From positions 1-43,389 of the IMG/VR virus record IMGVR_UViG_2778261064_000026: 43,389 nucleotides of DNA; one strand, written 5' to 3'. The translations under genes and the position numbers were made by a program. Shown piece by piece: positions 1 through 43,389 of this stretch. A model generated the notes under the pieces. That model had not been told where the DNA came from. It ran no database searches and saw nothing but the letters and a program-made list of their open reading frames with translations. Origin of the DNA: a virus. Its lineage: Duplodnaviria > Heunggongvirae > Uroviricota > Caudoviricetes. Numbering within the stretch: position 1 is the stretch's first letter; each line of letters opens with the position of its first letter.

Positions 1-270
1 ATGAACATTACCAAAGCAATCCATAACTATGCTCGCCGCCGTGGAATCGAACTTCAACTCGAAGATGAGCAGGTTAGATTCTGGGAGATAGAACAAGATT
101 GTGAATGGATGTTCAGCTATTCGGTTGCTCAATGTGGTTGCTTGTTCTGGAAAGGTAATGTGTATCTTCCTCGCGATATTAAAGAAGAACTTCCGGCGAT
201 GATTGACACCGATAAGAAGTTAAAGGAAGTCTTAGATTTTATCTACAAAGAGTTTATTAGCAAGAAGTAA
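1..270 (+). CDS. hypothetical protein, 89 aa (ATG at window position 1; may be 5'-truncated)
   Basis: ORF track; followed by hairpin plus T-run at 281-308; no motif recognised. Confidence 0.3.
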   Translation: MNITKAIHNYARRRGIELQLEDEQVRFWEIEQDCEWMFSYSVAQCGCLFWKGNVYLPRDIKEELPAMIDTDKKLKEVLDFIYKEFISKK

Positions 271-280
271 TTTCTAATTT

Positions 281-308
281 GGTGGGTGCAATTCCCACCG
301 CTTTTTAA
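281..308 (+). terminator. rho-independent terminator-like hairpin
   Basis: ggtgggtgcaattcccacc stem-loop followed by ctttttaaa. Confidence 0.4.
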
Positions 309-323
309 ACTGGAGAATCAAAC

Positions 324-404
324 ATGTTAGCTTTTATCTCATTCGTGGGAGGTAGTCTCACAACTATGATTAGTCTTTCTTATCTTGTCGTTAGTATGGG
401 GTGA
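324..404 (+). CDS. possible 26-aa hydrophobic peptide (MLAFISFVGGSLTTMISLSYLVVSMG)
   Basis: ATG preceded by ggag about 8 nt upstream; below ORF-track size cutoff; hand-translated. Confidence 0.15.
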   Translation: MLAFISFVGGSLTTMISLSYLVVSMG

Positions 405-407
405 GCA

Positions 408-533
408 ATGAAACAATTTCATGATGGCATTTCATCTAAGACATTCAAGAAAGAATATAGCGGATTGTGTATTAACTGGATTGATTTAATTGGTGCGGTT
501 GTGTTTGGTCTGGTAATTAGCATCAATTTTTAA
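408..533 (+). CDS. possible 41-aa small membrane peptide with C-terminal hydrophobic helix
   Basis: ATG preceded by ggggtga; hand-translated MKQFHDGISSKTFKKEYSGLCINWIDLIGAVVFGLVISINF. Confidence 0.2.
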   Translation: MKQFHDGISSKTFKKEYSGLCINWIDLIGAVVFGLVISINF

Positions 534-577
534 CGATATAAATATATCGTAATTCAAATAACAAAGAGGATTCTACT

Positions 578-823
578 ATGAAAAAGATTATCGCTGGTAT
601 CGTTCTTGCTCTGGGTTTGGTTGGTGCTGCAAATGCCGAACAATATGTACAGGGTGATAGTGTCAAGCGTGCTGCCGTTGCACCTTCTTTAAATCAACTG
701 TGTACTGAATTAGCACAGATTGCCGGAGTTGGTGACGATGACGACTTTATTACTGCGTGTGTATGGAGTCATATCGAGGATATTAATAAACGTGATGCAA
801 AACTAACTGGAAAGAAATATTAA
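578..823 (+). CDS. small secreted protein, 81 aa, with signal peptide (cleavage after ANA), two Cys and a DDDD patch
   Basis: ORF track; strong RBS aagagga; N-terminal MKKIIAGIVLALGLVGAANA; own terminator downstream. Confidence 0.5.
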   Translation: MKKIIAGIVLALGLVGAANAEQYVQGDSVKRAAVAPSLNQLCTELAQIAGVGDDDDFITACVWSHIEDINKRDAKLTGKKY

Positions 824-839
824 TGACTTACTAACCAAT

Positions 840-880
840 GCCCCTATCGTTATAATACGCGGTAGGGGCTTTTTGTTTTG
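840..880 (+). terminator. rho-independent terminator 9 nt upstream of the recombinase start
   Basis: gcccctatcg...cggtaggggc stem followed by tttttgtttt. Confidence 0.6.
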
Positions 881-888
881 GAAATGGT

Positions 889-2568
889 ATGAAAACTAAA
901 CTGTATTCGTATATTCGCTTCTCGTCTATGCGTCAGAATGATGGTTCGAGTTATGAACGACAAATCAGGATGGCGAGAGAGATTGCGGCAAAGTATGACC
1001 TTGAACTGGTAAATGATTATCAGGATCTGGGTGTATCTGCGTTTAAGGGTGCTAACTCTAAAACAGGGGCGCTATCTCGTTTCCTTGATGCAATTGGTAG
1101 ATCCGTTCCTGTTGGTAGCTGGCTATTCATCGAAAACTTGGACCGTTTATCCCGTGCCGATATTGTCAGTGCGCAGGAGTTATTCCTTTCAATCATCCGT
1201 AGGGGAATAACCATTGTTACTGGCATGGATAACAAGATCTACTCGCTGGATACTGTTACCGCTAATCCGATGGACCTGATGTTCTCCATCCTTTTATTCA
1301 TCCGTGGTAATGAGGAAAGTCAGACTAAGCGCAATCGTACTAATTCAAGCGCACTGATTAAGATTAAATCGCATCAAGAAAATCCCCAGAATCCGGCAGT
1401 GGCAATCGAGGAAGTTGGAAAGAATATGTGGTGGACTGATACCACTTCCGGTTATGTGCTGCCTCATCCGGTGTACTTCCCTGTTGTTCAGGAGATTGTG
1501 GAATTACGGAAGAATGGACGTTCAACCGCCGAAATACTGGATCACCTTAACGAGACATATGCACCACCACCAGCAGTAAGCAACAAGAAGCATTCAAAAT
1601 GGTCACGGGCAATGGTTGAAAGGTTGTTCCATACCCGCGCTTTGATTGGTATCAAGGAAGTCTCTGTAGATGGCGTTAACTATGAGTTAAAGGATTATTA
1701 CCCTCGTGTTATTGATGACCCTACGTTCTATCACCTTAAGAAAAATATTGGTGCTAGAGCATGGAACTTTGGAGACAAGGAAGAAGTTAAACCGATCCCC
1801 CTGCTTAGTGGTATTGGCCTATTGAAATGTGATCATTGCGGTTGCGCTATGGTTAAAGTGAAGGGAACAAACAAACGTTCTGACCAGTATCGTTATACAT
1901 GTGATGCGACCCGTTCACGTAGACTTGATTGCGAGCATCCAAACTGGAGTTTTCGAGGGGATCAATTAGAGAAAGCTGTATTGCAATTGCTGGCTGATAA
2001 AATCTGGATTGCTGAGGATAAGGCTAATCCGGTTCCGGCGTTGAAAGTACAGGTTGATGAAATATCACGCAAGATTGATAACCTGATTGCCCTTTCTGCT
2101 ATGACAGGAGCAACGAAGGAGCTAGCCGATCAGATTACTACCCTCAATAGCGAGCGTGAAACACTCTACAATCAGATCAAGATGGCAGAAGAGGAAATGT
2201 ATTCTGTTGACTCTCAAGGCTGGGAGAAGCTCGCAGAATTTGATTTAGAAGATGTTTATAACGAGGAACGACTAAAGGTCCGGTTTAAGATTAAGCAAGC
2301 TCTAAAGCGGATCGGGTGTAGCAGGATTGACAGAAACAAAAACTTGTTTGTACTGGAATACATCGATGGAAAGACCCAGAGAGTTGTAATAGAAAATTCA
2401 AGAGGAACGAGGAAAGGCCGGATATTCATTGATTTGAAAACTATCAATGATAGGCAGATTCTGGAGAGTAACGGGCTTGTTCTGCATCCATGTTTAGACA
2501 TGCTGACAGATAAGAACTGGAAACCAGAGGAGGAAATACCAGGTCCATTACAGGAATTTGGAATTTAA
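889..2568 (+). CDS. large serine recombinase (integrase/resolvase-type), 559 aa
   Basis: N-terminal YIRFSSMRQ catalytic-Ser motif and LDRLSR motif of serine recombinases; Cys-rich zinc-ribbon-like segment (CDHCGC...C...C); C-terminal coiled coil. Confidence 0.8.
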   Translation: MKTKLYSYIRFSSMRQNDGSSYERQIRMAREIAAKYDLELVNDYQDLGVSAFKGANSKTGALSRFLDAIGRSVPVGSWLFIENLDRLSRADIVSAQELFLSIIRRGITIVTGMDNKIYSLDTVTANPMDLMFSILLFIRGNEESQTKRNRTNSSALIKIKSHQENPQNPAVAIEEVGKNMWWTDTTSGYVLPHPVYFPVVQEIVELRKNGRSTAEILDHLNETYAPPPAVSNKKHSKWSRAMVERLFHTRALIGIKEVSVDGVNYELKDYYPRVIDDPTFYHLKKNIGARAWNFGDKEEVKPIPLLSGIGLLKCDHCGCAMVKVKGTNKRSDQYRYTCDATRSRRLDCEHPNWSFRGDQLEKAVLQLLADKIWIAEDKANPVPALKVQVDEISRKIDNLIALSAMTGATKELADQITTLNSERETLYNQIKMAEEEMYSVDSQGWEKLAEFDLEDVYNEERLKVRFKIKQALKRIGCSRIDRNKNLFVLEYIDGKTQRVVIENSRGTRKGRIFIDLKTINDRQILESNGLVLHPCLDMLTDKNWKPEEEIPGPLQEFGI

Positions 2569-2604
2569 GCGGCCTAAATCGACGTATAACGAGCTAAAAC
2601 AGTT

Positions 2605-2636
2605 AAGGGGTACAGATGTACCCCTTTTTAATTTAA
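2605..2636. terminator. bidirectional terminator between convergent genes
   Basis: aaggggtacagatgtacccctt hairpin with flanking A and T runs. Confidence 0.55.
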
Positions 2637-2641
2637 TTGCG

Positions 2642-3817
2642 TTAGGCAGCGTCTAAGAGAGTATTAAAGTATTCATCCATTAAATCAGGACTGTCGTCAT
2701 CAATACAGAAAAATTCCGGTTTATTGATGCCGTAGAAGTGAGTATGTAGCTTGAATGTATCGTCATCAAATACATCTTTCTGGGATACCCACATATTAGC
2801 CTCGTCCGGTTGATTGGTTAGGTAGTCATAAACCAGTTGCTGTAAGTGTGGTAACTCATCAATAGTCAGAGTTTCCGACCATCCATCCTTGAAATCTTTG
2901 TAGGGTGCTGCATGAGTCTTGAAGCGTTGTTTTACTTCATGCTCTAAATCAACGGCTTTCCAACCATCCTCAAACTCATGAGTAAAGATTAAGCGGTGAG
3001 TGAAGTTGCTCTTTCTGGTTTGCTCTCTCATTCGTTCTTCTGGTTTCCGGGTAGTGATTCCAAATTTAATAAATTTGTCATCTAATAATTGAATATAGAA
3101 ACTAGCCTTACCCTGATAAGTCCGGTTAGACAGTTGCACCAGTTGGTCTTTAATGCAAAGCGGACAAGTGAAAGAATCAGCACATCTTAAATGAGATTCC
3201 CATTCGTGATTATGTGTCTTGCAATAGGTTTTAAATTTAACATCCTTTAGGTGTGGGGTGTTTATGATGAATCCTTTGAAGGTGTAAGGCGTACTCTCGC
3301 AACGTGCATTGATGATTGTCTCTTTGTCCTTAATAACTTCATCAAAAGTCTTGCCACTTCTTACCCGTTGGGATTTTTCAGCCATACAGATTTTGCAATC
3401 AAAATCGAAATCATCTTTGAGAGCATGTAATAGAGATGGCGTCATGATTTGATTGTGTTCAGGGCACAAAACACGGGATTTTGTCTTGTTGCGCCCTTTC
3501 CATTCTCCTTGCCATCCGAGGAATTTCTTTCCCTTCTCATTACAACGAGATTCCATTTTCAACCATACAGCCTTTTCAGTCTGGAGTAACTCACCCCCGT
3601 TAGTATCTTCCAGTTTGCGTAATTTGTAGTCCTTATATTCTTGTGTATCTAAATTGTAGATTCGAAAGTAAGTGTGATTACCCTTCCACGGTAGGATAAA
3701 TCCACCAAATACGAAAGCAGGTTCCAGTTTAGCGATGATTCGTTGTTGGTACTCTTCCGGCGATAAACCGCGAGTTTTCTTAACAAAAGGAATTTCGGCA
3801 GCGTAAGCAAGTTTCAT
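2642..3817 (-). CDS. T5orf172 (GIY-YIG-like) domain protein with several Cys-pair zinc-finger-like motifs, about 391 aa from internal ATG
   Basis: FIKFGITTRKPEERMREQ motif; multiple CxxC/CxxH pairs; start moved to MKLAYAAE because of RBS gaggaaact; track ORF extends to 3928. Confidence 0.5.
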   Translation of the reverse strand: MKLAYAAEIPFVKKTRGLSPEEYQQRIIAKLEPAFVFGGFILPWKGNHTYFRIYNLDTQEYKDYKLRKLEDTNGGELLQTEKAVWLKMESRCNEKGKKFLGWQGEWKGRNKTKSRVLCPEHNQIMTPSLLHALKDDFDFDCKICMAEKSQRVRSGKTFDEVIKDKETIINARCESTPYTFKGFIINTPHLKDVKFKTYCKTHNHEWESHLRCADSFTCPLCIKDQLVQLSNRTYQGKASFYIQLLDDKFIKFGITTRKPEERMREQTRKSNFTHRLIFTHEFEDGWKAVDLEHEVKQRFKTHAAPYKDFKDGWSETLTIDELPHLQQLVYDYLTNQPDEANMWVSQKDVFDDDTFKLHTHFYGINKPEFFCIDDDSPDLMDEYFNTLLDAA

Positions 3818-3876
3818 AGTAGTTTCCTCTAAAATAATAAGCTCACTACTATTTATTAGAGAAAATTGTCTTACTA

Positions 3877-3904
3877 TTGCATTCTCTATCTGGATGTGTA
3901 CAAT
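3877..3904 (+). promoter_or_regulatory. sigma70-like promoter (TTGCAT, 16-nt spacer, TACAAT) for the 3971 gene
   Basis: hexamers read directly from sequence. Confidence 0.3.
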
Positions 3905-3970
3905 ACGCGACCCTAAATCCCAAACCAACCATATTGAGGTTATGCCTATAAGTTAAAAAGTGAGGTCTAT

Positions 3971-4540
3971 ATGATTCCAGTAATGGCTAAAGATATTGTT
4001 TTTACTCCTAAATCCTCCCGTGCTGCAACTCCATCGGCATTAGAACAACGCATTCTGACTCACATCAAAGAGAAGGACTTACCGTTAGTCTTTCATGGCT
4101 TTCTGGGTGAGTTTAAAGGGCTTCATTCAAGAATTGCTCTTACATGTACCCGATGCGGCAATAGAGCCGACAAATCAGCTACCAACCTGCTTAATGAAGG
4201 TAAACGCTGTGCATGTCTCAAAAGTGATTACTTTCAATATAAAGCGGGTGTGCCTTATCTCTATGTAATGAAATCAGGGGATATTGGTAAATTTGGTGTA
4301 ACAAAGTCAATCATCAAGCGACGTGTTAATCTGGGTGTACGCAATCCCGGTCATAACTTTGATATTGTCTTTGCTGGTGAAATGCCATCAATGAAACATG
4401 CTTTAGCCACTGAAAGAGCAATAAAGAGATTACTGGATGTGGGTATAGGCGGGATTGAATACGGCAAAACTGAAACATTCCACTACTGCAATAAATCACT
4501 AAACAATATAAAGAATATTGCAAGTGTGGAGTGGAACTAA
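3971..4540 (+). CDS. T5orf172/GIY-YIG-like domain protein, 189 aa, N-terminal Cys cluster
   Basis: YLYVMKSGDIGKFGVTKS motif; RBS gtgagg; stop overlaps helicase start (TAATG). Confidence 0.4.
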   Translation: MIPVMAKDIVFTPKSSRAATPSALEQRILTHIKEKDLPLVFHGFLGEFKGLHSRIALTCTRCGNRADKSATNLLNEGKRCACLKSDYFQYKAGVPYLYVMKSGDIGKFGVTKSIIKRRVNLGVRNPGHNFDIVFAGEMPSMKHALATERAIKRLLDVGIGGIEYGKTETFHYCNKSLNNIKNIASVEWN

Positions 4541-6030
4541 TGCAAGATATTAAAATTCATTTTCAAGATTACAGTTTCGTTAAGGTTGATTGCTCTCCTT
4601 CTATCGGAATGGAATTAAGAGATTATTTCTCGTTTGAGGTTGAAGGGGCTAGGTTTAGCCCCCGCTACAAGTATTCCGGCTGGGATGGACGAATAAGACT
4701 GTTTACGCATGAAAATATCCTACCAATTGGACTATTAAAAACGTTGGGTGTCTTCGTTAAAAATATGGGCTATTCAGTCTGGATTGACCCGCGATTGCTT
4801 GAGAAGGAAGATGTAACCAAAGACGCGATTAATGAATGGATTGATTCCCTAGAAGTGTATTCCGGTTCCAATAAAATCAATCCTTACTGGTATCAAAGGG
4901 AGGCAGTCTTTCAGGGTATCCATAATCGCCGTAGAATGCTGGTTCTTCCTACCAGTGCCGGAAAGTCATTGATTGCTTGTATGCTGTCTCGTTGGTACTT
5001 AGAGAACTACACCGGAAAGATTCTAATCATTGTCCCGACTACATCGCTGGTGGTTCAAATGAGGGATGATTTTGTTGATTATCGGTTATTCCCTTATGAA
5101 GCAATCCATACAATGATGAGTGGTAGCGGGAAACATCCGGGAGACAGGTTAATCACGGTTAGTACCTGGCAATCAGCTTGCAAGATGCCTCCTGAATGGT
5201 TCAAACAATATGGAATGTTGATAGTTGATGAATCGCATAAGGCTAGTGCCAAAAATATTACCAATATCATTAACGGAATGAATCATTGCCAGTTTAAGAT
5301 CGGTATGACTGGTTCCCCGAAAGAATCAAAGTGCCATTTAATGCAATACGTCGGTATGTTCGGTGATATTTCTAAGATCGTGAGTATTGACCGCCTGATG
5401 GAAGAAGGGCAGGTGACAAAACTGAAAATTAACTGTCTTTTCCTTCGTTATACCGATGAGGAATGTAGCGCGGTTAAGGGGCGAGAATATGCGGAAGAGA
5501 TCAAGTACATCACTTCGCACGGGAGACGAAATAAGTTTGTGTGTAATTTGGCGCTAAAACTCGCTAAGAAGAACGAAAACGTATTTCTGATGTTCCGTAA
5601 CACTAAACACGGAAAACTTATGTATGACGCGTTACAGAAGGTACATGATAAGGTTTATTACATTGATGGTGGAGTTAAGACAGAAGAACGTGATGAATTT
5701 AAGAAAATGGCGGAGGGTGACACCGGGATCATTTGTGTTGCGTCTTATGGTGTGTTCTCTACTGGTGTTTCAATTAAGAACTTGCACCATGTCATTTTCG
5801 GTCATCCGGTGAAAGAATCAACTATCGTTCGTCAGAGTATTGGCCGTGCATTGCGTAAACATGGTTCTAAGGATATTGCGACCGTCTGGGATCTTATCGA
5901 TCATCTGTGTATATTCGGTCGTAACGGAAAAGTCAAGCATAAAAATTATGCGGTAAAACATGCACTTGAGAGAATCCGCTATTATCTAACCGACAAGTTC
6001 AGCTATGCAACTAAAACAATTGCTATATAA
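4540..6030 (+). CDS. SF2 DNA helicase, UvsW-like (recombination/repair helicase), 496 aa from ATG 4540
   Basis: Walker A LPTSAGKS, DExH box IVDESHKAS, motif VI QSIGRALRKHG; N-terminal domain and motif order resemble my recollection of T4 UvsW. Confidence 0.7.
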   Translation: MQDIKIHFQDYSFVKVDCSPSIGMELRDYFSFEVEGARFSPRYKYSGWDGRIRLFTHENILPIGLLKTLGVFVKNMGYSVWIDPRLLEKEDVTKDAINEWIDSLEVYSGSNKINPYWYQREAVFQGIHNRRRMLVLPTSAGKSLIACMLSRWYLENYTGKILIIVPTTSLVVQMRDDFVDYRLFPYEAIHTMMSGSGKHPGDRLITVSTWQSACKMPPEWFKQYGMLIVDESHKASAKNITNIINGMNHCQFKIGMTGSPKESKCHLMQYVGMFGDISKIVSIDRLMEEGQVTKLKINCLFLRYTDEECSAVKGREYAEEIKYITSHGRRNKFVCNLALKLAKKNENVFLMFRNTKHGKLMYDALQKVHDKVYYIDGGVKTEERDEFKKMAEGDTGIICVASYGVFSTGVSIKNLHHVIFGHPVKESTIVRQSIGRALRKHGSKDIATVWDLIDHLCIFGRNGKVKHKNYAVKHALERIRYYLTDKFSYATKTIAI

Positions 6031-6031
6031 C

Positions 6032-6063
6032 AAAAAAGCGCCCACTAGAGGCGCTTTAATTTT
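6032..6063. terminator. bidirectional terminator separating rightward block from leftward late operon
   Basis: aaagcgcccactagaggcgcttt hairpin flanked by A-run and T-run. Confidence 0.6.
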
Positions 6064-6415
6064 ATCCATTCCACCGTGATTTTTTTGATCTGGAATCAAT
6101 ATGCGTAAAGGTTTTATATTTGCCTAAGCCGTATTGAGTAGGATATTTCCCATCAAGATAAGCATGGACAATATCAGGGGAGACACCCTTGACCACAATG
6201 TCAGCCGCACGACCTCGAACGTGATAGCTGTTGGTTGCACCGCCTACATTCTTGTTATGAGTCGGACAACGGTTCCCACTGTTAATAATTACTGGTTTCC
6301 CGAAGTGTTCGCGTACATCCTCAAGAATCACCAGTAATTCAGCGTCGATTGTATCATAATCACATTTTCCGCATTTACATTTAAATTCCTTGCGAGAAAA
6401 ATGCTTACTTAACAT
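6062..6415 (-). CDS. peptidase M15-family cell-wall hydrolase (putative endolysin), 117 aa
   Basis: SGNRCPTHNKNVGGATNSYHVRGRAADIV and HID motifs typical of zinc D-Ala-D-Ala carboxypeptidase-like phage lysins. Confidence 0.6.
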   Translation of the reverse strand: MLSKHFSRKEFKCKCGKCDYDTIDAELLVILEDVREHFGKPVIINSGNRCPTHNKNVGGATNSYHVRGRAADIVVKGVSPDIVHAYLDGKYPTQYGLGKYKTFTHIDSRSKKSRWNG

Positions 6416-6424
6416 ATTACCCCC

Positions 6425-6772
6425 TTAGATCATTTCGAAGATATAACCAATAAAGCGCATACCCTTGATATAATAAGGAGCAGTGCCTACACACACCGCG
6501 CGTGCATCGCCCAGACAGTTAAAGCTATAAGGATTAACCACATCAACTTCTTGTCCTACACGAAAACGATACTTAGGACGTTTAGCCAATGTAGCGACAC
6601 AAAACACGGTCCCTTTTTCATGATCGCGGATACATTCTTTATATTGTTTATGTTTAACTCTCTTCGCCTCAAAATCATGTGTCATGGATTCTGGGCTAAT
6701 GCCATTAATAAAAATACCGGAAAGCTGATCGACCGGATAAGTAGGAAATTCAGTAAAAATATTTTTAGCCAT
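6425..6772 (-). CDS. hypothetical protein, 115 aa
   Basis: ORF track; in late operon. Confidence 0.4.
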   Translation of the reverse strand: MAKNIFTEFPTYPVDQLSGIFINGISPESMTHDFEAKRVKHKQYKECIRDHEKGTVFCVATLAKRPKYRFRVGQEVDVVNPYSFNCLGDARAVCVGTAPYYIKGMRFIGYIFEMI

Positions 6773-6810
6773 GTTATACCCCCATAAGATTCTATGAGGG
6801 TATTTATGGA

Positions 6811-7494
6811 TTAAACGTATCTCATGCGCGATTTAATGTGCTTATTAATGTTCTTAAGCATCATTTCCTCGTTGCTTTCCCACGATCCTAGCGTCGAATA
6901 ACGAGTAGAAATTTTATCTGACTTAACGGCAACAATTCGCTTGCTCTGTTTCTGTATGCGTTTCTCTAAGCGACGTTTTGCCACCGCCGATCCATTCCTA
7001 GCGCGTTTGGTTCGGGATTTCTTAGGCTTGTACTTCTTCATGATAAAAGTCCCTTCCTTGTTCTCTACCTTGATGAAGTTGCCATTTTCGATGTTACGCA
7101 TCATCTTACCGCCTTTAATGGCCTTAATGTTCCCGTGGGAGTCTAAGACCTTACCGTTAGCTATTGGCACTAGCTTATTGATTTTGCCACCATCGAAATA
7201 GTGTTTCAGATAGTCGTCTTGACTGCCGATCTTCTTGTCCTTATCCCTTGCGCCCTTGATGAAGATTTGGTGTCTCGTCCCTGATCGGTTCTTGTAGTTG
7301 GTATTACCTACAGCTTGCTGAGTCCAGCGAGTAGGTCTATCAACATTCTTGTTAATCTTCTTCTGGAGTGCTCTGGAAGCAAAGATCGCCCCTTCCCCTA
7401 TCGCCCTTTCGAATGTATCGGTTGCTTTATCAGTCCATTGGCGTAACGCTTTCTTAGTCCTTAGAGCGTTTCGTTTATTGGTACTGGTTGCCAT
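6811..7494 (-). CDS. very basic hypothetical protein, 227 aa (K/R-rich)
   Basis: ORF track; RBS agggggc; composition. Confidence 0.4.
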   Translation of the reverse strand: MATSTNKRNALRTKKALRQWTDKATDTFERAIGEGAIFASRALQKKINKNVDRPTRWTQQAVGNTNYKNRSGTRHQIFIKGARDKDKKIGSQDDYLKHYFDGGKINKLVPIANGKVLDSHGNIKAIKGGKMMRNIENGNFIKVENKEGTFIMKKYKPKKSRTKRARNGSAVAKRRLEKRIQKQSKRIVAVKSDKISTRYSTLGSWESNEEMMLKNINKHIKSRMRYV

Positions 7495-7495
7495 G

Positions 7496-7666
7496 TTAGC
7501 CCCCTAATAACGAAAAGACCCCCGCCAGTGTCCTTAGCAATTGCTCATCCACGGTCATAGCCGGGAGTTCAAGCCCAAAGGACGTTAGCAGAGGTCTAAT
7601 TGCTACGTTATAAGTGAGGGCGATAATCAAGAGATAACCAAAATATTTCTTAAGTTTATTCTTCAT
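7496..7666 (-). CDS. small single-pass membrane protein, 56 aa (holin-like candidate)
   Basis: hand-translated MKNKLKKYFGYLLIIALTYNVAIRPLL...; RBS aaggggtg; overlaps next start. Confidence 0.3.
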   Translation of the reverse strand: MKNKLKKYFGYLLIIALTYNVAIRPLLTSFGLELPAMTVDEQLLRTLAGVFSLLGG

Positions 7667-7684
7667 ATATTCACCCCTTTATTA

Positions 7685-7963
7685 TTATTTTTGTTTGAGT
7701 ATGTCGAGAACTTGGTCAAATTTGGCGTCCATCGCAACCACTTTCTTCTCTATACCGTGTAGTGTTTGTTCCATGCGATAAACTCTCTCGGCGATCTGGT
7801 CGTGGTTACTTTGCATTGTTTCAAACTTCTGATTAAACAATGCATCATTGGACTCTAATTTCGACAATCTATTTTCTGTTGCTAATTGATTTCGGTGAAG
7901 TCTCCAAAGACCACCACAAATTAAGGCGATAACACCGATACCGCCATATATAATTTCAGTCAT
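7685..7963 (-). CDS. N-terminal TM plus coiled-coil protein, 92 aa (i-spanin-like or holin-like)
   Basis: IIYGGIGVIALICGGLW hydrophobic segment followed by heptad-like region. Confidence 0.4.
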   Translation of the reverse strand: MTEIIYGGIGVIALICGGLWRLHRNQLATENRLSKLESNDALFNQKFETMQSNHDQIAERVYRMEQTLHGIEKKVVAMDAKFDQVLDILKQK

Positions 7964-8004
7964 TACGCCCCCGATATTTTATAATTTAATGGCAGAATTA
8001 TTTA

Positions 8005-8047
8005 GATAAAAATAATCCCGCCTAACCCAAAAGAATTAAGCGGGATT
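8005..8047 (-). terminator. terminator-like hairpin after J-like gene
   Basis: aatcccgcctaacccaaaagaattaagcgggatt stem with U-run on minus strand. Confidence 0.4.
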
Positions 8048-8065
8048 AATTATTAGAATTAAATT

Positions 8066-11000
8066 TTAAGAAACAGAAATACCAGTAGCGGCTTTCTTAG
8101 TTACCATTACCGTTAGATCGCTGATCCATGTGCTGGGAGTCCAGTTGTTGATTGCGCTTGAACTTACTTCAAAAGTTAGCGTAACTGGTCCGTGTCCGGC
8201 TGGCATATCAATAACAGCACTATACAATCCAGTCTGTCTACCATATGCACGGTTATATAATTCAGCACCGTTCTTGCGAACAATCAAGCGACAGTTATCA
8301 TAGTAAGTATTGTTATTCGAGCCTTCACGCGCATTAAGACCACCAAAGCTAATAGCCGGAACGATAATCTGACGATCAAACGGGTGATCATCTTCAATTC
8401 GAACAGTGATTGTACCTTGCGGATAACCGGGATAGCCCAATGATGGGTTTTCGTCCCAATGTGGGAATCGACGACCAATAGCTTTCACGAAGTCACCACG
8501 CACCTGATTAGCATCAAGCATACCCAAAATGCGGCAACTTGAATTAATCGTTACGTTGTTCATTTCGCCGGAATCAGCCACCAAATGACCACGAATATTA
8601 GCGTGTCTAAAATGACAAGTGCCATCTTTGCCGATATACCATCCATCGTTACCATTCCAGTTATAAGACTGGATATAGTTACCAATTTTAGCATTATCGA
8701 TAGAGCCATCAATGATATGACCTGTTCCGATCTGTGCGTGTTGGATGTGAGCGCCGTTAATCTGGGCTGTGCCGATTTTAGCCGTGGTGATACTAGCATC
8801 ACTAATCTGGGCTGTGCCAATTGCAGCATTACGAATCATCGCATTATCGAGATAAACTTTGTTATCTTCGATACCAAACGGGCATACTTCCGATCCGTTC
8901 TGTGGAGCTACCGCGATTTTATCAGCCGTAAAGATGATTCTCGTCGGTTGCGCCGGATCGTTGGTTGCGCTCATATGAATACCAGCCACGCGACCATCTG
9001 CATTAACCGCCAGATTATATTTGCTGTTAATGGTTCCCTTCAAAGCATCGATTTTTACATCTGCTTCCTGATTCACACCAGCAATCTTGCCATCCATTTC
9101 TACCCGAACTTGGTCGATCTTACTTGCGCTTGCTGCCTCACTGGTAGCAATTGCTTGTTTCAGGGTAGTAGCAGATGCGCTAACTTCATTGGTGATATCG
9201 CCTTTCAGTTCAGCTTTAACCTGATCAATCTTAGTGGAGCTAGCTTGCTCGCTGGTAGCAATCAGACTCTTGAGAGTATCGGCTGAGGCTTGGACCGTCT
9301 GCCCTGTCTCGGTAGTAATCTGTTTATGCATTGCATCAATCTTAGCATCGGCATTAGCGCCAGCTTGAGCAATAGCATCCGCGATGGTTTCATCTAAGCG
9401 ATCTTGTAAACCAATCAGGTCTTCAAGTGCTTCTTTGTCCTGATCGTCCCAGCTAATGGTAGATTTCATTTGCATGAAATACGGTTCAGACCAAACAGCA
9501 TCATCCATACCGAAAATATCGTAGTGAGCACCACGGATATAATAATCACCGTCAGCCAAATCAAAGGAAGTATGACTAACGCTATTGGTAGTCACTGCCC
9601 TTGCATCTGAGAAAGTGTTATCGGTTGCATACTGGATGATTGACCCTGCATAGTCATGTTCTACGTCATCCGCCCAGCTAACAAACGCAGTATTAAAGCC
9701 ACCACGCGCACTAAAACCTTTCATCGGCTTATGTTGTTGGTTGATAGCCACTAAACGCGCTGGGGCGCTCTCTGAGTTGTTATAGCCCTTAACGGATACT
9801 TCTACCGTCAGTTCACGGGAAAGGCCGTTAAACTGGTTCATATCAAGCGTATAGGTCCATGATTCAGGATCGCGGGTACGGTACTGAATAGACTTACCAG
9901 CCTTGTTAGTTACCTTGATAATGTAGGCTTCAAACAGGTCACTAAACTTGTTAGTTTCACCGTTGATAACCACATCTAAGGCTTGCTGATTTTCCCATTC
10001 GATAATCAGATCATTGCCTTCAAAAGTTCCTGGTGTGCTACCCTGATTTTTGATGCGGATCACTGGCGTAGGCAGTTCATAGGTAACTTCTGGATTCTGG
10101 TTAACCAGTTCCACCCATTCGGAACGAGCAATAATACCGAAAGCACAAACGCGGTAATCGTAGGAACGATCTTTTGCCAGTGCATTGATATTGAAAATTT
10201 GCTGTGAAGTCTGTCCCAGCTTAATCCAGTTAGGTGATCCACTCACACGATAATCAATCTGGAAACCGTAGCGGTTAAAATCTTCCGGTGCGTCCCATGT
10301 CAAAGTTACGTTTTTACCGTGGATTGTCTCACCAGTTGCCTTAATTCTGAAATTAGTCGGTTTCTGTACTGTCATTGAATCCGGTAAACCGGTAGGTCTA
10401 TTGTCTGGAGTCGCCGCATAGTTCAGGTCAGTATAAACCTGAGAATTATATTCTGTGGCGGTGATAGTCATCATCCCAGCAATACCAGAATCAATCGAGC
10501 GATCAATTGCAGTAATGCGCCAAAGTGAATTATTCAGTTTCAATTCATCATAGGTAACGCTAATAACATCCCACACTTCGGCAGTGAATGCGTCAGTAGT
10601 CATGAAGCTGATAACCTGAGTGATACGAGATTTATTTCGCTCAATGCTCGCGAGTTTATCAATCTGGGCTTTAGACTTAACAAAACGATATTCAATATCT
10701 TTAGCGATAATTCGACCATCTTGACGAATAGTAGCATCGTTTTCAGCATCAGCCGGATAACGTAGCATTTGCTCGGAATAGTCAATTGATGGTTCTTGAT
10801 ACATCGCGTTAATGGTATTGAAATAACCGTTAGTGCCACCTGTTTTCAGTGATACTTTACCCATCATAATATTGTCTTCATTGAAGGTATGCTTAACAAT
10901 ATCAGGAGCATCCAGTTTCAGGGTAATTCTTCCGAAGGATTCGAACATTACCCCGCCGAAAGTCTGCATAAGGCTAGTCAAGTTCTCTTTAAAGCTGGCG

Positions 11001-11842
11001 TTCGGATCACATGCACCGTTTGAATGCAAATCCATCTGGCGTACTTGCTTACGTACTTTCAGGAATGAATCAACGTTAATGTTTTCAATTGGTACTGATA
11101 GACCATATTTTTCATTTGTTAGGTAATGGAAAATCTGGTCCACGCCGTTAGTGCTTGCCTCAATAGCATTGGTTTCGAGGTTACGGATTTTTAAGCCCAT
11201 AACATCGACCGCTACCTGGCTATTAGGCTGGAGAATATCAACACCAGCAGCCAAAGATTTGTCATCACGACGTAAAACAATACACATGGTCGCAATGCCG
11301 TTACCCTGATACCGATCATCCCAATCTGCGCCCAAATGATGTTTAGCTAAATCCAATGCGGTGTTAGGATTTTTACCCGTGCGAAACTCGACTTCTAACA
11401 CTTTGCGGTATTCTTCTTTAATGTTTCCTTTATCGAGAACACCATCACGAATTGTCATATTCTGGCTAATGAGAACATTTTTATTATCGATGTGCAGTGC
11501 TTTAAAGTGATCGATCTCACCTTCTGAAATAGCAAAAATTTGTACCAGTTTGTTGTTTTCACGCTGTGAAATTGCTTTGTAAACGCAGATTGCACCCGTG
11601 CGGGTAGTACCGAAAAGGACGGGTAATACTGTCTTAGGATCGTTTGATGTTCCTAGTGTCACCGCATTATCTGGGCTTTGTACTTTAGGTGTTTTTGGTG
11701 CGCCTACAGTGGAAGCGATCAAGGTCATTGCACCAGCAGCCATACCGATAGCGACTGCGGTCATAACAGAAAATGTTGCAGCAGCAGCCATCCCAGCAGA
11801 CGCACCAGCAATAACCGCGCCTACCAATACTTCAAATCCCAT
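8066..11842 (-). CDS. central tail fiber / tip attachment protein J-like, 1258 aa, with lambda-J-like C-terminal receptor-binding domain
   Basis: C-terminal segments TVRIEDDHPFDRQIIVP, VIDMPAGHGPVTLTF and VMVTKKAATGISVS match my recollection of lambda gpJ C-terminus; size and position after K-like gene. Confidence 0.8.
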   Translation of the reverse strand: MGFEVLVGAVIAGASAGMAAAATFSVMTAVAIGMAAGAMTLIASTVGAPKTPKVQSPDNAVTLGTSNDPKTVLPVLFGTTRTGAICVYKAISQRENNKLVQIFAISEGEIDHFKALHIDNKNVLISQNMTIRDGVLDKGNIKEEYRKVLEVEFRTGKNPNTALDLAKHHLGADWDDRYQGNGIATMCIVLRRDDKSLAAGVDILQPNSQVAVDVMGLKIRNLETNAIEASTNGVDQIFHYLTNEKYGLSVPIENINVDSFLKVRKQVRQMDLHSNGACDPNASFKENLTSLMQTFGGVMFESFGRITLKLDAPDIVKHTFNEDNIMMGKVSLKTGGTNGYFNTINAMYQEPSIDYSEQMLRYPADAENDATIRQDGRIIAKDIEYRFVKSKAQIDKLASIERNKSRITQVISFMTTDAFTAEVWDVISVTYDELKLNNSLWRITAIDRSIDSGIAGMMTITATEYNSQVYTDLNYAATPDNRPTGLPDSMTVQKPTNFRIKATGETIHGKNVTLTWDAPEDFNRYGFQIDYRVSGSPNWIKLGQTSQQIFNINALAKDRSYDYRVCAFGIIARSEWVELVNQNPEVTYELPTPVIRIKNQGSTPGTFEGNDLIIEWENQQALDVVINGETNKFSDLFEAYIIKVTNKAGKSIQYRTRDPESWTYTLDMNQFNGLSRELTVEVSVKGYNNSESAPARLVAINQQHKPMKGFSARGGFNTAFVSWADDVEHDYAGSIIQYATDNTFSDARAVTTNSVSHTSFDLADGDYYIRGAHYDIFGMDDAVWSEPYFMQMKSTISWDDQDKEALEDLIGLQDRLDETIADAIAQAGANADAKIDAMHKQITTETGQTVQASADTLKSLIATSEQASSTKIDQVKAELKGDITNEVSASATTLKQAIATSEAASASKIDQVRVEMDGKIAGVNQEADVKIDALKGTINSKYNLAVNADGRVAGIHMSATNDPAQPTRIIFTADKIAVAPQNGSEVCPFGIEDNKVYLDNAMIRNAAIGTAQISDASITTAKIGTAQINGAHIQHAQIGTGHIIDGSIDNAKIGNYIQSYNWNGNDGWYIGKDGTCHFRHANIRGHLVADSGEMNNVTINSSCRILGMLDANQVRGDFVKAIGRRFPHWDENPSLGYPGYPQGTITVRIEDDHPFDRQIIVPAISFGGLNAREGSNNNTYYDNCRLIVRKNGAELYNRAYGRQTGLYSAVIDMPAGHGPVTLTFEVSSSAINNWTPSTWISDLTVMVTKKAATGISVS

Positions 11843-12276
11843 TATTCACCCCCGAATCTATAAACTTGTTCATATTCAATGTCTGAAACAGGAATGGTCA
11901 TCCAGATACCATCTTCTTCAACGAGGCCATAACCGGAATAATGAGGAACTACGGAATAATATTTGCGGTTCCCTAATTTGTGGGCTGTGACCAGTAAGTC
12001 GCCGTCCTGTAAATCATCAGTGACTAATTTGAAATGTTTCTTAATTGGTTGAAGGATATTTGAATACCCGCTTAATTCTTTGCAGATTTTCAAGCCTTCT
12101 TCTTTAGTTGAATATTTTTTATAAAGAGAATTATATAGGTCAGTACCAGCGAGAATATCGATGATCTTACATGCAATTAGATTGCAATCATTCTCGCCTT
12201 GAACGAACTCCTGACCTATTAAAGAATTGATGTAATCAGTGATAAGCCTAGTTTTTAGCATGTTGAATACCTCCAT
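11842..12276 (-). CDS. tail assembly protein K-like (NlpC/P60-type Cys-His peptidase fold), 144 aa
   Basis: GENDCNLIAC Cys motif and downstream His; TAATG overlap with J-like start. Confidence 0.5.
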   Translation of the reverse strand: MEVFNMLKTRLITDYINSLIGQEFVQGENDCNLIACKIIDILAGTDLYNSLYKKYSTKEEGLKICKELSGYSNILQPIKKHFKLVTDDLQDGDLLVTAHKLGNRKYYSVVPHYSGYGLVEEDGIWMTIPVSDIEYEQVYRFGGE

Positions 12277-12307
12277 GCTGTTATTTACTAGGCTTAGGGA
12301 GAAGGGA

Positions 12308-13078
12308 TTATTTCTTGAAGTCTTCGTACATTCTACGAAGGTTGTATTTTGGATGGCCTAAGCTAACCATGATTTGACTCAATTTAACCGCGCCGGGTTT
12401 ACCGTTTTCAATCCACACGCGCCGGATTTCATCGTAATGCTGCCAACAGCCTTGACCTTTAGCAATACGTATAGAATGTGTATATTTCTTGGTAGAGCTT
12501 TCTGGTCGCTTGCGCCCTAGATGTGCTTTTCTAATCTTTTCGCGTGTTTCTTCTGATACAGGTTTACCATAACGGGGGTTATTCTCTCCACGAGTAGCAG
12601 CCGATAATTTAGCTAATATTTCTGGGTTTGTTACTTTTTTGCCTCTCATTGCACTAGGTTTACCATAGCGATGGTTCTTTTCACCCATTCGAGATGCCGA
12701 CATTTTAGCTCTAGATTCCGGTGTATGTTTTCTTCCGTAAAAAGGATGATTTTCACCACCATCAAAACCACCGACACCACCAGGAGCTATATTAAGACAT
12801 ACACCACGCCCCCATTTTTCGCGTGCTGCCTCCACTAACAGGATTTCACATTCAAACGCTTCCTCGGCAGTATCAAACAATTTTGAACGAACAACTTCAA
12901 ATTCATATATCGGGGTTTCTGATTCTTTATTTTTACGCTTCATCATTTTAATAACTTTACCCGATCCCACATATCCATCGTCTAGATTTGTGGTTGTTCT
13001 TTTTCCGACGTAATGATAGATTTTACCAGAGCGATTAGATTTAATAGTGGTGTGATAAACGTAATGGAATTTTTGCAT
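12308..13078 (-). CDS. GIY-YIG homing endonuclease with NUMOD3-type DNA-binding repeats, 256 aa
   Basis: N-terminal YHYVYHTT...GKIYHYVGKR...GYVGSG GIY-YIG motif; three repeats HPFYGRKHTPESRAK / NHRYGKPSAMRGKK / NNPRYGKPVSEETREKIRKAH. Confidence 0.75.
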   Translation of the reverse strand: MQKFHYVYHTTIKSNRSGKIYHYVGKRTTTNLDDGYVGSGKVIKMMKRKNKESETPIYEFEVVRSKLFDTAEEAFECEILLVEAAREKWGRGVCLNIAPGGVGGFDGGENHPFYGRKHTPESRAKMSASRMGEKNHRYGKPSAMRGKKVTNPEILAKLSAATRGENNPRYGKPVSEETREKIRKAHLGRKRPESSTKKYTHSIRIAKGQGCWQHYDEIRRVWIENGKPGAVKLSQIMVSLGHPKYNLRRMYEDFKK

Positions 13079-13152
13079 ATAGGAAAGCCCTCAAAAATAA
13101 AGAATCTCTCCTATATTTATTGAGGGCTTTAGTGTGCCATTTAGTTTCAGTC

Positions 13153-13806
13153 TTATTTTTTAGACGAGTGCCAGCGGCTTTCGCTATTCCACTTCCCGGC
13201 ACGAGAGAAGAATAGATCATTCTCGTTTCCAACATAGGATCGGTGGATACCATCGGAGGCATGACTTCGAGCGTTTTTATCTAGAACTTCCCAGATACTA
13301 TTAAGCTGAAATTCTGATTCGTTTTTACACTCATCATATTCATGTTCGATGTTAATCCCGATGGAATCGACTACCCCACGGAAAACAGGGTAAGTGGTTT
13401 CAACCTTGCCCGTGTTAGGGTTCAGGAACACCATTTCGATTTTCACATCTGATTTATCGAATTGCTTGTTTCGAATCAGGGTAATGTATTCCTCGCGAAC
13501 GTTAGAAACGGTTACGTTAATCCCGTTGTTGTTGATCTCCTTCTCTTCGGTATTCGATGAGATTTGAAGAAAATCACCCGTTGCGAGATACGTAAATCCG
13601 TTATAGTCCAAATCGAAATACCCATCTGTAAGCCGTAGAACGTCCCCTGACGCTGTTATCACTTCGATAATGTGAAACATCGATCCAGTGGAAAAAAGCT
13701 GCGGTAGCGTCAATCTAGACACGTTCTGACCTGTCTGGTCGTTGTAGACCTCGATGAAGTCCAGATTAGTACATAGTTGGCTGAATGATTCCTGAATAGT
13801 TGCCAT
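13153..13806 (-). CDS. minor tail protein (L-like position), about 217 aa from MATIQ
   Basis: position between tape measure and K/J genes; start chosen at ATG overlapping upstream stop; track ORF extends to 13860. Confidence 0.4.
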   Translation of the reverse strand: MATIQESFSQLCTNLDFIEVYNDQTGQNVSRLTLPQLFSTGSMFHIIEVITASGDVLRLTDGYFDLDYNGFTYLATGDFLQISSNTEEKEINNNGINVTVSNVREEYITLIRNKQFDKSDVKIEMVFLNPNTGKVETTYPVFRGVVDSIGINIEHEYDECKNESEFQLNSIWEVLDKNARSHASDGIHRSYVGNENDLFFSRAGKWNSESRWHSSKK

Positions 13807-14402
13807 TATACATTCTCCACTAATTCGAATTTCATCTTGCCAATCTGGGCGATCTTCCAATCGATATTTTCAGTTTTGAGAACAAATTCACCTTCTACGT
13901 TCTGATACTTGATCACCTCACCCGCCAGGACGTTCTGACGCAAGTTAGGGAAGAGTTTCATTTCACCGCCTGATTTCACGTCTTCGGTGATCGTGTAGAT
14001 TTTCTTGTGGTTCTCAAACTGTACAATCGTTCCCGCTTTCAGTGTTCCGGTGAAGTTGGAGATTCTCACCTTACGCCCACCGCGAGCAGTACCAGCAGCA
14101 GCCGTAACCATCTGGCGTACATCACCTGTATATTTTGAAAAGTAAGACAGTGGCACACTAAAAGGACGACCAAAAAGGTGACGTGCTACAAATTCTTTTA
14201 CTTCGTTAATATCCTGAGCCATGAAATTAGCTGTAAATTCTGCTTCATAAAAATGAATACCAGTAAAGCGACGCTGGAACTTACCAGAAATAGATTGCGC
14301 CTTGAAGAAAGGTTGTTTTGATTTAAGAGTAAAATCTGTGATTTTAATATTTTTGGATTTGAACATAGAAAAAGCCCCCATAGTTTTATGATTATTTATC
14401 AC
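13806..14402 (-). CDS. minor tail protein (M-like/distal tail position), 198 aa or shorter; start uncertain
   Basis: immediately downstream of tape measure; hairpin 14372-14414 overlaps 5' end so true start may be ATG at about 14381 or 14366. Confidence 0.4.
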   Translation of the reverse strand: MINNHKTMGAFSMFKSKNIKITDFTLKSKQPFFKAQSISGKFQRRFTGIHFYEAEFTANFMAQDINEVKEFVARHLFGRPFSVPLSYFSKYTGDVRQMVTAAAGTARGGRKVRISNFTGTLKAGTIVQFENHKKIYTITEDVKSGGEMKLFPNLRQNVLAGEVIKYQNVEGEFVLKTENIDWKIAQIGKMKFELVENV

Positions 14403-14417
14403 TATGAGGGCTTTTAA

Positions 14418-16772
14418 TTACATCTTACGGCGCTGTGCGTCTTCTACCGCCTGAGCAACTAACTTAGCATGACGTTTGATAGCATCCATGACCATCTTGT
14501 CTGAGCTATTAACGTTGCCGTTAATGTTCAAAGGTGCGTTAACTTCAATCGGCTGAGAGTTACCACCGCCTGATTTTTGAGCAGATAAGAAGTCTTTCAA
14601 ATCACCGTTAGTACGCTGATCAACTACTCGTTCACCCTTATCAAGCAGCCATGTACCCTCACGCGGGATGTTATCGATACCATCATGAGCCATACCGCTA
14701 ACGTTAGTAGACTTGATGTTTGCGATGTTCCCCATGTTCTGAGAAACAGCCAATGCAGCAGCCGCGATTTTTTGACCTGTGGTTACGTTGGTCGGATCGT
14801 TCCATGCATCGGTAGCAGCCGTCCACATGTTCACCGTCGCTTGTCCAATAGAGAATGCTTTATGAGCAGTGAAAGCCATCTGCATAGCTTTAGTGTTTTC
14901 CTGCCCGAAGAGAGTCATTGCAGCAGCAAAACCGCCATACATATCATCAGCTATTGACTGACGAGCATCAGCATATTTCTTCTCAATTGCAGCCATTCGT
15001 TTTTGATGGTTTTCATTGAGTTTTTCTAATTCTTCCATCCGTTTAGCCGGATCGGTGATCCCATCAATCTTGATTTTACCGGTCTTATAATCTTGTTCCG
15101 CTTCCGATTTCTCTTTATCGATTGCATTAAATTTAGCAAACGGATCATTTGGATCTTGATAGTCTAAGCTATTGGTCAACTGATTGGTTTTAAAACCATC
15201 CATTCCATGCAAAGAATCTTCAATCTGTGAATAACTTTGCTCGGTATCATTCACACGACGCATATATTCTTCGTAGGAGATAGCTTTACCATCAAGTAAC
15301 CGTTTATGGCTTTCTAACTCGTTGTCCCTGATTTGTTGCAAAACTGTTAAGGCATTCAAAGCATCAACCGGATCAGCACCCAGCATCATTTTATAGATGT
15401 TTTCTGCGTTCTGGTCTAACAGTTGCTGACGTTTAGCGGCTGCGTCTTGCTGTGAGATTAAGCCCAGATCTAAAGCAGTGTCCAAATCTTTCAAGCTGGC
15501 TTCTAACTGCTTGTTTTGAGAAGCAATAGACGCGGCTGTCTGTCCTTGCAATTTAACATCAAGAGCATTCAGTCGCTTGATTGCATCCTCGCGTGCTTTC
15601 TGTGCTTTTTCTGCGGCTTCCTTAGCCTTTTTAGCTGCCTCTTCCGCTTTCTTCTTGGCTTCTTCTTGTTCTTTTTTTGTTGGACCAGTGACGCCTCCAC
15701 CTTGACCCGTTGGGGTAAATCCAGTATCCGATTTATTTCCAGTGATAGTAATTACCGGATCGCCGTTTTTATCACGGGTAACTCCTTCACTATCCACCCA
15801 ACGATCAGGATAATTTGGTTTATTGTTGAAGCTGGCTTGTCCACCTGCTAGACCAGTAGAACTATAACCATGCTTGTTAATAAAACCACCGTTAGCCATA
15901 GCCATATTCTGGCGAGCTTTTTCAAACCTTTCATTAAACGTCTTTAATGCGTTGAATAAAGCGGTCTTTTCCCAATCTTTATCAAACCAGTTGTATAACT
16001 TGTTCATCCCTTCAACAACTGGATTTAGCGCATTTGCTGCCATACCCTTTAAGTTATCGGTAAGGGTATCCATATTTTTAGAGAATTTATTATATTCTTC
16101 GGCTGTATCATTGGTGATTTTAACAGTTTGCTGATTAATGGCGTTTACAGCTTCCTGATAAGATCCGTATTTCTGCAATTCATCAGCCATATGACTTGAA
16201 TCACTGGCTAACGATTCCATCATAAACTTAACATCAGCGATAGACGCACCAGCCTTGCGCATATCATAGAAGACCTTGATTGCCGCTTTCATCCCGCCTT
16301 GTGGATCGTTCATAAACTCGGCATAATCTTTAATCTTCAAACCTACACTTTCTAGGTCGTCTTCAATACCGCCACCGTTACGCCATGCATCAGCCAGTTT
16401 ATCTAAGGTGTCTTTGTTAATATCACCAAATTTCTCAACGGTTAAGCCAGTGCCAGAGAATTGCTTCTCTAATTTCTGGAGTGTTTCGACGGTTAAACCA
16501 GTTGCTTTTGAAACTTCGCTGTATTCCTTTACATAATCACCGATGGCATTTGCAGCAGAGACAGCACCAGCAGCCAGACCAACAAAACCACCAGCAGCCA
16601 AAGCAAGCGATCCACCAGTTCCGCGAAGGGTTCCACTTAAACTAGATAAACCACCAGACAAATCAAGATTCATTGCCCTTTCTGAAAGGTTATCAAGCAT
16701 GTCAATCGCTTGGTTGGTACTTCTCCTTAGACCGTCGTTATTCCCTTCTATTGTTACTATATGTTTTGTCAT
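14418..16772 (-). CDS. tail tape measure protein, 784 aa
   Basis: size, position after chaperone pair, long coiled-coil/low-complexity stretch KKEQEEAKKKAEEAAKKAKEAAEKAQKARE. Confidence 0.8.
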   Translation of the reverse strand: MTKHIVTIEGNNDGLRRSTNQAIDMLDNLSERAMNLDLSGGLSSLSGTLRGTGGSLALAAGGFVGLAAGAVSAANAIGDYVKEYSEVSKATGLTVETLQKLEKQFSGTGLTVEKFGDINKDTLDKLADAWRNGGGIEDDLESVGLKIKDYAEFMNDPQGGMKAAIKVFYDMRKAGASIADVKFMMESLASDSSHMADELQKYGSYQEAVNAINQQTVKITNDTAEEYNKFSKNMDTLTDNLKGMAANALNPVVEGMNKLYNWFDKDWEKTALFNALKTFNERFEKARQNMAMANGGFINKHGYSSTGLAGGQASFNNKPNYPDRWVDSEGVTRDKNGDPVITITGNKSDTGFTPTGQGGGVTGPTKKEQEEAKKKAEEAAKKAKEAAEKAQKAREDAIKRLNALDVKLQGQTAASIASQNKQLEASLKDLDTALDLGLISQQDAAAKRQQLLDQNAENIYKMMLGADPVDALNALTVLQQIRDNELESHKRLLDGKAISYEEYMRRVNDTEQSYSQIEDSLHGMDGFKTNQLTNSLDYQDPNDPFAKFNAIDKEKSEAEQDYKTGKIKIDGITDPAKRMEELEKLNENHQKRMAAIEKKYADARQSIADDMYGGFAAAMTLFGQENTKAMQMAFTAHKAFSIGQATVNMWTAATDAWNDPTNVTTGQKIAAAALAVSQNMGNIANIKSTNVSGMAHDGIDNIPREGTWLLDKGERVVDQRTNGDLKDFLSAQKSGGGNSQPIEVNAPLNINGNVNSSDKMVMDAIKRHAKLVAQAVEDAQRRKM

Positions 16773-16783
16773 AAATTACCCCT

Positions 16784-17125
16784 TTAACCGCTTCTGAGTT
16801 TCTCAAGCAAAGATGGATCAAACATGTTCAGCATTGCCGCTTTACGTTCTTCTTCTTTCTTGCGTGCAATTTCTTCCAGTTCTTCTTTAGTTTTAAAGAG
16901 TTTTTCTTCTCTAATTAATTGGAATTGGCTAGGCTTGAGTTTGCGTGCAGTTTCGCGTGTCATTCCTTGCGATGTCATATACATGGAATATTGCAACATC
17001 GCATTCTGCATATCTTGAAACGCGGGGCTTTGTGGTTCTAAGTAGGTGTCGAAAATGTATAATTTCCAAAACAGAGTGATTGGCATATTATCCATTTCAT
17101 CTTTACTAAGCCCCGATCGCATCAT
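16784..17125 (-). CDS. tail assembly chaperone, T-like frame (possible GT fusion partner), 113 aa
   Basis: position between major tail gene and tape measure; frame open upstream of its ATG into end of preceding ORF. Confidence 0.45.
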   Translation of the reverse strand: MMRSGLSKDEMDNMPITLFWKLYIFDTYLEPQSPAFQDMQNAMLQYSMYMTSQGMTRETARKLKPSQFQLIREEKLFKTKEELEEIARKKEEERKAAMLNMFDPSLLEKLRSG

Positions 17126-17154
17126 TTGCCGGAAATAGAAATTCAGAAGCGGGT

Positions 17155-17463
17155 TTACTTTACCTCGTTTTCAATTACTGCCGGATCTTGCATCAAGGAT
17201 GCTTGAGCAACTAAGCCGATTAATTCACTACGGACGTTAGTATACAGTGCTTTAACTTGTTCCATAGATTCAAATACTGGCTTACCGTCTTCATCTTCAA
17301 TACAACGAAGAATAGAACGTTCATCACGGTCTTCTTTATCGGTATTGAAAACATGTTCGTTAAATTCTTTTACTGACATAGGGCGAGCATAGAAAGTGAA
17401 TCCACCGATGGTCAGAGATTCGCGTTTAGGAGAAAGTGCGGCTAACATTTCATTAATATTCAT
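17155..17463 (-). CDS. tail assembly chaperone, G-like, 102 aa
   Basis: position directly after major tail protein gene and before tape measure. Confidence 0.45.
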   Translation of the reverse strand: MNINEMLAALSPKRESLTIGGFTFYARPMSVKEFNEHVFNTDKEDRDERSILRCIEDEDGKPVFESMEQVKALYTNVRSELIGLVAQASLMQDPAVIENEVK

Positions 17464-17509
17464 TATTGTTTCCTCTTAAGTTAATTAGATATGTTTATTT
17501 AGAATTGGA

Positions 17510-17537
17510 AACAAAAAAGCCACCCCGAAGGATGGCT
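17510..17537 (-). terminator. strong rho-independent terminator (UUCG-type tetraloop) after major tail protein gene
   Basis: minus-strand agccatcc-ttcg-gggtggct followed by ttttttgttt. Confidence 0.55.
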
Positions 17538-17545
17538 AGAGAATA

Positions 17546-18016
17546 TTAGACTTTCTGGAAAACAGCTTGTTTAACCGGAGCACCATCTACTACAAAAGTG
17601 AAGGTACGACCGACTACAGCATCTTCGCCGCCAGTCATGGTAGTTTTAGACAGGAAGCCGTTATAAGCGATGTGTACACCAGATTTTTTGGTAGCGTCGA
17701 TGTAGTAAGCAATTTTAAGCTGTACGCGCTTACCGTCTTCGGTTGCTTTAATCAGTTTTTCGTGTACTTCGTTACCCGGCATGTAGTTGATCGAAAGTTC
17801 GATATCCGGTACAGACATACGACCAACCAGCTTACGGTTATACGGACCACCGAAGTTAGGAACATCGACAGTAGAACGTTCTACACCAGTTTCCGGGAAA
17901 GCCGCACATTCTGGAATTTCCAGATAGGTTTCAGCGTCAAGATCAACGTTAGCTACATCTTCTTGCAGAAACAGACCAACGAGGCCACCAGAGAAAATAT
18001 CAAATTTAGTAGTCAT
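17546..18016 (-). CDS. putative major tail (tube) protein, 156 aa
   Basis: immediately upstream of chaperone pair; host-optimal codon usage; followed by strong terminator. Confidence 0.5.
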   Translation of the reverse strand: MTTKFDIFSGGLVGLFLQEDVANVDLDAETYLEIPECAAFPETGVERSTVDVPNFGGPYNRKLVGRMSVPDIELSINYMPGNEVHEKLIKATEDGKRVQLKIAYYIDATKKSGVHIAYNGFLSKTTMTGGEDAVVGRTFTFVVDGAPVKQAVFQKV

Positions 18017-18104
18017 TATTCTTTTCCTTCTATTTTTAAAACAATAGGGTACATGCCCGTAATTCTATTTATTTAGTTAAATGGGGGTGTTCCCCCCATT
18101 TATA

Positions 18105-21100
18105 TCATTTACAGGATTTAATAGCCGCAAGTTCAGCTTTAACAGCTTTCAACTCTTCGTTCATCGCATCATACTTAGTCGTTAATTCCTGAAAGGCTTT
18201 CACGAAAAGAGCATTGATACTAGAAACAGAAATAGTTTTAATTTCTCCTGGATTTTCGGTATCTCCATCGCTGCAAACGTGCACAGCTTCCGGCATAACT
18301 TTTTCCACATCTTGAGCAATGACACCTAATTCGCGTCCAACCACTGTATCATCAGAAAGTGATTTAACTTTATCGTAGGAATATACGGTTAAGCTGTTTA
18401 ATTTATCCAGCGCACCTTCTTCCAATTCTTCCTTGTTGATCTTAAGACGTTCATCAGATCGAATATGCACATCGTTAAAGCTACCGTTACCCGGCGTGTA
18501 AAAGAACCCATCGTGATGGAACTCAAATACAGCTTGAGGGTGTCCGTTATCAGGTGAGTTTTCCGCAGATCCAACACGAATAATTGCTTGTCCCCAATTG
18601 TTAGGGATACGACGCATACCAAAATCGACGGCAGTTGTATACCCTTGATTGGTGATTAAACTTCTTGCTTTAACAATCGGATAATAACAGTCTTGTCCAA
18701 CATAGCCATGATCGACGAATATTGGCGCTTCCACTCGCCACTGATTACCCCAATCACCTGGTTGACTAGCGGTCCAACGTTCACCATGAACATATAATCG
18801 AGCGTTATTAACATGAACCATTTCGACGCCTTTTGGACTTAATGCAATATCCCCAGCGTTCGTAAGATTTATCGCGGCATTAGTAGCATAGCTATAGAAC
18901 GCTAATCCATTATCACCACCGCCTTTACCAATATACCAGTTGTTGTTGTCAGCACACGTACCCAACAAATATACAGACGAATCACCACTTTCGGCATTCA
19001 TGATAATTGCATCAGATCCACGATTAATTTTCATTTTCCCGAAGAAGGTGTTTTTAATGGTATTATCCCATAGACGTTCAAATTCGGCTAAAAATCCTTT
19101 TGAGTCACGAAGACTTAAAACGTTATTTCGACCTGTATTGCTTGCTCCCCAATGGACGAGTTCCATATAGTCCATAGATTGACGAGAACCAGCTTTAAAG
19201 AAAAGATTGTCCTCAAGACGAGTGCTACCATCAATTCCAAGATGCAAACACCGAGCGGTTGCAGTACCACCTAAATACAATCCACCGTCCGCAAAATCAT
19301 AGCTGAATGGTCTGCGATTATTCCAACTACCAAAAGAATCTTTTAAATCGGTAGTAAGAATATGGAAGCTAGAACCATCATTGCGTAACATCAAACCATA
19401 GTTACCGCCTTTGACAGCCAAACGAGCATTTTCAGATAATGCAACTTCGCTATTCATTACAATTTTCTGGCCTTTACCACCAGTAATATGTAATTCACCA
19501 TCTTCAATCAGGTTTATCGAGTTTTGACCGTTATCGTTCCACCAAATAAAATCTTTGGTTGTTCCATCACCAAAACCAAACCAGCCATTACGAACATCTT
19601 GACCAGTGCGATAATCCATAAAATTAAAATGGCTTGATTCGTTTGGTCCTCGACGAATATCAATACCAGAATTTCCAGTAACACCGCCATCCAATGTTAA
19701 TTTCTTGACATGTAACCCGGATGTTACTGTCAGCAATAATTCCTGATTTGTATCTTCGTATCCAGTAGCAAGACGATATGCGTTATCATCAACTGTCTCA
19801 TGCCAGATTGTAGCTGGTGCACAACTACGGAAGCGACGCAACATCTTTTTAGCATTTGTCGGTTGTTCGTTTAAATGCTCAATGTCGTATTGGCCTTGAT
19901 GGTTTCCAGCAAAATTTAATGTCCCACGGTTGCTAAAGTTATTAAACGATGAAATGTTAAGAGCATCAAAAATTTCATCTGCAACAGGTTTTTCACCGCC
20001 CAGGTATTCAGGAGTATCCAACAGGTTTAAAGAAACACCACCGGAAGAAACTTGATATTCTGCTAAAACAAATCCTGTATGTGCACCATAGTAAGCGTAA
20101 AGATCGTAATTATCACCATCGGTAGGAATTGCACAAAAATGTTGTTCGTAATACCAAATAGTATAATACGCATTGAATACAACACCTTTCGGGCTATTGT
20201 TGCCGCAACGGATCACCAGTTCAATAACATTGGCTTGTCCATTCTGTCCGACGTTATAACCGTTACCACCCACTAAACGGATCTTAGCCGTACGACCGTG
20301 TTGTTGTGGCATTGTCAAAGTGCCTAGTTTAAACCAACCGCCCTCGATCCCAAAATTAAGCGTCTTCTGGAAAAGTCGGTCAATTTCTGCTTTCGAATAT
20401 GCGCCAATTTCAGCCGGAGTAGGTTTATCACCTTCGTGATACATGCGGTGAGAATATGCTAAATGACCCAATTCATCATAGCCGTATGTTCTTACCGTAG
20501 CATGTGGATTAGACCCATAAGTGAACTCAAAACCACGAGCATGATTAACACCGGATGGATGGGGAACATGCAACGCTAAAGCAATATGACCAGCTAGATC
20601 ATTCATGCGGAATGCACCAAAGTAATCAAGATTACGAGCATTTGGATCATCAAAATAGTTTGCGGTCTTAGACAGCAAATAACCATCAGTGTAAGTGTTT
20701 ACGTGTTTTTTGATGTACTTACCGTCACTCGATCCGTCGGCTGCATCAATACGGCTTTCTAAGCGTGCCAATTCAGAATCAGTGTAAGACTTGTTATTGT
20801 CAACTTTGCTATGAATTGCTGAATTTTTGGCTTCAACATCACGGGTTAATGCTGCGACGTTATCCGCTGCCTCTTGCTTGTTTGCTGCAATAACACTATT
20901 AAGGCTATCGCGCGTAGCGGTTAGCTGATTTTCCGCATAAATTTTATTTGCTGCGATAGTGCGATCAGTCTCGGCCTTAATCAAATCAACTTTGTCATTG
21001 ATAGCTTTATCATTGCTTGCGATGGTTGCATCAGTACGGGATTTAATATCATCAACTTTTTTATTGATGCGGGTGTCCAGTTCCTGAGTTGCTACAGCAG

Positions 21101-21533
21101 CCGCATTTTTATTAGCGGTGATGGTATCGGACAATTCAGATTTAACACCAGCAAGATCGGAAGCAGCTTTATTTTTATTGGCTTCGATTGTCGCGTCGGT
21201 TTCGCGTTTAATTGTATCAACTTTATTGTTAATTTCTGCGTGATTGTTGGCAATAGTAGAATCGGTAGTTCGTTTAATTTCGTCTACTTTAGCGTGAATA
21301 TTGCGGTCGTTTACTGCAATTGTGCTATCTAATTCTTGTTTGTTAGCATCAACTTTAGATTCTAATGCCGCATGAGTTTCAGGAGAAACAGAGATTTGAA
21401 CTACTTCATGATCTCGGTCTTTGGTAAAAATAACATGGTCTTTAAGGTTGATTGCTACCTCACCGACCTGTAATTGTTCCGGCGTTGGCTTTTTGCCAGA
21501 AACATTAGTTCGTTTAAATTGGATTGATTGCAT
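18105..21533 (-). CDS. side tail fiber protein with C-terminal intramolecular chaperone auto-processing domain (peptidase S74-like), 1142 aa
   Basis: N-terminal coiled-coil repeats (VDEIKRTTDSTIA / VDTIKRETDATIEA / VDDIKSRTDATIA / VDLIKAETDRTIA); C-terminal HIRSDERLK plus about 117 aa typical of self-cleaving chaperone domains. Confidence 0.8.
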   Translation of the reverse strand: MQSIQFKRTNVSGKKPTPEQLQVGEVAINLKDHVIFTKDRDHEVVQISVSPETHAALESKVDANKQELDSTIAVNDRNIHAKVDEIKRTTDSTIANNHAEINNKVDTIKRETDATIEANKNKAASDLAGVKSELSDTITANKNAAAVATQELDTRINKKVDDIKSRTDATIASNDKAINDKVDLIKAETDRTIAANKIYAENQLTATRDSLNSVIAANKQEAADNVAALTRDVEAKNSAIHSKVDNNKSYTDSELARLESRIDAADGSSDGKYIKKHVNTYTDGYLLSKTANYFDDPNARNLDYFGAFRMNDLAGHIALALHVPHPSGVNHARGFEFTYGSNPHATVRTYGYDELGHLAYSHRMYHEGDKPTPAEIGAYSKAEIDRLFQKTLNFGIEGGWFKLGTLTMPQQHGRTAKIRLVGGNGYNVGQNGQANVIELVIRCGNNSPKGVVFNAYYTIWYYEQHFCAIPTDGDNYDLYAYYGAHTGFVLAEYQVSSGGVSLNLLDTPEYLGGEKPVADEIFDALNISSFNNFSNRGTLNFAGNHQGQYDIEHLNEQPTNAKKMLRRFRSCAPATIWHETVDDNAYRLATGYEDTNQELLLTVTSGLHVKKLTLDGGVTGNSGIDIRRGPNESSHFNFMDYRTGQDVRNGWFGFGDGTTKDFIWWNDNGQNSINLIEDGELHITGGKGQKIVMNSEVALSENARLAVKGGNYGLMLRNDGSSFHILTTDLKDSFGSWNNRRPFSYDFADGGLYLGGTATARCLHLGIDGSTRLEDNLFFKAGSRQSMDYMELVHWGASNTGRNNVLSLRDSKGFLAEFERLWDNTIKNTFFGKMKINRGSDAIIMNAESGDSSVYLLGTCADNNNWYIGKGGGDNGLAFYSYATNAAINLTNAGDIALSPKGVEMVHVNNARLYVHGERWTASQPGDWGNQWRVEAPIFVDHGYVGQDCYYPIVKARSLITNQGYTTAVDFGMRRIPNNWGQAIIRVGSAENSPDNGHPQAVFEFHHDGFFYTPGNGSFNDVHIRSDERLKINKEELEEGALDKLNSLTVYSYDKVKSLSDDTVVGRELGVIAQDVEKVMPEAVHVCSDGDTENPGEIKTISVSSINALFVKAFQELTTKYDAMNEELKAVKAELAAIKSCK

Positions 21534-21567
21534 CTAATCACCTCACATAAAACAGGAATAAGGGAGG

Positions 21568-21590
21568 AGTTAACCTCCCCGCGTCATGTT
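21568..21590 (-). terminator. stem-loop/attenuator between 277-aa gene and fiber gene
   Basis: gggaggagttaacctcccc hairpin followed by U-rich tract on minus strand, then RBS gaggtga. Confidence 0.35.
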
Positions 21591-21606
21591 TTATTTAGAG
21601 AAGCAA

Positions 21607-22440
21607 TCAGTATTCCCCGAAGTCGATCCGGTCATGGATAGAAACGGCTTCAATCTCGGCTGGCGTCGGTTTTTCTTCTGTGGAATACACTTTCACCCAT
21701 CCAGAATTACCATCTTTCTGGACTGTGCGAACTCGTAAACGTGGTGCGCCGGAAGCGGTGCATGTTAGCTGCCAACCACCATCTTCATTAGGTTGAACGT
21801 GAATTAGTGAAGTATCAGCACTAAATGGGTTAGATGCGCTCGATCCCTGATAGGTTACGAAACGGTTTCCGGCTAATGCTTCGCTATCAATCGGACCCGT
21901 GAATGGATTTACACCAGCACCCAAACCAAAATCACCCTGACGTAAGATCCGGCCTTCGGTAGCAATACCGCGATCTAGAATCCCGCCATCAGGATCTAAT
22001 TTAAATTCGATGGTAGTAACTTTGTTATCGCTACCACGGGTTTTATGTGACGAGACATAAGCGTCAAAGATGACGTAGTAACCTGTGTTAGCAGCACTGT
22101 AACCAGAGTTCACAACATAGAACATACGAAAGCGTAAAGGAGTTTTATCATTCACCGCTTTCATCAACATGTCTTGATGTTCGTCATCCAGAACACGGTT
22201 TACTACTAACGTAGTTGATTCAAGTTTACGATAGCCAGCAAGTTTACCCGTAGCGTCCTGATCATACTCTTCTAACGTCTGGATCTCTGTGGATTCGGTT
22301 ATCGTCGGGAATGCTGCGATGTTCTCGATAGGACTAAATGCAGGATCGAAAAAGTCCGGCTGGTTATCCACCATAGTAGACACGGAGACTTCAACATGCG
22401 ACCCCGTGAAAATGTCTAAGTTATCTTGTGTAATATTCAT
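21607..22440 (-). CDS. virion structural protein, 277 aa, with fiber-type KPTPAEI motif
   Basis: position between connectors and fiber; C-terminal EEKPTPAEIEAVS also present in the fiber (DKPTPAEIGAYS). Confidence 0.4.
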   Translation of the reverse strand: MNITQDNLDIFTGSHVEVSVSTMVDNQPDFFDPAFSPIENIAAFPTITESTEIQTLEEYDQDATGKLAGYRKLESTTLVVNRVLDDEHQDMLMKAVNDKTPLRFRMFYVVNSGYSAANTGYYVIFDAYVSSHKTRGSDNKVTTIEFKLDPDGGILDRGIATEGRILRQGDFGLGAGVNPFTGPIDSEALAGNRFVTYQGSSASNPFSADTSLIHVQPNEDGGWQLTCTASGAPRLRVRTVQKDGNSGWVKVYSTEEKPTPAEIEAVSIHDRIDFGEY

Positions 22441-22449
22441 TATTACCCC

Positions 22450-22878
22450 TTAAAAACGCGCTAGATAAGAAAATTTAAGGCTAAGTGTCCCAACGATACC
22501 CCCATCACTAGAATCATCGTCATAATCGGTATTAGAAGCTACTGGAGTGATATCTGAAATAGAGAAGCCCAAATCTTTAAATCGTGGGTTATCCGGCTGA
22601 ATCTGGATTATCTGGCAAATACCCTCATGAATTTTCGTTTCATGAATCTGAGAATATAATTGCATTTCGATAACGCATTCAGCTTGCATTGCATTACCAC
22701 CACGGACCCTAGTGTAAGTCTCATTCATTCCGGTAATCCAACACACCACGTCATCGCTAAAACCAGTTTGAGTTTGTTCTACGTTTAAAGCCAGACCTAG
22801 ATCTTGTTCGATAATATCCTGTAAAGCACGTTTAATCTTAAGACGTGGCATATTATTAACGGTAGCGAGCATGTGCAC
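22450..22878 (-). CDS. head-tail connector/completion protein, 142 aa
   Basis: size and position after capsid gene. Confidence 0.35.
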   Translation of the reverse strand: MHMLATVNNMPRLKIKRALQDIIEQDLGLALNVEQTQTGFSDDVVCWITGMNETYTRVRGGNAMQAECVIEMQLYSQIHETKIHEGICQIIQIQPDNPRFKDLGFSISDITPVASNTDYDDDSSDGGIVGTLSLKFSYLARF

Positions 22879-23146
22879 CCCCTGCTAAAGTGATAAAGCA
22901 ATCACTGGTATTGTCACCATTGCGCTTAATGTATTGAACTTTGAAACGCTGATTTTCTACAATGACAATATCACCTTGCTTTAAATCTCCCTCACGACAG
23001 AATAAGAATTCTGTTTCTGTCCATACCCCTTGTTCGTCGGTAGTAGTAATTTCATGGTAAGCACGAATTGATTTACCACCTTCCACCACAAAAACCGGAG
23101 CACTCTTAAACATTCGATTTAATTGTGATTCTGATAATTTGAACAT
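22856..23146 (-). CDS. head-tail joining protein, 96 aa
   Basis: size and position after capsid gene. Confidence 0.35.
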   Translation of the reverse strand: MFKLSESQLNRMFKSAPVFVVEGGKSIRAYHEITTTDEQGVWTETEFLFCREGDLKQGDIVIVENQRFKVQYIKRNGDNTSDCFITLAGGAHARYR

Positions 23147-23176
23147 AGTTACCCCCTTTTATGGAGTATTTACATA

Positions 23177-23204
23177 CAAAAAAGCCCCACCGTTAGGCAG
23201 GGCT
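23177..23204 (-). terminator. partial terminator after capsid gene
   Basis: agcccc...gggct hairpin with minus-strand U6 tract directly after the stop. Confidence 0.45.
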
Positions 23205-23296
23205 AATTATTATTTTGCTTTCGGTGGACGACCCACTTTTTTAGCTGTGGCTTTCGCCGTAACTACCGGAATTTCTTCCGGTAATTCTTCGTTATT

Positions 23297-25306
23297 TCAT
23301 TCAGCGGAGATGTGAAGAACTTTCAGAGCTTCCGGCTGAGTAACAACATAATCCAGATCTACCCAGATACGCGGAACGATAGCAGACTGTGCACGGTAGG
23401 TAGTGTCGTCCATATCCAGTTCCAGACCGCCCCACTCACCGATAGTGATGCCGGAGAAGTCACCCAGAACGATGTGATCTGCCGGAATAACACCAGAAGT
23501 AACTACTTCGTAACCAGCCAGTTTGCCGTTTTCGATAATATAACCGGAAACGCCGTTATCTTTCAGGGTAGATTCCAGTTCGGCAGCGGTTGCACCGCTC
23601 ATCGCAAACTTGATCGCCTGAGCAGGAACGCCAGCGTCGGTCAGTTTAGCAATTTCTTTCAGGAAATCTTTGTAAGAGAAAGCAGCTTTCTTCTCAACGC
23701 GACCACCGTCTACCAGTTGTTTAACCAGACCAGCCGGACCACGAGCATTTTCTTTGTCAGACAGAATCAGTTGTTCCAGTTTGATACGAACAGCTTTGTT
23801 AATGTGGTCAGTGATCAGGGTAGCGATACCCGGAACGGTTTTCAGAGACTGACGGCTAATCGGGTTGCCACCAGCGAAAGTCTTAGGAGACAGTTTCACG
23901 TTCGCAAATTCAGCTTTGCTTTCCGGCGCAGCACCGTTTTCATCAACGAAGCCGAAAGCATCAACGCTGGATTTAGTCATTTTTGGAATAGCGGTCGGAG
24001 CATTCAAGCCACTGTAAACAGTCACACCCAGACGACCCAGAACAGATTCCGGCATCAGCATTTCGATGTAGGATTCAGTCATCAGTTTTTCGTCGGTGAT
24101 AGCAGTCAGATCGGCTTTGGTGTTACCAGCAGCAGCAGCACGCATAGCAGCAGCCGGAACGAATACAGAGCCACCACGAGCAGCACGACCACGCTGCATA
24201 GTTGCAGTAGCAGCCATTGCAGAAAACTCGGCTTCGTTAGCACCCAGAGCTTCACCATCTACCAGAGAGCGAATTACGTTGTTCAGGTCAAAAGTTTTTT
24301 CCATTTTAGAGTCCTTAATTTGTTCGTTATTACGTTGAGCATTGGTAATGTTATTTAGTGCCTTAGTGCGGAATGCTTCCGGCGTCATTTCTTTATTTGC
24401 CAATGCGCGTTTCAATTCTTCGTCATCAATATTTAGTTCGCGTGCAATTTCGCGAATTTCTAATTCGTCTTCTTCGGAACGTTCAGCCACTTCCTCGATT
24501 TTTTCTTCTTCAACCGGAGCAGCTTCACGTTCTTCTTTTATTTCTTCTGCTTCCCGAACAGTTGAACTATCATCATCAACACTTTCAGGATGTTCAGCGT
24601 CTTTTCCGTCTTCGAGATTTTCATTTTCTTCATTCTCTTCAACTTGGCGCTCTTGAGTTTCTTCTACTTCCGATTCTTTATTTTCTTCTACCGGAGTTTC
24701 TTCAACCTGAGCGACTTCTTTTTCTTCTTCGTCTTTAACTTGTTCGATTTGTTCTTTAGTCATATCGCGTTTCGCCTCCAAATTAACTGTGATAGTATTT
24801 AGAGAGCGATTTAAACCGACCGAATCGTCCGCTGGCACCGTGACCCACGAAATTTCGTGAGGAATCCATTTAGAAACAATGAGTTGCGATTTAGCGTAGT
24901 CGATGTGATACTCTTTAATGTCATAGCCGACCGATATTTTTTCCATCGTACCTTCAATGACTTTATTACGAATATCATTAGCCAAAGTCCCATGCTTGGA
25001 GAATTTAACCAGAGCACGACCTACGTTATCCGCATCGATTCGAGCGTTACAAACAACACCAATGTGATTATCGAAATTATGATTGAACAGCAACGGAGCG
25101 TTATTATTCAGACGAGACAGATCAACCGCTTCCGGTGTATGTACCAGAATTTCATCTAATACCACCATTTCTTGATTTTGCTCATCCCAGAATTGGCGCT
25201 GGTAAGGCTGGGTACTTGAGAAAGCAATTTCAAATTCGTATTGATCGTTATGCCCTTCGTTAATAACTCCACCGTAACCGTTAAGATCGCGGCGAAATTT
25301 AAGCAT
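23297..25306 (-). CDS. fused prohead protease (HK97/S78-like), acidic scaffold-like linker and HK97-fold major capsid protein, 669 aa
   Basis: N-terminal PLLFNHNFDNHIG and ISVGY protease-type motifs; central E/D-rich low-complexity region; C-terminal about 330 aa capsid-like; host-optimal codon usage. Confidence 0.7.
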   Translation of the reverse strand: MLKFRRDLNGYGGVINEGHNDQYEFEIAFSSTQPYQRQFWDEQNQEMVVLDEILVHTPEAVDLSRLNNNAPLLFNHNFDNHIGVVCNARIDADNVGRALVKFSKHGTLANDIRNKVIEGTMEKISVGYDIKEYHIDYAKSQLIVSKWIPHEISWVTVPADDSVGLNRSLNTITVNLEAKRDMTKEQIEQVKDEEEKEVAQVEETPVEENKESEVEETQERQVEENEENENLEDGKDAEHPESVDDDSSTVREAEEIKEEREAAPVEEEKIEEVAERSEEDELEIREIARELNIDDEELKRALANKEMTPEAFRTKALNNITNAQRNNEQIKDSKMEKTFDLNNVIRSLVDGEALGANEAEFSAMAATATMQRGRAARGGSVFVPAAAMRAAAAGNTKADLTAITDEKLMTESYIEMLMPESVLGRLGVTVYSGLNAPTAIPKMTKSSVDAFGFVDENGAAPESKAEFANVKLSPKTFAGGNPISRQSLKTVPGIATLITDHINKAVRIKLEQLILSDKENARGPAGLVKQLVDGGRVEKKAAFSYKDFLKEIAKLTDAGVPAQAIKFAMSGATAAELESTLKDNGVSGYIIENGKLAGYEVVTSGVIPADHIVLGDFSGITIGEWGGLELDMDDTTYRAQSAIVPRIWVDLDYVVTQPEALKVLHISAE

Positions 25307-25351
25307 TTAATCACCTTTAATTAATTGGGGGCATTGCGCCCCCGTTGGTTA

Positions 25352-26863
25352 TTAGGGATCGGCTGGGGAATTTTTTTCTTCACCCTCGCCATTAACGATA
25401 ATATTTAGTGCGCTCTTTTCGGCTTGAATCTCTGAGAATACTTTTTCAGGATCATCACCACGTTCCAATATAACGGCAGTACGTGATTTAAGTCCGTTAT
25501 CAATTAAAGCAATCTCGGCGCTTACGTCTTTAAATGGATCGACGGATTCAAAACGCGGACGGATAATAGTAGTGTTATCGATAATATGCGGAATTGCAGT
25601 AATACGAATCGGAACAATACCACGCGCGGAATAATGGCGTAGATATGCTTCGAAAATGGGCGACACCACTGTTTCAATCAATTTGTTTTGCAGTGCTTTA
25701 ACTCGTGTGCGCTGGGTTAATTCACCGAAACGTGCGGCGCTGTAGTTGATCTGGGAAGTATCACCAGTCAAGCCCTGTTTAAACACGCCTAAGCCCATTG
25801 ATACGCTAGTAAACATCGCATCATTGAAGCTGTTAAAGTCATCACCGCTTTGCGTCGCCTGGATGCTCTTGATCGTTGCCCCTTCCGGCAATTCCTGAAT
25901 AGTACCCGGTGCAAAATCCTGTACTACTTCCGGCGCTTGATATTGTTCATCCTCTTCACCAGTATCAAAATCGTCACCAGAATCTTTCGGACGCTCGATA
26001 AAGCCCATAGAACTAGCTGCAATACGTTTCTGGATAATTGCAGTTTCGCGGAATGCGTCTTGATGTGCGATATCCTTAATCACTGGCAGGAAATCAGTCA
26101 CACCACGCAGGGATTCGGCTGTAAGTGGTTGATAATAATGGCATACTTGCGATGCATCTACGCGATAGTTATCACCTGTGTAAGTCTGAGTCAGTAGGTT
26201 GATTTTACGAAACCAGTATGCTACTGGCTTCATTGTTTCTACGTCATACTCGATCCCCTGATAGATAGCACGTTCTTTGCTTACTTCACGGTTTAGCGAC
26301 CAGTCGCACTTATCAGCAGACAGGATAGAAACATTTAACTCATTGTTTTCTTTGGTTAAAACGATGAAGCACTCACCACCCATAACGCGCTCACGTTCAG
26401 CCATTACCAGCAGTTCACGGAAGTTAAAGCGACCGTTACGAGAGAAGCGTTTAGCATTCTGCGCCCACTTCCAGAAAGCATTCTCGATCTGCTTATTCAG
26501 TGCGCTATCAAGTTTGCCATTTGATTTAACGATTGATGGCTTCGGATCTAGGCCAGTACCAACCACCATATCGGTGATGTATTGCGTGTAGCGACTGCCT
26601 ACGGAAGTGTTTAAGGCCAGAGTACGACCCTGATCATAAAGGCGCTTACCGTTTGATTTGAGAGCCTTATTGAAGGTTCCTGTAATGGTGTCTTGTTGAA
26701 GTGATCCATCAATGCGATCACCCACCAGACCTAAACTACGAGTCGCCAAAGATCTCTGGTATTTTTCTATAGATTTGTCGATGAAAATTTTTGGTTGTTG
26801 CTGGCGGTGATTAGTTTTAACTGGAGTTTCTACCGCCTTTTTGCGTCGAAAAAGATTAAACAT
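25352..26863 (-). CDS. portal protein, 503 aa
   Basis: size and position between terminase and capsid genes. Confidence 0.6.
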   Translation of the reverse strand: MFNLFRRKKAVETPVKTNHRQQQPKIFIDKSIEKYQRSLATRSLGLVGDRIDGSLQQDTITGTFNKALKSNGKRLYDQGRTLALNTSVGSRYTQYITDMVVGTGLDPKPSIVKSNGKLDSALNKQIENAFWKWAQNAKRFSRNGRFNFRELLVMAERERVMGGECFIVLTKENNELNVSILSADKCDWSLNREVSKERAIYQGIEYDVETMKPVAYWFRKINLLTQTYTGDNYRVDASQVCHYYQPLTAESLRGVTDFLPVIKDIAHQDAFRETAIIQKRIAASSMGFIERPKDSGDDFDTGEEDEQYQAPEVVQDFAPGTIQELPEGATIKSIQATQSGDDFNSFNDAMFTSVSMGLGVFKQGLTGDTSQINYSAARFGELTQRTRVKALQNKLIETVVSPIFEAYLRHYSARGIVPIRITAIPHIIDNTTIIRPRFESVDPFKDVSAEIALIDNGLKSRTAVILERGDDPEKVFSEIQAEKSALNIIVNGEGEEKNSPADP

Positions 26864-26873
26864 GATTTACCCC

Positions 26874-27368
26874 TTATCGCGTAAGACGTAATTTGATATT
26901 TTTAATCGGGCTAATTCCCTGTTTACGTCGTTCGGCTTGAATTAATTTAGACAGTTGACGTTCATAATCAGTCTTCAATTGCTGGAGAACACCCAATGAC
27001 TCATAAGCGAATGAGTTCCCTTTTATTGTCATTGCAGATAATGCGGCTTCGTCCCCAGATAAACGGGCGAAAATAACTTGCTCGATTTTGGCGATAGTTT
27101 CCCGCAGATGTTCTTTTTTGGATTGACGCTGAAAAATAGGCAATACAGTTAATTCCTGCATTGATACCAGTTCTTCATCAAGAGTAATAACAATGGTCAT
27201 CTTCCCTTCTGGAAAGTCTAACGTTTTAATCTCGTGATTTTCCGGTGCATCATCGACCTGATAGACAACGCCTTTGCTATTACCTACCTGAATTGTTACA
27301 CCCTCTTCATTCGCCAGCGTGATTTTTTCGCCTTTACGAATTACTAAGGGAATTAGTTCTAAACTCAT
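26874..27368 (-). CDS. hypothetical head-morphogenesis protein, 164 aa
   Basis: position between large terminase and portal. Confidence 0.3.
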   Translation of the reverse strand: MSLELIPLVIRKGEKITLANEEGVTIQVGNSKGVVYQVDDAPENHEIKTLDFPEGKMTIVITLDEELVSMQELTVLPIFQRQSKKEHLRETIAKIEQVIFARLSGDEAALSAMTIKGNSFAYESLGVLQQLKTDYERQLSKLIQAERRKQGISPIKNIKLRLTR

Positions 27369-27440
27369 AATTACCCCTTATTTAATTGTTATTGGATTAA
27401 CAATATTTAGGAGTAAGCCGCCCCGAAGGACGGCGAGTTA

Positions 27441-29345
27441 TTAGAACGATGTTACCCAGCTACGGCCTCTATTTGGACGTCTGGCGATGTTTTGACGTTG
27501 TGGTCGTGTGATTGGCTTAGTTTCTTCGATTTGCTCGTCAGATTGCGTTTCAGGAGCTTTTACGGGTTCTTCTGGTTCACGGTTCAAACTATCTTTGATG
27601 GCTTCGAGTTTTTCCCATGACATTTTATTGAGTACATGGCGAGAAGCAGCATAGGAATAAGCCAGGCAGTCGAGAGCCTCGTTTCGTTGCTGACCAACTT
27701 TTACCCAACGTGTGGTGTTACCCTGCCGTTTCAACTGTTCAGAAAGCAATTGCTCGCAATAGTCATCAGGAACGTCGCCAATCTGGAAGACAGTGTGAGG
27801 ATCGCCATCTCTCAAATTCCGGTTAATCATTTCACGGATCATCGTTTTAAGGTTGTTTACGCCCAGAATTTTAAGGGTAAAACCACCCGTTCTTGTGTCT
27901 TTTACCGGAAGGATTGGTGCATCAACATTGCTTGCGCCTTTAATGGCGGTTAGATTTTGCCACCGACTACAGAATCGATAGATCACTTGCGTAGCTCGTC
28001 CGTTCGATGAGTCCACGAAAGCAGATAACATCGGGATTCGTTCACCGGATCGGGTATAGAATTTCGCTTTCAGGAAGTTGTAAAGCTGGTCATATGCTGG
28101 TGATTCGTGGCGTTCGCAGTTCACATCATAGAATGATCGGTGATCAACTACGCATAGCCCTTTACGAGAAATACCCAGCAAGGTAGATTCCAGACGGTCT
28201 TTTTGCTGGTCAACTCCACCAACCAGAGCCAGTACATCATCAGGAATATTGTCTAGGCTAATATCAGTTTTCAGCGTTTCTAATTCGTCGGCTGTGCGGT
28301 CTTCGTTAAGATCATCGAAGGTTTCACCGAGGACTGTATTGTAGAACGTTGCCAGGGACATATTCGCGTAGCTATCAGCAAAGTCCACCACACACGCACG
28401 GATAGAACTAAACGGAGACATAAGGCGGTTAGCATGAAAACCGATTACTTCCGCGTTTGGTTCGGTGGCGACCCATTCTCCCTTAGCAACAGCACGTAGG
28501 CGATCCCCTTCGGTCCAATCGGTTTCACATTCAGGGCAACGGTAAACGGCTGTATCTGGGTTGGGTAATGATTTACCGTTAATCGTATGCCAATCGAAAT
28601 GTACGTTACTCCATTCCATTACGTGCTTGTGTCCGCAATGCTGGCAAACGACATGATATTTTCTCTTATCCGAGAGTTCCCATTGTTGGTTAATCGCCCC
28701 ATCACGAGCGGTTGGAGTGGAAGCAATTACGATCCTTGCATCTTCCCCGAAAGTGGTTGCGCGTTGTTCCGCTAGCTGGATCGGGTTCCCTTCGTCTGAT
28801 TCATCAGCCGCATCAACTTCATCAAGAATAATCAAAGGGAGTGTCTTACCGCGCAAGTGTGATGGACTGTTCAGCGACATGAAATACATGAATGATCCAT
28901 TACGAAGCTGAATAATCGATGAGTTGTTAACAGCATTACGGTCTGATTTGTCGGTGATCATCGCTTTTAATTCTGGCGTTGCCTCTAATACTGGCTTCAC
29001 CTTACCAGCGATCCAAGAATTTAGTTCCCTAACGTTACTTTGCAACACCCCAATATTCGTAGGGTTACTCGCGATCCGATGGAAGATAATTCCGTTAAGA
29101 ATCATGGTCTTACCCAACTGCGCCGAACATTTAAACACAATTTTTCTACGGTCTTCGGTGATCGCGTCCATCATTCCACGTTGGAAGGGATGCAATTTAA
29201 TTAGCGATCCGGCTTTAACACCATCGGTTGCAACTACATTAGCCTCTACCCATTCGCTAGGTTTCATCGTTTTAGGTGGGCGAATTGCCGCAGAGATATT
29301 TTTAAGAATCTTTTTTAATTTGGCCTTATTAGAAATCAGTTTCAT
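27441..29345 (-). CDS. terminase large subunit, lambda gpA family, 634 aa from MKLISNK
   Basis: Walker A KCSAQLGKT; CQHCGH zinc motif; NTVLGETF and RNEALDCLAYSYAA segments matching gpA-family landmarks; RBS gaggg before ATG 29345; track ORF extends to 29420. Confidence 0.85.
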   Translation of the reverse strand: MKLISNKAKLKKILKNISAAIRPPKTMKPSEWVEANVVATDGVKAGSLIKLHPFQRGMMDAITEDRRKIVFKCSAQLGKTMILNGIIFHRIASNPTNIGVLQSNVRELNSWIAGKVKPVLEATPELKAMITDKSDRNAVNNSSIIQLRNGSFMYFMSLNSPSHLRGKTLPLIILDEVDAADESDEGNPIQLAEQRATTFGEDARIVIASTPTARDGAINQQWELSDKRKYHVVCQHCGHKHVMEWSNVHFDWHTINGKSLPNPDTAVYRCPECETDWTEGDRLRAVAKGEWVATEPNAEVIGFHANRLMSPFSSIRACVVDFADSYANMSLATFYNTVLGETFDDLNEDRTADELETLKTDISLDNIPDDVLALVGGVDQQKDRLESTLLGISRKGLCVVDHRSFYDVNCERHESPAYDQLYNFLKAKFYTRSGERIPMLSAFVDSSNGRATQVIYRFCSRWQNLTAIKGASNVDAPILPVKDTRTGGFTLKILGVNNLKTMIREMINRNLRDGDPHTVFQIGDVPDDYCEQLLSEQLKRQGNTTRWVKVGQQRNEALDCLAYSYAASRHVLNKMSWEKLEAIKDSLNREPEEPVKAPETQSDEQIEETKPITRPQRQNIARRPNRGRSWVTSF

Positions 29346-29430
29346 GTAATTACCCTCATTACGAAATATGAAGGTATTTATTAAATTGTTGATTTTTTGA
29401 TAAATACGGGTATTAATCAAAGGGGGTTGT

Positions 29431-30036
29431 ATGCTAATTAATCAGCAACAAAGAGATGTATTAGAATTAGCCTTTTCTTGTTGTACCGATCATGAATATC
29501 GTTTGCCAGTTAAGCACCATCACAAGAAGACTGATTACACAACATCTGGATTTAGTCGTGAGGAAGCGAAAGAGATTTTAATAGAATTTTACCGCGATAA
29601 TGGTTATACAGACGTTCACAACTTCTTTAAGAAGCATAGAACATCACATACAGAGTTCCAGAGAGTCCGAGATTGGTTTGATTTTGATATCAAGCGTTAT
29701 TATCGAGTGGATGACGGTCCGATCTATCGGTTGCAGTGGAAGCCGATCCGAGAAGTGTTGAAACAGAAGAGATTGAATCACGCAATTACACGCTATCGTA
29801 ACGAGGCTTTCAAGAAAGGCTATGGTGATACAAGGGAACTATTCGTTGAACTCGCTAACGTGCGTTATAGCCACTATTACAACGATCCTAAAGGGTTCTT
29901 TGAAGTGCTTCGCAAGGTTGATATAAGTCGGGGTACATACTATTCACGGTTGAAGAAGTACGGGATTAAGGCAGAGTTCTTTATGAGTATTGACGATGGA
30001 GAACTTTTTCCGATAAAATGTAAGTCCTCTAAATAA
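29431..30036 (+). CDS. hypothetical protein, 201 aa, with C-terminal HTH module paralogous to the small HTH proteins
   Basis: C-terminal RELFVELANVRY...GTYYSRLKKYGIK aligns with the 60-aa and 77-aa proteins; RBS aaaggggg. Confidence 0.4.
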   Translation: MLINQQQRDVLELAFSCCTDHEYRLPVKHHHKKTDYTTSGFSREEAKEILIEFYRDNGYTDVHNFFKKHRTSHTEFQRVRDWFDFDIKRYYRVDDGPIYRLQWKPIREVLKQKRLNHAITRYRNEAFKKGYGDTRELFVELANVRYSHYYNDPKGFFEVLRKVDISRGTYYSRLKKYGIKAEFFMSIDDGELFPIKCKSSK

Positions 30037-30064
30037 AGGTGAACATTCACTTTAATTTGGAGAA

Positions 30065-30298
30065 ATGACTATGACTACTAAAGCTACTCGCGGTCGTCCT
30101 TGCCGTTTTACCCGTGAACAGATGGCTGATATTGCCTATGCTTACTATACAGCGGATCGTGGTAAGGAAGCGAAAGAACAGATTCTTAGTGAACATGGGA
30201 TCTCAATCGCCCAATTCTATAAGAATATGAAGAAGTTAGACATTAAATTCTATGTTCAGATCGGTGATGGTCAGATCGTAGAAGCAACAGGTTTTTGA
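30065..30298 (+). CDS. small HTH DNA-binding protein, 77 aa (FTRE...KKLDIK family)
   Basis: RGRPCRFTREQMADIAYAYY...GISIAQFYKNMKKLDIK, transposase-OrfA/resolvase-like HTH pattern. Confidence 0.45.
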   Translation: MTMTTKATRGRPCRFTREQMADIAYAYYTADRGKEAKEQILSEHGISIAQFYKNMKKLDIKFYVQIGDGQIVEATGF

Positions 30299-30313
30299 GT
30301 TTTGATTCTCTTT

Positions 30314-30338
30314 GCCACTCTTCGGAGTGGCTTTTTTG
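30314..30338 (+). terminator. rho-independent terminator
   Basis: gccactc-ttcg-gagtggc followed by tttttt. Confidence 0.7.
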
Positions 30339-30381
30339 TATGTAAAACAATCTGAGCAAAATTGGTTAGATCACCAGATAC

Positions 30382-30410
30382 AAAAAGCCCAGCGCAATTA
30401 TGCGCCGGGC
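30382..30410 (-). terminator. terminator after Rha-family gene
   Basis: 9-bp stem with one mismatch plus U-run on minus strand. Confidence 0.5.
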
Positions 30411-30416
30411 GATTAA

Positions 30417-31241
30417 TCACAGTCCGAAGACTTCCAGTGATCCAACATTCTGGCGTAGACGTTCAGCCGCTTTATTTTGAATCAGAATAGTGTTGTTCGG
30501 CTTAGGAAGATTCAGAGTTGCTTTTTGTTCTTCTTCCAGAACACCCAATTCAACCAGCACCGGAAGCACATCAACAGTAAACTCAAGCTGGTAGTGAGCA
30601 TTCATGCGGCAGAAAGACAGAGAAGAGTCATTAGCAACATACCCACACGGCTTGTTATTTTCATCGTAGACGCGCTCAATGTAGCCAGCAGTACGCAAGG
30701 CCGTTAGTGCTTCTTTAACCTTCGTAGCGCCCTTTTTAGCGCCTAACAGACGGGTCATTGAATGGCTATCTACTGATTTGCGAACATGAAGTTCAATCAG
30801 CTTTTTATTTTCGCGAGTTTTCTTTAATGCCAGTTCGATCCAGTCTGTTTCTTCAAAGTCTGCATACGGGTTAACGGCTAAACGTTCCTGACGCAGTTTT
30901 TCATTTTCTTCTTTCAGTCGCTTCCATTCCTGAATAACAACCATTCGACGCTTAACATCGTAACCAGTGACAAGAGTCAGCGTCATTTCTTCGTCTAAGT
31001 GATATACTGGTTCTTTAACAGCATATCCTAAGTTATTGATTCTCTCGACAAATTCAGTTTTGAGCTGATCGATAATACCTAAAGATTCGTACATTTCGCG
31101 AATATCGCGCATTACATTGCTGTGCTTCTTATCGGTAAATTCAGCGATCTGACGGGAAGACATGGTCAGCGGTTTGGTGTTATCGACAACCAGAGACACG
31201 GAAGCAGTTTTAGCAGTATTCATAACGGTAACAGTATTCAT
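30417..31241 (-). CDS. Rha-family phage regulatory protein (antirepressor-like), 274 aa
   Basis: N-terminal LTMSSRQIAEFTDKKHSNVMRDIREM typical of Rha domain. Confidence 0.7.
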   Translation of the reverse strand: MNTVTVMNTAKTASVSLVVDNTKPLTMSSRQIAEFTDKKHSNVMRDIREMYESLGIIDQLKTEFVERINNLGYAVKEPVYHLDEEMTLTLVTGYDVKRRMVVIQEWKRLKEENEKLRQERLAVNPYADFEETDWIELALKKTRENKKLIELHVRKSVDSHSMTRLLGAKKGATKVKEALTALRTAGYIERVYDENNKPCGYVANDSSLSFCRMNAHYQLEFTVDVLPVLVELGVLEEEQKATLNLPKPNNTILIQNKAAERLRQNVGSLEVFGL

Positions 31242-31330
31242 AGTAAAAATTCCCCTTAAACGGTTTAATGATTTGGTCCTCCTAGTTCCGGCATCACCAC
31301 CGGAACAATTTTATTTATAATAGAAATTTA

Positions 31331-31663
31331 TTACCAATCGATTTCTACCTGATCTTCTTCGTAGTAAGGAATCGCATATTCATAACGCCAGTTTTCGATG
31401 ATTTCACGTTCTTCATTAGTAAGAAGGTGATTGCTAACTGGAGTCGCATTGTGATTACCAGCTTCGAATTGTTCGCGAACTTCCAGCATTGCATGAATAC
31501 CAGTTAAGGACATCAGATCAAACGGAACATGCATACTACGGGAGATTGTTTCACGGGATACGCCCCAATCATTTTCTACATGGCTAGGGCTTACAGAAAC
31601 GGTTTTGCCGGAGATTTTAACAGTCCAGTCATACAGGGATTTAGTGATGGTAAATTCTTTCAT
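31331..31663 (-). CDS. hypothetical protein, 110 aa
   Basis: ORF track; co-oriented upstream of Rha-family gene. Confidence 0.4.
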   Translation of the reverse strand: MKEFTITKSLYDWTVKISGKTVSVSPSHVENDWGVSRETISRSMHVPFDLMSLTGIHAMLEVREQFEAGNHNATPVSNHLLTNEEREIIENWRYEYAIPYYEEDQVEIDW

Positions 31664-31675
31664 GTTACATCCTCT

Positions 31676-31780
31676 TTACAAATCTAGGTCAAATAGGTTC
31701 AAAATTGTCAAGTGCGATAATCATAAAAAAGTCAGAAAATTTTGTCAATACCCCTTGACAAGACGCCAAAGGGTTGACCT
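31676..31780 (-). promoter_or_regulatory. promoter with overlapping operator-like inverted repeats
   Basis: minus-strand TTGACA, 17-nt spacer, TATGAT; inverted repeat TTGTCAA-N6-TTGACAA at about 31742-31761; outer pair AGGTCAA/TTGACCT. Confidence 0.4.
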
Positions 31781-31783
31781 AAA

Positions 31784-32236
31784 TTACAGCATATCTAAGC
31801 CTTCATCGTAACCGTAGAAGCCACCGTGAGAAGAGAAACAGATTGGTGTGTAGTCGTCGTCATCTTCGTCTTGTTCATCGTGTTCTGGGGCTTCCTGAGC
31901 GGGTTGTTTACCATAATCAGCCATAATCTGGTCAAGATCGGCGATCCCATAGTAAGAGCCTAAATCAACGTCATATTCACGAACATCAAACGGCAGGTCA
32001 TCACGAACAATAATTGCCGGAATGTTGTTGTATTGTTCACGACCTTCATCAGTAAAGCAGTCTACGATCACCGTAGGGCGACCATTACGTTTAAGAGCAT
32101 AGAAAGCAGTTGAGAAATTGGAGTCTTCGGAATGACGAATGATGTTATAACCACGATTAGCGAAAACATGCATCATAGCCAGATTATCATCATGGTTCAG
32201 ACCCAGAAGAATGAAAGGAGTTTTAGTATTGATCAT
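31784..32236 (-). CDS. hypothetical protein, 150 aa, with acidic C-terminal tail
   Basis: ORF track; RBS agagga; EHDEQDEDDDDY tail. Confidence 0.4.
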   Translation of the reverse strand: MINTKTPFILLGLNHDDNLAMMHVFANRGYNIIRHSEDSNFSTAFYALKRNGRPTVIVDCFTDEGREQYNNIPAIIVRDDLPFDVREYDVDLGSYYGIADLDQIMADYGKQPAQEAPEHDEQDEDDDDYTPICFSSHGGFYGYDEGLDML

Positions 32237-32497
32237 AGTGGAAATCCTCTAAAAGAAAGTGAATCAAACAAAGTACACTATTATTTATAACGAGAAATTT
32301 TTGTCTAATTTGAAAGGAATTGGTATTCAGTCGGCTTCGCCTCCTTCATAGATTTTGATTAAATCATCATCAAAACGAAGAAGTATCTTTAGAATATAAG
32401 AATCTTTCTTTTGGAGAAATTATAATCAGGAAGCAATTTAGCAACCGAAGGTTGCAATCCCGAAGGGATAACCAATACCTTTCATGATCATTAAAGT

Positions 32498-32720
32498 GAT
32501 CTAGAATCATCTAGTAACCAGTTAACTACTATTATCTTCAAAGTGATTATTACTATCTTTCTAGAATCAGTTAGTAACTAGTTTAAAAATCCCTTTCAAG
32601 AAAATCCTTTCAGAAGTGATTCTCGATGCCACGCAGTGGCGTCGCAGACGTTTGAGAGTGAGCGAAGCGAGCGAGCAAACTAGTTAATTCCTTCTAAGAC
32701 CATCTAGTATCATCTAGTTT
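32498..32720. repeat. cluster of CTAG-rich palindromic repeats
   Basis: ctagaatcatctagtaaccagttaact, ctagaatcagttagtaactagtt, catctagtatcatctagtt; palindromes AGTTAACT, AACTAGTT, TTCTAGAA. Confidence 0.4.
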
Positions 32721-32865
32721 AAATTAGTGTTACTAGAAGTAATTGGTTAGCGCTTCGCGCAGTCGGGCTACGCCCTCCTAATATCTTTTTGGTTATTTGT
32801 TGTTTTTGGTTTTACACATGAGCGTAGCGAATGTGTTATATAATATCTATGCACGCCCGATTCCC

Positions 32866-33110
32866 CGTTTTTGCCCCTCGCTAAGTTAATGTTTTATAAA
32901 GAGTTTTTCTCACCAATCCTTTTCGGGGGCAAATTTCAGGGGCAAAAATTAGATTTTCAGGGGCAATTATTGGCATTTCAGGGGCAAAAATGAGGGGCAA
33001 AATCACCGTTTCCCAGAATTTCAGGGGCAAAAATAGTAGGTTTCAGGGGCAAAAATGGGATAGTGAAATCTAGGGGATTTTGGTTCAGGGGCAAAATTCA
33101 GGGGCAATTT
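32866..33110. repeat. iteron array: nine direct copies of (T)TCAGGGGCAA(AAAT) plus one inverted copy
   Basis: GGGGCAA cores at about 32926, 32939, 32960, 32981, 32995, 33024, 33046, 33088, 33101; inverted at 32871; spacings mostly 13-14, 21-22, 42 bp. Confidence 0.65.
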
Positions 33111-33148
33111 TCATAGTGTAGTGCTAGTGTAGGTTTGAAAGTCCTTTC

Positions 33149-33177
33149 TTGACACTATGTAGGTTTGGTGCTATACT
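33149..33177 (+). promoter_or_regulatory. near-consensus sigma70 promoter P1 (TTGACA, 17 nt, TATACT)
   Basis: read directly from sequence. Confidence 0.6.
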
Positions 33178-33206
33178 TGACAATTTGAGAAAAAATGTGG
33201 TATAAT
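33177..33206 (+). promoter_or_regulatory. consensus sigma70 promoter P2 (TTGACA, 18 nt, TATAAT), overlapping P1
   Basis: read directly from sequence. Confidence 0.6.
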
Positions 33207-33626
33207 ATTTGTATTGAAAGTGAAAATTTACCGATTTTCCTTCCTATTGTTATCACCGTGTTAAATTGTTATATGTTTGTGAAGATTTGGATCTGAGAGA
33301 AAATCTTGTAACAAATCTTTACAATTCATAGCTCAATTAATGCTCACCGCTTTAGCAAAAAGTGCTATGCATTTTTCTAAATTGATTGAATAAACATCAA
33401 TTTGGTTAATTCGTGTTCTTCTCTTTAGCAATTCGTGCTGCGGTTTAACACATTTAACACGTCTGATAACATCTGAATAACATTTTAACATATCTCTGTT
33501 ATAAATACATATATAAGAGATAAATGTGAGGGGTTGAAAAATAAAATACAATCCCCATATAAATAATAGTGAGCGGTTAACGCTCTTTTTTAAGAAATCA
33601 TTAATCCAGATTTAGGAGGATTTAAG

Positions 33627-33809
33627 ATGGCACGACCTGTTAAGTTCACTCGTGAAATCGTTTTAGAAATGGCAAAGCGTTATTTTGAACTGACACCTGA
33701 TGTAGTGATGGGTGAATGGTTTAAAGGTGAAGGTATTGATCAATCAACCTTCCACAAACTCTTAAAGAAGTATGACATTAAAGTAAAGATTACCGCAGAG
33801 GTGTGGTAA
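33627..33809 (+). CDS. small HTH DNA-binding protein, 60 aa (FTRE...KKYDIK family)
   Basis: MARPVKFTREIVLEMAKRYF...GIDQSTFHKLLKKYDIK; RBS aggagga. Confidence 0.5.
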   Translation: MARPVKFTREIVLEMAKRYFELTPDVVMGEWFKGEGIDQSTFHKLLKKYDIKVKITAEVW

Positions 33810-33922
33810 TAACCTTTCACTGAGAATTATATGATGGCTTTAAAAAAGAAAAAGCCTCCCTTGTTGCAGCAAAGGAGGCTTGAAATGAACAATTAAAACT
33901 AACTTTCCACGGAGTATTTATA

Positions 33923-34864
33923 ATGTTATTTTCCGCTAACTTTTTCACTAACGAAGTAACCAACGCTAAAGCAGTTATCAAATTTGGCACCGAAGCAAAC
34001 AAGAAGATTCAGCCGAAAGTTGTTGCTCATGTTTCCTTTGCGCAGCAGAAATCCGCTTTCGCTGGCTTTAAAGCACATCGTGAAGCACTGATCGCGGCTG
34101 GCTTTGGTGTTGACGGTAAACTGCCTAACGGCATTCGTAAAGCAATCGACCGCGTTAAACCTGCTAAAGACGTTGCAGTAGACCGCATCGTTACTTTTAC
34201 CGTTAAGAACTCTTCTGAACTGTTCCACCTGGTTATTGCTGGTGATACTGCTATCGTTTCCGCTCCTAACATGGATTTTCAGGATACCGCTGATTGCCAG
34301 ATCACCTTCGGTCGTCGTAAAGAAGTTACCGGAAAAGCTAAACTGAACTTCACTAAATCCGGCAATCCTTACTTTGCTGTTTTCTTTAACAGCCACGCTA
34401 CCGAAAAAGAAGTTGTAGAACTGGTTGCTTATGAAGGTGAAGAGAAAGAACGTATTGAATCTTGCGAAGCATTTCTGGAACTGGAAGCACAGGTGAATGC
34501 TGTTTCTCCGGTTGTTGAAGATCGCTTTGCTGCACTGGAAGCACAGATCGCAGAACTGAAAGCTGCACTGGAAGAAAAAGACCAGATTATCGAAGCACAG
34601 AAAGCTGAGATTGAAGAACTGAAAGCTAAAGAAGTTGCTCCGGTAGCAGTAGTTGAAAACGCGGCTGATGAGGCCGCAAATGATGAAGTAGAAGTGAAAA
34701 TCGATGTGATGCGTGATCCGATGGCTGCACTGCAATTACTTCGTTCTTTTAAGGGCAAATCTCATTTTTCTAGTGATGTAGAAGATGAGGAAGAAGAACA
34801 GAAACGCAATGCTGCAATGCTTCATGATGAAATGTACGGTACTAACTTTTCTTACTGCCAATAA
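33923..34864 (+). CDS. hypothetical protein, 313 aa, with central coiled coil and acidic patches; likely highly expressed
   Basis: host-optimal codons (ctg, cgt, ggt, aac, ttc); first large ORF downstream of tandem consensus promoters. Confidence 0.5.
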   Translation: MLFSANFFTNEVTNAKAVIKFGTEANKKIQPKVVAHVSFAQQKSAFAGFKAHREALIAAGFGVDGKLPNGIRKAIDRVKPAKDVAVDRIVTFTVKNSSELFHLVIAGDTAIVSAPNMDFQDTADCQITFGRRKEVTGKAKLNFTKSGNPYFAVFFNSHATEKEVVELVAYEGEEKERIESCEAFLELEAQVNAVSPVVEDRFAALEAQIAELKAALEEKDQIIEAQKAEIEELKAKEVAPVAVVENAADEAANDEVEVKIDVMRDPMAALQLLRSFKGKSHFSSDVEDEEEEQKRNAAMLHDEMYGTNFSYCQ

Positions 34865-34867
34865 AAA

Positions 34868-34886
34868 AGGGACTCCGAAGAGTCCC
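34868..34886 (-). terminator. terminator-like hairpin
   Basis: gggactc-cgaa-gagtccc preceded by A6 on plus strand (U-run on minus). Confidence 0.4.
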
Positions 34887-34970
34887 TAGTAAGTTTAGGT
34901 TAGGTTTTGCACAACAAAGATGAGGTTATAATGAACATAATGCTACATTATTCTTTAAAGCCAGAAAAAT

Positions 34971-34990
34971 AACCGCCCCCGAAGGGGCGG
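34971..34990 (-). terminator. terminator-like hairpin
   Basis: ccgcccc-cgaa-ggggcgg preceded by aaaaataa on plus strand. Confidence 0.4.
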
Positions 34991-35148
34991 GAGGATTAAT
35001 ACTCAATCTATACTTGTTATGTTTTTATGTTGTATAGTCACTGACTATGAAAACACTGTACTGAATGTGTTTTATGGCTTTTAATCGGGAACTCTCTTTC
35101 GAAAATTCCCTGTTAAAACCACATAAGGAGAAATGGCAGATTACAATA

Positions 35149-35433
35149 TTATTTAGTCTGTTTGAAAACAAACGTTAAAAATTCGATTAAGCAATATACC
35201 CAGCATACAGTAAGCAGTAGATGCATAGAAATAGCCGGATGGAAGTTAAAAAGTGTCATACTAACTAGGCCAACAATATAAGAAATTCCTTCGACAATTA
35301 ACGCAAGACTAGCAAATGCAACAAACGCACCTAAGAATAATTCAGCACGTTCTCTATTTTCGGTTCCGAGTTTATAAGCAGAAATAACAGCCAGAATAGT
35401 AATGATGACAGCATAGGTAATAAAAGTAGCCAT
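35149..35433 (-). CDS. small integral membrane protein, 94 aa, about 3 TM helices
   Basis: three hydrophobic segments; RBS aagagga. Confidence 0.45.
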   Translation of the reverse strand: MATFITYAVIITILAVISAYKLGTENRERAELFLGAFVAFASLALIVEGISYIVGLVSMTLFNFHPAISMHLLLTVCWVYCLIEFLTFVFKQTK

Positions 35434-35527
35434 AGTTTTATATCCTCTTAAAAGTTAAGCGGGGGATGTTCTCCCCCGTAGACGTTGACCAGCTCAACAT
35501 CTTTCATACATTTATTTATAACGCGTT

Positions 35528-36094
35528 TTAAGACACATCAAATTCATCGTCTTCTTCTGGTTCTTGTTCCGGTTCATCCATTAATGGTAATTCTTCTTCC
35601 TCGTCTTCACCAAAATCTGCATTTTCGAACAAGTCCCCTACTTCATTTAAACGACGCTCGATGATCTCCCTTAGCTTATTCTTCAATGTTTTCTGATCAG
35701 TGGCAGATTCGAGAATTTCTAAAGCGTCGATTGTGGCGATCTGCAAAATAGTCTGCTTCACTTTTCCGCAATATTCCGCTAGTTGCTGTTCTACATACCC
35801 GACAGGAATCAGGAGATTCATTGCTTCCTGGTTCTCTCGTTCGGCTGCGTCCGCTAATGCTCTCTCGCGGCGTAACTTCTCTACGTCGATTTGTTCTTTG
35901 ACAGTAGTTTCCCTGAGTGGACTGATGATATTTTTTGCTATCCATTCGGTCCCTTCCTTGAGCGGTACGCGTCGTGTATTGGTGTTAAATGGCATTCCTC
36001 GTTCTTGCCATTTCTTAGCGGCGTTAATTGTATAGCCGTATAAGCGGGAAATTTCTGTAAGGGTTAATTCTTCTTTCATCCGGTTATCCTCCAT
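35528..36094 (-). CDS. Nu1-like DNA-binding protein (candidate terminase small subunit), 188 aa
   Basis: N-terminal LTLTEISRLYGYTINAAKKWQERGMPF resembles lambda Nu1 winged-HTH (TIQNWQEQGMP) as I recall it; very acidic C-terminus. Confidence 0.4.
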   Translation of the reverse strand: MEDNRMKEELTLTEISRLYGYTINAAKKWQERGMPFNTNTRRVPLKEGTEWIAKNIISPLRETTVKEQIDVEKLRRERALADAAERENQEAMNLLIPVGYVEQQLAEYCGKVKQTILQIATIDALEILESATDQKTLKNKLREIIERRLNEVGDLFENADFGEDEEEELPLMDEPEQEPEEDDEFDVS

Positions 36095-36378
36095 TAAATT
36101 TGCGTAAAATTATTTATCTGATCTGCGCATTCAGGAGAGCGCCTAAAACGCTTTATAACGAAGGGAAAGATCGAGGCGAGGAAAGGGATTGGCTGGTGTT
36201 AATAGTCGCGTAGCGACCGCGCTGGTGGGCTGCACTGCACCTGTTTTGAAATCTCACACGCACATCAAAAACCGGGGTGCCGAAAACTCGCTTTATTTCA
36301 CCCGTGGAACAGTACCTATCAATTTTGTCAAGTCTTTTTTATAAATAATCGAAAATATTTTTCACGCGAGGGCAAATC

Positions 36379-36684
36379 ATGAAGACTAAAGATATTAAGA
36401 TTGACTTTGAAACTGTTGATGACGTTCGGGAACATCGCATTGATTCTACTGGCTGCATCTTCCAGCTTACTAACTCCCCTATTGGATTGATTATCTATGT
36501 AGCAGAAGATGACGTGTACGCTATGTGGGATGGACAGGATGAGTTTAAAGGCGGGAATAGCCATCTGATCAATACTCATGAGGGATTCGATCCGACTCCT
36601 GTCTGTATGCTTGCTTATCACGTAACACTGGATGAACTACCGGAAGCAAGCGCGCGTATCCGTAAAATGAAAGATATTAAGTGA
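36379..36684 (+). CDS. hypothetical protein, 101 aa, last gene before the chromosome junction
   Basis: ORF track; terminator downstream. Confidence 0.4.
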   Translation: MKTKDIKIDFETVDDVREHRIDSTGCIFQLTNSPIGLIIYVAEDDVYAMWDGQDEFKGGNSHLINTHEGFDPTPVCMLAYHVTLDELPEASARIRKMKDIK

Positions 36685-36702
36685 TGTAAGTAATTGATTC
36701 CT

Positions 36703-36732
36703 AAGCCCTGTCCTTGTGATGGGGCTTTTTTA
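36703..36732 (+). terminator. rho-independent terminator
   Basis: agccc...ggggct hairpin plus tttttt. Confidence 0.5.
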
Positions 36733-36746
36733 TTGGAAATCGGGTG

Positions 36747-37187
<441 letters not shown>

Positions 37188-37226
37188 TCAATTCCCGCCA
37201 AGGATAGCAGGAAACCTGATGCTTTA

Positions 37227-38204
<978 letters not shown>

Positions 38205-38335
38205 TTATCGTTATGATCTACAAAGGCCACCAGCATAACAAATCCGTGGTCGGTGGCAAAAAAAGCAGATTTCGCTTATTAAAACTGCATATTGATTGAA
38301 GTTTGAATAAACGCGCGATTTTTTTAAAAAGTTTG

Positions 38336-38364
38336 TTGACCTCAGGTCATGATTTCCCTAAATT
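38336..38364 (+). promoter_or_regulatory. tRNA promoter (TTGACC, 17 nt, TAAATT, GC-rich discriminator)
   Basis: read directly from sequence upstream of serX. Confidence 0.45.
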
Positions 38365-38398
38365 AGCGCCCGTTCCAGCAAGACAGGAACGACAATTT

Positions 38399-38486
38399 GG
38401 TGAGGTGTCCGAGTGGCTGAAGGAGCACGCCTGGAAAGTGTGTATACGGCAACGTATCGGGGGTTCGAATCCCCCCCTCACCGCCA
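38399..38486 (+). tRNA. serX: tRNA-Ser (anticodon GGA)
   Basis: GGTGAGGTGTCCGAGTGGCTGAAGGAGCACGCCTGGAAAGTGTG...GGTTCGAATCCCCCCCTCACCGCCA with long variable arm and encoded CCA; ghrA neighbour. Confidence 0.9.
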
Positions 38487-38492
38487 GATTAT

Positions 38493-38530
38493 AAGCGCAT
38501 GTTATTGTTTAACATGCGCTTTTTTATTTT
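38493..38530 (+). terminator. rho-independent terminator of serX
   Basis: aagcgcatgttattgtttaacatgcgctt plus ttttttatttt. Confidence 0.7.
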
Positions 38531-38635
38531 CCCTTCCAGACAGTATGCCATCGGGTATGCCATCTGAAACCGGTTTATATGCCCCGCGATCATATCTTAT
38601 CGGACAATTTCCGATCTTTGAGCATACTGGCAAAG

Positions 38636-39478
38636 CTATACTGCCAGCATATCAGGATAGTGTTTTGCGATAATATCATTCAGTCTGTCAACCAGTTCTG
38701 GTTTTCTGAACGTGATATGCGCGGAGCCCTTCTTAAAGTATCTGATGCTGAACATCTCATCTTCATAGCTCTCTTTACCCTGAACAGACTGAATGTGATC
38801 ATCCAGACGAAGGGTGATGTTTCCCCGGTTGTCGGGGATTGGTTTACCGCTGAACAGGTGCAACATTCTTTCCAGATCGGCGAGTCGGTCAGCCTGTTGT
38901 CCGGTGATAAGATGAAATCCCCACCGGTCCCATCTCACCAGATTGTTGACGATAATTTTACTGCCAAATTTACAGGGGCAATTGGTTTTGTAATTCCAGT
39001 TCAGCCCTCTGAAGACGTTGATCACCCCTCGCTCAAACACCTCATCCTTATTCTGGTGCAGTTGTTCAAATGTGCTCAGAATGTTCGCTTCGCTGATTTC
39101 CGGAAAATTATCGTACTCCAGTGACCGGTACCATGTATCACGGGCCTGCGTATCCATTAATGACAGCATCCCGGAACGTTGCATCAGGTCACGCCAGATT
39201 TCGCGATCAAGATTCCGGGTAATGGCTTTCATTGCTGTTTCGGGTTTCTCCATCAGCCAGCAGCCGCAGCGAAAATCCTGTTTCATGGCCCAGTCCGGGG
39301 CAGTTTTACCTCCGATGCTTTCCGTCAGCACCGAGATTTCAGCCAGTTGTCGGATAAGTGTGTCGATTTGCAACAGTGTACTCTTTCGTACAGCCAGAAT
39401 GTGGCGAATGCTGGTTGAGCAGATAACGTCCGTATGCCCGTTGACCACTTCCGGACGGGAGATTGTGATATCTGACAT
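38636..39478 (-). CDS. DUF4942-type island protein, 280 aa
   Basis: recollection of conserved gene set of CP4-type E. coli islands; position beside toxin-antitoxin module. Confidence 0.45.
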   Translation of the reverse strand: MSDITISRPEVVNGHTDVICSTSIRHILAVRKSTLLQIDTLIRQLAEISVLTESIGGKTAPDWAMKQDFRCGCWLMEKPETAMKAITRNLDREIWRDLMQRSGMLSLMDTQARDTWYRSLEYDNFPEISEANILSTFEQLHQNKDEVFERGVINVFRGLNWNYKTNCPCKFGSKIIVNNLVRWDRWGFHLITGQQADRLADLERMLHLFSGKPIPDNRGNITLRLDDHIQSVQGKESYEDEMFSIRYFKKGSAHITFRKPELVDRLNDIIAKHYPDMLAV

Positions 39479-39562
39479 AATCGATATTCCTTTTTGCAGA
39501 TAAATGAAAACGCCAGCCCTGTGCAGGCTGGCGTCAGAGGAATGAAGTCTGGTGAGTGAGCT

Positions 39563-39760
39563 TCACCGGTTCTGGTGCAGAAGCTGCAGATGACGCAGGG
39601 TACGGACATCCTCCCGGGCCTGTTCGATACAGGGCAACAGTGCTGCTGAATCCGTTTTATCCTCATCGTTGTCAAAGATAATTCCCGATCCGCAGTCGAT
39701 ATTGTCCTGCAGCCACGCAATCAGAATATCCAGCGCTGTTTCCGTGGTTAATGATTTCAT
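39563..39760 (-). CDS. small island protein (DUF957-like), about 65 aa from MKSL
   Basis: ORF track (39563..39805) trimmed to internal ATG to avoid overlap; conserved neighbourhood. Confidence 0.3.
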   Translation of the reverse strand: MKSLTTETALDILIAWLQDNIDCGSGIIFDNDEDKTDSAALLPCIEQAREDVRTLRHLQLLHQNR

Positions 39761-39771
39761 GTTGTTCCTGG

Positions 39772-40263
39772 TTACCAGTCGAAAGTGGGTAAACCCGGCA
39801 GGCATTCAGCGCTGGCATCCAGATGAATGAGACTGACGCCATAACGCCGGATGAGTGTGACGACCAGACGACGGAACGTTTTTGACAGCCCCAGGCGTTT
39901 AAGCCGCAGAACCGGGTATGACCACGCATCGGTACGTAACAGATATCCGCTACCTGTAAAATGAATCCATTCTGATTCACCGAAGTCACTGGTCTGGTGT
40001 GACAGCGAGTACAACCAGGCGTTGTCCGTTTCCGTGATATGTGCGGTACTGCAGCGTATGCCGGTAAGGGTAGCAAATGGTGGCGTGCATTCTGCTGAGG
40101 TCTGGTCAGATTCATCAACAACACGAAGGGAGTAGCCGTTATCGCAGACCATGTTAATCAGTTCAGCGAGCTCAATACCATCGACGTCAACGACAATGCG
40201 CCCCATGTTCAGTGCCTGTACGTTAACGCTGTCGGCTTCCAGTGTCAGGGCCAGTTTCATCAT
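39772..40263 (-). CDS. YeeW-like/DUF5983-type protein, 163 aa
   Basis: gene directly downstream of cbtA-family toxin, as in CP4-type islands. Confidence 0.4.
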
Positions 40264-40634
40264 TTCGCCTCCGGATACTTACCCAGGGTAATGTTATTTA
40301 CCGTTCTGTAATTGTCGCGGGTCATCAGGCCGGTCGCCCGGCGAGCCCGGAGGATATCAATACTGTTTATTAACTGAGAGCGGGGACAGGTGCTGAATCC
40401 CGGCTGGTCGGTACGCACCAGCGCGTATTTTTCCACGAGAAAATTAACTGCATCACACAGTGAAATGCCTGCCTCAATATGCTGCTCAATCACACGTTCA
40501 TCGGCAAACGGTGTGTCATTCAGTGTGAGGCCATAATGCTGGTCCAGCAGTCGGATGAGCAGTGTCTGCCAGATGGTGACGGGAGACGGGCAGCGAGATA
40601 CCTCCCGTACATGTGTGTCGGATAATGTTTTCAT
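40260..40634 (-). CDS. cbtA: type IV toxin, CbtA/YeeV/YkfI family, 124 aa
   Basis: [59 protein letters not shown]... matches CbtA-family sequence as I recall it; track ORF extends to 40736. Confidence 0.8.
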
Positions 40635-40680
40635 CTTAAGTTCTCTGTAACTGGTAGTGCTAAAGGTGAGAGCTTCGGGG

Positions 40681-41055
40681 TTATGAGGTGGTTGCGGGTG
40701 CTGGTGTCGGATAAACAGCCAGATAAACGTAACCACAGGAGCCGAGGGTGTCGGCTTCGCAGGTCAGCCCTTTTGCATTCAGCGTGACGGTATGCTGATA
40801 TCGGGGATTCAGTTCACCGCTGGTGAGCATGAGTTCCAGTTGTTTCATCAGCAGCGGAAAGGCCTGGTCCAGATGGTATGCATCTGCGTCGCTGAAGCGG
40901 CCTCTGATACCGGCGCGGTCGGCAAGGTAATGCAGGCGGTTACCCTCTTGCACCAGACGAGCGCCAAAACAGGGCCTCACTGTGCAGGGAAGCCCCCACC
41001 AGGGGCGGTCGTGATTGTCATCGGGATGAGTTATCCCGGAGAGTTTGTCTGACAC
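40681..41055 (-). CDS. cbeA: type IV antitoxin, CbeA/YeeU/YafW family, 124 aa
   Basis: [51 protein letters not shown] matches YeeU-family; upstream of toxin. Confidence 0.8.
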
Positions 41056-41217
41056 GATAAAATCCTCTCTGAAAAGTGGTTAAGAATGGTTTAACGATGA
41101 CAGGTCAGCCGGCGCGCTGACCGGTTTCGGTGAAGATGTATGCATTGATGAGAATGGCCTCATCCACAGCGGCGTCTGAGGTCATCTGGTCGTACTCGTT
41201 TCCCGGGTGACGGAACA

Positions 41218-41439
41218 TCAGTTCAGGGTGACACTCATCAGCCGGACATACGGGCCAAAACTGTCCTTACGGCGTTCTGCAAACACGGCAAGAACGCCGG
41301 GAATATCCTGCACTTCACGACCAGTATACGCTTCAGCACTGCCGTGCCAGCGATACTTACCGGTACAGAACGGAAAAAGACGGGATGCAGGATGCTGTTG
41401 GTGAATACGCATGGCTTCACCACGGGTGATGATTCTCAT
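41218..41439 (-). CDS. YeeT-like (DUF987) protein, 73 aa
   Basis: MRIITRGEAMRIHQQHPASRLFPFCTGKYRWHGSAEAY... matches K-12 YeeT family as I recall it. Confidence 0.6.
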   Translation of the reverse strand: MRIITRGEAMRIHQQHPASRLFPFCTGKYRWHGSAEAYTGREVQDIPGVLAVFAERRKDSFGPYVRLMSVTLN

Positions 41440-41502
41440 GATGTGATACCTCTGAAGACAGAAGATAAAAGTGAAAACAGGTGTGATGTTGGTTGTGACG
41501 GG

Positions 41503-41994
41503 TTAAAGCAGACCATGTTCGGCAAAGGAGAAAACCTGGTTGCCACCGACTATCAGATGGTCCGGCACCCGGATATCCACCAGGCCCAGTGCCTGTACCA
41601 GACGTTCGGTGATAAGCCGGTCTGCCTTACTGGGTGTGACTTCACCGGACGGGTGATTGTGCGCCAGCACCACGGCAGCGGCATTGTGGTACAGGGCGCG
41701 TTTAATCACTTCCCGGGGATGAACTTCCGTACGGTTGATGGTGCCGGTGAAGAGGGTTTCACCGGCAATCAGCTGATTCTGGTTGTTCAGATACAGCACC
41801 CGGAACTCTTCCCGCTCCAGTCCCGCCATGTTCAGAATCAGCCATTCCCGTGCCGCACGGGTGGAGGTGAAGGCCACGCCGGGTTCATGAAGATGGCGGT
41901 CCAGGGTTTGCAGGGCCCGCAGAATGAGACTGCGCTCGCCGGGCGTCATCTCTCCGGGCAGAAAGGAAAGCTGCTGCATTGTCCCTGCCTCCAT
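41503..41994 (-). CDS. RadC-like JAB-domain protein (YeeS/YkfG/YfjY family), 163 aa
   Basis: HNHPSGEVTPSKADRLIT motif typical of RadC/JAMM fold. Confidence 0.75.
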   Translation of the reverse strand: MEAGTMQQLSFLPGEMTPGERSLILRALQTLDRHLHEPGVAFTSTRAAREWLILNMAGLEREEFRVLYLNNQNQLIAGETLFTGTINRTEVHPREVIKRALYHNAAAVVLAHNHPSGEVTPSKADRLITERLVQALGLVDIRVPDHLIVGGNQVFSFAEHGLL

Positions 41995-42480
41995 TCAGTC
42001 AATGATGCGCATAATGGCGCTGCATTCCGGATGCTGCAGGGCGTAATCCCGCAGCCGGTAATAGTGGACCGTCATGGCATAACACTCCGTACGACAGGCA
42101 TGATGACTGTACGTCATCAGACAGGCAGCAATACCGGCGGCTTCCGGGCTCATTTCAGCGCGGTTGCCGTTCATGGCATTGAACAGTACCCATGTTTCGT
42201 CATCATCGTCATCCGGTTCGGGTGCCATAAATGCCCCGCCGTTGTTCAGGGTGTACAGATTCCAGATACCACCGCAGTAGTCTTCGCAAAGACGGTCCAT
42301 CCAGCCGAAGACACGGGGCTCCAGGGTCACCCACTGTGGAATGAGGCCAAAATGCTGCGGCCAGAAGCTGATGCGCTGTTCATCAGGGACGGGAGTGGCA
42401 ACCAGCTGAGGTGGGTTATTCCCTGATGCAGTGGTTACGGAAACAGAAGGTGTGGTGGAATTATGCGAAACGGTTGTCAT
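41995..42480 (-). CDS. antirestriction protein, KlcA/ArdB-like (YfjX family), 161 aa
   Basis: conserved island gene order; acidic DDDDDE patch; family recognised from K-12 paralogs. Confidence 0.65.
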   Translation of the reverse strand: MTTVSHNSTTPSVSVTTASGNNPPQLVATPVPDEQRISFWPQHFGLIPQWVTLEPRVFGWMDRLCEDYCGGIWNLYTLNNGGAFMAPEPDDDDDETWVLFNAMNGNRAEMSPEAAGIAACLMTYSHHACRTECYAMTVHYYRLRDYALQHPECSAIMRIID

Positions 42481-42570
42481 GAGGTTATTCCTTATAAAAA
42501 GTAAATGAATGGAAGAAGCCCCGGGGCAGGAACAGATGTGAGTCAGGACTGCACTTTCAGTGAAACGGCA

Positions 42571-43389
42571 TCAGCGCATGCTCTCCAGCAGCGTTTCTGC
42601 CATCACCCACAATGCGCGATTGAGCTTAATGTCGGTATCAATGCTGTGAATGGCCCGGGTATGGATACGTTTTCCTTTTGCACTGCGACCGGAAATCCCG
42701 CCTTTCAGCATATTCTCCTGGATGGTCTGATAAGCACTCCACAGGTCCTTACCGTAATCCTCCCGGCGTCGTGGTGTCAGAATGTCGGCGGTGGTGACGG
42801 GCTGATGTTCGTCACCATAACGGTAAGTCAGTGCCGCCTGTGCCAGCGCCTGGCGTGCCGGTGGCGGCAGGACCAGCGACTGCATGGCATCACGCTTCTC
42901 CTCTATCCGGTCAAAAACGCCCACCACCTCGTAAGCCCCTTCAATGACTCTGTCCACCACATTTCCCCGGTGTGGAACACGCAATTCTCCCAGAGACTGA
43001 CCGCAGACCAGTCCATTGGTACAAATGGCACGAAAATATCCGGGTAACATCTGGTAGCTGGATGAACCGTCATGGGAGTTGAGCAGAATAATTTCAGGGA
43101 CATGCTGACCGGTTATCTGTCCGGCCCGCCGCAGACGCAGCATGTGTTTTGTGTATTCCCGGCGGCTCTGGTCGCGCACGCGGGTCTGGCAGGCAAAGAA
43201 CGGCTGAAAGCCTTCCTGCTGCAGATTTTCCAGGACGGTGATAGTGGGAATGTACGCATAGTGTTCACTGCGAGAGGTATGTCGGTTTTCCCCAAAAATA
43301 CTCGGTACATGGCGCATCAGTTCTTCGTGTGTCAGCGGACGATCACGACGTATCTGGTTCGCATAACCAAAACGACTGGCTAATCTCAT
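42571..43389 (-). CDS. DUF932-type island protein (YfjQ/YafZ family), 272 aa; ATG at window edge
   Basis: conserved position upstream of antirestriction/RadC genes. Confidence 0.55.
   Translation of the reverse strand: MRLASRFGYANQIRRDRPLTHEELMRHVPSIFGENRHTSRSEHYAYIPTITVLENLQQEGFQPFFACQTRVRDQSRREYTKHMLRLRRAGQITGQHVPEIILLNSHDGSSSYQMLPGYFRAICTNGLVCGQSLGELRVPHRGNVVDRVIEGAYEVVGVFDRIEEKRDAMQSLVLPPPARQALAQAALTYRYGDEHQPVTTADILTPRRREDYGKDLWSAYQTIQENMLKGGISGRSAKGKRIHTRAIHSIDTDIKLNRALWVMAETLLESMR

What the first reader, a model, noticed from the sequence alone, without database searches (positions are those of the whole stretch)
18105..22440. Self-cleaving side fiber and a shared KPTPAEI motif in two structural genes
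The 1142-aa fiber ends with an HIRSDERLK motif followed by about 117 aa, the architecture of intramolecular chaperone domains that fold the fiber and then cut themselves off at the Ser (codon at about 18456-18458). The same fiber carries DKPTPAEIGAYS mid-protein, and the upstream 277-aa protein ends with EKPTPAEIEAVS. The shared motif implies domain shuffling or a common attachment interface. The fiber gene also sits oddly between the connector genes and the major tail gene.
Basis: partly seen in the sequence, partly recalled or inferred. Interest (0 to 1): 0.4.

Follow-up and report, generated by a model that had tools for sequence, protein, structure and literature searches.

The report
Tail-tube-anchored, self-cleaving T4-type side fibre
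A lambda-like prophage carries a side fibre copied from T4-type phages, which most likely trims off its own folding domain and plugs into a spare tail-tube protein; the self-cleaving domain is ordinary, the way the fibre is mounted looks new.

Summary
Every sequence observation is correct. The 1142-aa fibre (18105-21533, minus strand) has HIRSDERLK at aa 1023-1031, with the Ser1026 codon at 18456-18458. KPTPAEI occurs at fibre aa 370-376 and at aa 257-263 of the 277-aa protein (p277).

The fibre's C-terminus matches Pfam Peptidase_S74 (53.8 bits against a cut-off of 22) and keeps the Ser-x4-Lys dyad. This domain is already known in T-even gp37 fibres. Fibre aa 283-1135 are in fact 78% identical to gp37 of the RB49-like phage MIZ4.

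KPTPAEI is not an interface of its own. It closes a roughly 50-aa shaft module that recurs in T-even gp36 and gp37 proteins.

Best reading: p277 anchors a T-even distal half-fibre to a siphophage tail. Cleavage, anchoring and position on the tail are inferred, not shown.

The parts
18105..21533 (-). Side-fibre gene (1142 aa), a gp37 orthologue with an added coiled-coil segment
   Evidence: ORF. phrog_1699 'long tail fiber protein distal subunit', E 4.5e-113. 83-87% nucleotide identity to Krischvirus gp37. 78% amino-acid identity to MIZ4 gp37 over aa 283-1135.
21384..21533 (-). Fibre N-terminal 'head' (aa 1-50, MQSIQFKRTNVSGKKPTPEQLQVGEVAINLKDHVIFTKD...), homologous to the gp37 N-terminus that gp36 binds
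   Evidence: tblastn hits gp37 N-termini in 1246 phage records, T4 included. Aligned with T4 and MIZ4 gp37. It is the only such head in all six frames of the window.
20733..21383 (-). Coiled-coil-like segment (aa ~51-267) that T-even gp37 lacks; it is a separate 198-aa protein in a Proteus prophage
   Evidence: Weak Apolipoprotein-like Pfam hit at aa 80-249. MIZ4 gp37 has no equivalent. Proteus L009:8882-9478 carries the same head, a coiled coil and its own ...MDFGTF tail.
20391..20732 (-). First shaft domain of gp36/gp37 type (aa 268-381), ending in DKPTPAEIGAYS
   Evidence: tblastn finds it in gp37 N-regions, in Aeromonas gp36 and in Felixounavirus fibres. hhalign to the p277 C-domain: 93.7% probability.
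20406..20426 (-). KPTPAEI motif in the fibre (aa 370-376)
18738..19043 (-). Distal region resembling the T7 gp17 tip domain (aa ~831-932), a candidate receptor-binding tip
   Evidence: phmmer against PDB hits 7boz/4a0t/4a0u, E 7e-4 to 2e-3. gp37_trimer Pfam hit at aa 843-893, below cut-off.
18108..18458 (-). Intramolecular chaperone (Peptidase_S74) domain, aa 1026-1142; predicted to be released by cleavage just before Ser1026
   Evidence: PF13884 at aa 1026-1085, E 2.5e-14, 53.8 bits against a cut-off of 22, profile positions 1-58 of 58. Aligns with the S16 gp37 C-terminus, PDB 6f45.
18456..18458 (-). Ser1026 codon (predicted nucleophile and cleavage site)
   Evidence: dyad spacing as in endoNF S911/K916
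18441..18443 (-). Lys1031 codon (predicted general base of the Ser-Lys dyad)
21607..22440 (-). p277 gene: tail-tube paralogue with a gp36-type C-terminal end; proposed fibre anchor
21955..22416 (-). p277 tube-like domain (aa 9-162)
21805..21954 (-). Conserved Gly-rich segment of p277 (aa 163-212); low model confidence but many invariant residues
   Evidence: Invariant G163, G169, G172, G174, G176, G182, D185, G191, N192, R193, N204, P205. pLDDT below 50.
21634..21804 (-). p277 fibre-type module (aa 213-269), ending in EKPTPAEIEAVS; KPTPAEI is at 21652-21672
21610..21633 (-). p277 C-terminal tail DRIDFGEY (aa 270-277), matching the gp36 C-terminus (T4 ...VQDFGYY, MIZ4 ...VIDFGTF)
   Evidence: A D[FL]Gx[YF/E] tail is present in 47 of 48 loci. 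It is the only such tail in the window.
22450..22878 (-). Tail terminator gene (142 aa), immediately upstream of p277
   Evidence: AF2 model with pLDDT 79. Foldseek hits to lambda gpU 3fzb, T5 p142 and the NF5 and SaPI1 necks.
17546..18016 (-). Canonical tail tube protein gene (156 aa), immediately downstream of the fibre and upstream of the G/T chaperone genes
   Evidence: phrog_158, E 3.3e-19; Phage_TTP_12, E 6.7e-5. The chaperone genes 17155-17463 and 16784-17125 follow it.

Best explanation
The region encodes a two-gene side-fibre cassette that sits between the tail terminator gene and the tail tube gene of a lambda-like temperate siphophage.

Gene 1 (p277) is a diverged paralogue of the tail tube protein. 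Its C-terminal third is a single fibre-shaft module followed by the C-terminal tail of T-even gp36. Gene 2 is a complete orthologue of T-even gp37, the distal long-tail-fibre subunit. It has the gp37 N-terminal head, an extra coiled-coil spacer of about 215 aa, the gp37 shaft and tip, and a C-terminal S74 intramolecular chaperone.

Proposed mechanism:
1. Three fibre chains are folded and registered by the C-terminal chaperone. The Ser1026/Lys1031 dyad then cuts just before Ser1026, releasing a 117-aa fragment and leaving a mature fibre of 1025 aa.
2. p277 enters the tail as a tube-like ring, and its C-terminal arms trimerise.
3. The p277 tail (DRIDFGEY) and the fibre head (IQFKR...GEVAINLKD...) form the same non-covalent end-to-end joint that links gp36 to gp37 in T4.

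KPTPAEI is the conserved end of the shaft module that precedes such joints, and it also occurs at internal module boundaries. It marks shared ancestry and is not itself the docking surface.

Shown here: the homologies, the folds, the conserved tail-and-head pairing and the fused relatives. Inferred: cleavage, the physical p277-fibre contact, ring formation, stoichiometry and position along the tail.
For: S74 domain:
- Pfam match above the curated cut-off over the whole profile.
- Ser and Lys at i/i+5, as in endoNF and MyRF.
- The S-D-x-R-x-K motif lies about 95-116 aa from the C-end in nearly all fibres of the family.
- RB49-like gp37 is reported to self-cleave (PMC9569957).

gp37 orthology:
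-.

p277 as a tube paralogue:
-.
- The 142-aa neighbour has the terminator fold, so p277 is an extra component and not the terminator.

gp36-type end of p277:
- The p277 C-terminus aligns with the MIZ4 gp36 C-terminus (BLASTP 43% over 28 aa, E 2e-4) and with the T4 gp36 tail.
- In T4, trimeric gp36 binds the N-terminal region of gp37 (PMC3004832).

Tail-and-head pairing:
- Present in 47 of 48 loci from E. coli, Salmonella, Proteus, Edwardsiella and metagenomes.
- The Proteus prophage has a three-protein chain with two such joints.
- The tail and the head each occur only once in the window.

Covalent versions of the cassette:
- L057 has the same gene order but a single 1057-aa protein: tube-like domain, fibre and S74.
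- L058 has a tube-like domain fused to a near-complete gp36 homologue, followed by a gp37-like fibre and a Gp38_N protein.
- Of the 149 best representatives matching the p277 profile, 126 begin with the tube-like domain and 112 of those are long fibre proteins, median about 890 aa.
Against: - There are no experimental data on cleavage, on virion composition or on any p277-fibre contact.
- The AF2 model of the p277 C-terminal third has low confidence, and no multimer prediction could be run.
- A six-fold tube ring has to be reconciled with three-fold fibres, so the stoichiometry is unresolved.
- The pairwise p277-fibre similarity is weak (E 0.004-0.006) and rests mainly on family profiles.
- The tail and head vary too little for a covariation test.
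- In RB49/S16-type fibres a gp38 adhesin caps the cleaved tip. The window has no gp38-like gene, so the mature tip must work differently from its closest relatives.
Confidence: 0.7

Rival explanations
1. One reading: KPTPAEI is itself a shared attachment interface through which both proteins dock onto the same partner.
For: The motif is conserved at protein level even though the codons have diverged. It is kept in p277 homologues from five genera.
Against: - The motif recurs four times in MIZ4 gp36, twice in the long p277 homologues and twice in the Aeromonas gp36/37 fusion.
- It therefore marks module ends inside continuous fibres, where no partner can dock.
- In the fibre it lies 370 residues from either end of a trimeric shaft.
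- The residues conserved at the true chain ends are the DFGx[YF] tail and the IQFKR head.
Confidence: 0.07
2. p277 is a decorated tube subunit or short whisker unrelated to the long fibre, and the long fibre attaches elsewhere, for example to the terminator/neck or to the distal tail protein.
For: - Tube proteins often carry decoration domains, such as lambda gpV and SPP1 gp17.1* (own knowledge).
- Known siphophage side fibres use collars at the tube/distal-tail junction.
- No physical evidence links p277 to the fibre.
Against: - p277 ends in the gp36 tail and is always followed by a gene starting with the gp37 head.
- Relatives fuse the tube-like domain covalently to a full fibre at the same genomic position.
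- No p132-like protein was detected among the neighbouring genes. A lambda Stf-type collar domain was not searched for directly.
Confidence: 0.15
3. p277 is a decaying remnant of an ancestral tube-domain-fibre fusion, truncated when a T-even gp37 gene was acquired. The motif is then only a recombination scar.
For: Fused full-length relatives exist. Fibre genes are mosaic, with breakpoints at module boundaries.
Against: - Length is held at 275-281 aa, with about 40 invariant residues, across E. coli, Salmonella, Providencia, Edwardsiella and Proteus at 51-98% identity.
- The extreme C-terminal tail is conserved.
- A frameshifted copy is seen in only 1 of 48 loci.
Confidence: 0.05
4. The S74-like domain serves only as a folding or trimerisation module and is not cleaved in this fibre.
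For: Cleavage was not observed here. The last ~85 residues differ from those of the RB49-like relatives.
Against: The catalytic Ser and Lys and the full Pfam profile are intact. Close relatives are reported to self-cleave.
Confidence: 0.1

Closest known systems
T-even long tail fibre distal half (gp36-gp37, with or without gp38), especially RB49-like/Krischvirus gp37 with a self-cleaving C-terminal chaperone
   Same: - The fibre has the gp37 N-terminal head, 78% amino-acid identity to MIZ4 gp37 over about 850 residues, and the S74 domain.
- p277 has the gp36 C-terminal module and tail.
- Some relatives also carry the gp38 adhesin.
   Different: - The host is a lambda-like temperate siphophage, not a myovirus.
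- There is no gp34, gp35 or baseplate.
- The gp35-binding N-terminus of gp36 is replaced by a tail-tube-like domain.
- A coiled coil of about 215 aa is inserted after the gp37 head.
- The window has no gp38.
Peptidase_S74 intramolecular chaperones (K1F endosialidase endoNF, T5 pb1, GA-1 gp12, MyRF)
   Same: C-terminal position, a domain of about 117 aa, a Ser-x4-Lys dyad, and a full Pfam match.
   Different: Nothing notable. This is an ordinary member of the family. Cleavage was not verified.
Phage T5 side-fibre mount (p140 tube-like ring plus p132 collar holding pb1)
   Different: In T5 a separate Ig-like dodecameric collar (p132) holds the fibre. Here the tube paralogue itself carries the fibre stub. 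No p132-like protein was found.
Ur-lambda side tail fibre Stf
   Same: An accessory side fibre on a lambda-like tail that also has a gpJ-type central fibre. The distal part is related to T4 gp37.
   Different: - Stf anchors through its own N-terminal collar domain, 12 copies at the gpV/gpM junction.
- It is encoded downstream of J.
- Here the anchor is a separate tube paralogue encoded between the terminator and tube genes.

Membership tests
Peptidase_S74 / intramolecular chaperone | Profile match above the curated threshold | tested here: met
   PF13884, 53.8 bits against a cut-off of 22, profile positions 1-58 of 58, aa 1026-1085
Peptidase_S74 / intramolecular chaperone | Catalytic Ser-Lys dyad with Lys five residues after Ser | tested here: met
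   S1026 and K1031 in HIRSDERLK. endoNF has S911/K916 and MyRF has S587/K592 (PMC8326128).
Peptidase_S74 / intramolecular chaperone | Lies at the extreme C-terminus of a trimeric fibre or spike | tested here: met
   It is the last 117 aa of a gp37-type fibre
Peptidase_S74 / intramolecular chaperone | Autoproteolytic release after trimer folding | not testable with these tools
   Needs virion mass spectrometry or expression of wild type against S1026A
T-even gp37 (distal long-tail-fibre subunit) | N-terminal gp36-binding region | tested here: met
   aa 1-51 are 41% identical to MIZ4 gp37 aa 4-54 and 45% to T4 gp37
T-even gp37 (distal long-tail-fibre subunit) | Homologous shaft and tip | tested here: met
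   78% amino-acid identity over aa 283-1135 to MIZ4 gp37; phrog_1699, E 4.5e-113
T-even gp37 (distal long-tail-fibre subunit) | Part of a gp34-gp35-gp36-gp37 fibre on a contractile-tail baseplate | tested here: not met
   The context is a lambda-like siphophage module: TerL, portal, gpU-like terminator, tube, G/T, tape measure, gpJ. There is no gp34 or gp35.
T-even gp36 (small distal subunit) | C-terminal module ending Y-x4-KP(T/S)... followed by the terminal xDFGx[YF] | tested here: met
   p277 ...VYSTEEKPTPAEIEAVSIHDRIDFGEY against MIZ4 gp36 ...IYHEGHKPTPDEVGAVPLNAVIDFGTF. T4 gp36 shares the terminal ...VQDFGYY but not the adjacent KP(T/S) motif.
T-even gp36 (small distal subunit) | N-terminal region that joins gp35 (MADLKxGS...) | tested here: not met
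   The p277 N-terminus is a tube-like domain instead
Siphophage tail tube protein (lambda gpV N-domain type) | Tube-protein fold with the long beta-hairpin | tested here: met
   [not shown]
Siphophage tail tube protein (lambda gpV N-domain type) | Sequence-family membership | tested here: inconclusive
   phrog_158, E 2.4e-9, but no Pfam or NCBIfam tube family matches p277
Siphophage tail tube protein (lambda gpV N-domain type) | Gene immediately upstream of the G/GT chaperone genes; the major polymerising subunit | tested here: not met
   The 156-aa gene holds that position. p277 is a second, diverged copy, 20% identical.
T5-type collar mount (p140 + p132) | A separate Ig-like collar protein around a tube-like ring | tested here: not met
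   No such protein was detected among the neighbours by Pfam or PHROGs. Only the tube-like ring analogy holds.

The most novel reading that the evidence does not exclude
p277 and its many longer relatives define an undescribed way of mounting side fibres on non-contractile tails. A tail-tube paralogue is built into the tube and either continues covalently into a fibre or, as here, ends in a T-even gp36-type plug. That plug would make whole T-even distal half-fibres (gp37, its S74 chaperone and sometimes gp38) compatible with a lambda-like temperate phage. This would be a direct route for host-range modules to move between virulent myoviruses and prophages.
Probability: 0.5. Interest if true: 0.6.

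Novelty: new variant of a known kind. Interest (0 to 1): 0.45.

Why it matters

What matters is how the fibre is held. The siphophage side-fibre mounts described in the two structural papers read here both use collars (T5 p132, Ur-lambda Stf N-domain). Here the evidence points to a tail-tube paralogue that carries the fibre itself, joined through the same end-to-end joint that T4 uses between gp36 and gp37.

If confirmed, this would give three things:
- a simple sequence rule (a ...DFGx[Y/F] C-terminus followed by an M..IQFKR N-terminus) for recognising split fibre chains in genome annotation;
- an explanation for how 83-87% identical gp37 DNA is shared between lytic T-even phages and E. coli prophages;
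- a natural plug-and-socket for engineering phage host range.

Tried and rejected
- A database search with the fibre domain alone (aa 268-399) returned only 2 proteins and was useless for building a profile. I built the profile from fetched loci instead.
- The scan of genome contigs with the p277 alignment confirmed no locus.
- NCBIfam gave no hits for any of six neck, tail or fibre proteins.
- A PDB sequence search with the p277 profile found nothing meaningful.
- Tandem Repeats Finder found no DNA repeats in 18000-22500.
- The phage record Ec3-ASingh is an unverified partial genome and was uninformative.
- I considered p277 as the tail terminator, because it occupies the lambda U position. 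I rejected this because the 142-aa neighbour has the gpU fold and p277 matches tube proteins best.
- I considered recent gene conversion between the two KPTPAEI sites. I rejected this because 5 of 7 codons differ.
- I considered a hidden gp38 adhesin elsewhere in the window. tblastn found none.
- Two full-text searches for a tube-domain fibre anchor found only the T5 and lambda collar mechanisms. That is not proof the mechanism is undescribed.

Full report
CONTEXT

The window holds a temperate, lambda-like siphophage on the minus strand. The gene order is:
- terminase gpA type (27441-29420);
- head-tail joining protein (26874-27368);
- lambda-family portal (25352-26863);
- prohead protease-capsid fusion (23297-25306);
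- gpFII-like protein (22856-23146);
- a 142-aa protein (22450-22878);
- p277 (21607-22440);
- the fibre (18105-21533);
- a 156-aa tube protein (17546-18016);
- G- and T-like chaperones;
- tape measure (14418-16772);
- distal tail and hub proteins;
- a gpJ-like central fibre with the lambda-type C-terminal receptor-binding domain (8066-11842).

A large serine recombinase lies at 889-2568. G+C rises above 0.5 from about 37 kb onward, which I take to be host DNA. Related prophages with the same gene order occur in 56 of 5426 complete E. coli genomes, at about 89-93% identity. They also occur in Salmonella, Providencia, Edwardsiella, Proteus and metagenomes.

THE OBSERVATION

- HIRSDERLK is at fibre aa 1023-1031.
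- The Ser1026 codon is 18456-18458, and 116 residues follow the Ser.
- DKPTPAEIGAYS is at fibre aa 369-380.
- EKPTPAEIEAVS is at p277 aa 256-267.

An exact shared 7-mer arose in 1 of 300 shuffles. Five of the seven shared codons differ at the third position. The motif is therefore maintained at protein level and is not the trace of a recent DNA exchange.

THE SELF-CLEAVING DOMAIN

Pfam Peptidase_S74 matches aa 1026-1085 over the whole profile, at 53.8 bits against a curated cut-off of 22. Ser1026 and Lys1031 have the i/i+5 spacing of the catalytic dyad of endoNF (S911/K916) and MyRF (S587/K592) (PMC8326128). The region also aligns with the C-terminus of Salmonella phage S16 gp37 (PDB 6f45).

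The fibre is 83-87% identical in DNA to gp37 of RB49-like (Krischvirus) phages from about aa 288 to aa 1057. At protein level it is 78% identical to MIZ4 gp37 over aa 283-1135. MIZ4 gp37 carries the same YIRSDDRLK site.

[quoted passage not shown] This part of the finding is therefore well supported and already known in kind. Cleavage itself cannot be tested here.

In those phages a gp38 adhesin then caps the cleaved tip. Some relatives of this prophage do have a gp38-type gene after the fibre: ETEC4085 and L049-L053, matching phrog_2056. The window has none. A region resembling the T7 gp17 tip (aa ~831-932) is a candidate receptor-binding part.

WHAT THE MOTIF IS

The similarity is longer than the motif.
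- BLASTP aligns fibre 300-380 with p277 193-267 (33% identity, E 0.006).
- Profiles of the two families align with 93.7% probability (E 1.8e-7, 48 columns: p277 221-270 against fibre 333-383).

The fibre domain at aa 268-399 is found at the N-terminal end of T-even gp37, in Aeromonas T4-like gp36 and in Felixounavirus fibres.

The pattern Y-x4-KP(T/S)-x2-(D/E)-hydrophobic-x-(A/V/L)-hydrophobic recurs as follows:
- four times in MIZ4 gp36;
- once in MIZ4 gp37;
- twice in the Aeromonas 44RR2.8t gp36/37 fusion;
- twice in the long p277 homologues;
- not at all in the tape measure, gpJ, capsid, portal or terminase of the window.

It is therefore the conserved end of a repeated fibre-shaft module. 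'Domain shuffling' is a fair description. 'Common attachment interface' is not.

WHAT p277 IS

Both p277 (aa 11-154) and the 156-aa protein hit the major-tail-protein family phrog_158, and they are 20% identical to each other.

An AlphaFold2 model of p277 is confident for aa ~12-162 but poor for aa 163-212. Its structural matches are:
- Foldseek: lambda gpV, E 5e-8;

The 142-aa neighbour models as a tail terminator, matching lambda gpU, T5 p142 and several phage necks. The phage therefore already has a stopper, a terminator and a canonical tube protein next to its chaperone genes. p277 is an additional tube paralogue, not a connector.

THE JOINT

The p277 C-terminus is ...VKVYSTEEKPTPAEIEAVSIHDRIDFGEY. 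It reproduces the C-terminus of MIZ4 gp36 (...FEIYHEGHKPTPDEVGAVPLNAVIDFGTF) and the tail of T4 gp36 (...VIKDSVQDFGYY).

The fibre N-terminus is MQSIQFKRTNVSGKKPTPEQLQVGEVAINLKDHVIFTKD. It reproduces the N-termini of T4 gp37 ([42 protein letters not shown]) and MIZ4 gp37. It also hits gp37 N-termini in 1246 phage records.

In T4, trimeric gp36 binds the N-terminal region of gp37 to form the distal half-fibre (PMC3004832).

Further points:
- In 47 of 48 related loci the p277 homologue ends in D[FL]Gx[YF/E] and the next gene begins with [IKF][QK]F[KR]R. The single exception is a frameshifted copy.
- The window contains exactly one such tail and one such head in all six frames.
- A Proteus prophage has a three-link chain: p275 (...EIDFGEF), then a 198-aa head-coiled-coil-tail protein (MKSIQFKR... 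...LIMDFGTF), then a 675-aa fibre (...RIQFKRTF...).
- The window's fibre corresponds to the last two links of that chain fused together. This explains the ~215-aa coiled coil that T-even gp37 lacks.

FUSED RELATIVES

A profile of the p277 family found 273 representatives among 1.84 billion proteins. Of the best 149:
- 126 start with the tube-like domain;
- 112 of those are at least 320 aa long, with a median of about 890 aa, so they are long fibre proteins;
- 45 of those 112 carry an S74-like motif near the C-end;
- 7 end in the gp36-type tail.

Locus L057 has the same gene order as the window. Between the 139-aa gene in the terminator position and the tube gene (41% identical to the window's) it has one 1057-aa gene. 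That gene encodes the tube-like domain, a fibre and a Pfam S74 domain.

Locus L058 has a 395-aa protein made of the tube-like domain plus a near-complete gp36 homologue ending in STIDFGTF. It is followed by a 1466-aa fibre that starts [13 protein letters not shown]... and carries S74, and then by a Gp38_N protein.

These covalent versions are the strongest argument that the tube-like domain is the fibre's tail-attachment domain. They also indicate that p277 plus the fibre is a split version of one functional unit.

MECHANISM AND ITS LIMITS

Most likely, p277 forms a specialised ring of the tail tube. The fibre is mounted on that ring through a gp36/gp37-type joint, and it matures by S74 autocleavage.

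By collinearity of gene order with virion position, the ring may lie just under the terminator. A position next to the distal tail protein, like T5 p140 (PMC10038345), is equally possible.

Still open:
- how six tube domains feed three-fold fibres (two fibres per ring, or a mixed ring);
- what the conserved Gly-rich segment at aa 163-212 does.

No structure, contact or cleavage was observed. These steps are inferences.

COMPARISON AND NOVELTY

S74 chaperones on gp37-type fibres are known. Exchange of gp37 distal parts with temperate phages is also known (for example PMC9659904).

The siphophage side-fibre mounts described so far use collars: T5 p132 around p140, and the Ur-lambda Stf N-domain at the gpV/gpM junction. 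I found no description of a tube paralogue that carries the fibre or presents a gp36-type plug. The search is limited to open-access text.

I rate the flagged finding as ordinary. I rate the anchoring architecture as a new variant of a known kind.

Noticed in passing
window 12308-13078 (-): A homing-endonuclease-like gene sits between the hub gene and the DUF6950 gene of the tail-tip module. It has three NUMOD3 motifs and matches phrog_314 at E 3.9e-32. It looks like a selfish insertion inside the tail operon.
   Followed up: partly
L012:11357-12263 (also L013, L014, L016, L017, L019, L021-L023): In one group of E. coli relatives the S74 fibre is followed by three tandem paralogous ORFs of about 100 aa (each with ...W(F/Y)(D/G)IPNG(W/Y)...). 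They have no PHROG match. They occupy the place that gp38 adhesins hold in other relatives, so they may be alternative tip proteins or chaperones.
   Followed up: partly
L002:5160-5942 (ETEC4085); L049-L053: Some family members carry a T2/T6-type gp38 adhesin gene (phrog_2056) after the fibre, and the window does not. The whole T-even distal kit (gp36 end, gp37, S74, gp38) has therefore moved into this prophage lineage in different combinations.
   Followed up: partly
L003 (PQ671644.1, Escherichia phage DCP80, bases 1-18560): This GenBank record is classified as Straboviridae/Gaprivervirus (141 kb). It nevertheless begins with an 18-kb lambda-like siphophage structural module of this family, including a 698-aa p277 homologue. 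The record may be a chimeric assembly or misclassified.
   Followed up: no
L058:13338-15188: In this genome the tube-protein homologue is followed directly by the DUF6950 and tail-tip genes, with no chaperone or tape-measure genes between them. The prophage is probably deleted and defective.
   Followed up: no
window 23183-23204 and 17518-17537 (-): Strong terminator-like hairpins with T-runs lie directly after the capsid gene and after the 156-aa tube gene. Weaker hairpins follow p277 (21561-21580) and the fibre (18078-18102). This could set the relative amounts of major and minor structural proteins.
   Followed up: no
window 23297-25306 (-): The prohead protease (Peptidase_S78, aa 40-162) and the HK97-type capsid protein (aa 411-665) are fused in one 669-aa ORF. 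They are joined by a very acidic Glu-rich linker.
   Followed up: no
window 2642-6030: Two CapR-homology-domain proteins (2642-3928 on the minus strand, 3971-4540 on the plus strand) and a UvsW-like helicase (4531-6030) lie next to the serine recombinase at the prophage end. They are possibly a defence or accessory module.
   Followed up: no
[not shown]
   Followed up: no

What the first reader, a model, noticed from the sequence alone, without database searches (positions are those of the whole stretch)
23297..25306. Single 669-aa ORF fusing prohead protease, scaffold-like acidic linker and capsid protein
An HK97-type protease signature (PLLFNHNFDNHIG and ISVGY) sits at the N-terminus, a long E/D-rich low-complexity linker in the middle and an HK97-fold-like capsid domain at the C-terminus, all in one frame, followed by a partial terminator. 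Protease and capsid are usually separate genes. The fusion implies autoproteolytic release of the capsid domain during maturation.
Basis: partly seen in the sequence, partly recalled or inferred. Interest (0 to 1): 0.45.

Follow-up and report, generated by a model that had tools for sequence, protein, structure and literature searches.

The report
Fused protease–scaffold–capsid prophage gene
One E. coli prophage gene encodes the head-maturation protease, an acidic spacer, a helical scaffold-like domain and the HK97-type capsid protein as a single chain; this is real but already known and very common, with two unproven extras (a likely second internal start and a possibly leaky stop codon).

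Summary
Window 23297-25306 (minus strand) is an intact 669-aa ORF. It has an S78/HK97-type prohead protease domain (aa 21-168), a disordered acidic linker (169-277), a helical scaffold-like domain (278-~399) and an HK97-fold capsid domain (~400-669). A strong terminator follows. It is not a frameshift artefact: hundreds of independent assemblies carry the same ORF, all four segments are under purifying selection, and 80/80 related viral contigs have both domains in one frame.

PAJU2 ORF003 is annotated as a "prohead protease fused capsid protein". NCBIfam, PHROGs and SEA-PHAGES all have categories for this fusion. The solved R4C capsid (8gta) contains only the last 268 aa of a 629-aa homologue.

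Two extras were found, both inferred only:
- An in-frame ATG with GGAGG sits at codon 182, exactly at the protease/linker boundary. The pattern recurs in 22/41 and 11/18 dereplicated clusters of two family branches. It suggests a nested protease-less product, as in lambda C/Nu3.
- In this E. coli lineage only, the TGA stop is followed by a conserved in-frame 28-44-codon open stretch ending in TAA-TAA. This may be read-through.

The finding as submitted is ordinary.

The parts
23297..25306 (-). Complete ORF: 669-aa (73.9 kDa) protease-linker-scaffold-capsid polyprotein, including the TGA stop at 23297-23299
   Evidence: RefSeq annotates the same ORF as one CDS, 'phage major capsid (family) protein'.
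25312..25317 (-). Ribosome-binding site AAGGTG, 5 nt upstream of the annotated ATG (25304-25306)
   Evidence: Read directly from the sequence. Duplex dG is -4.3 kcal/mol.
24803..25246 (-). Prohead serine protease domain (aa 21-168). Catalytic-candidate codons: H76 = 25079-25081, S125 = 24932-24934, E151 = 24854-24856.
   Evidence: Pfam PF04586 E 9.6e-10. H76/S125/E151 are the only invariant columns in 146 homologues. They align to HK97 gp4 H65/S114/E141. AF2 pLDDT is >90. PGAP names an IS1-separated N-terminal fragment 'HK97 family phage prohead protease'.
24761..24779 (-). Candidate internal translation start: GGAGG (24775-24779), an 11-nt spacer, then in-frame ATG = codon M182 (24761-24763). 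It would give a 488-aa, 53.2-kDa protease-less product.
   Evidence: Duplex dG is -9.3 kcal/mol, against -4.3 for the annotated start. Conserved in all 14 close copies. A boundary ATG with SD recurs in 22/41 and 11/18 dereplicated clusters and in R4C and PAJU2. Inferred; no product has been shown.
24476..24802 (-). Disordered acidic linker (aa 169-277)
   Evidence: pLDDT <50 over aa 169-182 and 200-272. 39% D+E and net charge -30 here; the family median is 55 aa with 26% D+E. pN/pS 0.26.
24110..24475 (-). Helical scaffold-like ('delta-like') domain (aa 278-399)
   Evidence: AF2 helices 278-290, 295-303, 309-330, 341-350, 356-371 and 385-392 with pLDDT about 80-97. The length is conserved in the family (median 130 aa). 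This region is absent from the mature R4C capsid chain.
23300..24109 (-). Predicted mature HK97-fold major capsid protein (aa ~400-669, about 28.8 kDa). The N-terminus is uncertain within aa 400-405.
23213..23296 (-). In-frame open stretch after the TGA stop (28 codons: NNEELPEEIPVVTAKATAKKVGRPPKAK), closed by tandem TAA TAA at 23207-23212. Candidate read-through extension.
   Evidence: Across 14 copies and 10 haplotypes, frame 0 is never interrupted and the indels are 48, 6 and 3 nt. Translation has not been shown.
23261..23286 (-). 11-bp RNA hairpin starting 10 nt after the UGA
   Evidence: the post-stop region folds at -27.5 kcal/mol, z = -4.8. The long variant has a different hairpin, z = -3.9. 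No Rfam match.
23183..23204 (-). Intrinsic terminator (9-bp stem, 6 G-C pairs, loop TAAC, followed by TTTTTG)
   Evidence: Conserved in all compared copies.

Best explanation
This is the head-assembly gene of a lambda-order siphovirus-like E. coli prophage. The gene order is TerL gpA-type, a small protein, a lambda-type portal, this gene, then a terminator. It replaces the separate protease, scaffold and capsid genes with one polyprotein: S78/HK97-type serine protease (aa 21-168), disordered acidic linker (169-277), helical scaffold-like domain (278-~399) and HK97-fold capsid domain (~400-669).

Shown here:
- the domain identities;
- an invariant His/Ser/Glu triad in register with HK97 gp4;
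- purifying selection over the whole ORF;
- conservation of the fused frame in all relatives examined.

Inferred:
- The capsid domains assemble the procapsid shell on the portal, with the N-terminal parts facing inward.
- The tethered proteases cut away about 399 N-terminal residues, leaving a capsid protein of about 29 kDa that expands on DNA packaging. The only solved homologue (R4C) shows just that C-terminal part.
- With about 0.55 probability, a second translation start at M182 (GGAGG + ATG) also makes a 53-kDa protease-less linker-scaffold-capsid chain. Protease dosage and internal crowding would then be set by the ratio of two ribosome-binding sites, in the manner of lambda C/Nu3, Mu I/Z and herpesvirus UL26/UL26.5.
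For: Domains.

Catalytic residues: H76/S125/E151 are invariant in 146 sequences and aligned to HK97 gp4 H65/S114/E141.

Capsid fold.

Model architecture.

Real single gene:
- identical or near-identical 660-671-aa proteins in >100 listed clusters from E. coli, Salmonella and E. albertii;
- 44 complete E. coli genomes with >=80% coverage;
- a single CDS in RefSeq;
- pN/pS 0.11, 0.26, 0.22 and 0.15 for protease, linker, middle and capsid segments;
- 80/80 IMG/VR loci with both domains in one stop-free frame.

No other protease or scaffold gene in the window.

Processing: R4C gp6 is a 629-aa full-length homologue (E 6e-47) whose deposited capsid chain is residues 362-629.

Nested start:
- GGAGG, -9.3 kcal/mol;
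- the same feature in DCP80, VP882 and phiHAP-1;
- Met enriched 2-3 fold at +8..+23 aa after the protease;
- 65% of boundary ATGs have an SD, against 18%, 11% and 10% in three controls (Fisher p 6e-9 to 1e-14), equal to the genuine gene starts at 56%;
- R4C GGAGG and PAJU2 AGGAGG;
- in the independent PAJU2 branch, 11/18 clusters, p about 1e-7.

Crowding estimate: 415 full-length N-terminal parts would fill about 51% of a T=7 prohead interior, against 28% for the nested product (assuming T=7 and a 22-nm inner radius).
Against: - No protein-level data exist for this prophage. Cleavage, the cleavage site and protease activity are all inferred.
- The protease fold was not confirmed by structure search.
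- TIGR01543 scores below its curated cutoff (33 vs 59 bits), as does NF045541 (122 vs 525).
- The hhalign match to HK97 gp4 is weak (E 7.5e-4, probability 25%).
- The 8gta chain start may be the first modelled residue rather than a measured N-terminus. The R4C paper does not discuss processing.
- For the nested start: the 11-nt spacing after GGAGG is longer than optimal, about 30-45% of clusters have no boundary ATG, and out-of-frame ATGs in the same region also show elevated SD-likeness (39%, p = 0.048 only).
Confidence: 0.85

Rival explanations
1. Sequencing or assembly error: a frameshift or a lost stop codon has artificially merged a protease gene with a capsid gene.
For: In HK97, the reference system, protease and capsid are separate adjacent genes.
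Against: The same intact ORF occurs in hundreds of independent assemblies, including complete genomes. All segments are under purifying selection. 80/80 plus 80 further related viral contigs have a fused frame. A single PHROG profile covers the protein end to end.
Confidence: 0.01
2. The gene makes a single product. Every capsid subunit is made with its own protease, and the SD-like motif plus ATG at codon 182 is not used for initiation. It would be a compositional by-product of Glu/Gly/Arg codons, a translational pause site, or an evolutionary relic.
For: 30-45% of family clusters lack a boundary ATG yet keep the fusion, so a nested start is not obligatory. Spacing in this window is 11 nt. 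The boundary region is generally SD-rich (control C 39%). A prohead interior could physically hold 415 full N-terminal parts (about 51% occupancy).
Against: SD-likeness of boundary in-frame ATGs equals that of true gene starts and is 3.5-6.5 times that of three control sets after dereplication. It recurs with different peptide contexts and different SD sequences in lineages at 23-45% identity. In-frame ATGs are about twice as frequent per frame as out-of-frame ones there (34 vs 31 in two frames). The site is at the catalytic-domain end, not where a gp4|gp5-type gene junction would lie, so it is unlikely to be a fusion relic.
Confidence: 0.4
3. The N-terminal domain is a degenerate, inactive protease relic that now serves only as scaffold mass. 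Maturation would use a host protease or no cleavage at all.
For: The curated equivalog cutoff of TIGR01543 is not reached. Activity is untested.
Against: His, Ser and Glu are the only residues invariant across 146 sequences at 25-93% identity. pN/pS for this domain is the lowest in the gene (0.11). The Pfam gathering score is exceeded. No other protease is present in the prophage.
Confidence: 0.04
4. On the post-stop region: it is an untranslated structured 3' UTR (mRNA stabiliser or processing site ahead of the terminator). Its open frame would be coincidence or a by-product of module exchange, not read-through.
For: The region folds significantly better than shuffles (z -4.8 and -3.9). Substitutions show no third-position bias (275/313/304) and crude pN/pS is 0.39. 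UGA-A is not the leakiest context (own knowledge). More distant relatives end in TAA with no extension. No database protein contains the peptide.
Against: Frame 0 is stop-free in all 10 haplotypes, while frames 1 and 2 carry 1-7 stops. Three separate indels are 48, 6 and 3 nt. TGA is fixed in all 14 copies, whereas 55 of 77 family stops are TAA. The frame ends in a conserved tandem TAA TAA. The replaced tail keeps its basic character (KKVGRPPKAK vs KKQRKTKE).
Confidence: 0.7

Closest known systems
Pseudomonas phage PAJU2 ORF003, 'prohead protease fused capsid protein' (UniProt P85500 'capsid polyprotein' as cited in PMC8306868)
   Same: 667 aa vs 669 aa. Same Pfam architecture: S78 at 22-156 and Phage_capsid at 405-660. 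Alignable over about 600 columns. Autocatalytic cleavage has already been proposed. It also has a strong SD + ATG after the protease (AGGAGG, M197).
   Different: Only 23% identity. In PAJU2 the gene lies between the terminase and portal genes rather than after the portal. Its linker is not strongly acidic. It shows no TGA-plus-extension feature.
Dinoroseobacter phage vB_DshS-R4C gp6 / capsid structure 8gta
   Same: Full-length homologue (26% identity, E 6e-47) with the same motifs PLLxxH, SVGY and EISxVxxPAD. It is the best sequence and fold match of the capsid domain. The deposited virion chain is only the C-terminal 268 aa of the 629-aa precursor. GGAGG + ATG at M189.
   Different: Shorter, non-acidic linker. 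Marine alphaproteobacterial host. The paper does not mention a protease or processing.
HK97 gp4 (protease) + gp5 (delta domain + capsid protein)
   Same: Same protease family, with catalytic His/Ser in register. Same capsid fold. An N-terminal helical scaffold-like domain precedes the capsid domain. A terminator follows the capsid gene.
   Different: HK97 has two genes, and its protease is recruited non-covalently. Here the protease is covalently tethered through a 109-aa acidic linker. HK97-type chainmail cross-linking residues were not examined here.
Nested in-frame protease/scaffold genes: lambda C/Nu3, Mu I/Z, herpesvirus UL26/UL26.5 (own knowledge)
   Same: A long product carries the protease. 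A shorter in-frame product from an internal start lacks it, and the ratio sets the protease dose. The candidate start here sits exactly at the catalytic-domain boundary.
   Different: In those systems the capsid protein is a separate gene; here the nested product would include the capsid protein itself. The internal initiation here is inferred from sequence only.
C-terminally extended minor capsid proteins made by recoding: Qbeta A1 (UGA read-through), T7 10B (-1 frameshift) (own knowledge)
   Same: A capsid gene ends in UGA, followed by an in-frame open stretch and a downstream RNA hairpin.
   Different: The extension is short (28-44 aa), fast-evolving and limited to one E. coli/Salmonella prophage clade. 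No product has been demonstrated.

Membership tests
Peptidase S78 / HK97-family prohead protease | Significant match to the family profile above the curated threshold | tested here: met
   Pfam PF04586: 39.3 bits vs cutoff 21, E 9.6e-10, aa 40-162.
Peptidase S78 / HK97-family prohead protease | Reaches the NCBIfam equivalog cutoff (TIGR01543 proheadase_HK97) | tested here: not met
   33.1 bits vs cutoff 59. The domain is a diverged member, so equivalog-level naming is not justified by this model alone.
Peptidase S78 / HK97-family prohead protease | Catalytic His and Ser conserved and in register with HK97 gp4 His65/Ser114 (the residue assignment is from my own knowledge of Duda et al. 2013; that paper is not held) | tested here: met
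   H76 and S125 are invariant in 146 homologues. hhalign places them on gp4 H65 and S114, and E151 on E141 (E 7.5e-4, a weak score).
Peptidase S78 / HK97-family prohead protease | Assemblin-like protease fold | tested here: inconclusive
   The AF2 domain model is confident (pLDDT >90, beta-rich with one helix).
Peptidase S78 / HK97-family prohead protease | Proteolytic activity on the capsid precursor | not testable with these tools
   Needs expression of wild type and S125A, with analysis of the products.
HK97-fold major capsid protein (Pfam PF05065) | Profile match above the curated threshold | tested here: met
   92.9 bits vs cutoff 24.2, aa 411-665.
HK97-fold major capsid protein (Pfam PF05065) | HK97 fold | tested here: met
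HK97-fold major capsid protein (Pfam PF05065) | Position in a head-morphogenesis module | tested here: met
   Directly downstream of a lambda-type portal and a gpA-type terminase, and upstream of head-tail and tail genes.
Prohead protease / major capsid protein fusion proteins (PAJU2-type capsid polyprotein; phrog_617/4523; NCBIfam NF045541; SEA-PHAGES 'major capsid and protease fusion') | Protease and capsid domains in one ORF, conserved in relatives | tested here: met
   phrog_617 aligns aa 23-664 to profile positions 26-621 of 626, E 8.7e-91. phrog_4523 'major head and protease protein' E 1e-36.
Prohead protease / major capsid protein fusion proteins (PAJU2-type capsid polyprotein; phrog_617/4523; NCBIfam NF045541; SEA-PHAGES 'major capsid and protease fusion') | Reaches the curated cutoff of NF045541 | tested here: not met
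   122.4 bits vs 525, with only aa 22-346 matched. That model is an 'exception'-type narrow model. This protein shares the architecture but is not a member of that specific subfamily.
Prohead protease / major capsid protein fusion proteins (PAJU2-type capsid polyprotein; phrog_617/4523; NCBIfam NF045541; SEA-PHAGES 'major capsid and protease fusion') | Mature virion contains only the C-terminal capsid part | not testable with these tools
   Indirect support only: the R4C homologue's deposited chain is residues 362-629 of 629.
Nested in-frame protease/scaffold expression (lambda C/Nu3 type) | In-frame internal start codon with a ribosome-binding site at the protease boundary | tested here: met
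   GGAGG-N11-ATG at codon 182, dG -9.3. Conserved in 14 close copies.
Nested in-frame protease/scaffold expression (lambda C/Nu3 type) | The feature is conserved beyond what composition explains | tested here: met
   65% vs 10-18% SD-positive after dereplication, p 6e-9 to 1e-14. The independent PAJU2 branch gives p about 1e-7. It is absent in about 30-45% of clusters.
Nested in-frame protease/scaffold expression (lambda C/Nu3 type) | A second polypeptide is actually made | not testable with these tools
   Needs N-terminal mapping or start-site ribosome profiling.
Programmed stop-codon read-through (Qbeta A1 type) | Conserved UGA followed by a conserved in-frame open stretch | tested here: met
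   14/14 copies have TGA, 10 haplotypes have no in-frame stop, and all indels are in phase. This holds only within one clade.
Programmed stop-codon read-through (Qbeta A1 type) | Protein-level purifying selection on the extension | tested here: inconclusive
   Crude pN/pS 0.39, but no third-position excess (275/313/304).
Programmed stop-codon read-through (Qbeta A1 type) | Extended product present | not testable with these tools
   Needs mass spectrometry of capsids.

The most novel reading that the evidence does not exclude
The gene may not be a simple polyprotein but a multi-output unit. (a) A conserved internal ribosome-binding site at the protease boundary (M182 here) makes a protease-less linker-scaffold-capsid chain alongside the full-length chain. 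This would be a family-wide way, not described in the literature I could search, of setting the protease:capsid ratio when protease, scaffold and capsid share one frame. (b) In this E. coli/Salmonella lineage, low-level UGA read-through adds a 28-44-aa acidic-then-basic tail to a few capsid subunits. The probability given is for (a). I put (b) at about 0.25, and both together at about 0.15.
Probability: 0.5. Interest if true: 0.5.

Novelty: already known. Interest (0 to 1): 0.25.

Why it matters
As submitted, the finding matters little. It correctly recognises a protease-scaffold-capsid polyprotein, but the arrangement is catalogued (PAJU2, PHROGs, NCBIfam, SEA-PHAGES), occurs in hundreds of sequence clusters, and this exact protein is already in RefSeq.

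Its practical value is for annotation. RefSeq labels the gene only 'phage major capsid protein', which hides the protease. The R4C structure paper likewise does not mention that its capsid protein is cut from a fused precursor.

The two side observations would matter more if confirmed:
- A conserved nested start would explain how fused systems avoid packing 415 proteases into each prohead. It would extend the lambda/Mu/herpesvirus nested-scaffold strategy to the capsid protein itself.
- A read-through capsid variant would be an unusual recoding event for a dsDNA phage.

Both can be tested directly with an inducible E. coli lysogen.

Tried and rejected
- Megablast of the locus against deposited phages found nothing. 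The element is known only as a prophage.
- The CBASS and Stx2-phage papers turned out to concern protease-scaffold fusions, not protease-capsid fusions.
- Xp10/Xop411 have separate protease and capsid genes, so they are not comparators.
- The search for related loci with the 146-sequence alignment failed because no stretch was conserved enough. The 5-sequence alignment worked.
- The PDB profile search with the protease domain gave only chance-level hits.
- Duda et al. 2013 could not be read, and a literature search for gp4 catalytic residues found nothing relevant.
- The genome-contig scan gave only 5 distant loci (33-41% identity), all with TAA stops and no extension. No relatives at intermediate divergence were found to date the TGA+extension feature.
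- The extension peptide has no match among 5.8 billion proteins.
- There is no Rfam family in the post-stop region.
- I considered selenocysteine insertion at the UGA and rejected it. The hairpin loop (GAAA) and geometry do not resemble the E. coli SECIS as I know it, and the feature sits in a phage structural gene.
- I considered an independent small gene in the post-stop region and rejected it. There is no start codon with an SD in the short variant.
- I considered the codon-182 start as a relic of a gp4|gp5-type gene junction and judged it unlikely. It lies at the end of the catalytic domain, about 95 aa before the helical domain.
Full report
OBSERVATION.

PLLFNHNFDNHIG lies at aa 71-83 and ISVGY at aa 124-128.

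Pfam gives Peptidase_S78 (aa 40-162, E 9.6e-10, above the gathering score) and Phage_capsid (aa 411-665, E 3e-26). One PHROG profile, phrog_617, covers aa 23-664 end to end (E 8.7e-91). phrog_4523 is literally named 'major head and protease protein'.

The segment aa 176-300 is 43% Asp+Glu with net charge -37.

A strong intrinsic terminator (9-bp stem, 6 G-C pairs, T-run) lies at 23204..23183, 93 nt past the stop. HK97 has an annotated terminator in the equivalent place.

NOT AN ARTEFACT.

The window is an E. coli prophage beside ghrA/ycdX and tRNA-Ser. Four lines of evidence show the fused ORF is real:
- The same 660-671-aa protein, with both Pfam domains, fills the first 120 database clusters from E. 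coli, Salmonella and E. albertii.
- 55 complete E. coli genomes carry the locus, 44 over at least 80% of its length. RefSeq annotates one CDS in every intact copy I opened. In one strain an IS1 splits it, and PGAP then names the N-terminal remnant 'HK97 family phage prohead protease'.
- Among seven copies at 89-99% nucleotide identity, pN/pS is 0.11 (protease), 0.26 (acidic linker), 0.22 (middle) and 0.15 (capsid), so the whole frame is translated and constrained.
- In 80 of 80 related IMG/VR contigs (25-100% identity), both domains lie in one stop-free frame. The 50%-identity library holds 367 clusters at E<1e-30, and almost all of the best 150 are 565-760 aa and match both halves.

ANATOMY.

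An AlphaFold2 model built on 146 diverse homologues has mean pLDDT 82. It shows:
- a confident beta-rich domain, aa 21-168;
- disorder at aa 169-182 and 200-272;
- a well-predicted helical domain, aa 278-~403;
- the capsid domain from about aa 410.

Across 146 homologues the only invariant residues are H76, S125 and E151. A profile of the N-terminal domain aligns to HK97 gp4 with H76 on His65, S125 on Ser114 and E151 on Glu141 (modest score). The assignment of His65 and Ser114 as the gp4 catalytic residues rests on my own knowledge, because the paper is not held.

The family plan is uniform: protease about 141 aa, linker 12-149 aa (median 55, 26% acidic), helical domain about 130 aa, capsid domain about 264 aa. 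This window has one of the longest and most acidic linkers.

No other protease or scaffold gene exists in the prophage. The gene order is gpA-type terminase, a 164-aa protein, a lambda-type portal, this gene, then head-tail and tail genes.

PROCESSING.

The best solved relative is the capsid of roseophage R4C (8gta_A, 268 residues). Its gene, vBDshSR4C_006, encodes 629 aa and aligns with the window protein end to end (E 6e-47), including the protease motifs. The deposited chain is residues 362-629.

A member of this fused family therefore has only the C-terminal part in its virion shell. The R4C paper never mentions a protease or cleavage, and the chain start may be a modelling limit rather than a measured N-terminus.

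R4C G362 maps to L400 in the family alignment and to D405 by BLASTP. This is next to the low-confidence hinge at aa 404-408 of the model. The predicted mature protein is thus about aa 400-669, or 28-29 kDa, with about 45 kDa removed.

ALREADY KNOWN.

- GenBank annotates PAJU2 ORF003 (667 aa) as 'prohead protease fused capsid protein'. It has the same Pfam architecture and aligns over about 600 columns.
- The Nocturne116 paper cites the PAJU2 'capsid polyprotein' (P85500) as a proposed case of fusion to the protease with autocatalytic cleavage (PMC8306868).
- Fused protease-capsid genes are described for Arthrobacter phage clusters AM, AU and AN and for Rhodococcus RRH1 (PMC5513430), and for Rhodobacter RcC phages, which are direct hits to this protein.
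- 'Major capsid and protease fusion' is a standing annotation term.
- NCBIfam holds NF045541, 'prohead protease/major capsid protein fusion protein', although this protein scores below its narrow cutoff.

A LIKELY SECOND START (inferred).

Codon 182 is an in-frame ATG preceded by GGAGG. The duplex energy is -9.3 kcal/mol, against -4.3 for the annotated start, with an 11-nt spacer. It lies in the disordered stretch immediately after the protease domain. It is conserved in all 14 close copies, with GGGGG in some.

The same arrangement appears in other lineages:
- DCP80, VP882 and phiHAP-1 at homologous positions;
- R4C (GGAGG, M189) and PAJU2 (AGGAGG, M197).

At protein level, Met is enriched 2-3 fold at +8..+23 residues after the conserved Arg that ends the protease.

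At DNA level, after dereplication to 41 clusters, 29 have a boundary ATG and 22 have one with an SD of -5.5 kcal/mol or stronger. The fraction of SD-positive sites compares as follows:
- boundary in-frame ATGs: 65%;
- non-ATG codons of the same region: 18%;
- other in-frame ATGs: 11%;
- the rest of the linker: 10%;
- genuine gene starts: 56%.
Fisher p values against the three controls run from 6e-9 to 1e-14.

An independent scan of the PAJU2 branch gives 11 of 18 clusters, typically AGGAGG 7-8 nt before a conserved MKT.AEQI (p about 1e-7).

Caveats: 30-45% of clusters lack the feature, the region is somewhat SD-rich in general (out-of-frame ATG control 39%), and the spacing here is long. I found no description of such internal initiation in the searchable literature.

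If it is used, the gene yields a 73.9-kDa protease-bearing chain and a 53.2-kDa protease-less chain. This is the logic of lambda C/Nu3, Mu I/Z and herpesvirus UL26/UL26.5. It would lower the internal load from about 51% to about 28% of a T=7 prohead interior (geometry assumed).

A POSSIBLE LEAKY STOP (weaker).

After the TGA, the same frame stays open for 28 codons (NNEELPEEIPVVTAKATAKKVGRPPKAK) and ends in TAA TAA just before the terminator.

For translation:
- In 14 copies with 10 nucleotide haplotypes, the stop is always TGA-A.
- Frame 0 never contains a stop, whereas frames 1 and 2 have 1-7.
- The three indels are 48, 6 and 3 nt.
- A replaced tail remains basic.
- The region is significantly structured, with a hairpin 10 nt after the UGA (z -4.8; a different hairpin in the long variant, z -3.9). 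It matches no Rfam family.

Against translation:
- There is no third-position bias in substitutions.
- More distant relatives end in TAA without an extension.
- The peptide occurs in no database protein.

I rate read-through at about 0.25. A structured untranslated 3' region is the more likely alternative.

VERDICT.

The thing itself is an ordinary, catalogued member of a very large family of protease-scaffold-capsid fusion genes, so novelty is 'already known' and interest is low. The nested start and the post-stop frame are leads that go beyond the finding and can be tested cheaply.

Noticed in passing
window 24761-24779 (- strand): GGAGG plus an in-frame ATG (codon 182) sits exactly at the protease/linker boundary. 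The same pattern recurs in about half of the family's clusters and in R4C and PAJU2. It suggests a nested protease-less product.
   Followed up: yes
window 23207-23299 (- strand): The TGA stop is followed by a conserved in-frame 28-codon open stretch (44 codons in some strains) ending in TAA TAA. All indels are in phase, and there is a hairpin 10 nt after the UGA. This is possible read-through, limited to the E. coli/Salmonella clade.
   Followed up: partly
window 25326-25344: A G+C-rich hairpin (CGGGGGCGCAATGCCCCC on the coding strand) with no T-run lies in the 45-nt gap between the portal stop and the fused gene's ribosome-binding site. It could be a processing or stability element. It is reported as terminator-like only on the opposite strand.
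   Followed up: no
window 18105-21533 (- strand): A 1142-aa fibre protein with a T4 gp34-like trimerisation domain and a C-terminal S74 intramolecular chaperone has long TIAxN.../KVDxIK repeats in its N-terminal third. It sits between the head-tail/major-tail-like genes and the tail tube gene, an unusual position for a fibre. It shares a KPTPAEI motif with the C-terminus of the neighbouring 277-aa protein (21607-22440).
   Followed up: no
window 22595-22685 (+ strand): ARAGORN calls a 91-nt tRNA-Glu(TTC) inside and antisense to a coding gene. Rfam does not support it at the gathering threshold, so it is probably a false positive.
   Followed up: partly
window 889-2568 and about 37000-43389: A large serine recombinase lies at one end of the element. 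At the other end G+C rises from about 0.42 to about 0.55 near 37 kb, with tRNA-Ser(GGA) at 38399-38486. In strain KSC64 the same prophage abuts ycdX/ghrA/tRNA-Ser. This is likely the attachment-site side.
   Followed up: partly
window 2642-3928 (-) and 3971-4540 (+): Two divergently arranged proteins carry CapR homology domains, one also with a MUG113/T5orf172-type domain. They lie next to a UvsW-like helicase (4531-6030) and may form a defence or anti-defence module.
   Followed up: no
L008 (PQ671644.1 Escherichia phage DCP80, 1-13786): This record is classified as a 141-kb Straboviridae (T4-like) phage, yet it begins with a lambda-order head module (gpA-type terminase, portal, fused protease-capsid gene 43% identical to this one). 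It may be a chimeric assembly. The 541-nt gap after its capsid gene holds an unannotated ORF of about 130 aa.
   Followed up: no
L007 (NZ_CP195866.1) and hit H62 (NZ_OW848980.1): IS1A and IS903B insertions interrupt this gene in some E. coli strains, so part of the prophage population is decaying.
   Followed up: no
L092 (MK882925.1, R4C) 1388-3277: The capsid gene of the structurally solved phage R4C encodes a 629-aa protease-capsid fusion, although the structure paper describes only a 'major capsid protein' and does not mention processing. Pfam does not detect its protease domain at E<=0.001, but BLASTP to the window protein aligns the catalytic motifs.
   Followed up: yes
L010 (phiHAP-1) 3313-3595: The 283-nt 'gap' after the phiHAP-1 capsid gene contains an unannotated ORF of about 70 aa (MATAKPSS...AAAAGDE) in another frame. 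It may be a small head protein.
   Followed up: no

What the first reader, a model, noticed from the sequence alone, without database searches (positions are those of the whole stretch)
29431..33809. Three paralogous FTRE...KKYDIK small HTH modules dispersed through the accessory block
The 60-aa ORF (33627), the 77-aa ORF (30065) and the C-terminal 50 aa of the 201-aa ORF (29431) share a pattern: FTRE, spacer, A..Y, spacer, G(I/V)(S/D)..(T/Q)(F/Y)(Y/H)K..KK(Y/L)(D/G)IK. This resembles the HTH of transposase OrfA/resolvase-type DNA binders. Three diverged copies in 4 kb suggest a family of sequence-specific regulators, which could be the proteins that bind the GGGGCAA iterons or the CTAG palindromes, or could act as recombination directionality factors for the serine recombinase.
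Basis: seen in the sequence. Interest (0 to 1): 0.6.

Follow-up and report, generated by a model that had tools for sequence, protein, structure and literature searches.

The report
Unannotated phage helix-turn-helix protein family
Three small genes of an E. coli prophage encode four copies of a previously unnamed DNA-binding (helix-turn-helix) module that most likely regulates the phage's early genes; one gene always travels with a repeat-flanked, replication-origin-like cassette that also occurs in T4-like phages.

Summary
ORFs A (29431-30036), B (30071-30298) and C (33627-33809) are conserved genes under purifying selection. They lie in a prophage integrated in ycdX, found in 58 of 5426 complete E. 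coli genomes. They share one module, and A carries two copies, so there are four modules. Family profiles match at E = 3e-11 to 8.5e-6. AlphaFold gives three helices plus a beta-hairpin for B and for both halves of A. No Pfam, PHROG, NCBIfam or PADLOC model matches. A profile-profile link (E = 1.2e-10) ties the module to tandem repeats that Pfam calls HTH_23, HTH_28 and HTH_7.

Its functional guesses mostly do not. Four iteron types track four N-terminal domain types of the 313-aa protein downstream of C. They do not track A, B or C. C with its partner also occurs in T4-like phage contigs where no integrase gene was seen. B is absent from some relatives integrated in ycdX. A separate small terminase exists.

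Best reading: these are sequence-specific DNA-binding regulators of the phage early region. C is probably the regulator of an "iterons, promoter, hairpin, C, initiator-like protein" cassette. Binding sites and regulatory roles are inferred, not shown.

The parts
29431..30036 (+). ORF A, 201 aa: low-confidence N-terminal region (1-35), then two tandem copies of the module
   Evidence: Homologues are 50-92% identical in E. coli, Salmonella and Proteus. RefSeq annotates it as hypothetical.
29551..29739 (+). A module 1 (residues ~41-103): predicted H43-57, H62-68, H73-83, strands 87-93 and 98-100
   Evidence: AlphaFold2 model, pLDDT ~87-92 over this stretch. hhalign to the B family 4.8e-8.
29827..30018 (+). 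A module 2 (residues ~133-196): predicted H135-145, H153-163, H167-176, strands 181-187 and 193-194
   Evidence: hhalign to the B family 4.7e-8 and to module 1 8.5e-6.
30071..30298 (+). ORF B, 75 aa (77 aa if started at 30065): N-terminal RGRP arm, three helices, beta-hairpin
   Evidence: G10, R11, P12 and R14 are invariant in the family.
30314..30331 (+). Terminator-like hairpin plus T-run that ends the A-B unit
29347..29430 (.). 82-bp divergent intergenic region between the large terminase start and A. The terminase-proximal part is conserved in relatives.
33627..33809 (+). ORF C, 60 aa: one module with a shortened wing. It always lies immediately upstream of a p313-like gene.
33149..33206 (+). 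Two overlapping near-consensus sigma-70 promoter matches (12/12 and 11/12) pointing towards C
   Evidence: Consensus match only; activity was not tested.
33571..33591 (+). Hairpin plus T-run ~35 nt before the C start codon. A hairpin is kept at this place in all relatives, with a different sequence in Edwardsiella.
   Evidence: A similar promoter-hairpin arrangement precedes C-like genes in L010, L016 and L017.
32921..33110 (+). Iteron array (9 direct copies of GGGGCAA, plus one inverted copy at 32863-32878). This is context, not the target of A, B or C according to covariation.
33923..34864 (+). 313-aa partner of C: N-terminal domain whose type matches the iteron type, then a coiled coil and an acidic tail

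Best explanation
A, B and C are paralogous phage genes that encode an unannotated family of small sequence-specific DNA-binding modules. Each module is a three-helix (homeodomain-like, transposase/resolvase-type) helix-turn-helix followed by a beta-hairpin wing. B also has an N-terminal RGRP arm of the kind that contacts the minor groove in Hin-type domains. A is a tandem duplication, so it would be a two-headed binder of a bipartite site, as in CENP-B or Tc3. B and C are single heads that would need to pair up to read repeats. They belong to the phage early region. In the Edwardsiella relative they lie in one operon: iterons, A', B', leader, C, p377. In E. coli and Salmonella the A-B pair has moved and sits divergent from the large terminase gene. 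C is the first gene of a portable cassette made of structured DNA, iterons, strong promoters, a 5' hairpin, C and an iteron-matched protein. C most likely acts there as a transcriptional (auto)regulator of the partner operon, in the way Cro or Cop proteins sit upstream of initiator genes. It would bind a conserved site rather than the iterons. A and B are most likely extra regulators of the early/late programme. Shown here: paralogy, the gene status of all three ORFs, the predicted fold, gene order, and covariation of iterons with the partner protein. Inferred: DNA binding itself, the regulatory roles and every binding site.
For: Paralogy. Real genes: conserved in 58 of 5426 E. coli genomes plus Salmonella, Proteus and Edwardsiella, and pN is far below pS. 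Fold: three helices plus a hairpin, mean pLDDT 79 (B) and 75 (A). Link to bona fide helix-turn-helix domains: profile search of 1.84 billion proteins, Pfam on those hits, hhalign E=1.2e-10. Gene order: C plus partner in 9 prophage loci and in T4-like contigs. A'-B'-C are contiguous in Edwardsiella. Consensus promoters and a conserved hairpin lie upstream of C. The third (putative recognition) helix of C is conserved across relatives with different iterons, which suggests a conserved target.
Confidence: 0.55

Rival explanations
1. C, or A or B, is part of the origin machinery: it binds the iterons or is an obligatory DNA-binding partner of the initiator-like 313-aa protein.
For: C is always adjacent to the iteron-matched protein, even in T4-like contigs. 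Iterons lie about 500 bp upstream of C.
Against: Iteron type does not co-vary with A, B or C. C of the Edwardsiella type-III cassette is about 75% identical to the window's C. C of a relative with the same iterons (L004) is only 57% identical.
Confidence: 0.15
2. One paralogue is the recombination directionality factor of the large serine recombinase (889-2568).
For: Known directionality factors of serine integrases are small and diverse (general knowledge, not tested here). No other candidate was identified in the window.
Against: The C-like gene and its partner occur in T4-like phage contigs among T4 core genes, with no integrase in the stretches read. B is absent from L006 and L007, which are also inserted in ycdX. 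A and B are relocated and A is split in Edwardsiella.
Confidence: 0.07
3. A is a packaging-specificity or small-terminase-like protein, because it abuts the large terminase gene.
For: A starts 82 bp from the gpA-type large terminase gene. Many small terminases have an N-terminal helix-turn-helix (general knowledge).
Against: A is on the opposite strand. A separate small terminase exists at 35528-36094 (phrog_57, 6e-17; weak Nu1/DUF1441 hits in the Edwardsiella orthologue). A matches no terminase family. In Edwardsiella the terminase gene has no A next to it.
Confidence: 0.05
4. The ORFs are remnants of insertion-sequence OrfA genes, or chance ORFs with no function.
For: One UniRef entry names a C homologue 'Transposase'. 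The fold is of the OrfA type.
Against: There is no adjacent transposase catalytic ORF and no insertion sequence at this place. All three are under strong purifying selection and keep a conserved position.
Confidence: 0.03

Closest known systems
Homeodomain-like helix-turn-helix domains of transposases and resolvases (Pfam HTH_23, HTH_28, HTH_Tnp_1, HTH_7; e.g. IS3 OrfA, the Hin/Tn3 resolvase C-terminal domain)
   Same: Three-helix topology. The motif G-I-S-x-x-T-[FY]-Y-x-x-L-K-K-Y spans the turn and third helix. B has an N-terminal RGRP arm like the GRPR arm of Hin (from memory). Profile link E=1.2e-10.
   Different: No direct Pfam match, even at E<1. The proteins stand alone, with no catalytic domain or insertion sequence. 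They carry an extra C-terminal beta-hairpin.
Bipartite two-HTH DNA-binding domains (CENP-B 1hlv, Tc3 transposase 1u78/1tc3, Myb R2R3)
Small regulators encoded just upstream of initiator genes (lambda cro-cII-O-P; CopR/CopG of plasmids). Functional analogy from general knowledge.
   Same: A small DNA-binding protein is the first gene after strong promoters. It is followed by a protein whose N-terminal domain matches the iterons.
   Different: No homology to Cro/CI (HTH_3) or ribbon-helix-helix proteins. Neither repression nor replication was tested.
T4 oriE iteron region and PeSL promoter/stem-loop cassettes of RB49-type phages (PMC3016281, PMC2839356)
   Same: Iterons sit in a region transcribed against the late genes. 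A strong sigma-70 promoter plus a stem-loop lies directly upstream of an orphan gene. The C-like cassette is inserted between T4-like genes 3 and 2.
   Different: T4 RepEA and RepEB are unrelated to C. It was not shown that the window's promoter-hairpin is a PeSL.

Membership tests
Pfam HTH_23 / HTH_28 / HTH_Tnp_1 / HTH_7 (transposase/resolvase HTH) | Match to the family HMM at or above the gathering score | tested here: not met
   none of these families is listed for A, B or C, even at E up to 1.
Pfam HTH_23 / HTH_28 / HTH_Tnp_1 / HTH_7 (transposase/resolvase HTH) | Three-helix helix-turn-helix fold | tested here: met
Pfam HTH_23 / HTH_28 / HTH_Tnp_1 / HTH_7 (transposase/resolvase HTH) | Detectable homology to accepted members | tested here: met
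   hhalign of the pooled module against tandem repeat units: probability 97%, E=1.2e-10. Of those units, 17/27 hit HTH_23, 12/27 HTH_28 and 6/27 HTH_7. The parent proteins score up to 120 bits.
Insertion-sequence OrfA | Encoded next to or fused with a transposase catalytic ORF inside an element with terminal repeats | tested here: not met
   Neighbours are the terminase, a Rha-family gene and orphan phage genes.
Recombination directionality factor of a large serine integrase | Co-inherited with the integrase and attachment-site specificity | tested here: not met
   The C-like gene lies in T4-like contigs among T4 core genes, with no integrase in the stretches read. B is absent from ycdX-integrated L006 and L007. 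A was not resolved.
Recombination directionality factor of a large serine integrase | Binds the integrase and switches it to attL x attR recombination | not testable with these tools
   Needs a recombination assay or a complex prediction.
Iteron-binding replication initiator | Protein specificity co-varies with iteron sequence | tested here: not met
   four iteron types follow four N-terminal domain types of the p313-like protein, not A, B or C.
Terminase small subunit | Similarity to a small-terminase family and position upstream of, and co-oriented with, the large subunit | tested here: not met
   No terminase family hit for A, B or C in the window. A is on the opposite strand. Another gene matches phrog_57 at 6e-17.
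Excisionase/MerR-type winged helix (HTH_17) | HMM match and two-helix-plus-wing topology | tested here: not met
   No HTH_17 hit. The module has three helices before the wing. Only a weak PHROG excisionase hit (E=0.005) for the Edwardsiella B-like protein.

The most novel reading that the evidence does not exclude
The C-type protein and its variable partner, together with the hairpin-rich DNA, iteron array and promoter-hairpin in front of them, form a self-contained portable cassette. It would be an origin-of-replication module, or another module that targets DNA through repeats, with at least four exchangeable iteron/protein specificities. It would move between temperate enterobacterial prophages and lytic T4-like phages. 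A and B would be paralogues that escaped from this cassette to take over other regulatory jobs.
Probability: 0.3. Interest if true: 0.65.

Novelty: new member of a known kind. Interest (0 to 1): 0.4.

Why it matters
The work names and delimits a protein family that four annotation libraries miss. It shows that the 201-aa protein is a tandem two-headed DNA binder. It also removes these proteins as candidates for iteron recognition and points to the neighbouring 313-aa protein instead. This prophage lineage has no close relative among 50,697 sequenced phage records, and no repressor or replication initiator was identified in the window. These three genes and the cassette around C are therefore the obvious place to start working out how the phage is controlled and replicated. 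The same cassette layout in T4-like phages suggests gene flow between temperate and virulent phages.

Tried and rejected
- Pfam, PHROGs, NCBIfam and PADLOC scans of A, B and C gave no credible hit.
- Profile searches of PDB sequences with the pooled, B and C alignments gave only chance-level hits.
- Foldseek against BFVD gave a best E of 0.15.
- tblastn of A, C, the T4-like C homologue and its 204-aa partner against 50,697 phage records found nothing.
- Rfam found no match on 29200-36800.
- T4 RepEA and RepEB were translated and are unrelated.
- Literature searches for ycdX prophages and for the RefSeq protein accessions found nothing relevant.
- I looked for operators near A. A TTGATA/TTGATT repeat pattern at 29389-29424 is not conserved in the close relative L001, so I dropped it.
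- I considered A as the small terminase and rejected it once phrog_57 matched 35528-36094.
- I considered the hairpin before C as a palindromic operator. I rejected it because Edwardsiella keeps a hairpin with a different sequence, which fits an RNA or terminator structure better.
Full report
**Setting.** The window is a ~36.7-kb prophage followed by host DNA. Its closest complete-genome match (E. coli UTME-12, 97% identity) shows the element inserted in ycdX, next to ghrA and tRNA-Ser.

- A 559-aa large serine recombinase sits at 889-2568.
- Structural genes run on the minus strand, up to a gpA-type large terminase at 27441-29348.
- The small terminase lies at 35528-36094 on the minus strand (phrog_57, 6e-17).
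- The region of the finding lies between the two terminase genes.
- That region occurs in 58 of 5426 complete E. coli genomes.
- A and C have no protein-level match in 50,697 phage records. The best phage match to the large terminase is 44% identical.

**The observation.** ORFs A (29431-30036, 201 aa), B (30065 or 30071 to 30298) and C (33627-33809, 60 aa) are present. BLASTP gives B-C E=5e-8, A(134-183)-C E=5e-4 and A(41-98)-B E=4e-5. The last result shows that A contains a second, N-terminal copy of the module.

- In 5000 shuffles, none reached the observed score for B-C, A2-B, A1-B or A2-C (z = 7-11.5). A1-A2 and A1-C are weak as single sequences.
- I collected homologues of A (39 clusters, down to 50% identity; E. 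coli, Salmonella, Proteus), B (23) and C (19, including Edwardsiella).
- With these families, profile-profile comparison is significant for every pair tested: 3.4e-11, 4.8e-8, 4.7e-8 and 8.5e-6.
- The shared pattern continues beyond 'IK' into [FY][YF]xx[IV][DG][DG]Gxx[IVLF].
- An HMM of the module finds no further copy in the window.
- All three genes have pN far below pS. NCBI's annotation pipeline calls all three in RefSeq genomes.

**Fold.** AlphaFold2 with the pooled alignment predicts, for B, helices at 17-29, 34-43 and 48-57 and strands at 63-66 and 70-73 (mean pLDDT 79). For A it predicts the same set twice: H43-57, H62-68, H73-83, E87-93, E98-100, and then H135-145, H153-163, H167-176, E181-187 (pLDDT 75, pTM 0.67). 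This is a tri-helical helix-turn-helix with a C-terminal hairpin.

- Sequence libraries give nothing direct.
- The exhaustive profile search found only 31 proteins. Besides the three families, these were long proteins with 4-8 tandem ~52-residue repeats.
- Pfam assigns those proteins to HTH_23, HTH_28, HTH_Tnp_1 and HTH_7, with up to 120 bits.
- An alignment of 27 such units matches the pooled module at 97% probability, E=1.2e-10, across all three helices. Of the units, 17/27 individually hit HTH_23.

Strict Pfam membership fails.

**Context in relatives.** In E. coli and Salmonella the order is conserved: terminase(-), A and B(+), Rha, p110 and p150(-), ~1.3 kb non-coding, C and p313-like(+), p94 and small terminase(-).

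- L006 and L007 have A but no B, and are still inserted in ycdX.
- The Edwardsiella tarda relative has no A or B next to the terminase.
- In that relative, an A-like gene (split into 121 + 117 aa) and a B-like gene (71 aa) lie between the iterons and C, on the same strand.
- This suggests an ancestral early operon A-B-C-partner.
- C is always immediately upstream of a p313-like gene.

**Testing the iteron idea.** The relatives provide natural swaps.

| Comparison | A | B | C | p313-like | Iterons |
|---|---|---|---|---|---|
| Window vs L002 | 50% | 91% | 100% | 100% | identical |
| L002 vs L003 | 100% | 100% | 55% | 25% | GGGGCAA vs GTGTAGG |

Across nine loci, four iteron types coincide with four N-terminal domain types of the p313-like protein: GGGGCAA, GTGTAGG, ATGCTAC and TGGAATCCGGGGG. 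The third helix of C is nearly unchanged between loci with different iterons (window vs L006). The p313-like protein, not A, B or C, is therefore the candidate iteron reader.

**A portable cassette.** A C-like protein (P0092, 64 aa) is encoded in a 168-kb T4-like contig, between the counterparts of T4 genes 3 and 2.

- It is preceded by GC-rich hairpins, about ten AGCGATTAC repeats, a sigma-70 promoter and a stem-loop.
- It is followed by a 204-aa protein homologous to the type-II p313 N-terminal domain (BLASTP E=5e-10 to 6e-11) and by an 80-aa coiled-coil protein.
- Two more metagenomic contigs, one carrying T4-type genes, show a C-like gene followed at once by a larger gene (295 aa, and at least 180 aa). 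A promoter-like sequence and a hairpin lie upstream of each C-like gene.
- In the window, two near-consensus promoters (33149-33206) point at C. A hairpin plus T-run lies ~35 nt before its start. Relatives keep a hairpin there even where the sequence differs.
- Strong-promoter-plus-stem-loop cassettes that shuffle orphan genes are described for RB49-type phages (PMC2839356). T4 oriE has iterons in a region of divergent transcription (PMC3016281). T4 RepEA and RepEB are unrelated to C.

The role of C is therefore tied to its partner and the DNA in front of it, and probably not to integration or packaging.

**Mechanism proposed.** These are sequence-specific DNA binders of the phage early region.

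- C is most likely the (auto)regulator of the cassette operon. This is inferred from its position, its conserved third helix and the analogy with Cro- or Cop-type genes.
- A is a two-headed binder and B a single-headed one with an RGRP arm. Both are most likely additional regulators.
- In E. coli, A and B form their own unit, ending at the 30314-30331 terminator, divergent from the terminase gene.
- None of the binding sites could be identified.

Confidence that the module is a DNA-binding helix-turn-helix is about 0.85. Confidence in the regulatory roles is about 0.5.

**Verdict.** The more interesting lead is the iteron/C/partner cassette shared with T4-like phages.

Noticed in passing
window 32300-34900; L003 12878-15472; L005 4365-8449; L008 5501-8485; L010 4894-6625: Four iteron types (GGGGCAA, GTGTAGG, ATGCTAC, TGGAATCCGGGGG) match four N-terminal domain types of the protein encoded after C. 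The same layout, with AGCGATTAC repeats, is inserted between genes 3 and 2 of a T4-like phage contig. It looks like an exchangeable origin/initiator-type cassette.
   Followed up: partly
window 32334-32822: Five of the window's 14 GCGAAGC/GCGTAGC-type mini-hairpin motifs, and 10 of its 61 CTAG sites, fall in the 1.39-kb non-coding stretch. The host part of the window has no CTAG at all.
   Followed up: partly
window 32345-32431; L013 (RB49) 3500-3560 and 3650-3700: An ~80-bp stretch is about 80% identical to an unannotated intergenic repeat of RB49/JSE/Phi1-type T4-like phages, with two copies in RB49. PeSL cassettes are described in these phages, but I did not show that this stretch is one.
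   Followed up: partly
window 35528-36094 (-) and 27441-29348 (-): The small and large terminase genes are ~6 kb apart. They are separated by two plus-strand cassettes (C-p313 and A-B) and by minus-strand terminators. The large terminase therefore needs its own promoter in the conserved 82-bp region, or read-through of those terminators.
   Followed up: partly
window 29347-29400; L005 2430-2470; window 33495-33505; L017 ~4925: A conserved TAAATAC motif lies upstream of the large terminase in E. coli and Edwardsiella relatives. TTATAAATAC lies upstream of C in all relatives and in a T4-like contig. From memory it resembles the T4 late-promoter motif; this is untested.
   Followed up: no
window 33128-33167: Two copies of TGTAGGTTTG sit ~11 nt upstream of each -35 hexamer of the consensus promoters. 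The related GTGTAGG is the iteron of the type-II relatives (L003, L006, L007).
   Followed up: no
window 34780-34864; L003 15400-15472: The p313 family keeps an acidic stretch followed by a conserved C-terminal motif (MLHDEMYGTNFSY / ALHDAIYDTNYSAY), even where the N-terminal domains are unrelated. This could be a docking peptide.
   Followed up: no
window 2642-4540: Two adjacent genes carry CapR-homology domains, one also with a MUG113/T5orf172 nuclease domain, next to a UvsW-like helicase (4531-6030). No repressor or classical replication initiator was recognised anywhere in the prophage.
   Followed up: no
P0084-P0090, P0093 (metagenome proteins): These are long proteins with 4-8 tandem ~52-residue HTH_23/HTH_28 repeats ending in 'LLKKYGI'. 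They are the nearest sequence relatives of the module outside its own families. Their organisms and roles are unknown.
   Followed up: partly

Follow-up and report, generated by a model that had tools for sequence, protein, structure and literature searches.

The immI region of phage P22 is organised as Pant-arc-ant, with operators for Mnt and Arc and with the sar antisense RNA, and the immI regions of P1 and N15 carry icd-ant. We found a comparable order in a stretch of 43,389 nucleotides from a tailed-phage record (IMGVR_UViG_2778261064_000026; 'the window' hereafter, at its full length). In the locus described here, a symmetric element overlaps a strong promoter, behind which come a small gene, ORF110, and then an antirepressor-type gene of the Rha family. 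As in P22, the unit lies outside a classical immC region, has a terminator of its own and carries a hairpin just before the ribosome-binding site of the ant-like gene. However, the small gene is exchangeable here, its place being taken by three unrelated proteins, whereas the symmetric DNA is constant. ORF110 also lacks a ribbon-helix-helix fold, there is no divergent mnt-like gene and, the Rha/Ant N-domain excepted, no Pfam or PHROGs homology to Arc, Mnt, Ant or Icd was found. The likeness to immI is one of architecture, and both the antirepressor and the antisense RNA are putative in our locus.

Loci of the acr-aca type likewise run from a strong promoter with inverted repeats, through small, acidic and quickly exchanged orphan genes, to a conserved gene of DNA-binding type in the same operon. 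Here, too, a repeat-bearing promoter precedes variable small cargo, which assorts independently. In contrast to acr-aca loci, no known Acr or Aca family was detected, and it is the putative DNA-binding Rha N-domain that is hypervariable while the repeats are constant. This second analogy again concerns architecture alone, with autorepression by the Rha protein and a defence target both putative.

Two other classes of phage genes come to mind. Like a moron, ORF110 occupies a mosaic slot as an accessory gene and is served by a near-consensus sigma-70 promoter of its own. However, there is no terminator between ORF110 and the Rha gene, the first one being found at 30387-30410, so the two genes are presumably co-transcribed, and GC content is not deviant; we therefore rejected ORF110 as a moron. 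T7 Ocr, ArdA and Arn are, like our two orphans, small and very acidic proteins encoded at the opening of an early operon, but neither ORF110 nor its upstream neighbour ORF150 shows any sequence or fold similarity to them. Most of the charge of ORF150 sits in a disordered tail, unlike the DNA-mimicking surface of Ocr-type mimics.

We read the locus as a regulated early or accessory operon, the logic of which would be closest to that of acr-aca loci and P22 immI. The module of orphan genes is real, well delimited and previously undescribed: our search of the literature found nothing relevant on a ycdX prophage or on an ORF150-cargo-Rha module.

The prophage and its control region

The window contains a complete prophage of ~36.7 kb (roughly positions 1-36,700), the insertion site of which is the E. 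coli gene ycdX. The prophage is flanked on its right by the host genes ghrA and tRNA-Ser; the other ycdX fragment is found immediately to the left of position 1. The structural, lysis and integration modules are complete and many intact alleles exist; a UvsW-like helicase and an M15 endolysin are also encoded. A preliminary description of this DNA had likened the two small genes to those of phage accessory regions. Their surroundings are not a typical accessory island: they sit in a 6-kb control region of the phage, which has the small-terminase gene on one side, the large-terminase gene on the other, and an iteron module adjoining. Table 1 lists the features.

Table 1. Features of the prophage and of the locus, with positions in the window
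Feature	Position	Strand	Remarks
Large serine recombinase	889-2568		places the prophage in ycdX
Tail, head, portal and GpA-type large-terminase gene block	8066-29420	minus	
Intrinsic terminator	30387-30410	minus	10-bp stem with 8 GC pairs, then TTTTTGT; closes the cargo-Rha unit
Rha-family gene	30417-31241	minus	274 aa; Pfam Phage_pRha PF09669
TATAAATA element and 7-bp GC-rich hairpin	31285-31319 (31312-31319; 31285-31306)	minus	between the cargo gene and the Rha Shine-Dalgarno
ORF110	31331-31663	minus	orphan acidic protein of 110 residues; pI 4.8, net charge -10
Regulatory spacer	31664-31783	minus	120 bp, conserved; follows the ORF150 stop codon
Shine-Dalgarno AGAGGA	31670-31675	minus	of the cargo gene
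TTGACC box	31687-31692		conserved
TTGACAA box	31705-31711		at about +2; conserved
Sigma-70 promoter TTGACA-17-TATGAT	31748..31720 (-35 31743-31748, -10 31720-31725)	minus	11/12
Exact repeat TTGTCAA-N6-TTGACAA	31742-31761		overlaps the -35 hexamer
Nested inverted repeats	31742-31780		within the 120-bp spacer
Larger symmetry AGGTCAAC-CCYTTG...CAAGGGG-TA-TTGAC	31744-31780		the 7-N6-7 repeat is part of it
ORF150	31784-32236	minus	core orphan protein of 150 aa; pI 4.2, net charge -20
TATAAATA element	32282-32289	minus	candidate ORF150 promoter, 46 nt upstream of the start, no usable -35
Small-terminase-like gene	35528-36094		

The control region is carried by 63 of 5426 complete E. coli genomes (~1%), and the hosts of the lineage are E. 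coli, including ETEC and STEC strains, Shigella and Salmonella. No close phage isolate was found, the best large-terminase match being 43.7% identical. A megablast of the control region against phage records returned zero matches, as did tblastn of ORF110, ORF150 and the Rha C-domain against 50,697 phage records and of ORF110 and ORF150 against 72,556 plasmids; no relatives were found in species-representative genomes. We saw no LexA box in the regulatory DNA and no CI-type repressor among the scanned prophage proteins, hence the control of induction must be unusual. Across 29300-36800, which takes in the spacer and the upstream non-coding region, no Rfam covariance model matched at E <= 1.

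The conserved spacer: operator or hairpin

The preliminary description had placed the three genes correctly, and the overlap it reported between the near-consensus promoter and the inverted repeat TTGTCAA-N6-TTGACAA is not only present in the window but conserved in 41 of 42 related loci. It had, however, put both small genes under this promoter: only ORF110 sits behind it, while ORF150 lies upstream and is preceded by a TATAAATA element of its own. Both half-sites are perfect in 38 of the 41 loci, with 11 different spacers between them, and a TAnnnT -10 is found 16-18 nt downstream in every one of the 41. Salmonella-type loci (L039 and L040/L041) have kept the promoter as well as the half-sites. 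In coding orientation, the full conserved DNA reads AGGTCAAC-CCYTTGG-(loop)-TGTCAAGG-(4-5 nt)-TTGACAA-(17)-TATGAT, continued directly by (8)-CTTGACAA-(12)-TTGACC, and the only positions that vary are those in the loop or spacer of the repeat, within the promoter spacer and between the final two boxes. The 120-bp spacer has a mean pairwise identity of 0.92-0.97, against 0.67-0.84 for the DNA encoding the ORF150 N-domain; nothing else in the region, the flanking genes included, is conserved as well. Within IMG/VR, its element occurs in this prophage family only. A repeat of this kind is unremarkable by itself, since the window contains eight perfect 7-N6-7 inverted repeats (2.9 in shuffles); its reality rests on conservation. 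No other site of the window carries a convincing copy of the palindrome.

Is the repeat an operator or the trace of an RNA hairpin? Judged from its bases, it could be either. The claim that the promoter is operator-controlled is not supported as it was made: no variation is seen in the half-sites, whose bases are also compatible with a larger conserved RNA/DNA hairpin where ORF150 ends. The RNA after the ORF150 stop codon folds into a 14-pair stem, GGUCAACCCUUUGGC/GUCAAGGGGU..UGAC, in which the left half-site and the -35 are paired otherwise than in the 7-N6-7 repeat. The inverted repeat might then belong, as its right half, to a conserved stem-loop with which the ORF150 message ends (serving in attenuation, in mRNA stabilisation or as a processing site), its overlap with the -35 being incidental and the next promoter constitutive, which we regard as possible, if doubtful. 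That AGGTCAAC and CTTTGG are invariant is accounted for by this stem but not by an operator of the 7-N6-7 kind. Over 21 distinct sequences, pairing reaches 96% under the stem model and 98.6% under the 7-N6-7 model, and variation in the stem-loop falls mostly in the loop; a stem also agrees with a single compensatory change and with the replacement of U·G by C-G that is seen in the Salmonella-type loci and in one locus besides. However, the covariation is not significant, as 181 of 500 shuffles equal it, and because the arms hardly vary it cannot separate operator from hairpin. One pair is broken in 5 of the 21 sequences, and the overall z-score of the fold is only -1.95. Nor is the stem a canonical terminator, since the nearest T-run is ~13 nt away, and the terminator scan called none there. 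A stem-loop also fails to explain why TTGAC recurs in two boxes beyond the -10.

The operator reading is favoured by one of these boxes, the TTGACAA at about +2, and by a second promoter. In other alleles, the divergent promoter of ORF60 has a CTTGACA-N2-TGTCAAG palindrome over its -35, built on the same 7-mer, which hints at a regulator possibly common to both promoters.

The cargo slot, the Rha-type gene and ORF150

Between promoter and Rha gene lies a slot that holds one of three unrelated alleles, of 110 (ORF110), ~51 or 59 aa; the ~51-aa allele is a basic protein with no relation to ORF110, and the 59-aa allele is likewise unrelated to it. In 35 loci these were counted 19, 13 and 2 times, respectively. 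All are flanked identically, by the spacer and a Shine-Dalgarno upstream and by TTATAAATAA and a hairpin downstream. ORF150, cargo and Rha N-domain alleles assort independently of one another; in particular, the cargo allele depends neither on the ORF150 allele cluster nor on which of the Rha N-domain alleles is present. The 51-type cargo is also found in Salmonella, and in a distant prophage a 107-aa relative of ORF110 occupies the same slot. Three unrelated alleles and this distant relative argue that ORF110 is long-standing exchangeable cargo, and exchangeable accessory cargo in a regulated slot is a supported description of the locus.

Selection on ORF110 is purifying, with a dN/dS of 0.19 (pairwise Nei-Gojobori, 17 alleles). 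Its homologues form only eight clusters, and an exhaustive HMM profile search of 1.84 billion representative proteins recovered only its own small family, with two full-length representatives. The AF2 model has four strands and two long helices, and a fold search gave no match. We considered ORF110 as a helix-turn-helix DNA-binding protein and rejected this: with Pfam HTH_38 it reaches 14.4 bits where 27 are required, the match covering a single helix; the AF2 model is of low confidence over residues 30-40, where the chain looks like an HTH, and the net charge is -10. We also discarded an Arc/Mnt repressor of the ribbon-helix-helix type, since the predicted fold shows no such element and ORF110 fell outside the family on the membership test. 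A cargo protein acting as an operator-binding repressor was dismissed on different grounds, the repeat staying constant while unrelated cargo alleles swap.

The preliminary description had called ORF110 and ORF150 unknown small proteins, and remote homology searches and structure prediction agree. Neither has a match in Pfam, PHROGs or NCBIfam, among PADLOC defence-system models at E <= 0.1, or in PDB sequence searches with profiles of both, and structure prediction gave no informative fold match for either. The libraries searched hold no homologue of either among known anti-defence, exclusion or regulatory proteins, and neither shows a DNA-binding family or fold.

The Rha gene scores 47.3 bits with PF09669 (cut-off 29.9, E 3.2e-12, residues 27-110), which makes it a member of the family, as had been claimed; it misses the stricter NCBIfam TIGR02681 (32.2 bits against 45.95). 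The N-terminal half matches PHROG anti-repressor families at 2.8e-17. The protein combines a hypervariable N-terminal Rha domain, with at least 11 alleles in 34 loci, and a C-terminal domain of ~130 aa that is conserved in all of them and gives sub-threshold winged-helix hints only. The hairpin between cargo and Rha gene keeps its position among loci while its sequence is swapped (GTTCCGG/CCGGAAC, CGCGCGCC/GGCGTGTG or GTGTCC/GGGACAC). On the plus strand it is terminator-like and followed by a T-run in the terminator scan; on the coding strand no T-run stands behind it. Of 39 loci, 27 have TATAAATA as the motif in this same interval and 10 have CATAAATA.

ORF150 is a core gene, not cargo. It is found in every module-retaining locus; the exception is one locus (L006) in which a deletion fuses it to the 59-aa cassette gene. 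The earlier idea of two accessory genes is plausible for ORF110, given its three-allele slot before a Rha-type gene, and not for ORF150. Here again selection is purifying (dN/dS = 0.28, pairwise Nei-Gojobori, 33 distinct alleles). ORF150 homologues make up 75-94 clusters, from E. coli, Shigella or Salmonella wherever the organism is named and always in this prophage family. A profile search with ORF150 reached Salmonella homologues and no other family.

Residues 1-110 of ORF150 form an alpha/beta (beta-alpha-beta) domain and residues 111-150 are disordered (AF2 model, pLDDT 70). The latter consist of an acidic linker and a conserved C-terminal peptide, and carry -13 of the net charge. The acidic tail previously described exists, with the acidic run EHDEQDEDDDDY, but it is not the end of the protein: a conserved aromatic/hydrophobic peptide of 22 residues follows. 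The best-conserved part of ORF150 is this C-terminal stretch, DDDDY-x-P-[IV]-x-FSS..G[FY]YGY.E.[LF][DE]ML, of which DDDDYxP[IV]xF and the C-terminal [GA][LF][DE]ML are present in all full-length homologues. Salmonella-type ORF150 is only 35-42% identical overall, is conserved over its full length and still keeps the tail peptide. Synonymous divergence is ~1.0 in the N-domain against 0.24 in the tail, so that the N-domain alleles are old lineages rather than a recent burst of change.

Could ORF110 and ORF150 be chance reading frames, or pseudogenes decaying in a defective prophage? Neither belongs to a known family, and the PGAP start of ORF150 is shorter in some genomes. However, the dN/dS values of 0.19-0.28, the full-length conservation into Salmonella, the good Shine-Dalgarno before both starts, and a prophage with complete modules and many intact alleles make this so improbable that it is effectively refuted. 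PGAP annotates both genes; the shorter ORF150 start is its choice in some genomes.

What might ORF150 do? It may be an accessory to replication or host takeover, in which a degenerate P-loop-like scaffold carries a C-terminal peptide that docks on the replisome or RNA polymerase, either recruiting the host component to the neighbouring iteron origin or inhibiting it. We hold this to be distinctly unlikely. The ORF150 gene borders the iteron region, the repeats of which covary with a 313-aa protein, and the motif DDDDYxP[IV]xF...[GA][LF][DE]ML-COOH, most conserved across genera, fits a host partner shared by E. coli and Salmonella. The SSB tail is DDDIPF and the C-terminal clamp-binding motif is QL[SD]LF; the ORF150 tail resembles both, which we take as a lead. 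However, the motif that resembles the SSB tail does not stand at the C-terminus but inside the protein, and the usual Gln is missing from the clamp-like pentapeptide. The fold search with ORF150 gave weak, generic P-loop-like matches only. We rejected ORF150 as a P-loop NTPase or nucleotide kinase, the Walker A motif GxxxxGK[ST] being absent and the protein falling outside the family on the membership test. A pairing of the ORF150 N-domain with the iterons or the 313-aa protein was equally set aside, as its alleles covary with neither iteron nor Rep type.

A proposed working of the unit

The architecture, the conservation and the coding status of the locus are established; the functions proposed below we infer with modest confidence. 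We tentatively put forward, as the best explanation of the whole and short of calling it probable, a leftward unit of a temperate-prophage control region with a fixed frame and an exchangeable middle, in the order ORF150, promoter and repeats, cargo gene, hairpin, Rha-type gene, terminator. Host RNA polymerase would start at the TTGACA-17-TATGAT promoter, and the repeats over the -35 and around +1 would restrain it, either as binding sites of a conserved phage protein or through a hairpin in read-through RNA from ORF150. ORF110 would be co-expressed with the Rha-type regulator. Because it is acidic and soluble, with no helix-turn-helix or other DNA-binding feature detected, we take it to be an accessory protein whose effect would come from binding a protein partner. 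The target would most plausibly be a host or rival-phage function, in counter-defence or in inter-phage competition. ORF150, in turn, would be a core adaptor-like or inhibitor-like protein, with its variable globular domain tethered to an invariant C-terminal peptide, which would dock onto a partner conserved in Enterobacteriaceae, between E. coli and Salmonella. The operator role and the anti-defence or superinfection-exclusion role suggested in the preliminary description are working hypotheses.

Alternatively, the cargo genes could be regulatory partners of a co-translated antirepressor-like protein rather than independent effectors. The unit would then be an antirepressor operon of the immI kind: the Rha-type protein would be the antirepressor, the small gene, and perhaps ORF150, would be dedicated to regulating it or to coupling its expression, as Arc in P22 or Icd in P1, and the repeats would form an operator that silences the operon in the lysogen. 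The N-terminal half of the Rha protein, with its matches to PHROG anti-repressor families, points this way. So does the succession of a promoter with a symmetric element, a small gene, an Ant-like gene and a terminator, which mirrors P22 Pant-arc-ant. The plus-strand terminator-like hairpin just upstream of the Rha ribosome-binding site recalls the P22 sar antisense RNA, and the unusual control of induction suggested by the missing LexA box and CI-type repressor would also fit. However, we think an immI-like operon somewhat unlikely. Its small gene is swapped for unrelated proteins under constant operator-like DNA, so that it cannot be the operator-specific repressor; ORF110 is acidic and its predicted fold contains neither a ribbon-helix-helix nor a helix-turn-helix. 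An antisense promoter was looked for and none was detected, and the Rha protein is an antirepressor by annotation only.

The lineage is uncharacterised, and the regulatory proteins examined resemble no characterised regulator, the Rha domain excepted. With a single conserved promoter/repeat element and cargo that occurs naturally as three alleles, the locus makes a small, well-delimited test bed. Should the cargo proteins of our preferred fixed-frame unit act against host defences or rival phages, they would constitute three new families, and an operator function of the repeats would give a lead to a master regulator of this phage group. ORF150, through its conserved tail peptide, offers a candidate short linear motif, the host target of which would be common to E. 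coli and Salmonella. If none of these readings holds, the locus would be an ordinary mosaic early operon with orphan genes.

The TATAAATA elements deserve separate mention. The window holds 8 copies against 2.85 expected, a number reached in 0 of 100 shuffles, and all eight are intergenic, each aimed at a downstream gene or terminator. The copy upstream of ORF150 is kept in 38 of 39 loci, the Salmonella type included. Standing without a -35 before genes that include ORF150 and Rha, the eight copies are reminiscent of T4-type late promoters, and ORF150, small, acidic and ending in a hydrophobic/acidic peptide, is reminiscent of gp33, the clamp-tethered co-activator of T4. Unlike T4 late promoters, however, TATAAATA precedes regulatory and accessory genes rather than structural genes, and no homologue of gp55, gp33 or gp45 was detected, the likeness being one of motif. 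It is very unlikely that all of the following hold together: an ORF150 tail that mimics the SSB tail or clamp motif, T4-late-like TATAAATA promoters that depend on a co-activator, and three new counter-defence families. If ORF150 is such a docking adaptor, its peptide would hook a component of the host replisome or RNA polymerase, and a co-activator-dependent promoter class would serve the regulatory genes of a temperate phage.

Iteron-type repeats and their covariation with the 313-aa protein

The control region, which lies between the two terminase genes, carries an array of iteron-type AGGGGCAA repeats, most of them within a TTTCAGGGGCAAAAAT context and spaced by 21 or 22 bp. Among the compared loci, the allele of the 313-aa protein and the type of the repeat covary perfectly: the protein type starting with 'MLFSANFF' is found with repeat AGGGGCAA (17 loci), and the 'MKNSKRITF' type with repeat GTGTAGGTT (10 loci). 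ORF60 is located between the repeats and the gene for the 313-aa protein, and its allele assorts independently from both. The protein that binds these iterons is probably the 313-aa protein, which would act as a replication initiator or regulator.

Other possible regulators of this phage are found among the small basic proteins. ORF60, ORF77 and the C-terminus of ORF201 have a common C-terminal motif, G-I-x-x-S/A-x-F/Y-x-K-x-L/M-K-K-Y/L-x-I-K, that may be read as helix-turn-helix (HTH)-like, and we consider all three as candidates for this role.

Positions of the features discussed
Feature	Position	Strand	Remarks
TATAAATA 8-mers (starts)	537, 31312, 32282, 33500, 33558, 33915, 35513, 36340
81-aa protein gene	578-823	+	lipoprotein-type signal peptide; adjoins attachment site, behind TATAAATA element
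Large-terminase gene	27441-29420
Three small basic proteins	29431-30036, 30065-30298, 33627-33809	+
Hairpin between cargo gene and Rha gene	31285-31306
Iteron-type AGGGGCAA repeats	32870-33110		at least 9 copies
Two tandem consensus promoters	33149-33206		directly downstream of AGGGGCAA array
TATAAATA with terminator hairpin	33852-33922	-	strong hairpin (33881-33852), ~35 nt after TATAAATA
313-aa protein gene	33923-34864	+
Small-terminase-like gene	35528-36094		own short transcription unit; adjoins attachment site

TATAAATA elements and the DNA upstream of ORF150

The sequence TATAAATA, the T4 late promoter consensus, occurs eight times in the window against 2.85 expected, a count reached in none of 100 shuffles. 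Every copy is intergenic, has no -35 element and is oriented toward a downstream gene or terminator; none of the eight in the window stands ahead of the structural genes. In Salmonella-type loci, the copy in front of ORF150, the gene for an acidic orphan protein, is kept. The minus-strand unit running from TATAAATA to a terminator could produce a small RNA of about 60 nt, antisense to the intergenic region between ORF60 and ORF313.

In the non-coding DNA 5' of ORF150 (32320-32780), short hairpins, GC-rich and capped by UUCG or GAA loops, follow one another in AT-rich surroundings; a TCTAGAATCATCTAGTAAC repeat of about 17-24 nt is also present there in four copies (32500-32726). A search of Rfam gave no match for this region.

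The Rha-type protein and its upstream hairpin

In the window (30417-31241, minus strand) and in loci L003-L042, the leader of the Rha-type protein (MNTVTxMNTA...) is conserved. Its N-terminal domain is hypervariable: 34 loci contain 11 or more alleles at the 80% level. The C-terminal domain, about 130 aa long, is conserved, and we found no match for it among phage records. The hairpin separating the Rha gene from the cargo gene, the variable slot held here by ORF110, is constant in position, with a stem sequence that is wholly swapped in some loci, and Salmonella has an alternative hairpin in its place. Read on the plus strand, this hairpin resembles a terminator, placed to end a putative transcript running antisense to the ribosome-binding site of the Rha gene.

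Terminase, tail-fibre and attachment-site genes

The terminase genes are 6 kb apart, with the whole control region in between. Part of the gene for the 1142-aa tail fibre (18364-20670) is 83-87% identical in DNA to gp37, the distal long-tail-fibre gene of T4-like E. coli phages; this identity indicates a recent exchange between the temperate prophage and virulent phages. Within a structural ORF (22450-22878), and in antisense orientation to it, ARAGORN calls a 91-nt tRNA-Glu(ttc) at 22595-22685 (plus strand); this call is probably spurious. The 81-aa protein gene is a candidate lysogenic-conversion gene.

What the first reader, a model, noticed from the sequence alone, without database searches (positions are those of the whole stretch)
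32440..32720. CTAG-rich palindromic repeat cluster and paired GAA-loop hairpins
Upstream of the iterons there are two adjacent small hairpins (gcaacc-gaa-ggttgc and atccc-gaa-gggat), several related about 20-bp repeats (ctagaatcatctagtaaccagtt and variants), and the perfect 8-bp palindromes AGTTAACT, AACTAGTT and TTCTAGAA. Together with the iterons this makes a dense 1.3 kb cis-acting region with no ORF of 60 aa or more. It could hold operators for a repressor or a packaging/replication site.
Basis: seen in the sequence. Interest (0 to 1): 0.5.

Follow-up and report, generated by a model that had tools for sequence, protein, structure and literature searches.

The report
Conserved phage control region: repeats plus mini-hairpins
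This stretch is a real, evolutionarily conserved non-coding control module of an uncharacterised temperate E. coli phage: protein-binding CTAG repeats interleaved with very stable GNA-loop DNA mini-hairpins. It sits next to the phage's iterons and most likely helps organise replication or early-gene control; it is not the DNA-packaging site.

Summary
CTAG is depleted in the window (61 seen, 163 expected), yet 8 copies lie within 233 nt. The paired hairpins fold at z = -4.1. Six of the window's nine C-GNA-G triloop hairpins fall in 32441-32775.

The window is a 36-kb serine-recombinase prophage in E. coli ycdX. The finding lies in a 1.39-kb gap between divergent small-gene operons, and 45 relatives in E. 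coli, Salmonella, Proteus and Edwardsiella keep this architecture.

Across them an ordered block persists:
- a promoter-like core element, also found about four times per genome in T4-type Krischviruses;
- a tandem mini-hairpin pair;
- the CTAG unit CTAGAAyCAGTTAGTAAC, 17/18 identical even in Proteus;
- further GC hairpins whose stems change but whose GNA loops persist (19/28 versus 5/31 elsewhere, p = 6e-5);
- a T-rich tract;
- class-specific iterons that co-vary with the adjacent 313-aa orphan protein.

Terminase variation does not track the region, and a Nu1-like TerS with a likely cos lies 3.5 kb away, so packaging is disfavoured.

Best reading: this is the constant accessory half of an iteron-type origin or early-control region. 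I infer protein-binding arrays plus DNA mini-hairpins resembling ssi priming signals. Function is unproven.

The parts
32311..32349 (.). Left copy of a ~40-nt direct repeat: motif TGAAAGGAATTGGT followed by CAGTCGGC-TTC-GCCTCCT. It contains hairpin hp0 (32333-32341), whose loop reads GAA on the minus strand.
   Evidence: In relatives the stem and loop vary (gggc-AAA-gccc, gggc-TAAA-gccc).
32355..32431 (+). Promoter-like core element TTGATTAAAT..CAAAACGAAGAAGTATCTTTAGAAT... It is shared with Krischvirus (RB49-type) phages.
   Evidence: About 80% identity to 59 Krischvirus genomes, about 4 copies each. TAGAAT becomes TATAAT in L033 and in Salmonella.
32441..32455 (+). Mini-hairpin hp1, gcaacc-GAA-ggttgc. 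It contains CCGAAGG.
   Evidence: Present in 37/40 E. coli-type gaps. Replaced by gacgctc-CCT(A)-gagcgtc (L012, L033) and by gcccc-GTA-ggggc (Salmonella).
32457..32469 (+). Mini-hairpin hp2, atccc-GAA-gggat, 1 nt after hp1. It contains CCGAAGG.
   Evidence: Kept in Salmonella. Edwardsiella has a different tandem pair (atgttgc-GAA-gcaacat / ttgtgc-GTA-gcacaa).
32471..32500 (.). Inverted pair of M1 half-sites, ACCAATACCTTTCA ... AAAGTGAT, around the palindrome ATGATCAT (a Dam site).
   Evidence: (I8, I20). In L037 the equivalent site is a perfect 21-bp palindrome centred on CTAG.
32500..32527 (+). CTAG unit (M2) copy 1: TCTAGAATCATCTAGTAACCAGTTAACT.
32541..32548 (+). M1 half-site AAAGTGAT.
   Evidence: (D8).
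32559..32587 (+). CTAG unit (M2) copy 2: TTCTAGAATCAGTTAGTAACTAGTTTAAA. This is the most conserved element of the region.
   Evidence: At least one copy in 39/40 E. coli-type gaps. Exact in Salmonella L126 and 17/18 identical in Proteus and Salmonella L127. Chance expectation is 7e-6.
32588..32622 (.). AATCCCTTTCAAGAAAATCCTTTCAGAAGTGATTC: two M1-type minus-orientation half-sites plus an imperfect palindrome.
   Evidence: The block is conserved in Proteus and Salmonella.
32625..32650 (+). GC-rich hairpins hp3 (gatgccac-GCA-gtggcgtc) and hp3b (cgtc-GCA-gacg).
   Evidence: The same position holds acgcc-GTA-ggcgt, gcgccc-CGCA-gggcgc or ccgcg-CTCG-cgcgg in other classes.
32656..32676 (+). GAGTGAGCGAAGCGAGCGAGC, containing the canonical mini-hairpin heptamer GCGAAGC (32662-32668).
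   Evidence: GAGCGAAGC is present in 36/40 gaps.
32676..32742 (+). Third CTAG cluster. It holds five 10-bp-phased half-sites: TCTAAGACCA, TCTAGTATCA, TCTAGTTTAA, ATTAGTGTTA, CTAGAAGTAA.
   Evidence: (D3). After adding the degenerate half-site CTAA at 32694 by eye (it is not a YTAG match), spacings are 10, 10, 10 and 9. The cluster is present in the window class, L012 and Salmonella L127, and absent in the L010 class.
32733..32782 (-). Right copy of the direct repeat, with hairpins hp4 (gcgc-TTC-gcgc, 32750-32760) and hp5 (gggc-TAC-gccc, 32765-32775). Their loops read GNA on the minus strand.
   Evidence: Variants are gcgc-TAC-gcgc, acggc-TAC-gccgt and gggc-TAAA-gccc.
32783..32818 (+). T-rich tract with TTTTTGGTT twice (32786, 32803) and one DnaA-box-like TTTTACACA (32810). 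I take it as a candidate unwinding element.
   Evidence: The box is not enriched. The unwinding role is inference only.
32921..33109 (+). Iteron array TTTCAGGGGCAAAA (context, outside the finding).
   Evidence: D1, D2. The iteron type differs between classes.
33627..33809 (+). 60-aa three-helix protein conserved in all relatives. It is my candidate binder of the constant motifs.
   Evidence: AlphaFold pLDDT 77 with three helices. Nearest folds are HTH DNA-binding domains, but none is significant.
33923..34864 (+). 313-aa orphan protein that co-varies with iteron class. It is my candidate iteron binder or initiator.
   Evidence: No family or fold assignment.

Best explanation
The region 32311-32782 is the constant, class-independent half of a composite cis-acting control region of a temperate siphovirus lineage. 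It sits beside a variable half made of a T-rich tract and class-specific iterons, which I infer are recognised by the co-varying 313-aa protein.

Shown:
1. The order of elements is conserved across E. coli, Salmonella and Proteus relatives, and partly in Edwardsiella: core promoter-like element, tandem mini-hairpins, CTAG unit, CCCTTTC repeats, GC hairpin, GAGCGAAGCG, hairpin pair, T-rich tract, iterons.
2. The CTAG unit is kept almost letter for letter.
3. The hairpins are kept as structures, with changing stems and a strong preference for C-GNA-G triloops.

Inferred:
1. The CTAG units (10-bp-phased TCTAGwAwCA half-sites) and the AAAGTGAT/CCTTTC motifs are binding sites for family-wide phage DNA-binding protein(s). 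The conserved 60-aa three-helix protein next door is the leading candidate. Binding would build a phased nucleoprotein array.
2. The C-GNA-G hairpins act as DNA, not RNA. When the region is unwound they would fold into extraordinarily stable mini-hairpins that SSB binds poorly, as reported for mini-hairpin sequences in PMC13037366.
3. The plus-strand set (hp1-3, left) and the minus-strand set (hp4-5, right) lie back to back. If they work as single-strand initiation (priming) signals like G4 oric or RSF1010 ssiA/ssiB, they would start divergent DNA synthesis next to the iterons.
4. The core element may supply an activating or priming transcript, as at T4 oriE.
For: Non-randomness:
- CTAG is 18-fold enriched here.
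- The hairpin pair folds at z = -4.15.
- Six of the nine C-GNA-G hairpins with stems of at least 4 bp in 43 kb lie within 335 nt. Counting stems of at least 3 bp gives 7 here, and the maximum in 5000 Markov shuffles was 4.

Conservation:
- M2 is present in 39/40 E. coli-type gaps, is exact in Salmonella, and is 17/18 identical in Proteus. The chance expectation is 7e-6.
- The hairpin pair is present in 37/40 gaps and is replaced by other tandem pairs in L012, L033, Salmonella, Edwardsiella and Krischvirus.
- hp3 has four unrelated stem versions at the same position.
- Of 28 distinct GC triloop hairpins in the gaps, 19 have GNA loops, against 5/31 elsewhere (Fisher p = 6e-5). A 5'C-G3' closing pair occurs in 24/28.

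Strand and neighbours:
- Both strands of the region fold well (z = -4.3 and -3.3), which fits DNA dyad symmetry rather than one RNA.
- Iteron class tracks the 313-aa protein: 98-100% identity within a class against 16-29% between classes.
- The motifs occur nowhere else in the phage.

Literature: d(GCGNAGC) mini-hairpins are far more stable as DNA than as RNA. They occur at the G4 origin, in RSF1010 ssiA (CCGAAGG, the heptamer found in both hp1 and hp2) and in N4 promoters (PMC13037366). T4 oriE combines iterons, an early promoter and a site of transcriptional divergence, and UvsW removes origin R-loops (PMC3016281). This phage encodes a UvsW-type helicase.
Against: - There is no experimental or transcript data.
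- The 313-aa protein has no similarity to any known initiator. Its model is mediocre (pLDDT 62) and the best fold matches are generic beta-barrels.
- No primase, DnaA-box or IHF-site enrichment was found.
- Hairpins hp3-hp5 are not thermodynamic outliers on their own (z about -1).
- Some loop variants are not GNA (AAA, TAAA, CCT).
- One relative (L030) has lost the core element and the hairpin pair, so these are not needed for prophage maintenance.
- The 60-aa protein's HTH assignment is weak (Foldseek E > 1). Its link to the CTAG unit is only co-occurrence, and all relatives were found through this protein, so the sample is biased.
- Edwardsiella keeps the protein (75% identity) but has only a degenerate CTAG unit.
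Confidence: 0.45

Rival explanations
1. Pure transcriptional switch. The CTAG and AAAGTGAT repeats are operators for a phage repressor or antirepressor circuit that controls the divergent early operons (p150-p110-Rha to the left, p60-p313 to the right). The hairpins are incidental or act as insulators.
For: - The region lies between divergent operons.
- L037 has a perfect 21-bp palindrome centred on CTAG, and other classes have imperfect versions.
- A GAAAG..CTTTC palindrome overlaps the -35 of the strong promoter at 33149 (I5, 41).
- A Rha/antirepressor-like gene is adjacent.
Against: - The conserved M2 units are direct, 10-bp-phased repeats rather than palindromes.
- They lie 600 bp from the near-consensus promoters.
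- No repressor-like protein is recognisable.
- This reading does not explain the structure-conserved, GNA-biased hairpins.
Confidence: 0.25
2. RNA-level elements in a PeSL-like cassette. The core element is a promoter and the tandem hairpins are 5'-UTR stabilisers, attenuators or terminators of a non-coding transcript. The repeats double as recombination hot spots for modular shuffling, as proposed for RB49/phi1 PeSLs.
For: - The core plus tandem-hairpin module recurs about 4 times per Krischvirus genome, upstream of co-oriented genes.
- The -10-like TAGAAT is TATAAT in Salmonella and L033.
- Copy-number changes and the L030 deletion occur between repeats.
- A ~40-nt direct repeat brackets the region.
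- PeSL stem-loops were shown to terminate transcription (PMC2839356).
- The plus-strand RNA fold has z = -4.3.
Against: - No -35 is conserved.
- The next ORF downstream is about 1.2 kb away in the window.
- No U-tracts follow the hairpins.
- Triloops closed by C-G with GNA are the DNA-stable design, and the RNA versions are much weaker.
- The minus strand folds nearly as well.
- No Rfam family matches.
Confidence: 0.2
3. Packaging site (cos or pac). The repeats are terminase small-subunit binding sites and a GC island is the cut site.
For: - The region lies between the TerS and TerL genes.
- It has GC-rich islands in AT-rich DNA and phased repeats that resemble cosB or pac.
Against: - L003 has a 98%-identical gap but TerL at 59% and TerS at 85% identity. 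L014 has TerL/TerS at 98-99% but a different hp3 island, no hp4/5 and different iterons.
- TerS has a lambda Nu1-like N-terminus (by eye, plus a faint Phage_Nu1 Pfam hit on the Edwardsiella homologue). A GC island followed by CCCTTTCC-type repeats lies just upstream of its gene at about 36190-36240, where lambda-type cos is expected.
Confidence: 0.04
4. No function. The cluster is neutral repeat debris left by slippage or recombination in a non-coding spacer.
For: - Copy number of the CTAG unit varies from 1 to 4.
- The third CTAG cluster is absent in one class.
- L030 has a deletion of part of the region.
Against: - The M2 unit is conserved across genera while the surrounding sequence and the iterons diverge.
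- Hairpins at fixed positions change stems but keep a biased loop type.
- CTAG is otherwise counter-selected in this genome.
Confidence: 0.04

Closest known systems
RSF1010 (IncQ) oriV: iterons, an AT-rich segment, and ssiA/ssiB priming hairpins on opposite strands
   Same: - An iteron array sits next to an AT/T-rich tract.
- Short GC hairpins of the mini-hairpin type lie on opposite strands.
- ssiA contains CCGAAGG, the heptamer present in both hp1 and hp2 (PMC13037366).
   Different: - No RepB'-type primase, RepA helicase or RepC homologue was found.
- There are many more hairpins here, interleaved with protein-binding repeats.
- The function is untested.
- The element belongs to an integrating phage, not a plasmid.
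Lambdoid ori / plasmid iteron origins (specificity module plus constant module)
   Same: Iteron type swaps together with one adjacent protein, while the neighbouring non-iteron DNA stays constant across classes. From my own knowledge of lambdoid origins, iterons co-vary with the O protein N-terminus and the AT-rich arm is conserved.
   Different: - The iterons lie outside the gene.
- The protein is an orphan with a beta-rich N-terminal domain and a coiled coil rather than a winged-helix Rep or O protein.
- No DnaA or IHF sites were found.
T4 oriE (and the R-loop origins oriF/oriG)
   Same: - It has a cluster of evenly spaced direct repeats of unproven role.
- It depends on an early sigma70-type promoter.
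- It lies at a point of transcriptional divergence.
- A UvsW helicase is encoded by the phage (PMC3016281).
- The core element is shared with T4-type Krischviruses.
   Different: - There is no sequence similarity to T4 oriE, and this was not tested directly.
- The host phage is a 36-kb temperate siphovirus without the T4 replisome.
PeSL cassettes of RB49/phi1 (promoter-early stem-loop)
   Same: - An AT-rich promoter-like element is followed by GC-rich stem-loop(s).
- Repeats mark the boundaries of indels.
- The core sequence is about 80% identical to a Krischvirus intergenic repeat.
   Different: - PeSLs have consensus -35/-10 boxes and end in an SD plus the start codon of an ORFan, at about 50 copies per genome.
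- Here there is no conserved -35 and no downstream ORF. The prophage has a single copy, and the matching Krischvirus repeat has only about 4 copies.
d(GCGNAGC) DNA mini-hairpins (Hirao); the phage G4 oric and N4 vRNAP hairpin promoters
   Same: The hairpins have a C-G closing pair, GNA triloops and 4-7-bp stems. Both an exact GCGAAGC and a GCGTAGC are present.
   Different: - No N4-type virion RNA polymerase is possible in this genome, since the largest ORF is 1258 aa.
- Formation of the hairpins in vivo is unproven.
Phased direct-repeat arrays bound by small proteins (P2 Cox boxes, lambda Xis sites, R1 parC/ParR). This comparison is from my own knowledge.
   Same: There are five or more half-sites at 10-bp spacing on one face of the helix, next to a small basic helical protein gene.
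   Different: No homology of the 60-aa protein to Cox, Xis or ParR was detected, and binding is untested.

Membership tests
Iteron-type replication origin | Tandem direct repeats (iterons) in non-coding DNA | tested here: met
   There are 7-9 copies of TTTCAGGGGCAAAA at 32921-33109. Other classes carry TGTAGGTTT, CGGGGAy, GGAATCTTGGGGATTT, CTAGGGATG or ATCGCAAACAC.
Iteron-type replication origin | A cognate initiator encoded nearby whose specificity co-varies with the iterons | tested here: inconclusive
   Co-variation of the 313-aa protein with iteron class is clear. The protein has no initiator homology or fold.
Iteron-type replication origin | An adjacent AT-rich unwinding element and host-factor sites (DnaA, IHF) | tested here: inconclusive
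   A T-rich tract lies at 32783-32818. There is only one DnaA-like box, which is not enriched, and no IHF consensus in the gap.
Iteron-type replication origin | It supports initiation of replication | not testable with these tools
   This needs origin mapping or a plasmid-replication assay.
Single-strand initiation (ssi) / G4-type priming signals | Stable hairpins in ssDNA, of the mini-hairpin (C-GNA-G) type | tested here: met
   CCGAAGG occurs in hp1 and hp2, as in ssiA.
Single-strand initiation (ssi) / G4-type priming signals | Recognition by a primase and primer synthesis | not testable with these tools
   No phage primase was found. Use of host DnaG cannot be assessed in silico.
PeSL cassette (RB49/phi1) | A sigma70-consensus -35 and -10 | tested here: not met
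   Only a -10-like TAGAAT/TATAAT is conserved. No promoter was called here by the consensus scan.
PeSL cassette (RB49/phi1) | A GC-rich stem-loop adjacent to the promoter | tested here: met
   A tandem hairpin pair follows the core element in the prophages and in all Krischvirus copies seen.
PeSL cassette (RB49/phi1) | It ends in an SD and the start codon of a downstream gene | tested here: not met
   There is no plus-strand ORF for about 1.2 kb downstream in the window. The feature is met in the Krischvirus copies.
Lambda-type cos site | It lies immediately upstream of the Nu1-type small terminase gene | tested here: not met
   TerS is at 35528-36094, and the cos-like island is at about 36190-36240.
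Lambda-type cos site | Its sequence co-varies with terminase specificity | tested here: not met
   Gap variants and TerL/TerS variants are uncoupled.
TrpR-type operator (CTAG pairs 8 bp apart) | GNACTAGTTAACTAGTNC-like dyad | tested here: not met
   There is no match with up to 3 mismatches.
Known structured RNA family | A match to an Rfam covariance model | tested here: not met
   There are no hits at gathering score and only chance-level hits at E up to 5.

The most novel reading that the evidence does not exclude
The region would be a new type of phage origin architecture. A class-swappable iteron/orphan-initiator module would be coupled to a constant module. In that constant module, back-to-back arrays of C-GNA-G DNA mini-hairpins (plus strand on one side, minus strand on the other) act as SSB-resistant priming or loading signals, organised by a CTAG-binding protein filament. 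Its promoter-plus-tandem-hairpin cassette would have been exchanged horizontally, as non-coding DNA, between temperate siphoviruses and lytic T4-type Krischviruses. That would imply the roughly four Krischvirus copies also mark replication or priming sites.
Probability: 0.2. Interest if true: 0.75.

Novelty: new variant of a known kind. Interest (0 to 1): 0.5.

Why it matters
This prophage lineage is common in E. coli: the gap matches 58 of 5426 complete genomes, and relatives occur in Salmonella, Proteus and Edwardsiella. It has no cultured relative (the best phage TerL match is 44% identical) and no recognisable repressor or initiator. This gap is therefore the best handle on how the phage replicates and switches.

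The conserved CTAG unit and the co-varying iteron/313-aa pairs are ready-made test objects for protein-DNA specificity.

The strongly GNA-biased, structure-conserved mini-hairpins are one of the clearest comparative indications that d(GCGNAGC)-type DNA hairpins are selected in a double-stranded DNA phage. Their biological role is still debated.

The non-coding cassette shared with T4-type phages extends the PeSL idea of mobile regulatory DNA across phage families and lifestyles.

Tried and rejected
- **Sequenced phages.** Megablast of the gap and of 10 kb of structural genes against 50,697 phage records found nothing. The plasmid collection also gave nothing.
- **Rfam.** No family fits at gathering or E-value thresholds.
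- **Other species' reference genomes.** A scan with the 60-aa protein found nothing. Relatives in other genera came only through the large protein database.
- **The 60-aa protein.** It has no family. The model is a three-helix bundle whose nearest folds are HTH domains, all at E > 1. It is suggestive only.
- **TrpR operator idea** for the CTAG/TTAA motifs: rejected.
- **DnaA and IHF sites:** not enriched.
- **Packaging-site idea:** rejected on terminase co-variation and on the position of the Nu1-like TerS.
- **RNA versus DNA.** Folding both strands did not discriminate strongly (z = -4.3 versus -3.3).
- **Proteus CTAG count.** The 19 CTAGs in the Proteus gap come mostly from its own CTAGGGATG iterons, so I did not use them as support for the CTAG cluster.
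- **M1 motif at 2 mismatches:** too loose to be informative, with 98 hits window-wide.
Full report
**1. Observation**

- hairpins gcaacc-GAA-ggttgc (32441-32455) and atccc-GAA-gggat (32457-32469), 1 nt apart;
- the ~24-nt repeat TCTAGAATCATCTAGTAACCAGTT (32500), with variants at 32560 and 32693/32703;
- palindromes AGTTAACT (32520), AACTAGTT (32576 and 32678) and TTCTAGAA (32559).

It is not chance.
- CTAG is strongly avoided in the window (61 seen against 163 expected). Eight copies lie in 32501-32733, the densest cluster in the window at about 18 times the window rate.
- The hairpin pair folds at -8.5 kcal/mol against -2.5 for shuffles, z = -4.15.
- The 19-mer unit matches only here.
- The 8-bp palindromes are only modestly enriched (5 against 1.2 expected, P about 0.01).

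One correction: the 1.39-kb gap (32237-33626) contains a mechanical 72-aa TTG ORF on the minus strand (33333-33551). RefSeq does not annotate it in the relatives inspected.

- five further GC-rich triloop hairpins: hp0 at 32333, then 32628, 32640, 32750 and 32765;
- the heptamers GCGAAGC (32662) and GCGTAGC (32822);
- a second motif family (GAAAGkrATTG / AAAGTGAT);
- a ~40-nt direct repeat bracketing the region (32311-32349 and 32733-32782);
- 10-bp phasing of the CTAG half-sites.

**2. Context**

The window holds a ~36-kb prophage inserted in E. coli ycdX, next to ghrA and tRNA-Ser. Its recognisable genes are:
- a large serine recombinase;
- a UvsW-type helicase and CapR-domain proteins;
- lambda-like structural genes with a gpA-type TerL;
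- a TerS with a Nu1-like N-terminus, 6 kb from TerL.

The finding lies between two divergent small-gene operons:
- leftward, a 150-aa protein, a 110-aa protein and a Rha-family protein;
- rightward, a 60-aa and a 313-aa protein.

Two near-consensus sigma70 promoters lie to the right of the iterons, at 33149 and 33177. No sequenced phage resembles the prophage at the DNA level, and the best phage TerL match is 44% identical.

**3. Comparative evidence**

The gap matches 58 of 5426 complete E. coli genomes. I collected 40 E. coli-type gaps (the window, 14 genome loci and 25 viral contigs). Through homologues of the 60-aa protein I added loci from Salmonella, Proteus and Edwardsiella. All keep a 1.2-2.6-kb ORF-poor gap upstream of the 60-aa gene.

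The element order is conserved:
1. a core element;
2. a tandem hairpin pair;
3. CCTTT-CTAGAAyCAGTTAGTAAC;
4. AAATCCCTTTCrAGAAAATCCyTTTCA;
5. a GC hairpin;
6. GAGCGAAGCG;
7. a hairpin pair;
8. a T-rich tract;
9. iterons.

The CTAG unit is present in 39/40 E. coli-type gaps, in 1-4 copies. It is exact in Salmonella L126 and 17/18 identical in Proteus and Salmonella L127, against a chance expectation of 7e-6. The flanking sequence and the iterons have diverged.

The hairpins behave differently from the CTAG unit.
- hp1+hp2 are unchanged in 37/40 gaps.
- Elsewhere they are replaced by other tandem pairs: gacgctc-CCT(A)-gagcgtc + GCGAAGC in L012 and L033; gcccc-GTA-ggggc + atccc-GAA-gggat in Salmonella; atgttgc-GAA-gcaacat + ttgtgc-GTA-gcacaa in Edwardsiella.
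- hp3 has four unrelated stem versions at the same position, and hp4/hp5 have several.

Of 28 distinct GC-rich triloop hairpins in these gaps, 19 have GNA loops (14 on the plus strand, 5 on the minus strand) and 24 have a 5'C-G3' closing pair. Elsewhere in the window the figure is 5/31 (Fisher p = 6e-5). In the window itself, 6 of the 9 C-GNA-G hairpins with stems of at least 4 bp lie within 32441-32775.

**4. Neighbouring modules**

The iteron type differs between classes: GGGGCAAAA, TGTAGGTTT, CGGGGAy, GGAATCTTGGGGATTT, CTAGGGATG and ATCGCAAACAC.

The 313-aa protein is 98-100% identical wherever the window's iterons occur. This holds even when the intervening leader and the 60-aa gene differ. 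It is only 16-29% identical in other iteron classes. This is the signature of a specificity pair.

The protein itself is an orphan. It has 13 hits among 1.84 billion representatives and no Pfam, PHROG, NCBIfam or PDB match. Its model (pLDDT 62) shows a beta-rich N-terminal domain, a long coiled coil and an acidic tail, with only generic fold matches.

The 60-aa protein is conserved in all relatives, including an invariant stretch in its third helix. It models as a three-helix bundle (pLDDT 77). Its nearest solved folds are HTH DNA-binding domains, but none is significant.

**5. Link to T4-type phages**

Window 32345-32431 is about 80% identical to an intergenic repeat present about four times in each of 59 Krischvirus (RB49-like) genomes. 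In viral contigs the core occurs only in this prophage family and in Krischviruses.

Every Krischvirus copy is followed within 25-60 nt by GC triloop mini-hairpins, usually a tandem pair 0-1 nt apart. A co-oriented gene follows, once preceded by a TATAAATA late-promoter motif.

The -10-like TAGAAT of the core is TATAAT in L033 and in Salmonella.

This resembles PeSL cassettes (PMC2839356) but fails two of their defining features: a consensus -35 and a downstream SD plus ORF.

**6. Interpretation**

Packaging is disfavoured. Gap variants and terminase variants are uncoupled: L003 has a 98%-identical gap but TerL at 59%, while L014 has TerL/TerS at 98-99% but different hairpin islands and iterons. 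A cos-like GC island with CCCTTTCC-type repeats also lies just upstream of the Nu1-like TerS gene, at about 36190-36240.

A TrpR-type operator is excluded. No Rfam family fits. Both strands of 32399-32800 fold far better than shuffles (z = -4.3 and -3.3), which points to DNA dyad symmetry rather than one strand-specific RNA.

The GNA-loop, C-G-closed design is that of d(GCGNAGC) mini-hairpins, according to PMC13037366:
- they are much more stable as DNA than as RNA;
- SSB binds them poorly;
- they are known at the G4 complementary-strand origin, in RSF1010 ssiA (CCGAAGG, the heptamer in both hp1 and hp2) and in N4 hairpin promoters.

T4 oriE offers a second analogue: iterons of unproven role, an early promoter, a point of transcriptional divergence, and UvsW as antagonist of origin R-loops (PMC3016281).

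I therefore read 32311-32782 as the constant accessory half of an iteron-type origin or early-control region. It would consist of phased protein-binding arrays (the CTAG unit and the AAAGTGAT/CCTTTC motifs, with the 60-aa protein as candidate binder) plus DNA mini-hairpins. The plus-strand set lies on the left and the minus-strand set on the right. If they are priming signals, this back-to-back arrangement would give divergent synthesis; that conclusion is inference from geometry.

What is shown is non-randomness, conservation, structural conservation with loop bias, co-variation of iterons with the 313-aa protein, and independence from the terminase. What is inferred is binding, hairpin extrusion, priming and origin function.

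**7. Caveats**

- There are no experimental data.
- hp3-hp5 are not energetic outliers on their own.
- Some loop variants are not GNA.
- L030 has lost the core element and the hairpin pair.
- DnaA and IHF sites are not enriched.
- No primase was found.
- All relatives were found through the gap DNA or the 60-aa protein, so co-occurrence with that protein is biased.
- A purely transcriptional operator role, or a PeSL-like RNA or recombination role, remains plausible and is not mutually exclusive with the origin reading.

**8. Verdict**

This is a real, conserved, multi-part cis-acting region. It belongs to known kinds of element (iteron-origin or control region, mini-hairpins, PeSL-like cassette) but in a combination not described before, in an uncharacterised but widespread prophage lineage. 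I rate it of moderate interest.

Noticed in passing
window 32345-32431: This non-coding core element is about 80% identical to a ~4-copy intergenic repeat of Krischvirus (RB49-like, T4-type) phages. In both groups tandem GC mini-hairpins follow it. The finding implies exchange of regulatory DNA between lytic myoviruses and a temperate siphovirus lineage.
   Followed up: yes
window 32276-32289 (-) and 33558-33571 (+): A perfect 14-nt inverted repeat, TATAAATAATAGTG, lies 45-55 nt upstream of the start codons of both divergent flanking genes. It contains TATAAATA, the T4 late-promoter consensus. It is probably a shared promoter or operator element.
   Followed up: partly
window 33128-33595: Two tandem near-consensus sigma70 promoters (33149-33177 and 33177-33206) are followed by a ~390-nt leader and an intrinsic terminator (33571-33595) just before the 60-aa gene. 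This could be a discrete non-coding RNA or an attenuated leader. TGTAGGTTTG boxes at 33128 and 33158 flank the -35 and match the iteron motif of another phage class.
   Followed up: partly
window 33923-34864 and 32921-33109: The 313-aa orphan protein (beta-rich N-terminal domain, coiled coil, acidic tail) co-varies perfectly with the iteron type across at least five classes. It is a candidate for a new family of iteron-binding proteins.
   Followed up: yes
window 35528-36094 and ~36190-36240: The lambda Nu1-like small terminase gene lies 6 kb from the gpA-like large terminase gene (27441-29420), with the whole early/control module in between. A GC-rich island followed by CCCTTTCC-type repeats upstream of TerS looks like cos.
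   Followed up: partly
window 889-2568; L042, L044: Members of the family integrate at different host sites through a large serine recombinase: ycdX here, hicB in strain OkiPb01713, and next to an lprI-family gene in strain H2.
   Followed up: no
window 2642-6030: A T4 UvsW-type helicase (4531-6030) and two CapR-domain proteins (one with a MUG113/T5orf172 domain) sit in a small temperate siphovirus that has no recognisable repressor, initiator, primase or polymerase.
   Followed up: partly
window 33333-33551 (-): A 72-aa TTG-start ORF lies inside the supposedly ORF-free gap. RefSeq does not annotate it in the relatives inspected. I did not assess its coding status.
   Followed up: no
window 33852-33881 (-): A strong minus-strand intrinsic terminator (12-bp stem plus T-run) lies between the plus-strand 60-aa and 313-aa genes. 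It would stop antisense transcription coming from the TerS side.
   Followed up: no
window 31784-32236 (-): By eye, the 150-aa protein has a receiver-like N-terminal half and a very acidic C-terminal tail (DEQDEDDDDY...DEGLDML) reminiscent of SSB or gp2.5 tails. It has no family hit.
   Followed up: no
L030 (viral contig), gap positions ~76-100: One relative has deleted the core element and the hairpin pair, with the junction lying between two copies of the GAAAGnGATTG motif. The repeats therefore act as recombination substrates, and this part is dispensable for prophage carriage.
   Followed up: partly
L120 (Edwardsiella tarda) 1365-4000 and 7413-8183: The Edwardsiella relative has a 2.6-kb gap that looks unusually rich in GATC (by eye, not counted) and carries four GNA mini-hairpins. 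A reverse-transcriptase-TIR gene sits at the prophage edge.
   Followed up: no
L122 (Proteus mirabilis) gap ~500-810: The Proteus relative's iterons are CTAGGGATG repeats, so its high CTAG count comes from the iterons, not from the conserved CTAG unit.
   Followed up: yes

What the first reader, a model, noticed from the sequence alone, without database searches (positions are those of the whole stretch)
32866..33110. Iteron array of GGGGCAA repeats with about 21-bp phasing upstream of the early promoters
Nine direct copies of (T)TCAGGGGCAA(AAAT) and one inverted copy sit in 245 bp of a 1.3 kb non-coding region. Centre-to-centre spacings cluster at 13-14, 21-22 and 42 bp, which would put many sites on one face of the helix, as expected for cooperative binding by a regulator or initiator. 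The array ends about 40 bp upstream of two consensus promoters. It could be an origin, a control region for the early promoters, or a sink for a host or rival-phage protein. I do not recognise the motif as any classical DnaA, IHF, lambda O or ParB site, so this may be an undescribed control element.
Basis: seen in the sequence. Interest (0 to 1): 0.8.

Follow-up and report, generated by a model that had tools for sequence, protein, structure and literature searches.

The report
Phage repeat array with matching protein
The GGGGCAA repeats are a real, conserved array of binding sites in an uncharacterised E. coli prophage, and comparison with relatives shows that they are matched to an unknown 313-residue protein encoded 0.8 kb downstream, not to the small helix-turn-helix proteins; the pair most likely forms a swappable replication-origin or control module.

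Summary
Nine direct copies and one inverted copy of (T)TCAGGGGCAA lie in 32871-33107, inside a 1,390-bp non-coding region, 41 bp upstream of two consensus sigma-70 promoters.

The window holds a ~36.7 kb prophage inserted in ycdX. It has no close relative among isolated phages.

In 47 related loci from E. coli, Salmonella and Edwardsiella, an array sits at the same place, but its motif falls into six exclusive types. Only one protein tracks the motif type: the ~310-390 aa protein encoded just after the 60-aa gene (here 33923-34864, "p313").
- Its N-terminal ~165 residues are at least 70% identical within a type and at most 27% between types.
- The 60-aa protein can be 100% identical between types A and D.
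- Between types, TerS reaches 99%, Rha 98%, the 77-aa protein 100% and the 201-aa protein 98% identity.

Array, promoter, leader, 60-aa gene and p313 are exchanged together as a 2.6-3.1 kb cassette. p313 has no Pfam, PHROG, NCBIfam or PDB match.

I read the array as the cognate binding sites of p313 (about 0.85). The function is inferred, not shown: most likely iteron-type origin plus initiator with autoregulation (about 0.4), or else an operator/immunity array (about 0.33).

The parts
32866..33110 (+). Type-A repeat array: nine direct copies and one inverted copy of (T)TTCAGGGGCAA(AAAT). It is organised as three 13-bp doublets plus single copies.
   Evidence: Position and spacing are conserved in Salmonella type-A relatives. 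Cores are 94% and spacers 70% conserved. Copy number ranges from 5 to 14 among relatives.
32871..32880 (-). The single inverted copy (GAGGGGCAAA on the - strand).
   Evidence: It is kept in L096 but mutated in L097, so it is not essential in all relatives.
32923..32945 (+). Doublet 1: TCGGGGGCAA and TCAGGGGCAA, 13 bp apart.
32957..32966 (+). Single copy TCAGGGGCAA.
32978..33000 (+). Doublet 2: TCAGGGGCAA and TGAGGGGCAA, 13 bp apart.
33021..33052 (+). Two single copies of TCAGGGGCAA, 22 bp apart.
33069..33083 (+). One copy of the type-C motif (TCTAGGGGATTTTGG) embedded in the type-A array.
   Evidence: It is probably a mosaic relic or a cross-type site.
33085..33107 (+). Doublet 3: two copies of TCAGGGGCAA, 13 bp apart.
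33113..33167 (+). Type-D-like sites (TAGTGTAG, TAGTGTAGGTTTG, ATGTAGGTTTG) just upstream of promoter P1 and inside its spacer. They include an exact 10-bp repeat, TGTAGGTTTG, at 33128 and 33158.
   Evidence: (family D15). The window encodes no type-D protein.
33149..33206 (+). Two tandem consensus sigma-70 promoters, P1 (TTGACA-17-TATACT) and P2 (TTGACA-18-TATAAT), both with an extended -10 TG.
   Evidence: This arrangement is lineage-specific: eight E. coli relatives keep the array but not this segment, and Salmonella relatives have a different insert.
33207..33626 (+). A/T-rich leader of about 420 nt. It has conserved blocks (a 19-mer at 33421-33439), two TATAAATA boxes, and a terminator-like hairpin at 33571-33585 followed by a T run, just before the ribosome-binding site of the 60-aa gene.
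33627..33809 (+). p60: a small three-helix HTH protein and the first gene of the rightward operon. It is part of the cassette but does not determine specificity.
33923..34864 (+). p313: the protein that covaries with the array motif. It has an N-terminal specificity domain of ~165 aa, a coiled coil (about residues 177-237), an acidic stretch, and a C-terminal LHDEMYGTNFS motif.
   Evidence: No family or structure match was found. Only 13 hits turned up among 1.84 billion representative proteins.
32790..34870 (+). Approximate extent of the exchangeable specificity cassette: array, promoters, leader, p60 and p313.

Best explanation
The array is the set of cognate DNA sites for the N-terminal domain of p313 (33923-34864). 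p313 is a previously undescribed protein, a predicted coiled-coil dimer with an acidic tail.

p313 is made from the rightward early operon. It binds the asymmetric 11-13-bp units as doublets and singles, all in one orientation, and builds a multi-protein complex on about 240 bp.

My preferred reading of what that complex does is an iteron-type replication origin with p313 as the phage's initiator. The adjacent strong promoters and A/T-rich leader would supply transcriptional activation and easily opened DNA. In some types, extra sites at the promoter would give autoregulation.

What is shown (by comparison only): the site-protein pairing, the exchange of the cassette as a unit, and selection on the cores.

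What is inferred: physical binding, dimer geometry, and the origin function.

Confidence that p313 is the cognate partner is about 0.85. Confidence in the origin/initiator function is about 0.4, and that is the figure given below.
For: Pairing of array and p313
- 47 loci fall into six mutually exclusive motif types.
- Clusters of the downstream protein's N-terminal domain coincide exactly with motif type. Within-type identity is at least 70% and between-type identity at most 27%.
- Every other protein tested is 89-100% identical across some pair of types: TerS 99, TerL 99, p77 100, p201 98, Rha 98, p150 97, and p60 100.
- Within a type, the N-terminal domain stays 76-78% identical while the rest of the protein drops to 32-49%. 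That is the pattern expected of a specificity domain.
- In complete E. coli genomes the array (33 genomes) and the p313 N-terminal domain (33 full-length) co-occur.

Origin reading
- All sites sit at one locus, are direct and in one orientation, and number 5-14 with 11-13 and 21-22 bp steps.
- In types A, C and E no site overlaps the conserved sigma-70 promoter.
- The array keeps its place next to the hairpin-rich region, while its distance to the promoter varies from 41 bp to about 500 bp.
- No other candidate initiator was found in the 36.7-kb prophage. The only recognisable replication-related gene is a UvsW-like helicase.
- Three small HTH paralogues plus Rha are available to fill the repressor/Cro roles.
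- The two-domain mosaic, with a type-specific N-terminus and a shuffled C-terminus, parallels lambda O (established knowledge, recalled).
- One genome carries two prophages of this family at different att sites. Both have nine-copy type-A arrays and an identical p313, while their Rha, p201, p77 and p150 differ. This fits poorly with p313 being the immunity determinant.
Against: - No binding or replication data exist.
- No conserved DnaA box, IHF site or strongly A/T-rich unwinding element flanks the arrays across types.
- p313 resembles no known initiator family.
- A cassette with at least six specificities among otherwise 91-97% identical phages is also the classic signature of an immunity region.
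- Types D and F do have sites flanking or abutting the promoter.
- The phage might need no initiator at all, if it used a transcription-primed, ColE1-like or T4-like origin.
Confidence: 0.4

Rival explanations
1. Operator or immunity array. p313 would be a transcriptional regulator, acting as a repressor, autoregulator or orientation-dependent roadblock. By coating the array it would control the early promoters. The cassette would then be the phage's immunity region, diversified to escape resident prophages.
For: - At least six specificity types are swapped between nearly identical phages, as with lambdoid immunity regions.
- The array lies in the divergent early control region, next to consensus promoters that must be silenced in a lysogen.
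- Types D and F have extra sites beside the sigma-70 promoter or just downstream of it.
- The architecture (DNA-binding domain, coiled coil, C-terminal tail often ending in AA) recalls the Mu repressor, which binds about nine sites near its early promoter (recalled knowledge).
Against: - In types A, C and E no site overlaps or abuts the conserved promoter. In Salmonella type A the array is about 410 bp away.
- There are no sites near the leftward promoter or the late genes.
- p313 is the second gene of an operon driven by 11/12 and 12/12 consensus promoters, which is unusual for a maintenance repressor.
- Two type-A prophages with identical p313 co-reside in strain BS74R-D.
- HTH paralogues p201, p77 and p60 are more conventional repressor/Cro candidates.
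Confidence: 0.33
2. Centromere-like, titration or other architectural site. The p313-array complex would position, pair or count phage genomes, or would sequester p313 or a host factor. It would initiate neither replication nor transcription control.
For: - It is a large array of direct repeats with doublets at about one helical turn. This resembles the ParR/parC, TubR/tubC and omega-heptad centromeres (recalled knowledge).
- All sites sit at a single locus.
- Copy number is plastic, from 5 to 14.
Against: - No partition NTPase or tubulin/actin-like gene is in the cassette or anywhere in the prophage.
- The element integrates with a serine recombinase and does not need partition.
Confidence: 0.1
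3. RNA-level element. The array would be transcribed from an upstream promoter, and the repeats would act in the RNA, for example as binding sites for p313 acting as an RNA-binding regulator in a 5' leader.
For: - The strand bias is strict in all six types.
- In the Edwardsiella relative the last repeat contains the start codon of the next gene, so that array must lie in a 5' UTR if the promoter is upstream.
- An extended -10-like TGTTATATAAT lies at 32834-32844 (read from the sequence).
Against: - In this window the array lies upstream of the mapped consensus promoters.
- There was no Rfam hit.
- No common RNA motif is shared across types.
- One-orientation arrays are equally typical of DNA iterons.
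Confidence: 0.05
4. Packaging site (cosB or pac) recognised by the small terminase.
For: - Repeated sites are typical of cosB and pac regions.
- The terminase genes are oddly split around this region.
Against: - TerS is 99% identical between loci with type-C and type-A arrays.
- A better cos candidate lies directly upstream of terS, at 36095-36378.
Confidence: 0.02

Closest known systems
Lambdoid phage ori iterons with the O initiator protein
   Same: - Direct repeats at roughly two-turn spacing are bound by the N-terminal domain of a two-domain early-right-operon protein.
- Iteron sequence and N-terminal domain covary between related phages, while the C-terminal half is exchanged separately.
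- A strong early promoter lies nearby.
   Different: - Lambda ori lies inside the O gene and has four 19-bp iterons with internal symmetry next to an A/T-rich segment.
- p313 has no similarity to Phage_rep_O or any other Pfam family.
- No P-like partner gene is present in types A-D.
- The array has 5-14 asymmetric units, with 11-13-bp doublets.
Iteron plasmid replicons (P1 oriR/RepA, F, pSC101, R6K, RK2)
   Same: - An array of one-orientation repeats about 21-22 bp apart lies upstream of the gene for its binding protein.
- Extra sites at the promoter in some types suggest autoregulation.
- Specificity types behave like incompatibility groups.
   Different: - No winged-helix Rep family signature was detected.
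- No conserved DnaA boxes or unwinding element were found.
- A 60-aa gene and a 420-nt leader lie between the array and the p313 gene.
- The element is an integrating prophage, and no plasmid carries it.
Phage Mu repressor with operators O1-O3
   Same: - About nine sites are spread over roughly 200 bp beside the early promoter.
- The protein has an N-terminal DNA-binding domain, a coiled-coil oligomerisation region and a C-terminal tail that could be a protease tag.
   Different: - There is no sequence similarity.
- p313 is co-directional with the early promoter and downstream of it.
- In type A no site overlaps a promoter.
- The resemblance is recalled from memory and was not tested.
P2 Cox / 186 Apl / lambda Xis direct-repeat arrays
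   Same: - Runs of direct repeats about one helical turn apart are bound cooperatively in a phage control region.
   Different: - Those proteins are small (70-90 aa) winged-helix proteins tied to excision by tyrosine integrases.
- Here the partner is a 313-aa coiled-coil protein, and the integrase is a serine recombinase.
PeSL cassettes of RB49-type T4-like phages (PMC2839356)
   Same: - The surrounding region combines consensus sigma-70 promoters with G+C-rich stem-loops.
- About 60-80 bp at 32345-32429 is about 80% identical to intergenic repeats of RB49-like phages.
   Different: - PeSLs have no protein-specific repeat array.
- The similarity lies about 450 bp to the left of the array and concerns the context, not the array itself.

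Membership tests
Iteron-type replication origin | Three or more direct repeats in one orientation at roughly helical-repeat multiples | tested here: met
   Nine direct copies with steps of 13, 21, 21, 13, 30, 22, 42 and 13 bp. The same design appears in five other motif types.
Iteron-type replication origin | A cognate sequence-specific protein encoded next to the repeats | tested here: met
   The p313 N-terminal domain covaries perfectly with motif type in 47 loci. That it is a replication initiator is not shown.
Iteron-type replication origin | An adjacent A/T-rich unwinding element and host-factor sites (DnaA boxes, IHF) | tested here: not met
   No conserved DnaA box or IHF site was found, and no segment of 78% A+T or more directly flanks the arrays across types. 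The leader is only moderately A/T-rich (GC 0.34).
Iteron-type replication origin | Supports autonomous, initiator-dependent replication | not testable with these tools
   Needs a cloning or marker-frequency experiment.
Lambda O / Phage_rep_O or plasmid Rep (winged-helix) initiator families | Sequence or profile match to the family | tested here: not met
   No hit in Pfam, PHROGs or NCBIfam, and no PDB hit by sequence or profile.
CI/Cro-type operator | Sites overlap the regulated promoter and are dyad-symmetric | tested here: not met
   The units are asymmetric and direct. The nearest type-A site ends 41 bp upstream of the P1 -35 hexamer. In Salmonella type A the array is about 410 bp from the promoter.
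cosB/pac site of the small terminase | Repeat sequence covaries with TerS | tested here: not met
   TerS is 99% identical between type-C and type-A loci.
Plasmid/phage centromere (parC/parS/tubC) | A partition NTPase is encoded in the same operon | tested here: not met
   No ParA, ParM or TubZ-like domain was found in the cassette or the prophage.
   p60 is 100% identical between loci L110 (type D) and L111 (type A), and its helix 3 is nearly invariant. p77 is 100% identical between type-A and type-C loci.
Known RNA family | Rfam covariance-model match | tested here: not met
   No match at E <= 1 in 29000-37000.

The most novel reading that the evidence does not exclude
p313-type proteins would be a previously undescribed class of phage DNA-binding proteins, possibly a new kind of replication initiator. 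In this class, sequence-unrelated N-terminal specificity domains are grafted onto a common scaffold of coiled coil, acidic stretch and C-terminal tail. At least three groups of N-terminal domain are undetectable to one another by profile comparison. Each domain is paired with its own array of asymmetric 11-13-bp sites. Array and protein together would form an exchangeable replicon or incompatibility cassette, present in at least six specificities in prophages of E. coli, Salmonella and Edwardsiella.
Probability: 0.35. Interest if true: 0.75.

Novelty: new variant of a known kind. Interest (0 to 1): 0.6.

Why it matters
- It pairs an orphan protein family, which has no domain annotation and only a handful of relatives among 1.84 billion representative proteins, with a defined DNA motif. 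It does so in six natural specificity variants.
- That gives a ready-made experimental system: swap the N-terminal domain, swap the array.
- If the module is the origin and initiator, it fills the missing replication function of a prophage lineage found in about 1% of complete E. coli genomes and in many Salmonella. It would also add a new initiator type.
- If it is the immunity determinant, it defines the heteroimmunity groups of that lineage.
- Either way, it redirects the proposed wet-lab tests away from the 60-aa and 77-aa proteins and towards p313.

Tried and rejected
Searches for related sequences
- Megablast and blastn of the 1.39-kb region against isolated phages gave nothing but a 60-80-bp RB49-like element to the left of the array.
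- tblastn of p313 against phages and plasmids gave no match.
- An Rfam scan gave no match.
- A scan of viral contigs for the 16-mer gave 65 loci. Only 14 held arrays, all close relatives; the rest were single chance matches.
- A search of 1.84 billion representative proteins gave 13 hits. Three were spurious matches to long repeat proteins such as BACON.

Structure of p313
- The single-sequence model was unusable (pLDDT 45).
- The alignment-based locus search failed for lack of conserved columns.
- So no fold comparison was possible for p313.

Structure of p60
- It folded as a generic three-helix HTH, with no significant PDB neighbour.

Hypotheses considered and rejected
- Terminase small-subunit site: rejected on the TerS covariation result.
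- p60, p77, p201, Rha or p150 as the binder: rejected on covariation.
- A sigma-54 enhancer: the sigma-54-like promoter exists only in some Salmonella relatives and not here, and p313 has no AAA+ domain.
- A CRISPR-like array: the spacers are only 0-30 bp.

Inconclusive
- An attempt to link the p201 alleles to the CTAG-rich repeats on the left gave no clear result.
- Profile comparison of the N-terminal domains between types linked only A with B. D, E and F were linked weakly, so the types may not share one fold.

Full report
**The observation**

GGGGCAA occurs 12 times in 43,389 bp, against 4.5 expected from shuffles. Ten of those lie between 32871 and 33107, nine on the + strand and one on the - strand. 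With its flanks the unit reads (T)TTCAGGGGCAA(AAAT).

Successive spacings are 13, 21, 21, 13, 30, 22, 42 and 13 bp. The array is therefore three 13-bp doublets plus single copies. Helical phasing is only approximate: the best single period is 10.8 bp.

The array lies in a 1,390-bp stretch without credible ORFs, 32237-33626. It ends 41 bp before two tandem sigma-70 promoters that match the consensus in 11 and 12 of 12 positions.

**What the window is**

Positions ~1-36740 are a prophage inserted in ycdX. The ycdX N-terminal part is at 36747-37172, and the other half flanks the left end in strain UTME-12. The prophage encodes:
- a large serine recombinase (889-2568);
- a GIY-YIG/CapR-type endonuclease;
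- a UvsW-like helicase (4531-6030);
- a leftward structural block ending with a gpA-type large terminase (27441-29420);
- an early region;
- a Nu1-like small terminase (35528-36094).

No isolated phage is close; the best capsid match is 43%. The non-coding region occurs in 58 of 5,426 complete E. coli genomes. The array itself is in 33 of them.

**Relatives**

The 60-aa protein led to syntenic prophages in Salmonella and in Edwardsiella tarda, which sit beside the same host genes (ghrA; the ycdX-type gene is visible in Salmonella). It also led to an E. coli lineage at a second att site, hicB.

All of them have a long non-coding region with a repeat array at the equivalent place, but the motif differs:

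| Type | Motif | Where found |
|---|---|---|
| A | TCAGGGGCAA | this window, other E. coli, some Salmonella |
| B | TTCAAATGCTA | Edwardsiella |
| C | TGGAATCCGGGGGA | relatives |
| D | AGTGTAGGT | relatives |
| E | CGGGGA(CGG/AAC) | relatives |
| F | ACCTCCTAC | relatives |

Each locus has 5-12 copies of its own motif and almost none of the others. Nearly all copies are in one orientation, pointing towards the rightward operon. Doublets 11-13 bp apart are common.

**Which protein goes with the motif**

For 13 orthologous groups in 18 loci I compared identity within and between motif types. Only the ~310-390 aa protein encoded just after the 60-aa gene separates cleanly, with a within-type minimum of 52% and a between-type maximum of 30%. 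For every other protein, the most similar pair of loci from different types is 89-100% identical:

| Protein | Highest between-type identity |
|---|---|
| TerS | 99% |
| TerL | 99% |
| p77 | 100% |
| p201 | 98% |
| Rha | 98% |
| p150 | 97% |

Extending the set to 47 loci gave the same answer. Clusters of the N-terminal 165 residues coincide exactly with the six types (17 A, 19 D, 5 E, 2 each of B, C and F). Within-type identity is at least 70% and between-type identity at most 27%.

In contrast, p60 is 100% identical between a type-D and a type-A locus, and its putative recognition helix is almost invariant.

Within a type, the N-terminal domain stays 76-78% identical while the rest of the protein falls to 32-49%. 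C-terminal halves are shuffled between types.

Phages whose flanks are 91-97% identical differ by a 2.6-3.1 kb cassette. It comprises the array, promoter, leader, p60 and the p313-like gene, plus a second gene in types E and F.

Between the E. coli and Salmonella type-A arrays, the repeat cores are 94% conserved and the spacers 70% (p = 3e-6). Copy number ranges from 5 to 14; the 14-copy array arose by a 107-bp internal duplication in strain UTME-9.

**What p313 is**

It matches nothing in Pfam, PHROGs or NCBIfam. It has no PDB match by sequence or profile, and no tblastn match in phages or plasmids. An exhaustive search of 1.84 billion representative proteins found 13 hits. Only three were full-length proteins of similar size (305-344 aa): p313's own cluster and two relatives at 50% and 34% identity. 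The rest were short fragments or spurious matches to long repeat proteins.

A low-confidence model suggests two helices followed by about six strands in the N-terminal domain, then a long helix at 177-237. I could not obtain a usable structure.

Profile comparison links the N-terminal domains of types A and B, and weakly those of D, E and F. It links nothing else. The family is therefore defined by position and architecture, and the N-terminal domains may have more than one origin.

**Function**

The pairing is strong comparative evidence that p313 binds the array. Binding itself is inferred.

*In favour of an origin with its initiator:*
- The sites sit at a single locus and are direct and numerous.
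- In types A, C and E they are not at the conserved promoter. Its distance from the end of the array varies from 41 bp to about 500 bp.
- The prophage has no other candidate initiator, while it has three small HTH paralogues and Rha to act as regulators.
- The two-domain mosaic mirrors lambda O.
- Strain BS74R-D carries two family prophages at different att sites. Both have nine-copy type-A arrays and identical p313, while their other early proteins differ.

*Against it:*
- No conserved DnaA or IHF sites, and no marked unwinding element, were found.
- p313 resembles no known initiator.

*In favour of the regulatory or immunity reading:*
- Cassette diversification between near-identical phages is typical of immunity regions.
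- Types D and F have extra sites at the promoter.
- The protein architecture is Mu-repressor-like.

I put the origin/initiator reading, with autoregulation, at about 0.4. The operator/immunity reading is at about 0.33. Centromere-like or titration roles get about 0.1, an RNA-level role about 0.05, and a packaging site about 0.02.

**Comparison with known systems**

It works most like lambdoid ori-O pairs or plasmid iteron-Rep pairs. However, it fails the membership tests that could be run, namely family match and host-factor sites. It is not a CI-type operator, a cosB site or a par centromere by their defining features.

I class it as a new variant of a known kind: a site array with a cognate specificity protein, where the protein family is novel.

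Noticed in passing
window 32345-32429: About 60-80 bp is about 80% identical to intergenic repeats that occur 3-4 times per genome in RB49-like (Krischvirus) T4-type phages. The surrounding mix of consensus promoters and G+C-rich stem-loops resembles the PeSL regulatory cassettes described for RB49 and phi1 (PMC2839356).
   Followed up: partly
window 32440-32850: A run of short G+C-rich hairpins with GAA, GTA or GCA triloops, or their complements (for example gcaaccGAAggttgc, atcccGAAgggat, gcgcTTCgcgc, gggcTACgccc). GCGAAGC or its complement occurs three times. Relatives have hairpins at the same positions but with different stems, which suggests selection for the structure itself.
   Followed up: partly
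window 32276-32289 (-) and 33558-33571 (+): A perfect 14-bp inverted repeat, TATAAATAATAGTG, lies about 55-70 bp upstream of the start codons of both divergent operons (p150 and p60). A third TATAAATA box is at about 33499. The motif is conserved in relatives and resembles the T4 late-promoter box TATAAATA.
   Followed up: no
L084 9528-9543; also L085, L091, L092, L096, L097: A perfect sigma-54-type promoter (TGGCAC-N5-TTGCA) lies about 140-150 bp downstream of the array in six Salmonella relatives of types A, C and D. It sits in a block with a 9-bp inverted repeat (TTTCACCAC...GTGGTGAAA). It is absent from this window.
   Followed up: partly
window 32500-32726: CTAG-rich direct repeats (TCTAGAATCATCTAGTA, four copies) are interleaved with the hairpins. 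In addition, a quasi-palindrome TGAAAGTCCTTTCTTGA overlaps the P1 -35 hexamer (33136-33152) and has an inverted partner at 32596-32612, 523 bp away, so the pair brackets the array. These may be sites for a different regulator.
   Followed up: no
window 27441-29420 and 35528-36094: The small and large terminase genes lie about 6 kb apart, with the whole early region between them. A likely cos region, G+C-rich with GGGAAAG-type repeats, lies upstream of terS at 36095-36378.
   Followed up: partly
window 2642-4540: A GIY-YIG/T5orf172 endonuclease with a CapR-homology domain (2642-3928, - strand) and a 189-aa CapR-like protein (3971-4540) sit next to the UvsW-like helicase. They look like a homing-endonuclease insertion or a domesticated copy.
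   Followed up: no
L130 12258-14881 and L131 14382-17001 (E. coli BS74R-D): One genome carries two prophages of this family, one in ycdX and one in hicB. Their p60 and p313 proteins are identical and both have nine-copy type-A arrays, but their Rha, p201, p77 and p150 differ. The cause could be recent cassette exchange or double lysogeny of the same type.
   Followed up: partly
L132 301-762 (E. coli UTME-9): A 107-bp internal duplication raises the array to 14 direct copies. The P2 -35 hexamer is TTGAAA there.
   Followed up: yes
L082 13413-15044 (Edwardsiella relative): A 543-aa reverse-transcriptase-TIR protein, which looks like a defence gene, lies between terS and the next host-type genes (GGDEF, ghrA homologue).
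   Followed up: no
p313-like proteins of L086, L088, L091, L097, L098: Five of eight representative p313-type proteins end in ...AA (YAA, FAA, LAA, RAA). This is reminiscent of ssrA-like ClpX recognition tails. This window's protein ends in ...SYCQ.
   Followed up: no
L001 12673-13370 (E. coli UTME-12): An IS1B element is inserted between the capsid and portal genes of the otherwise 99%-identical prophage, so that copy is probably defective.
   Followed up: no
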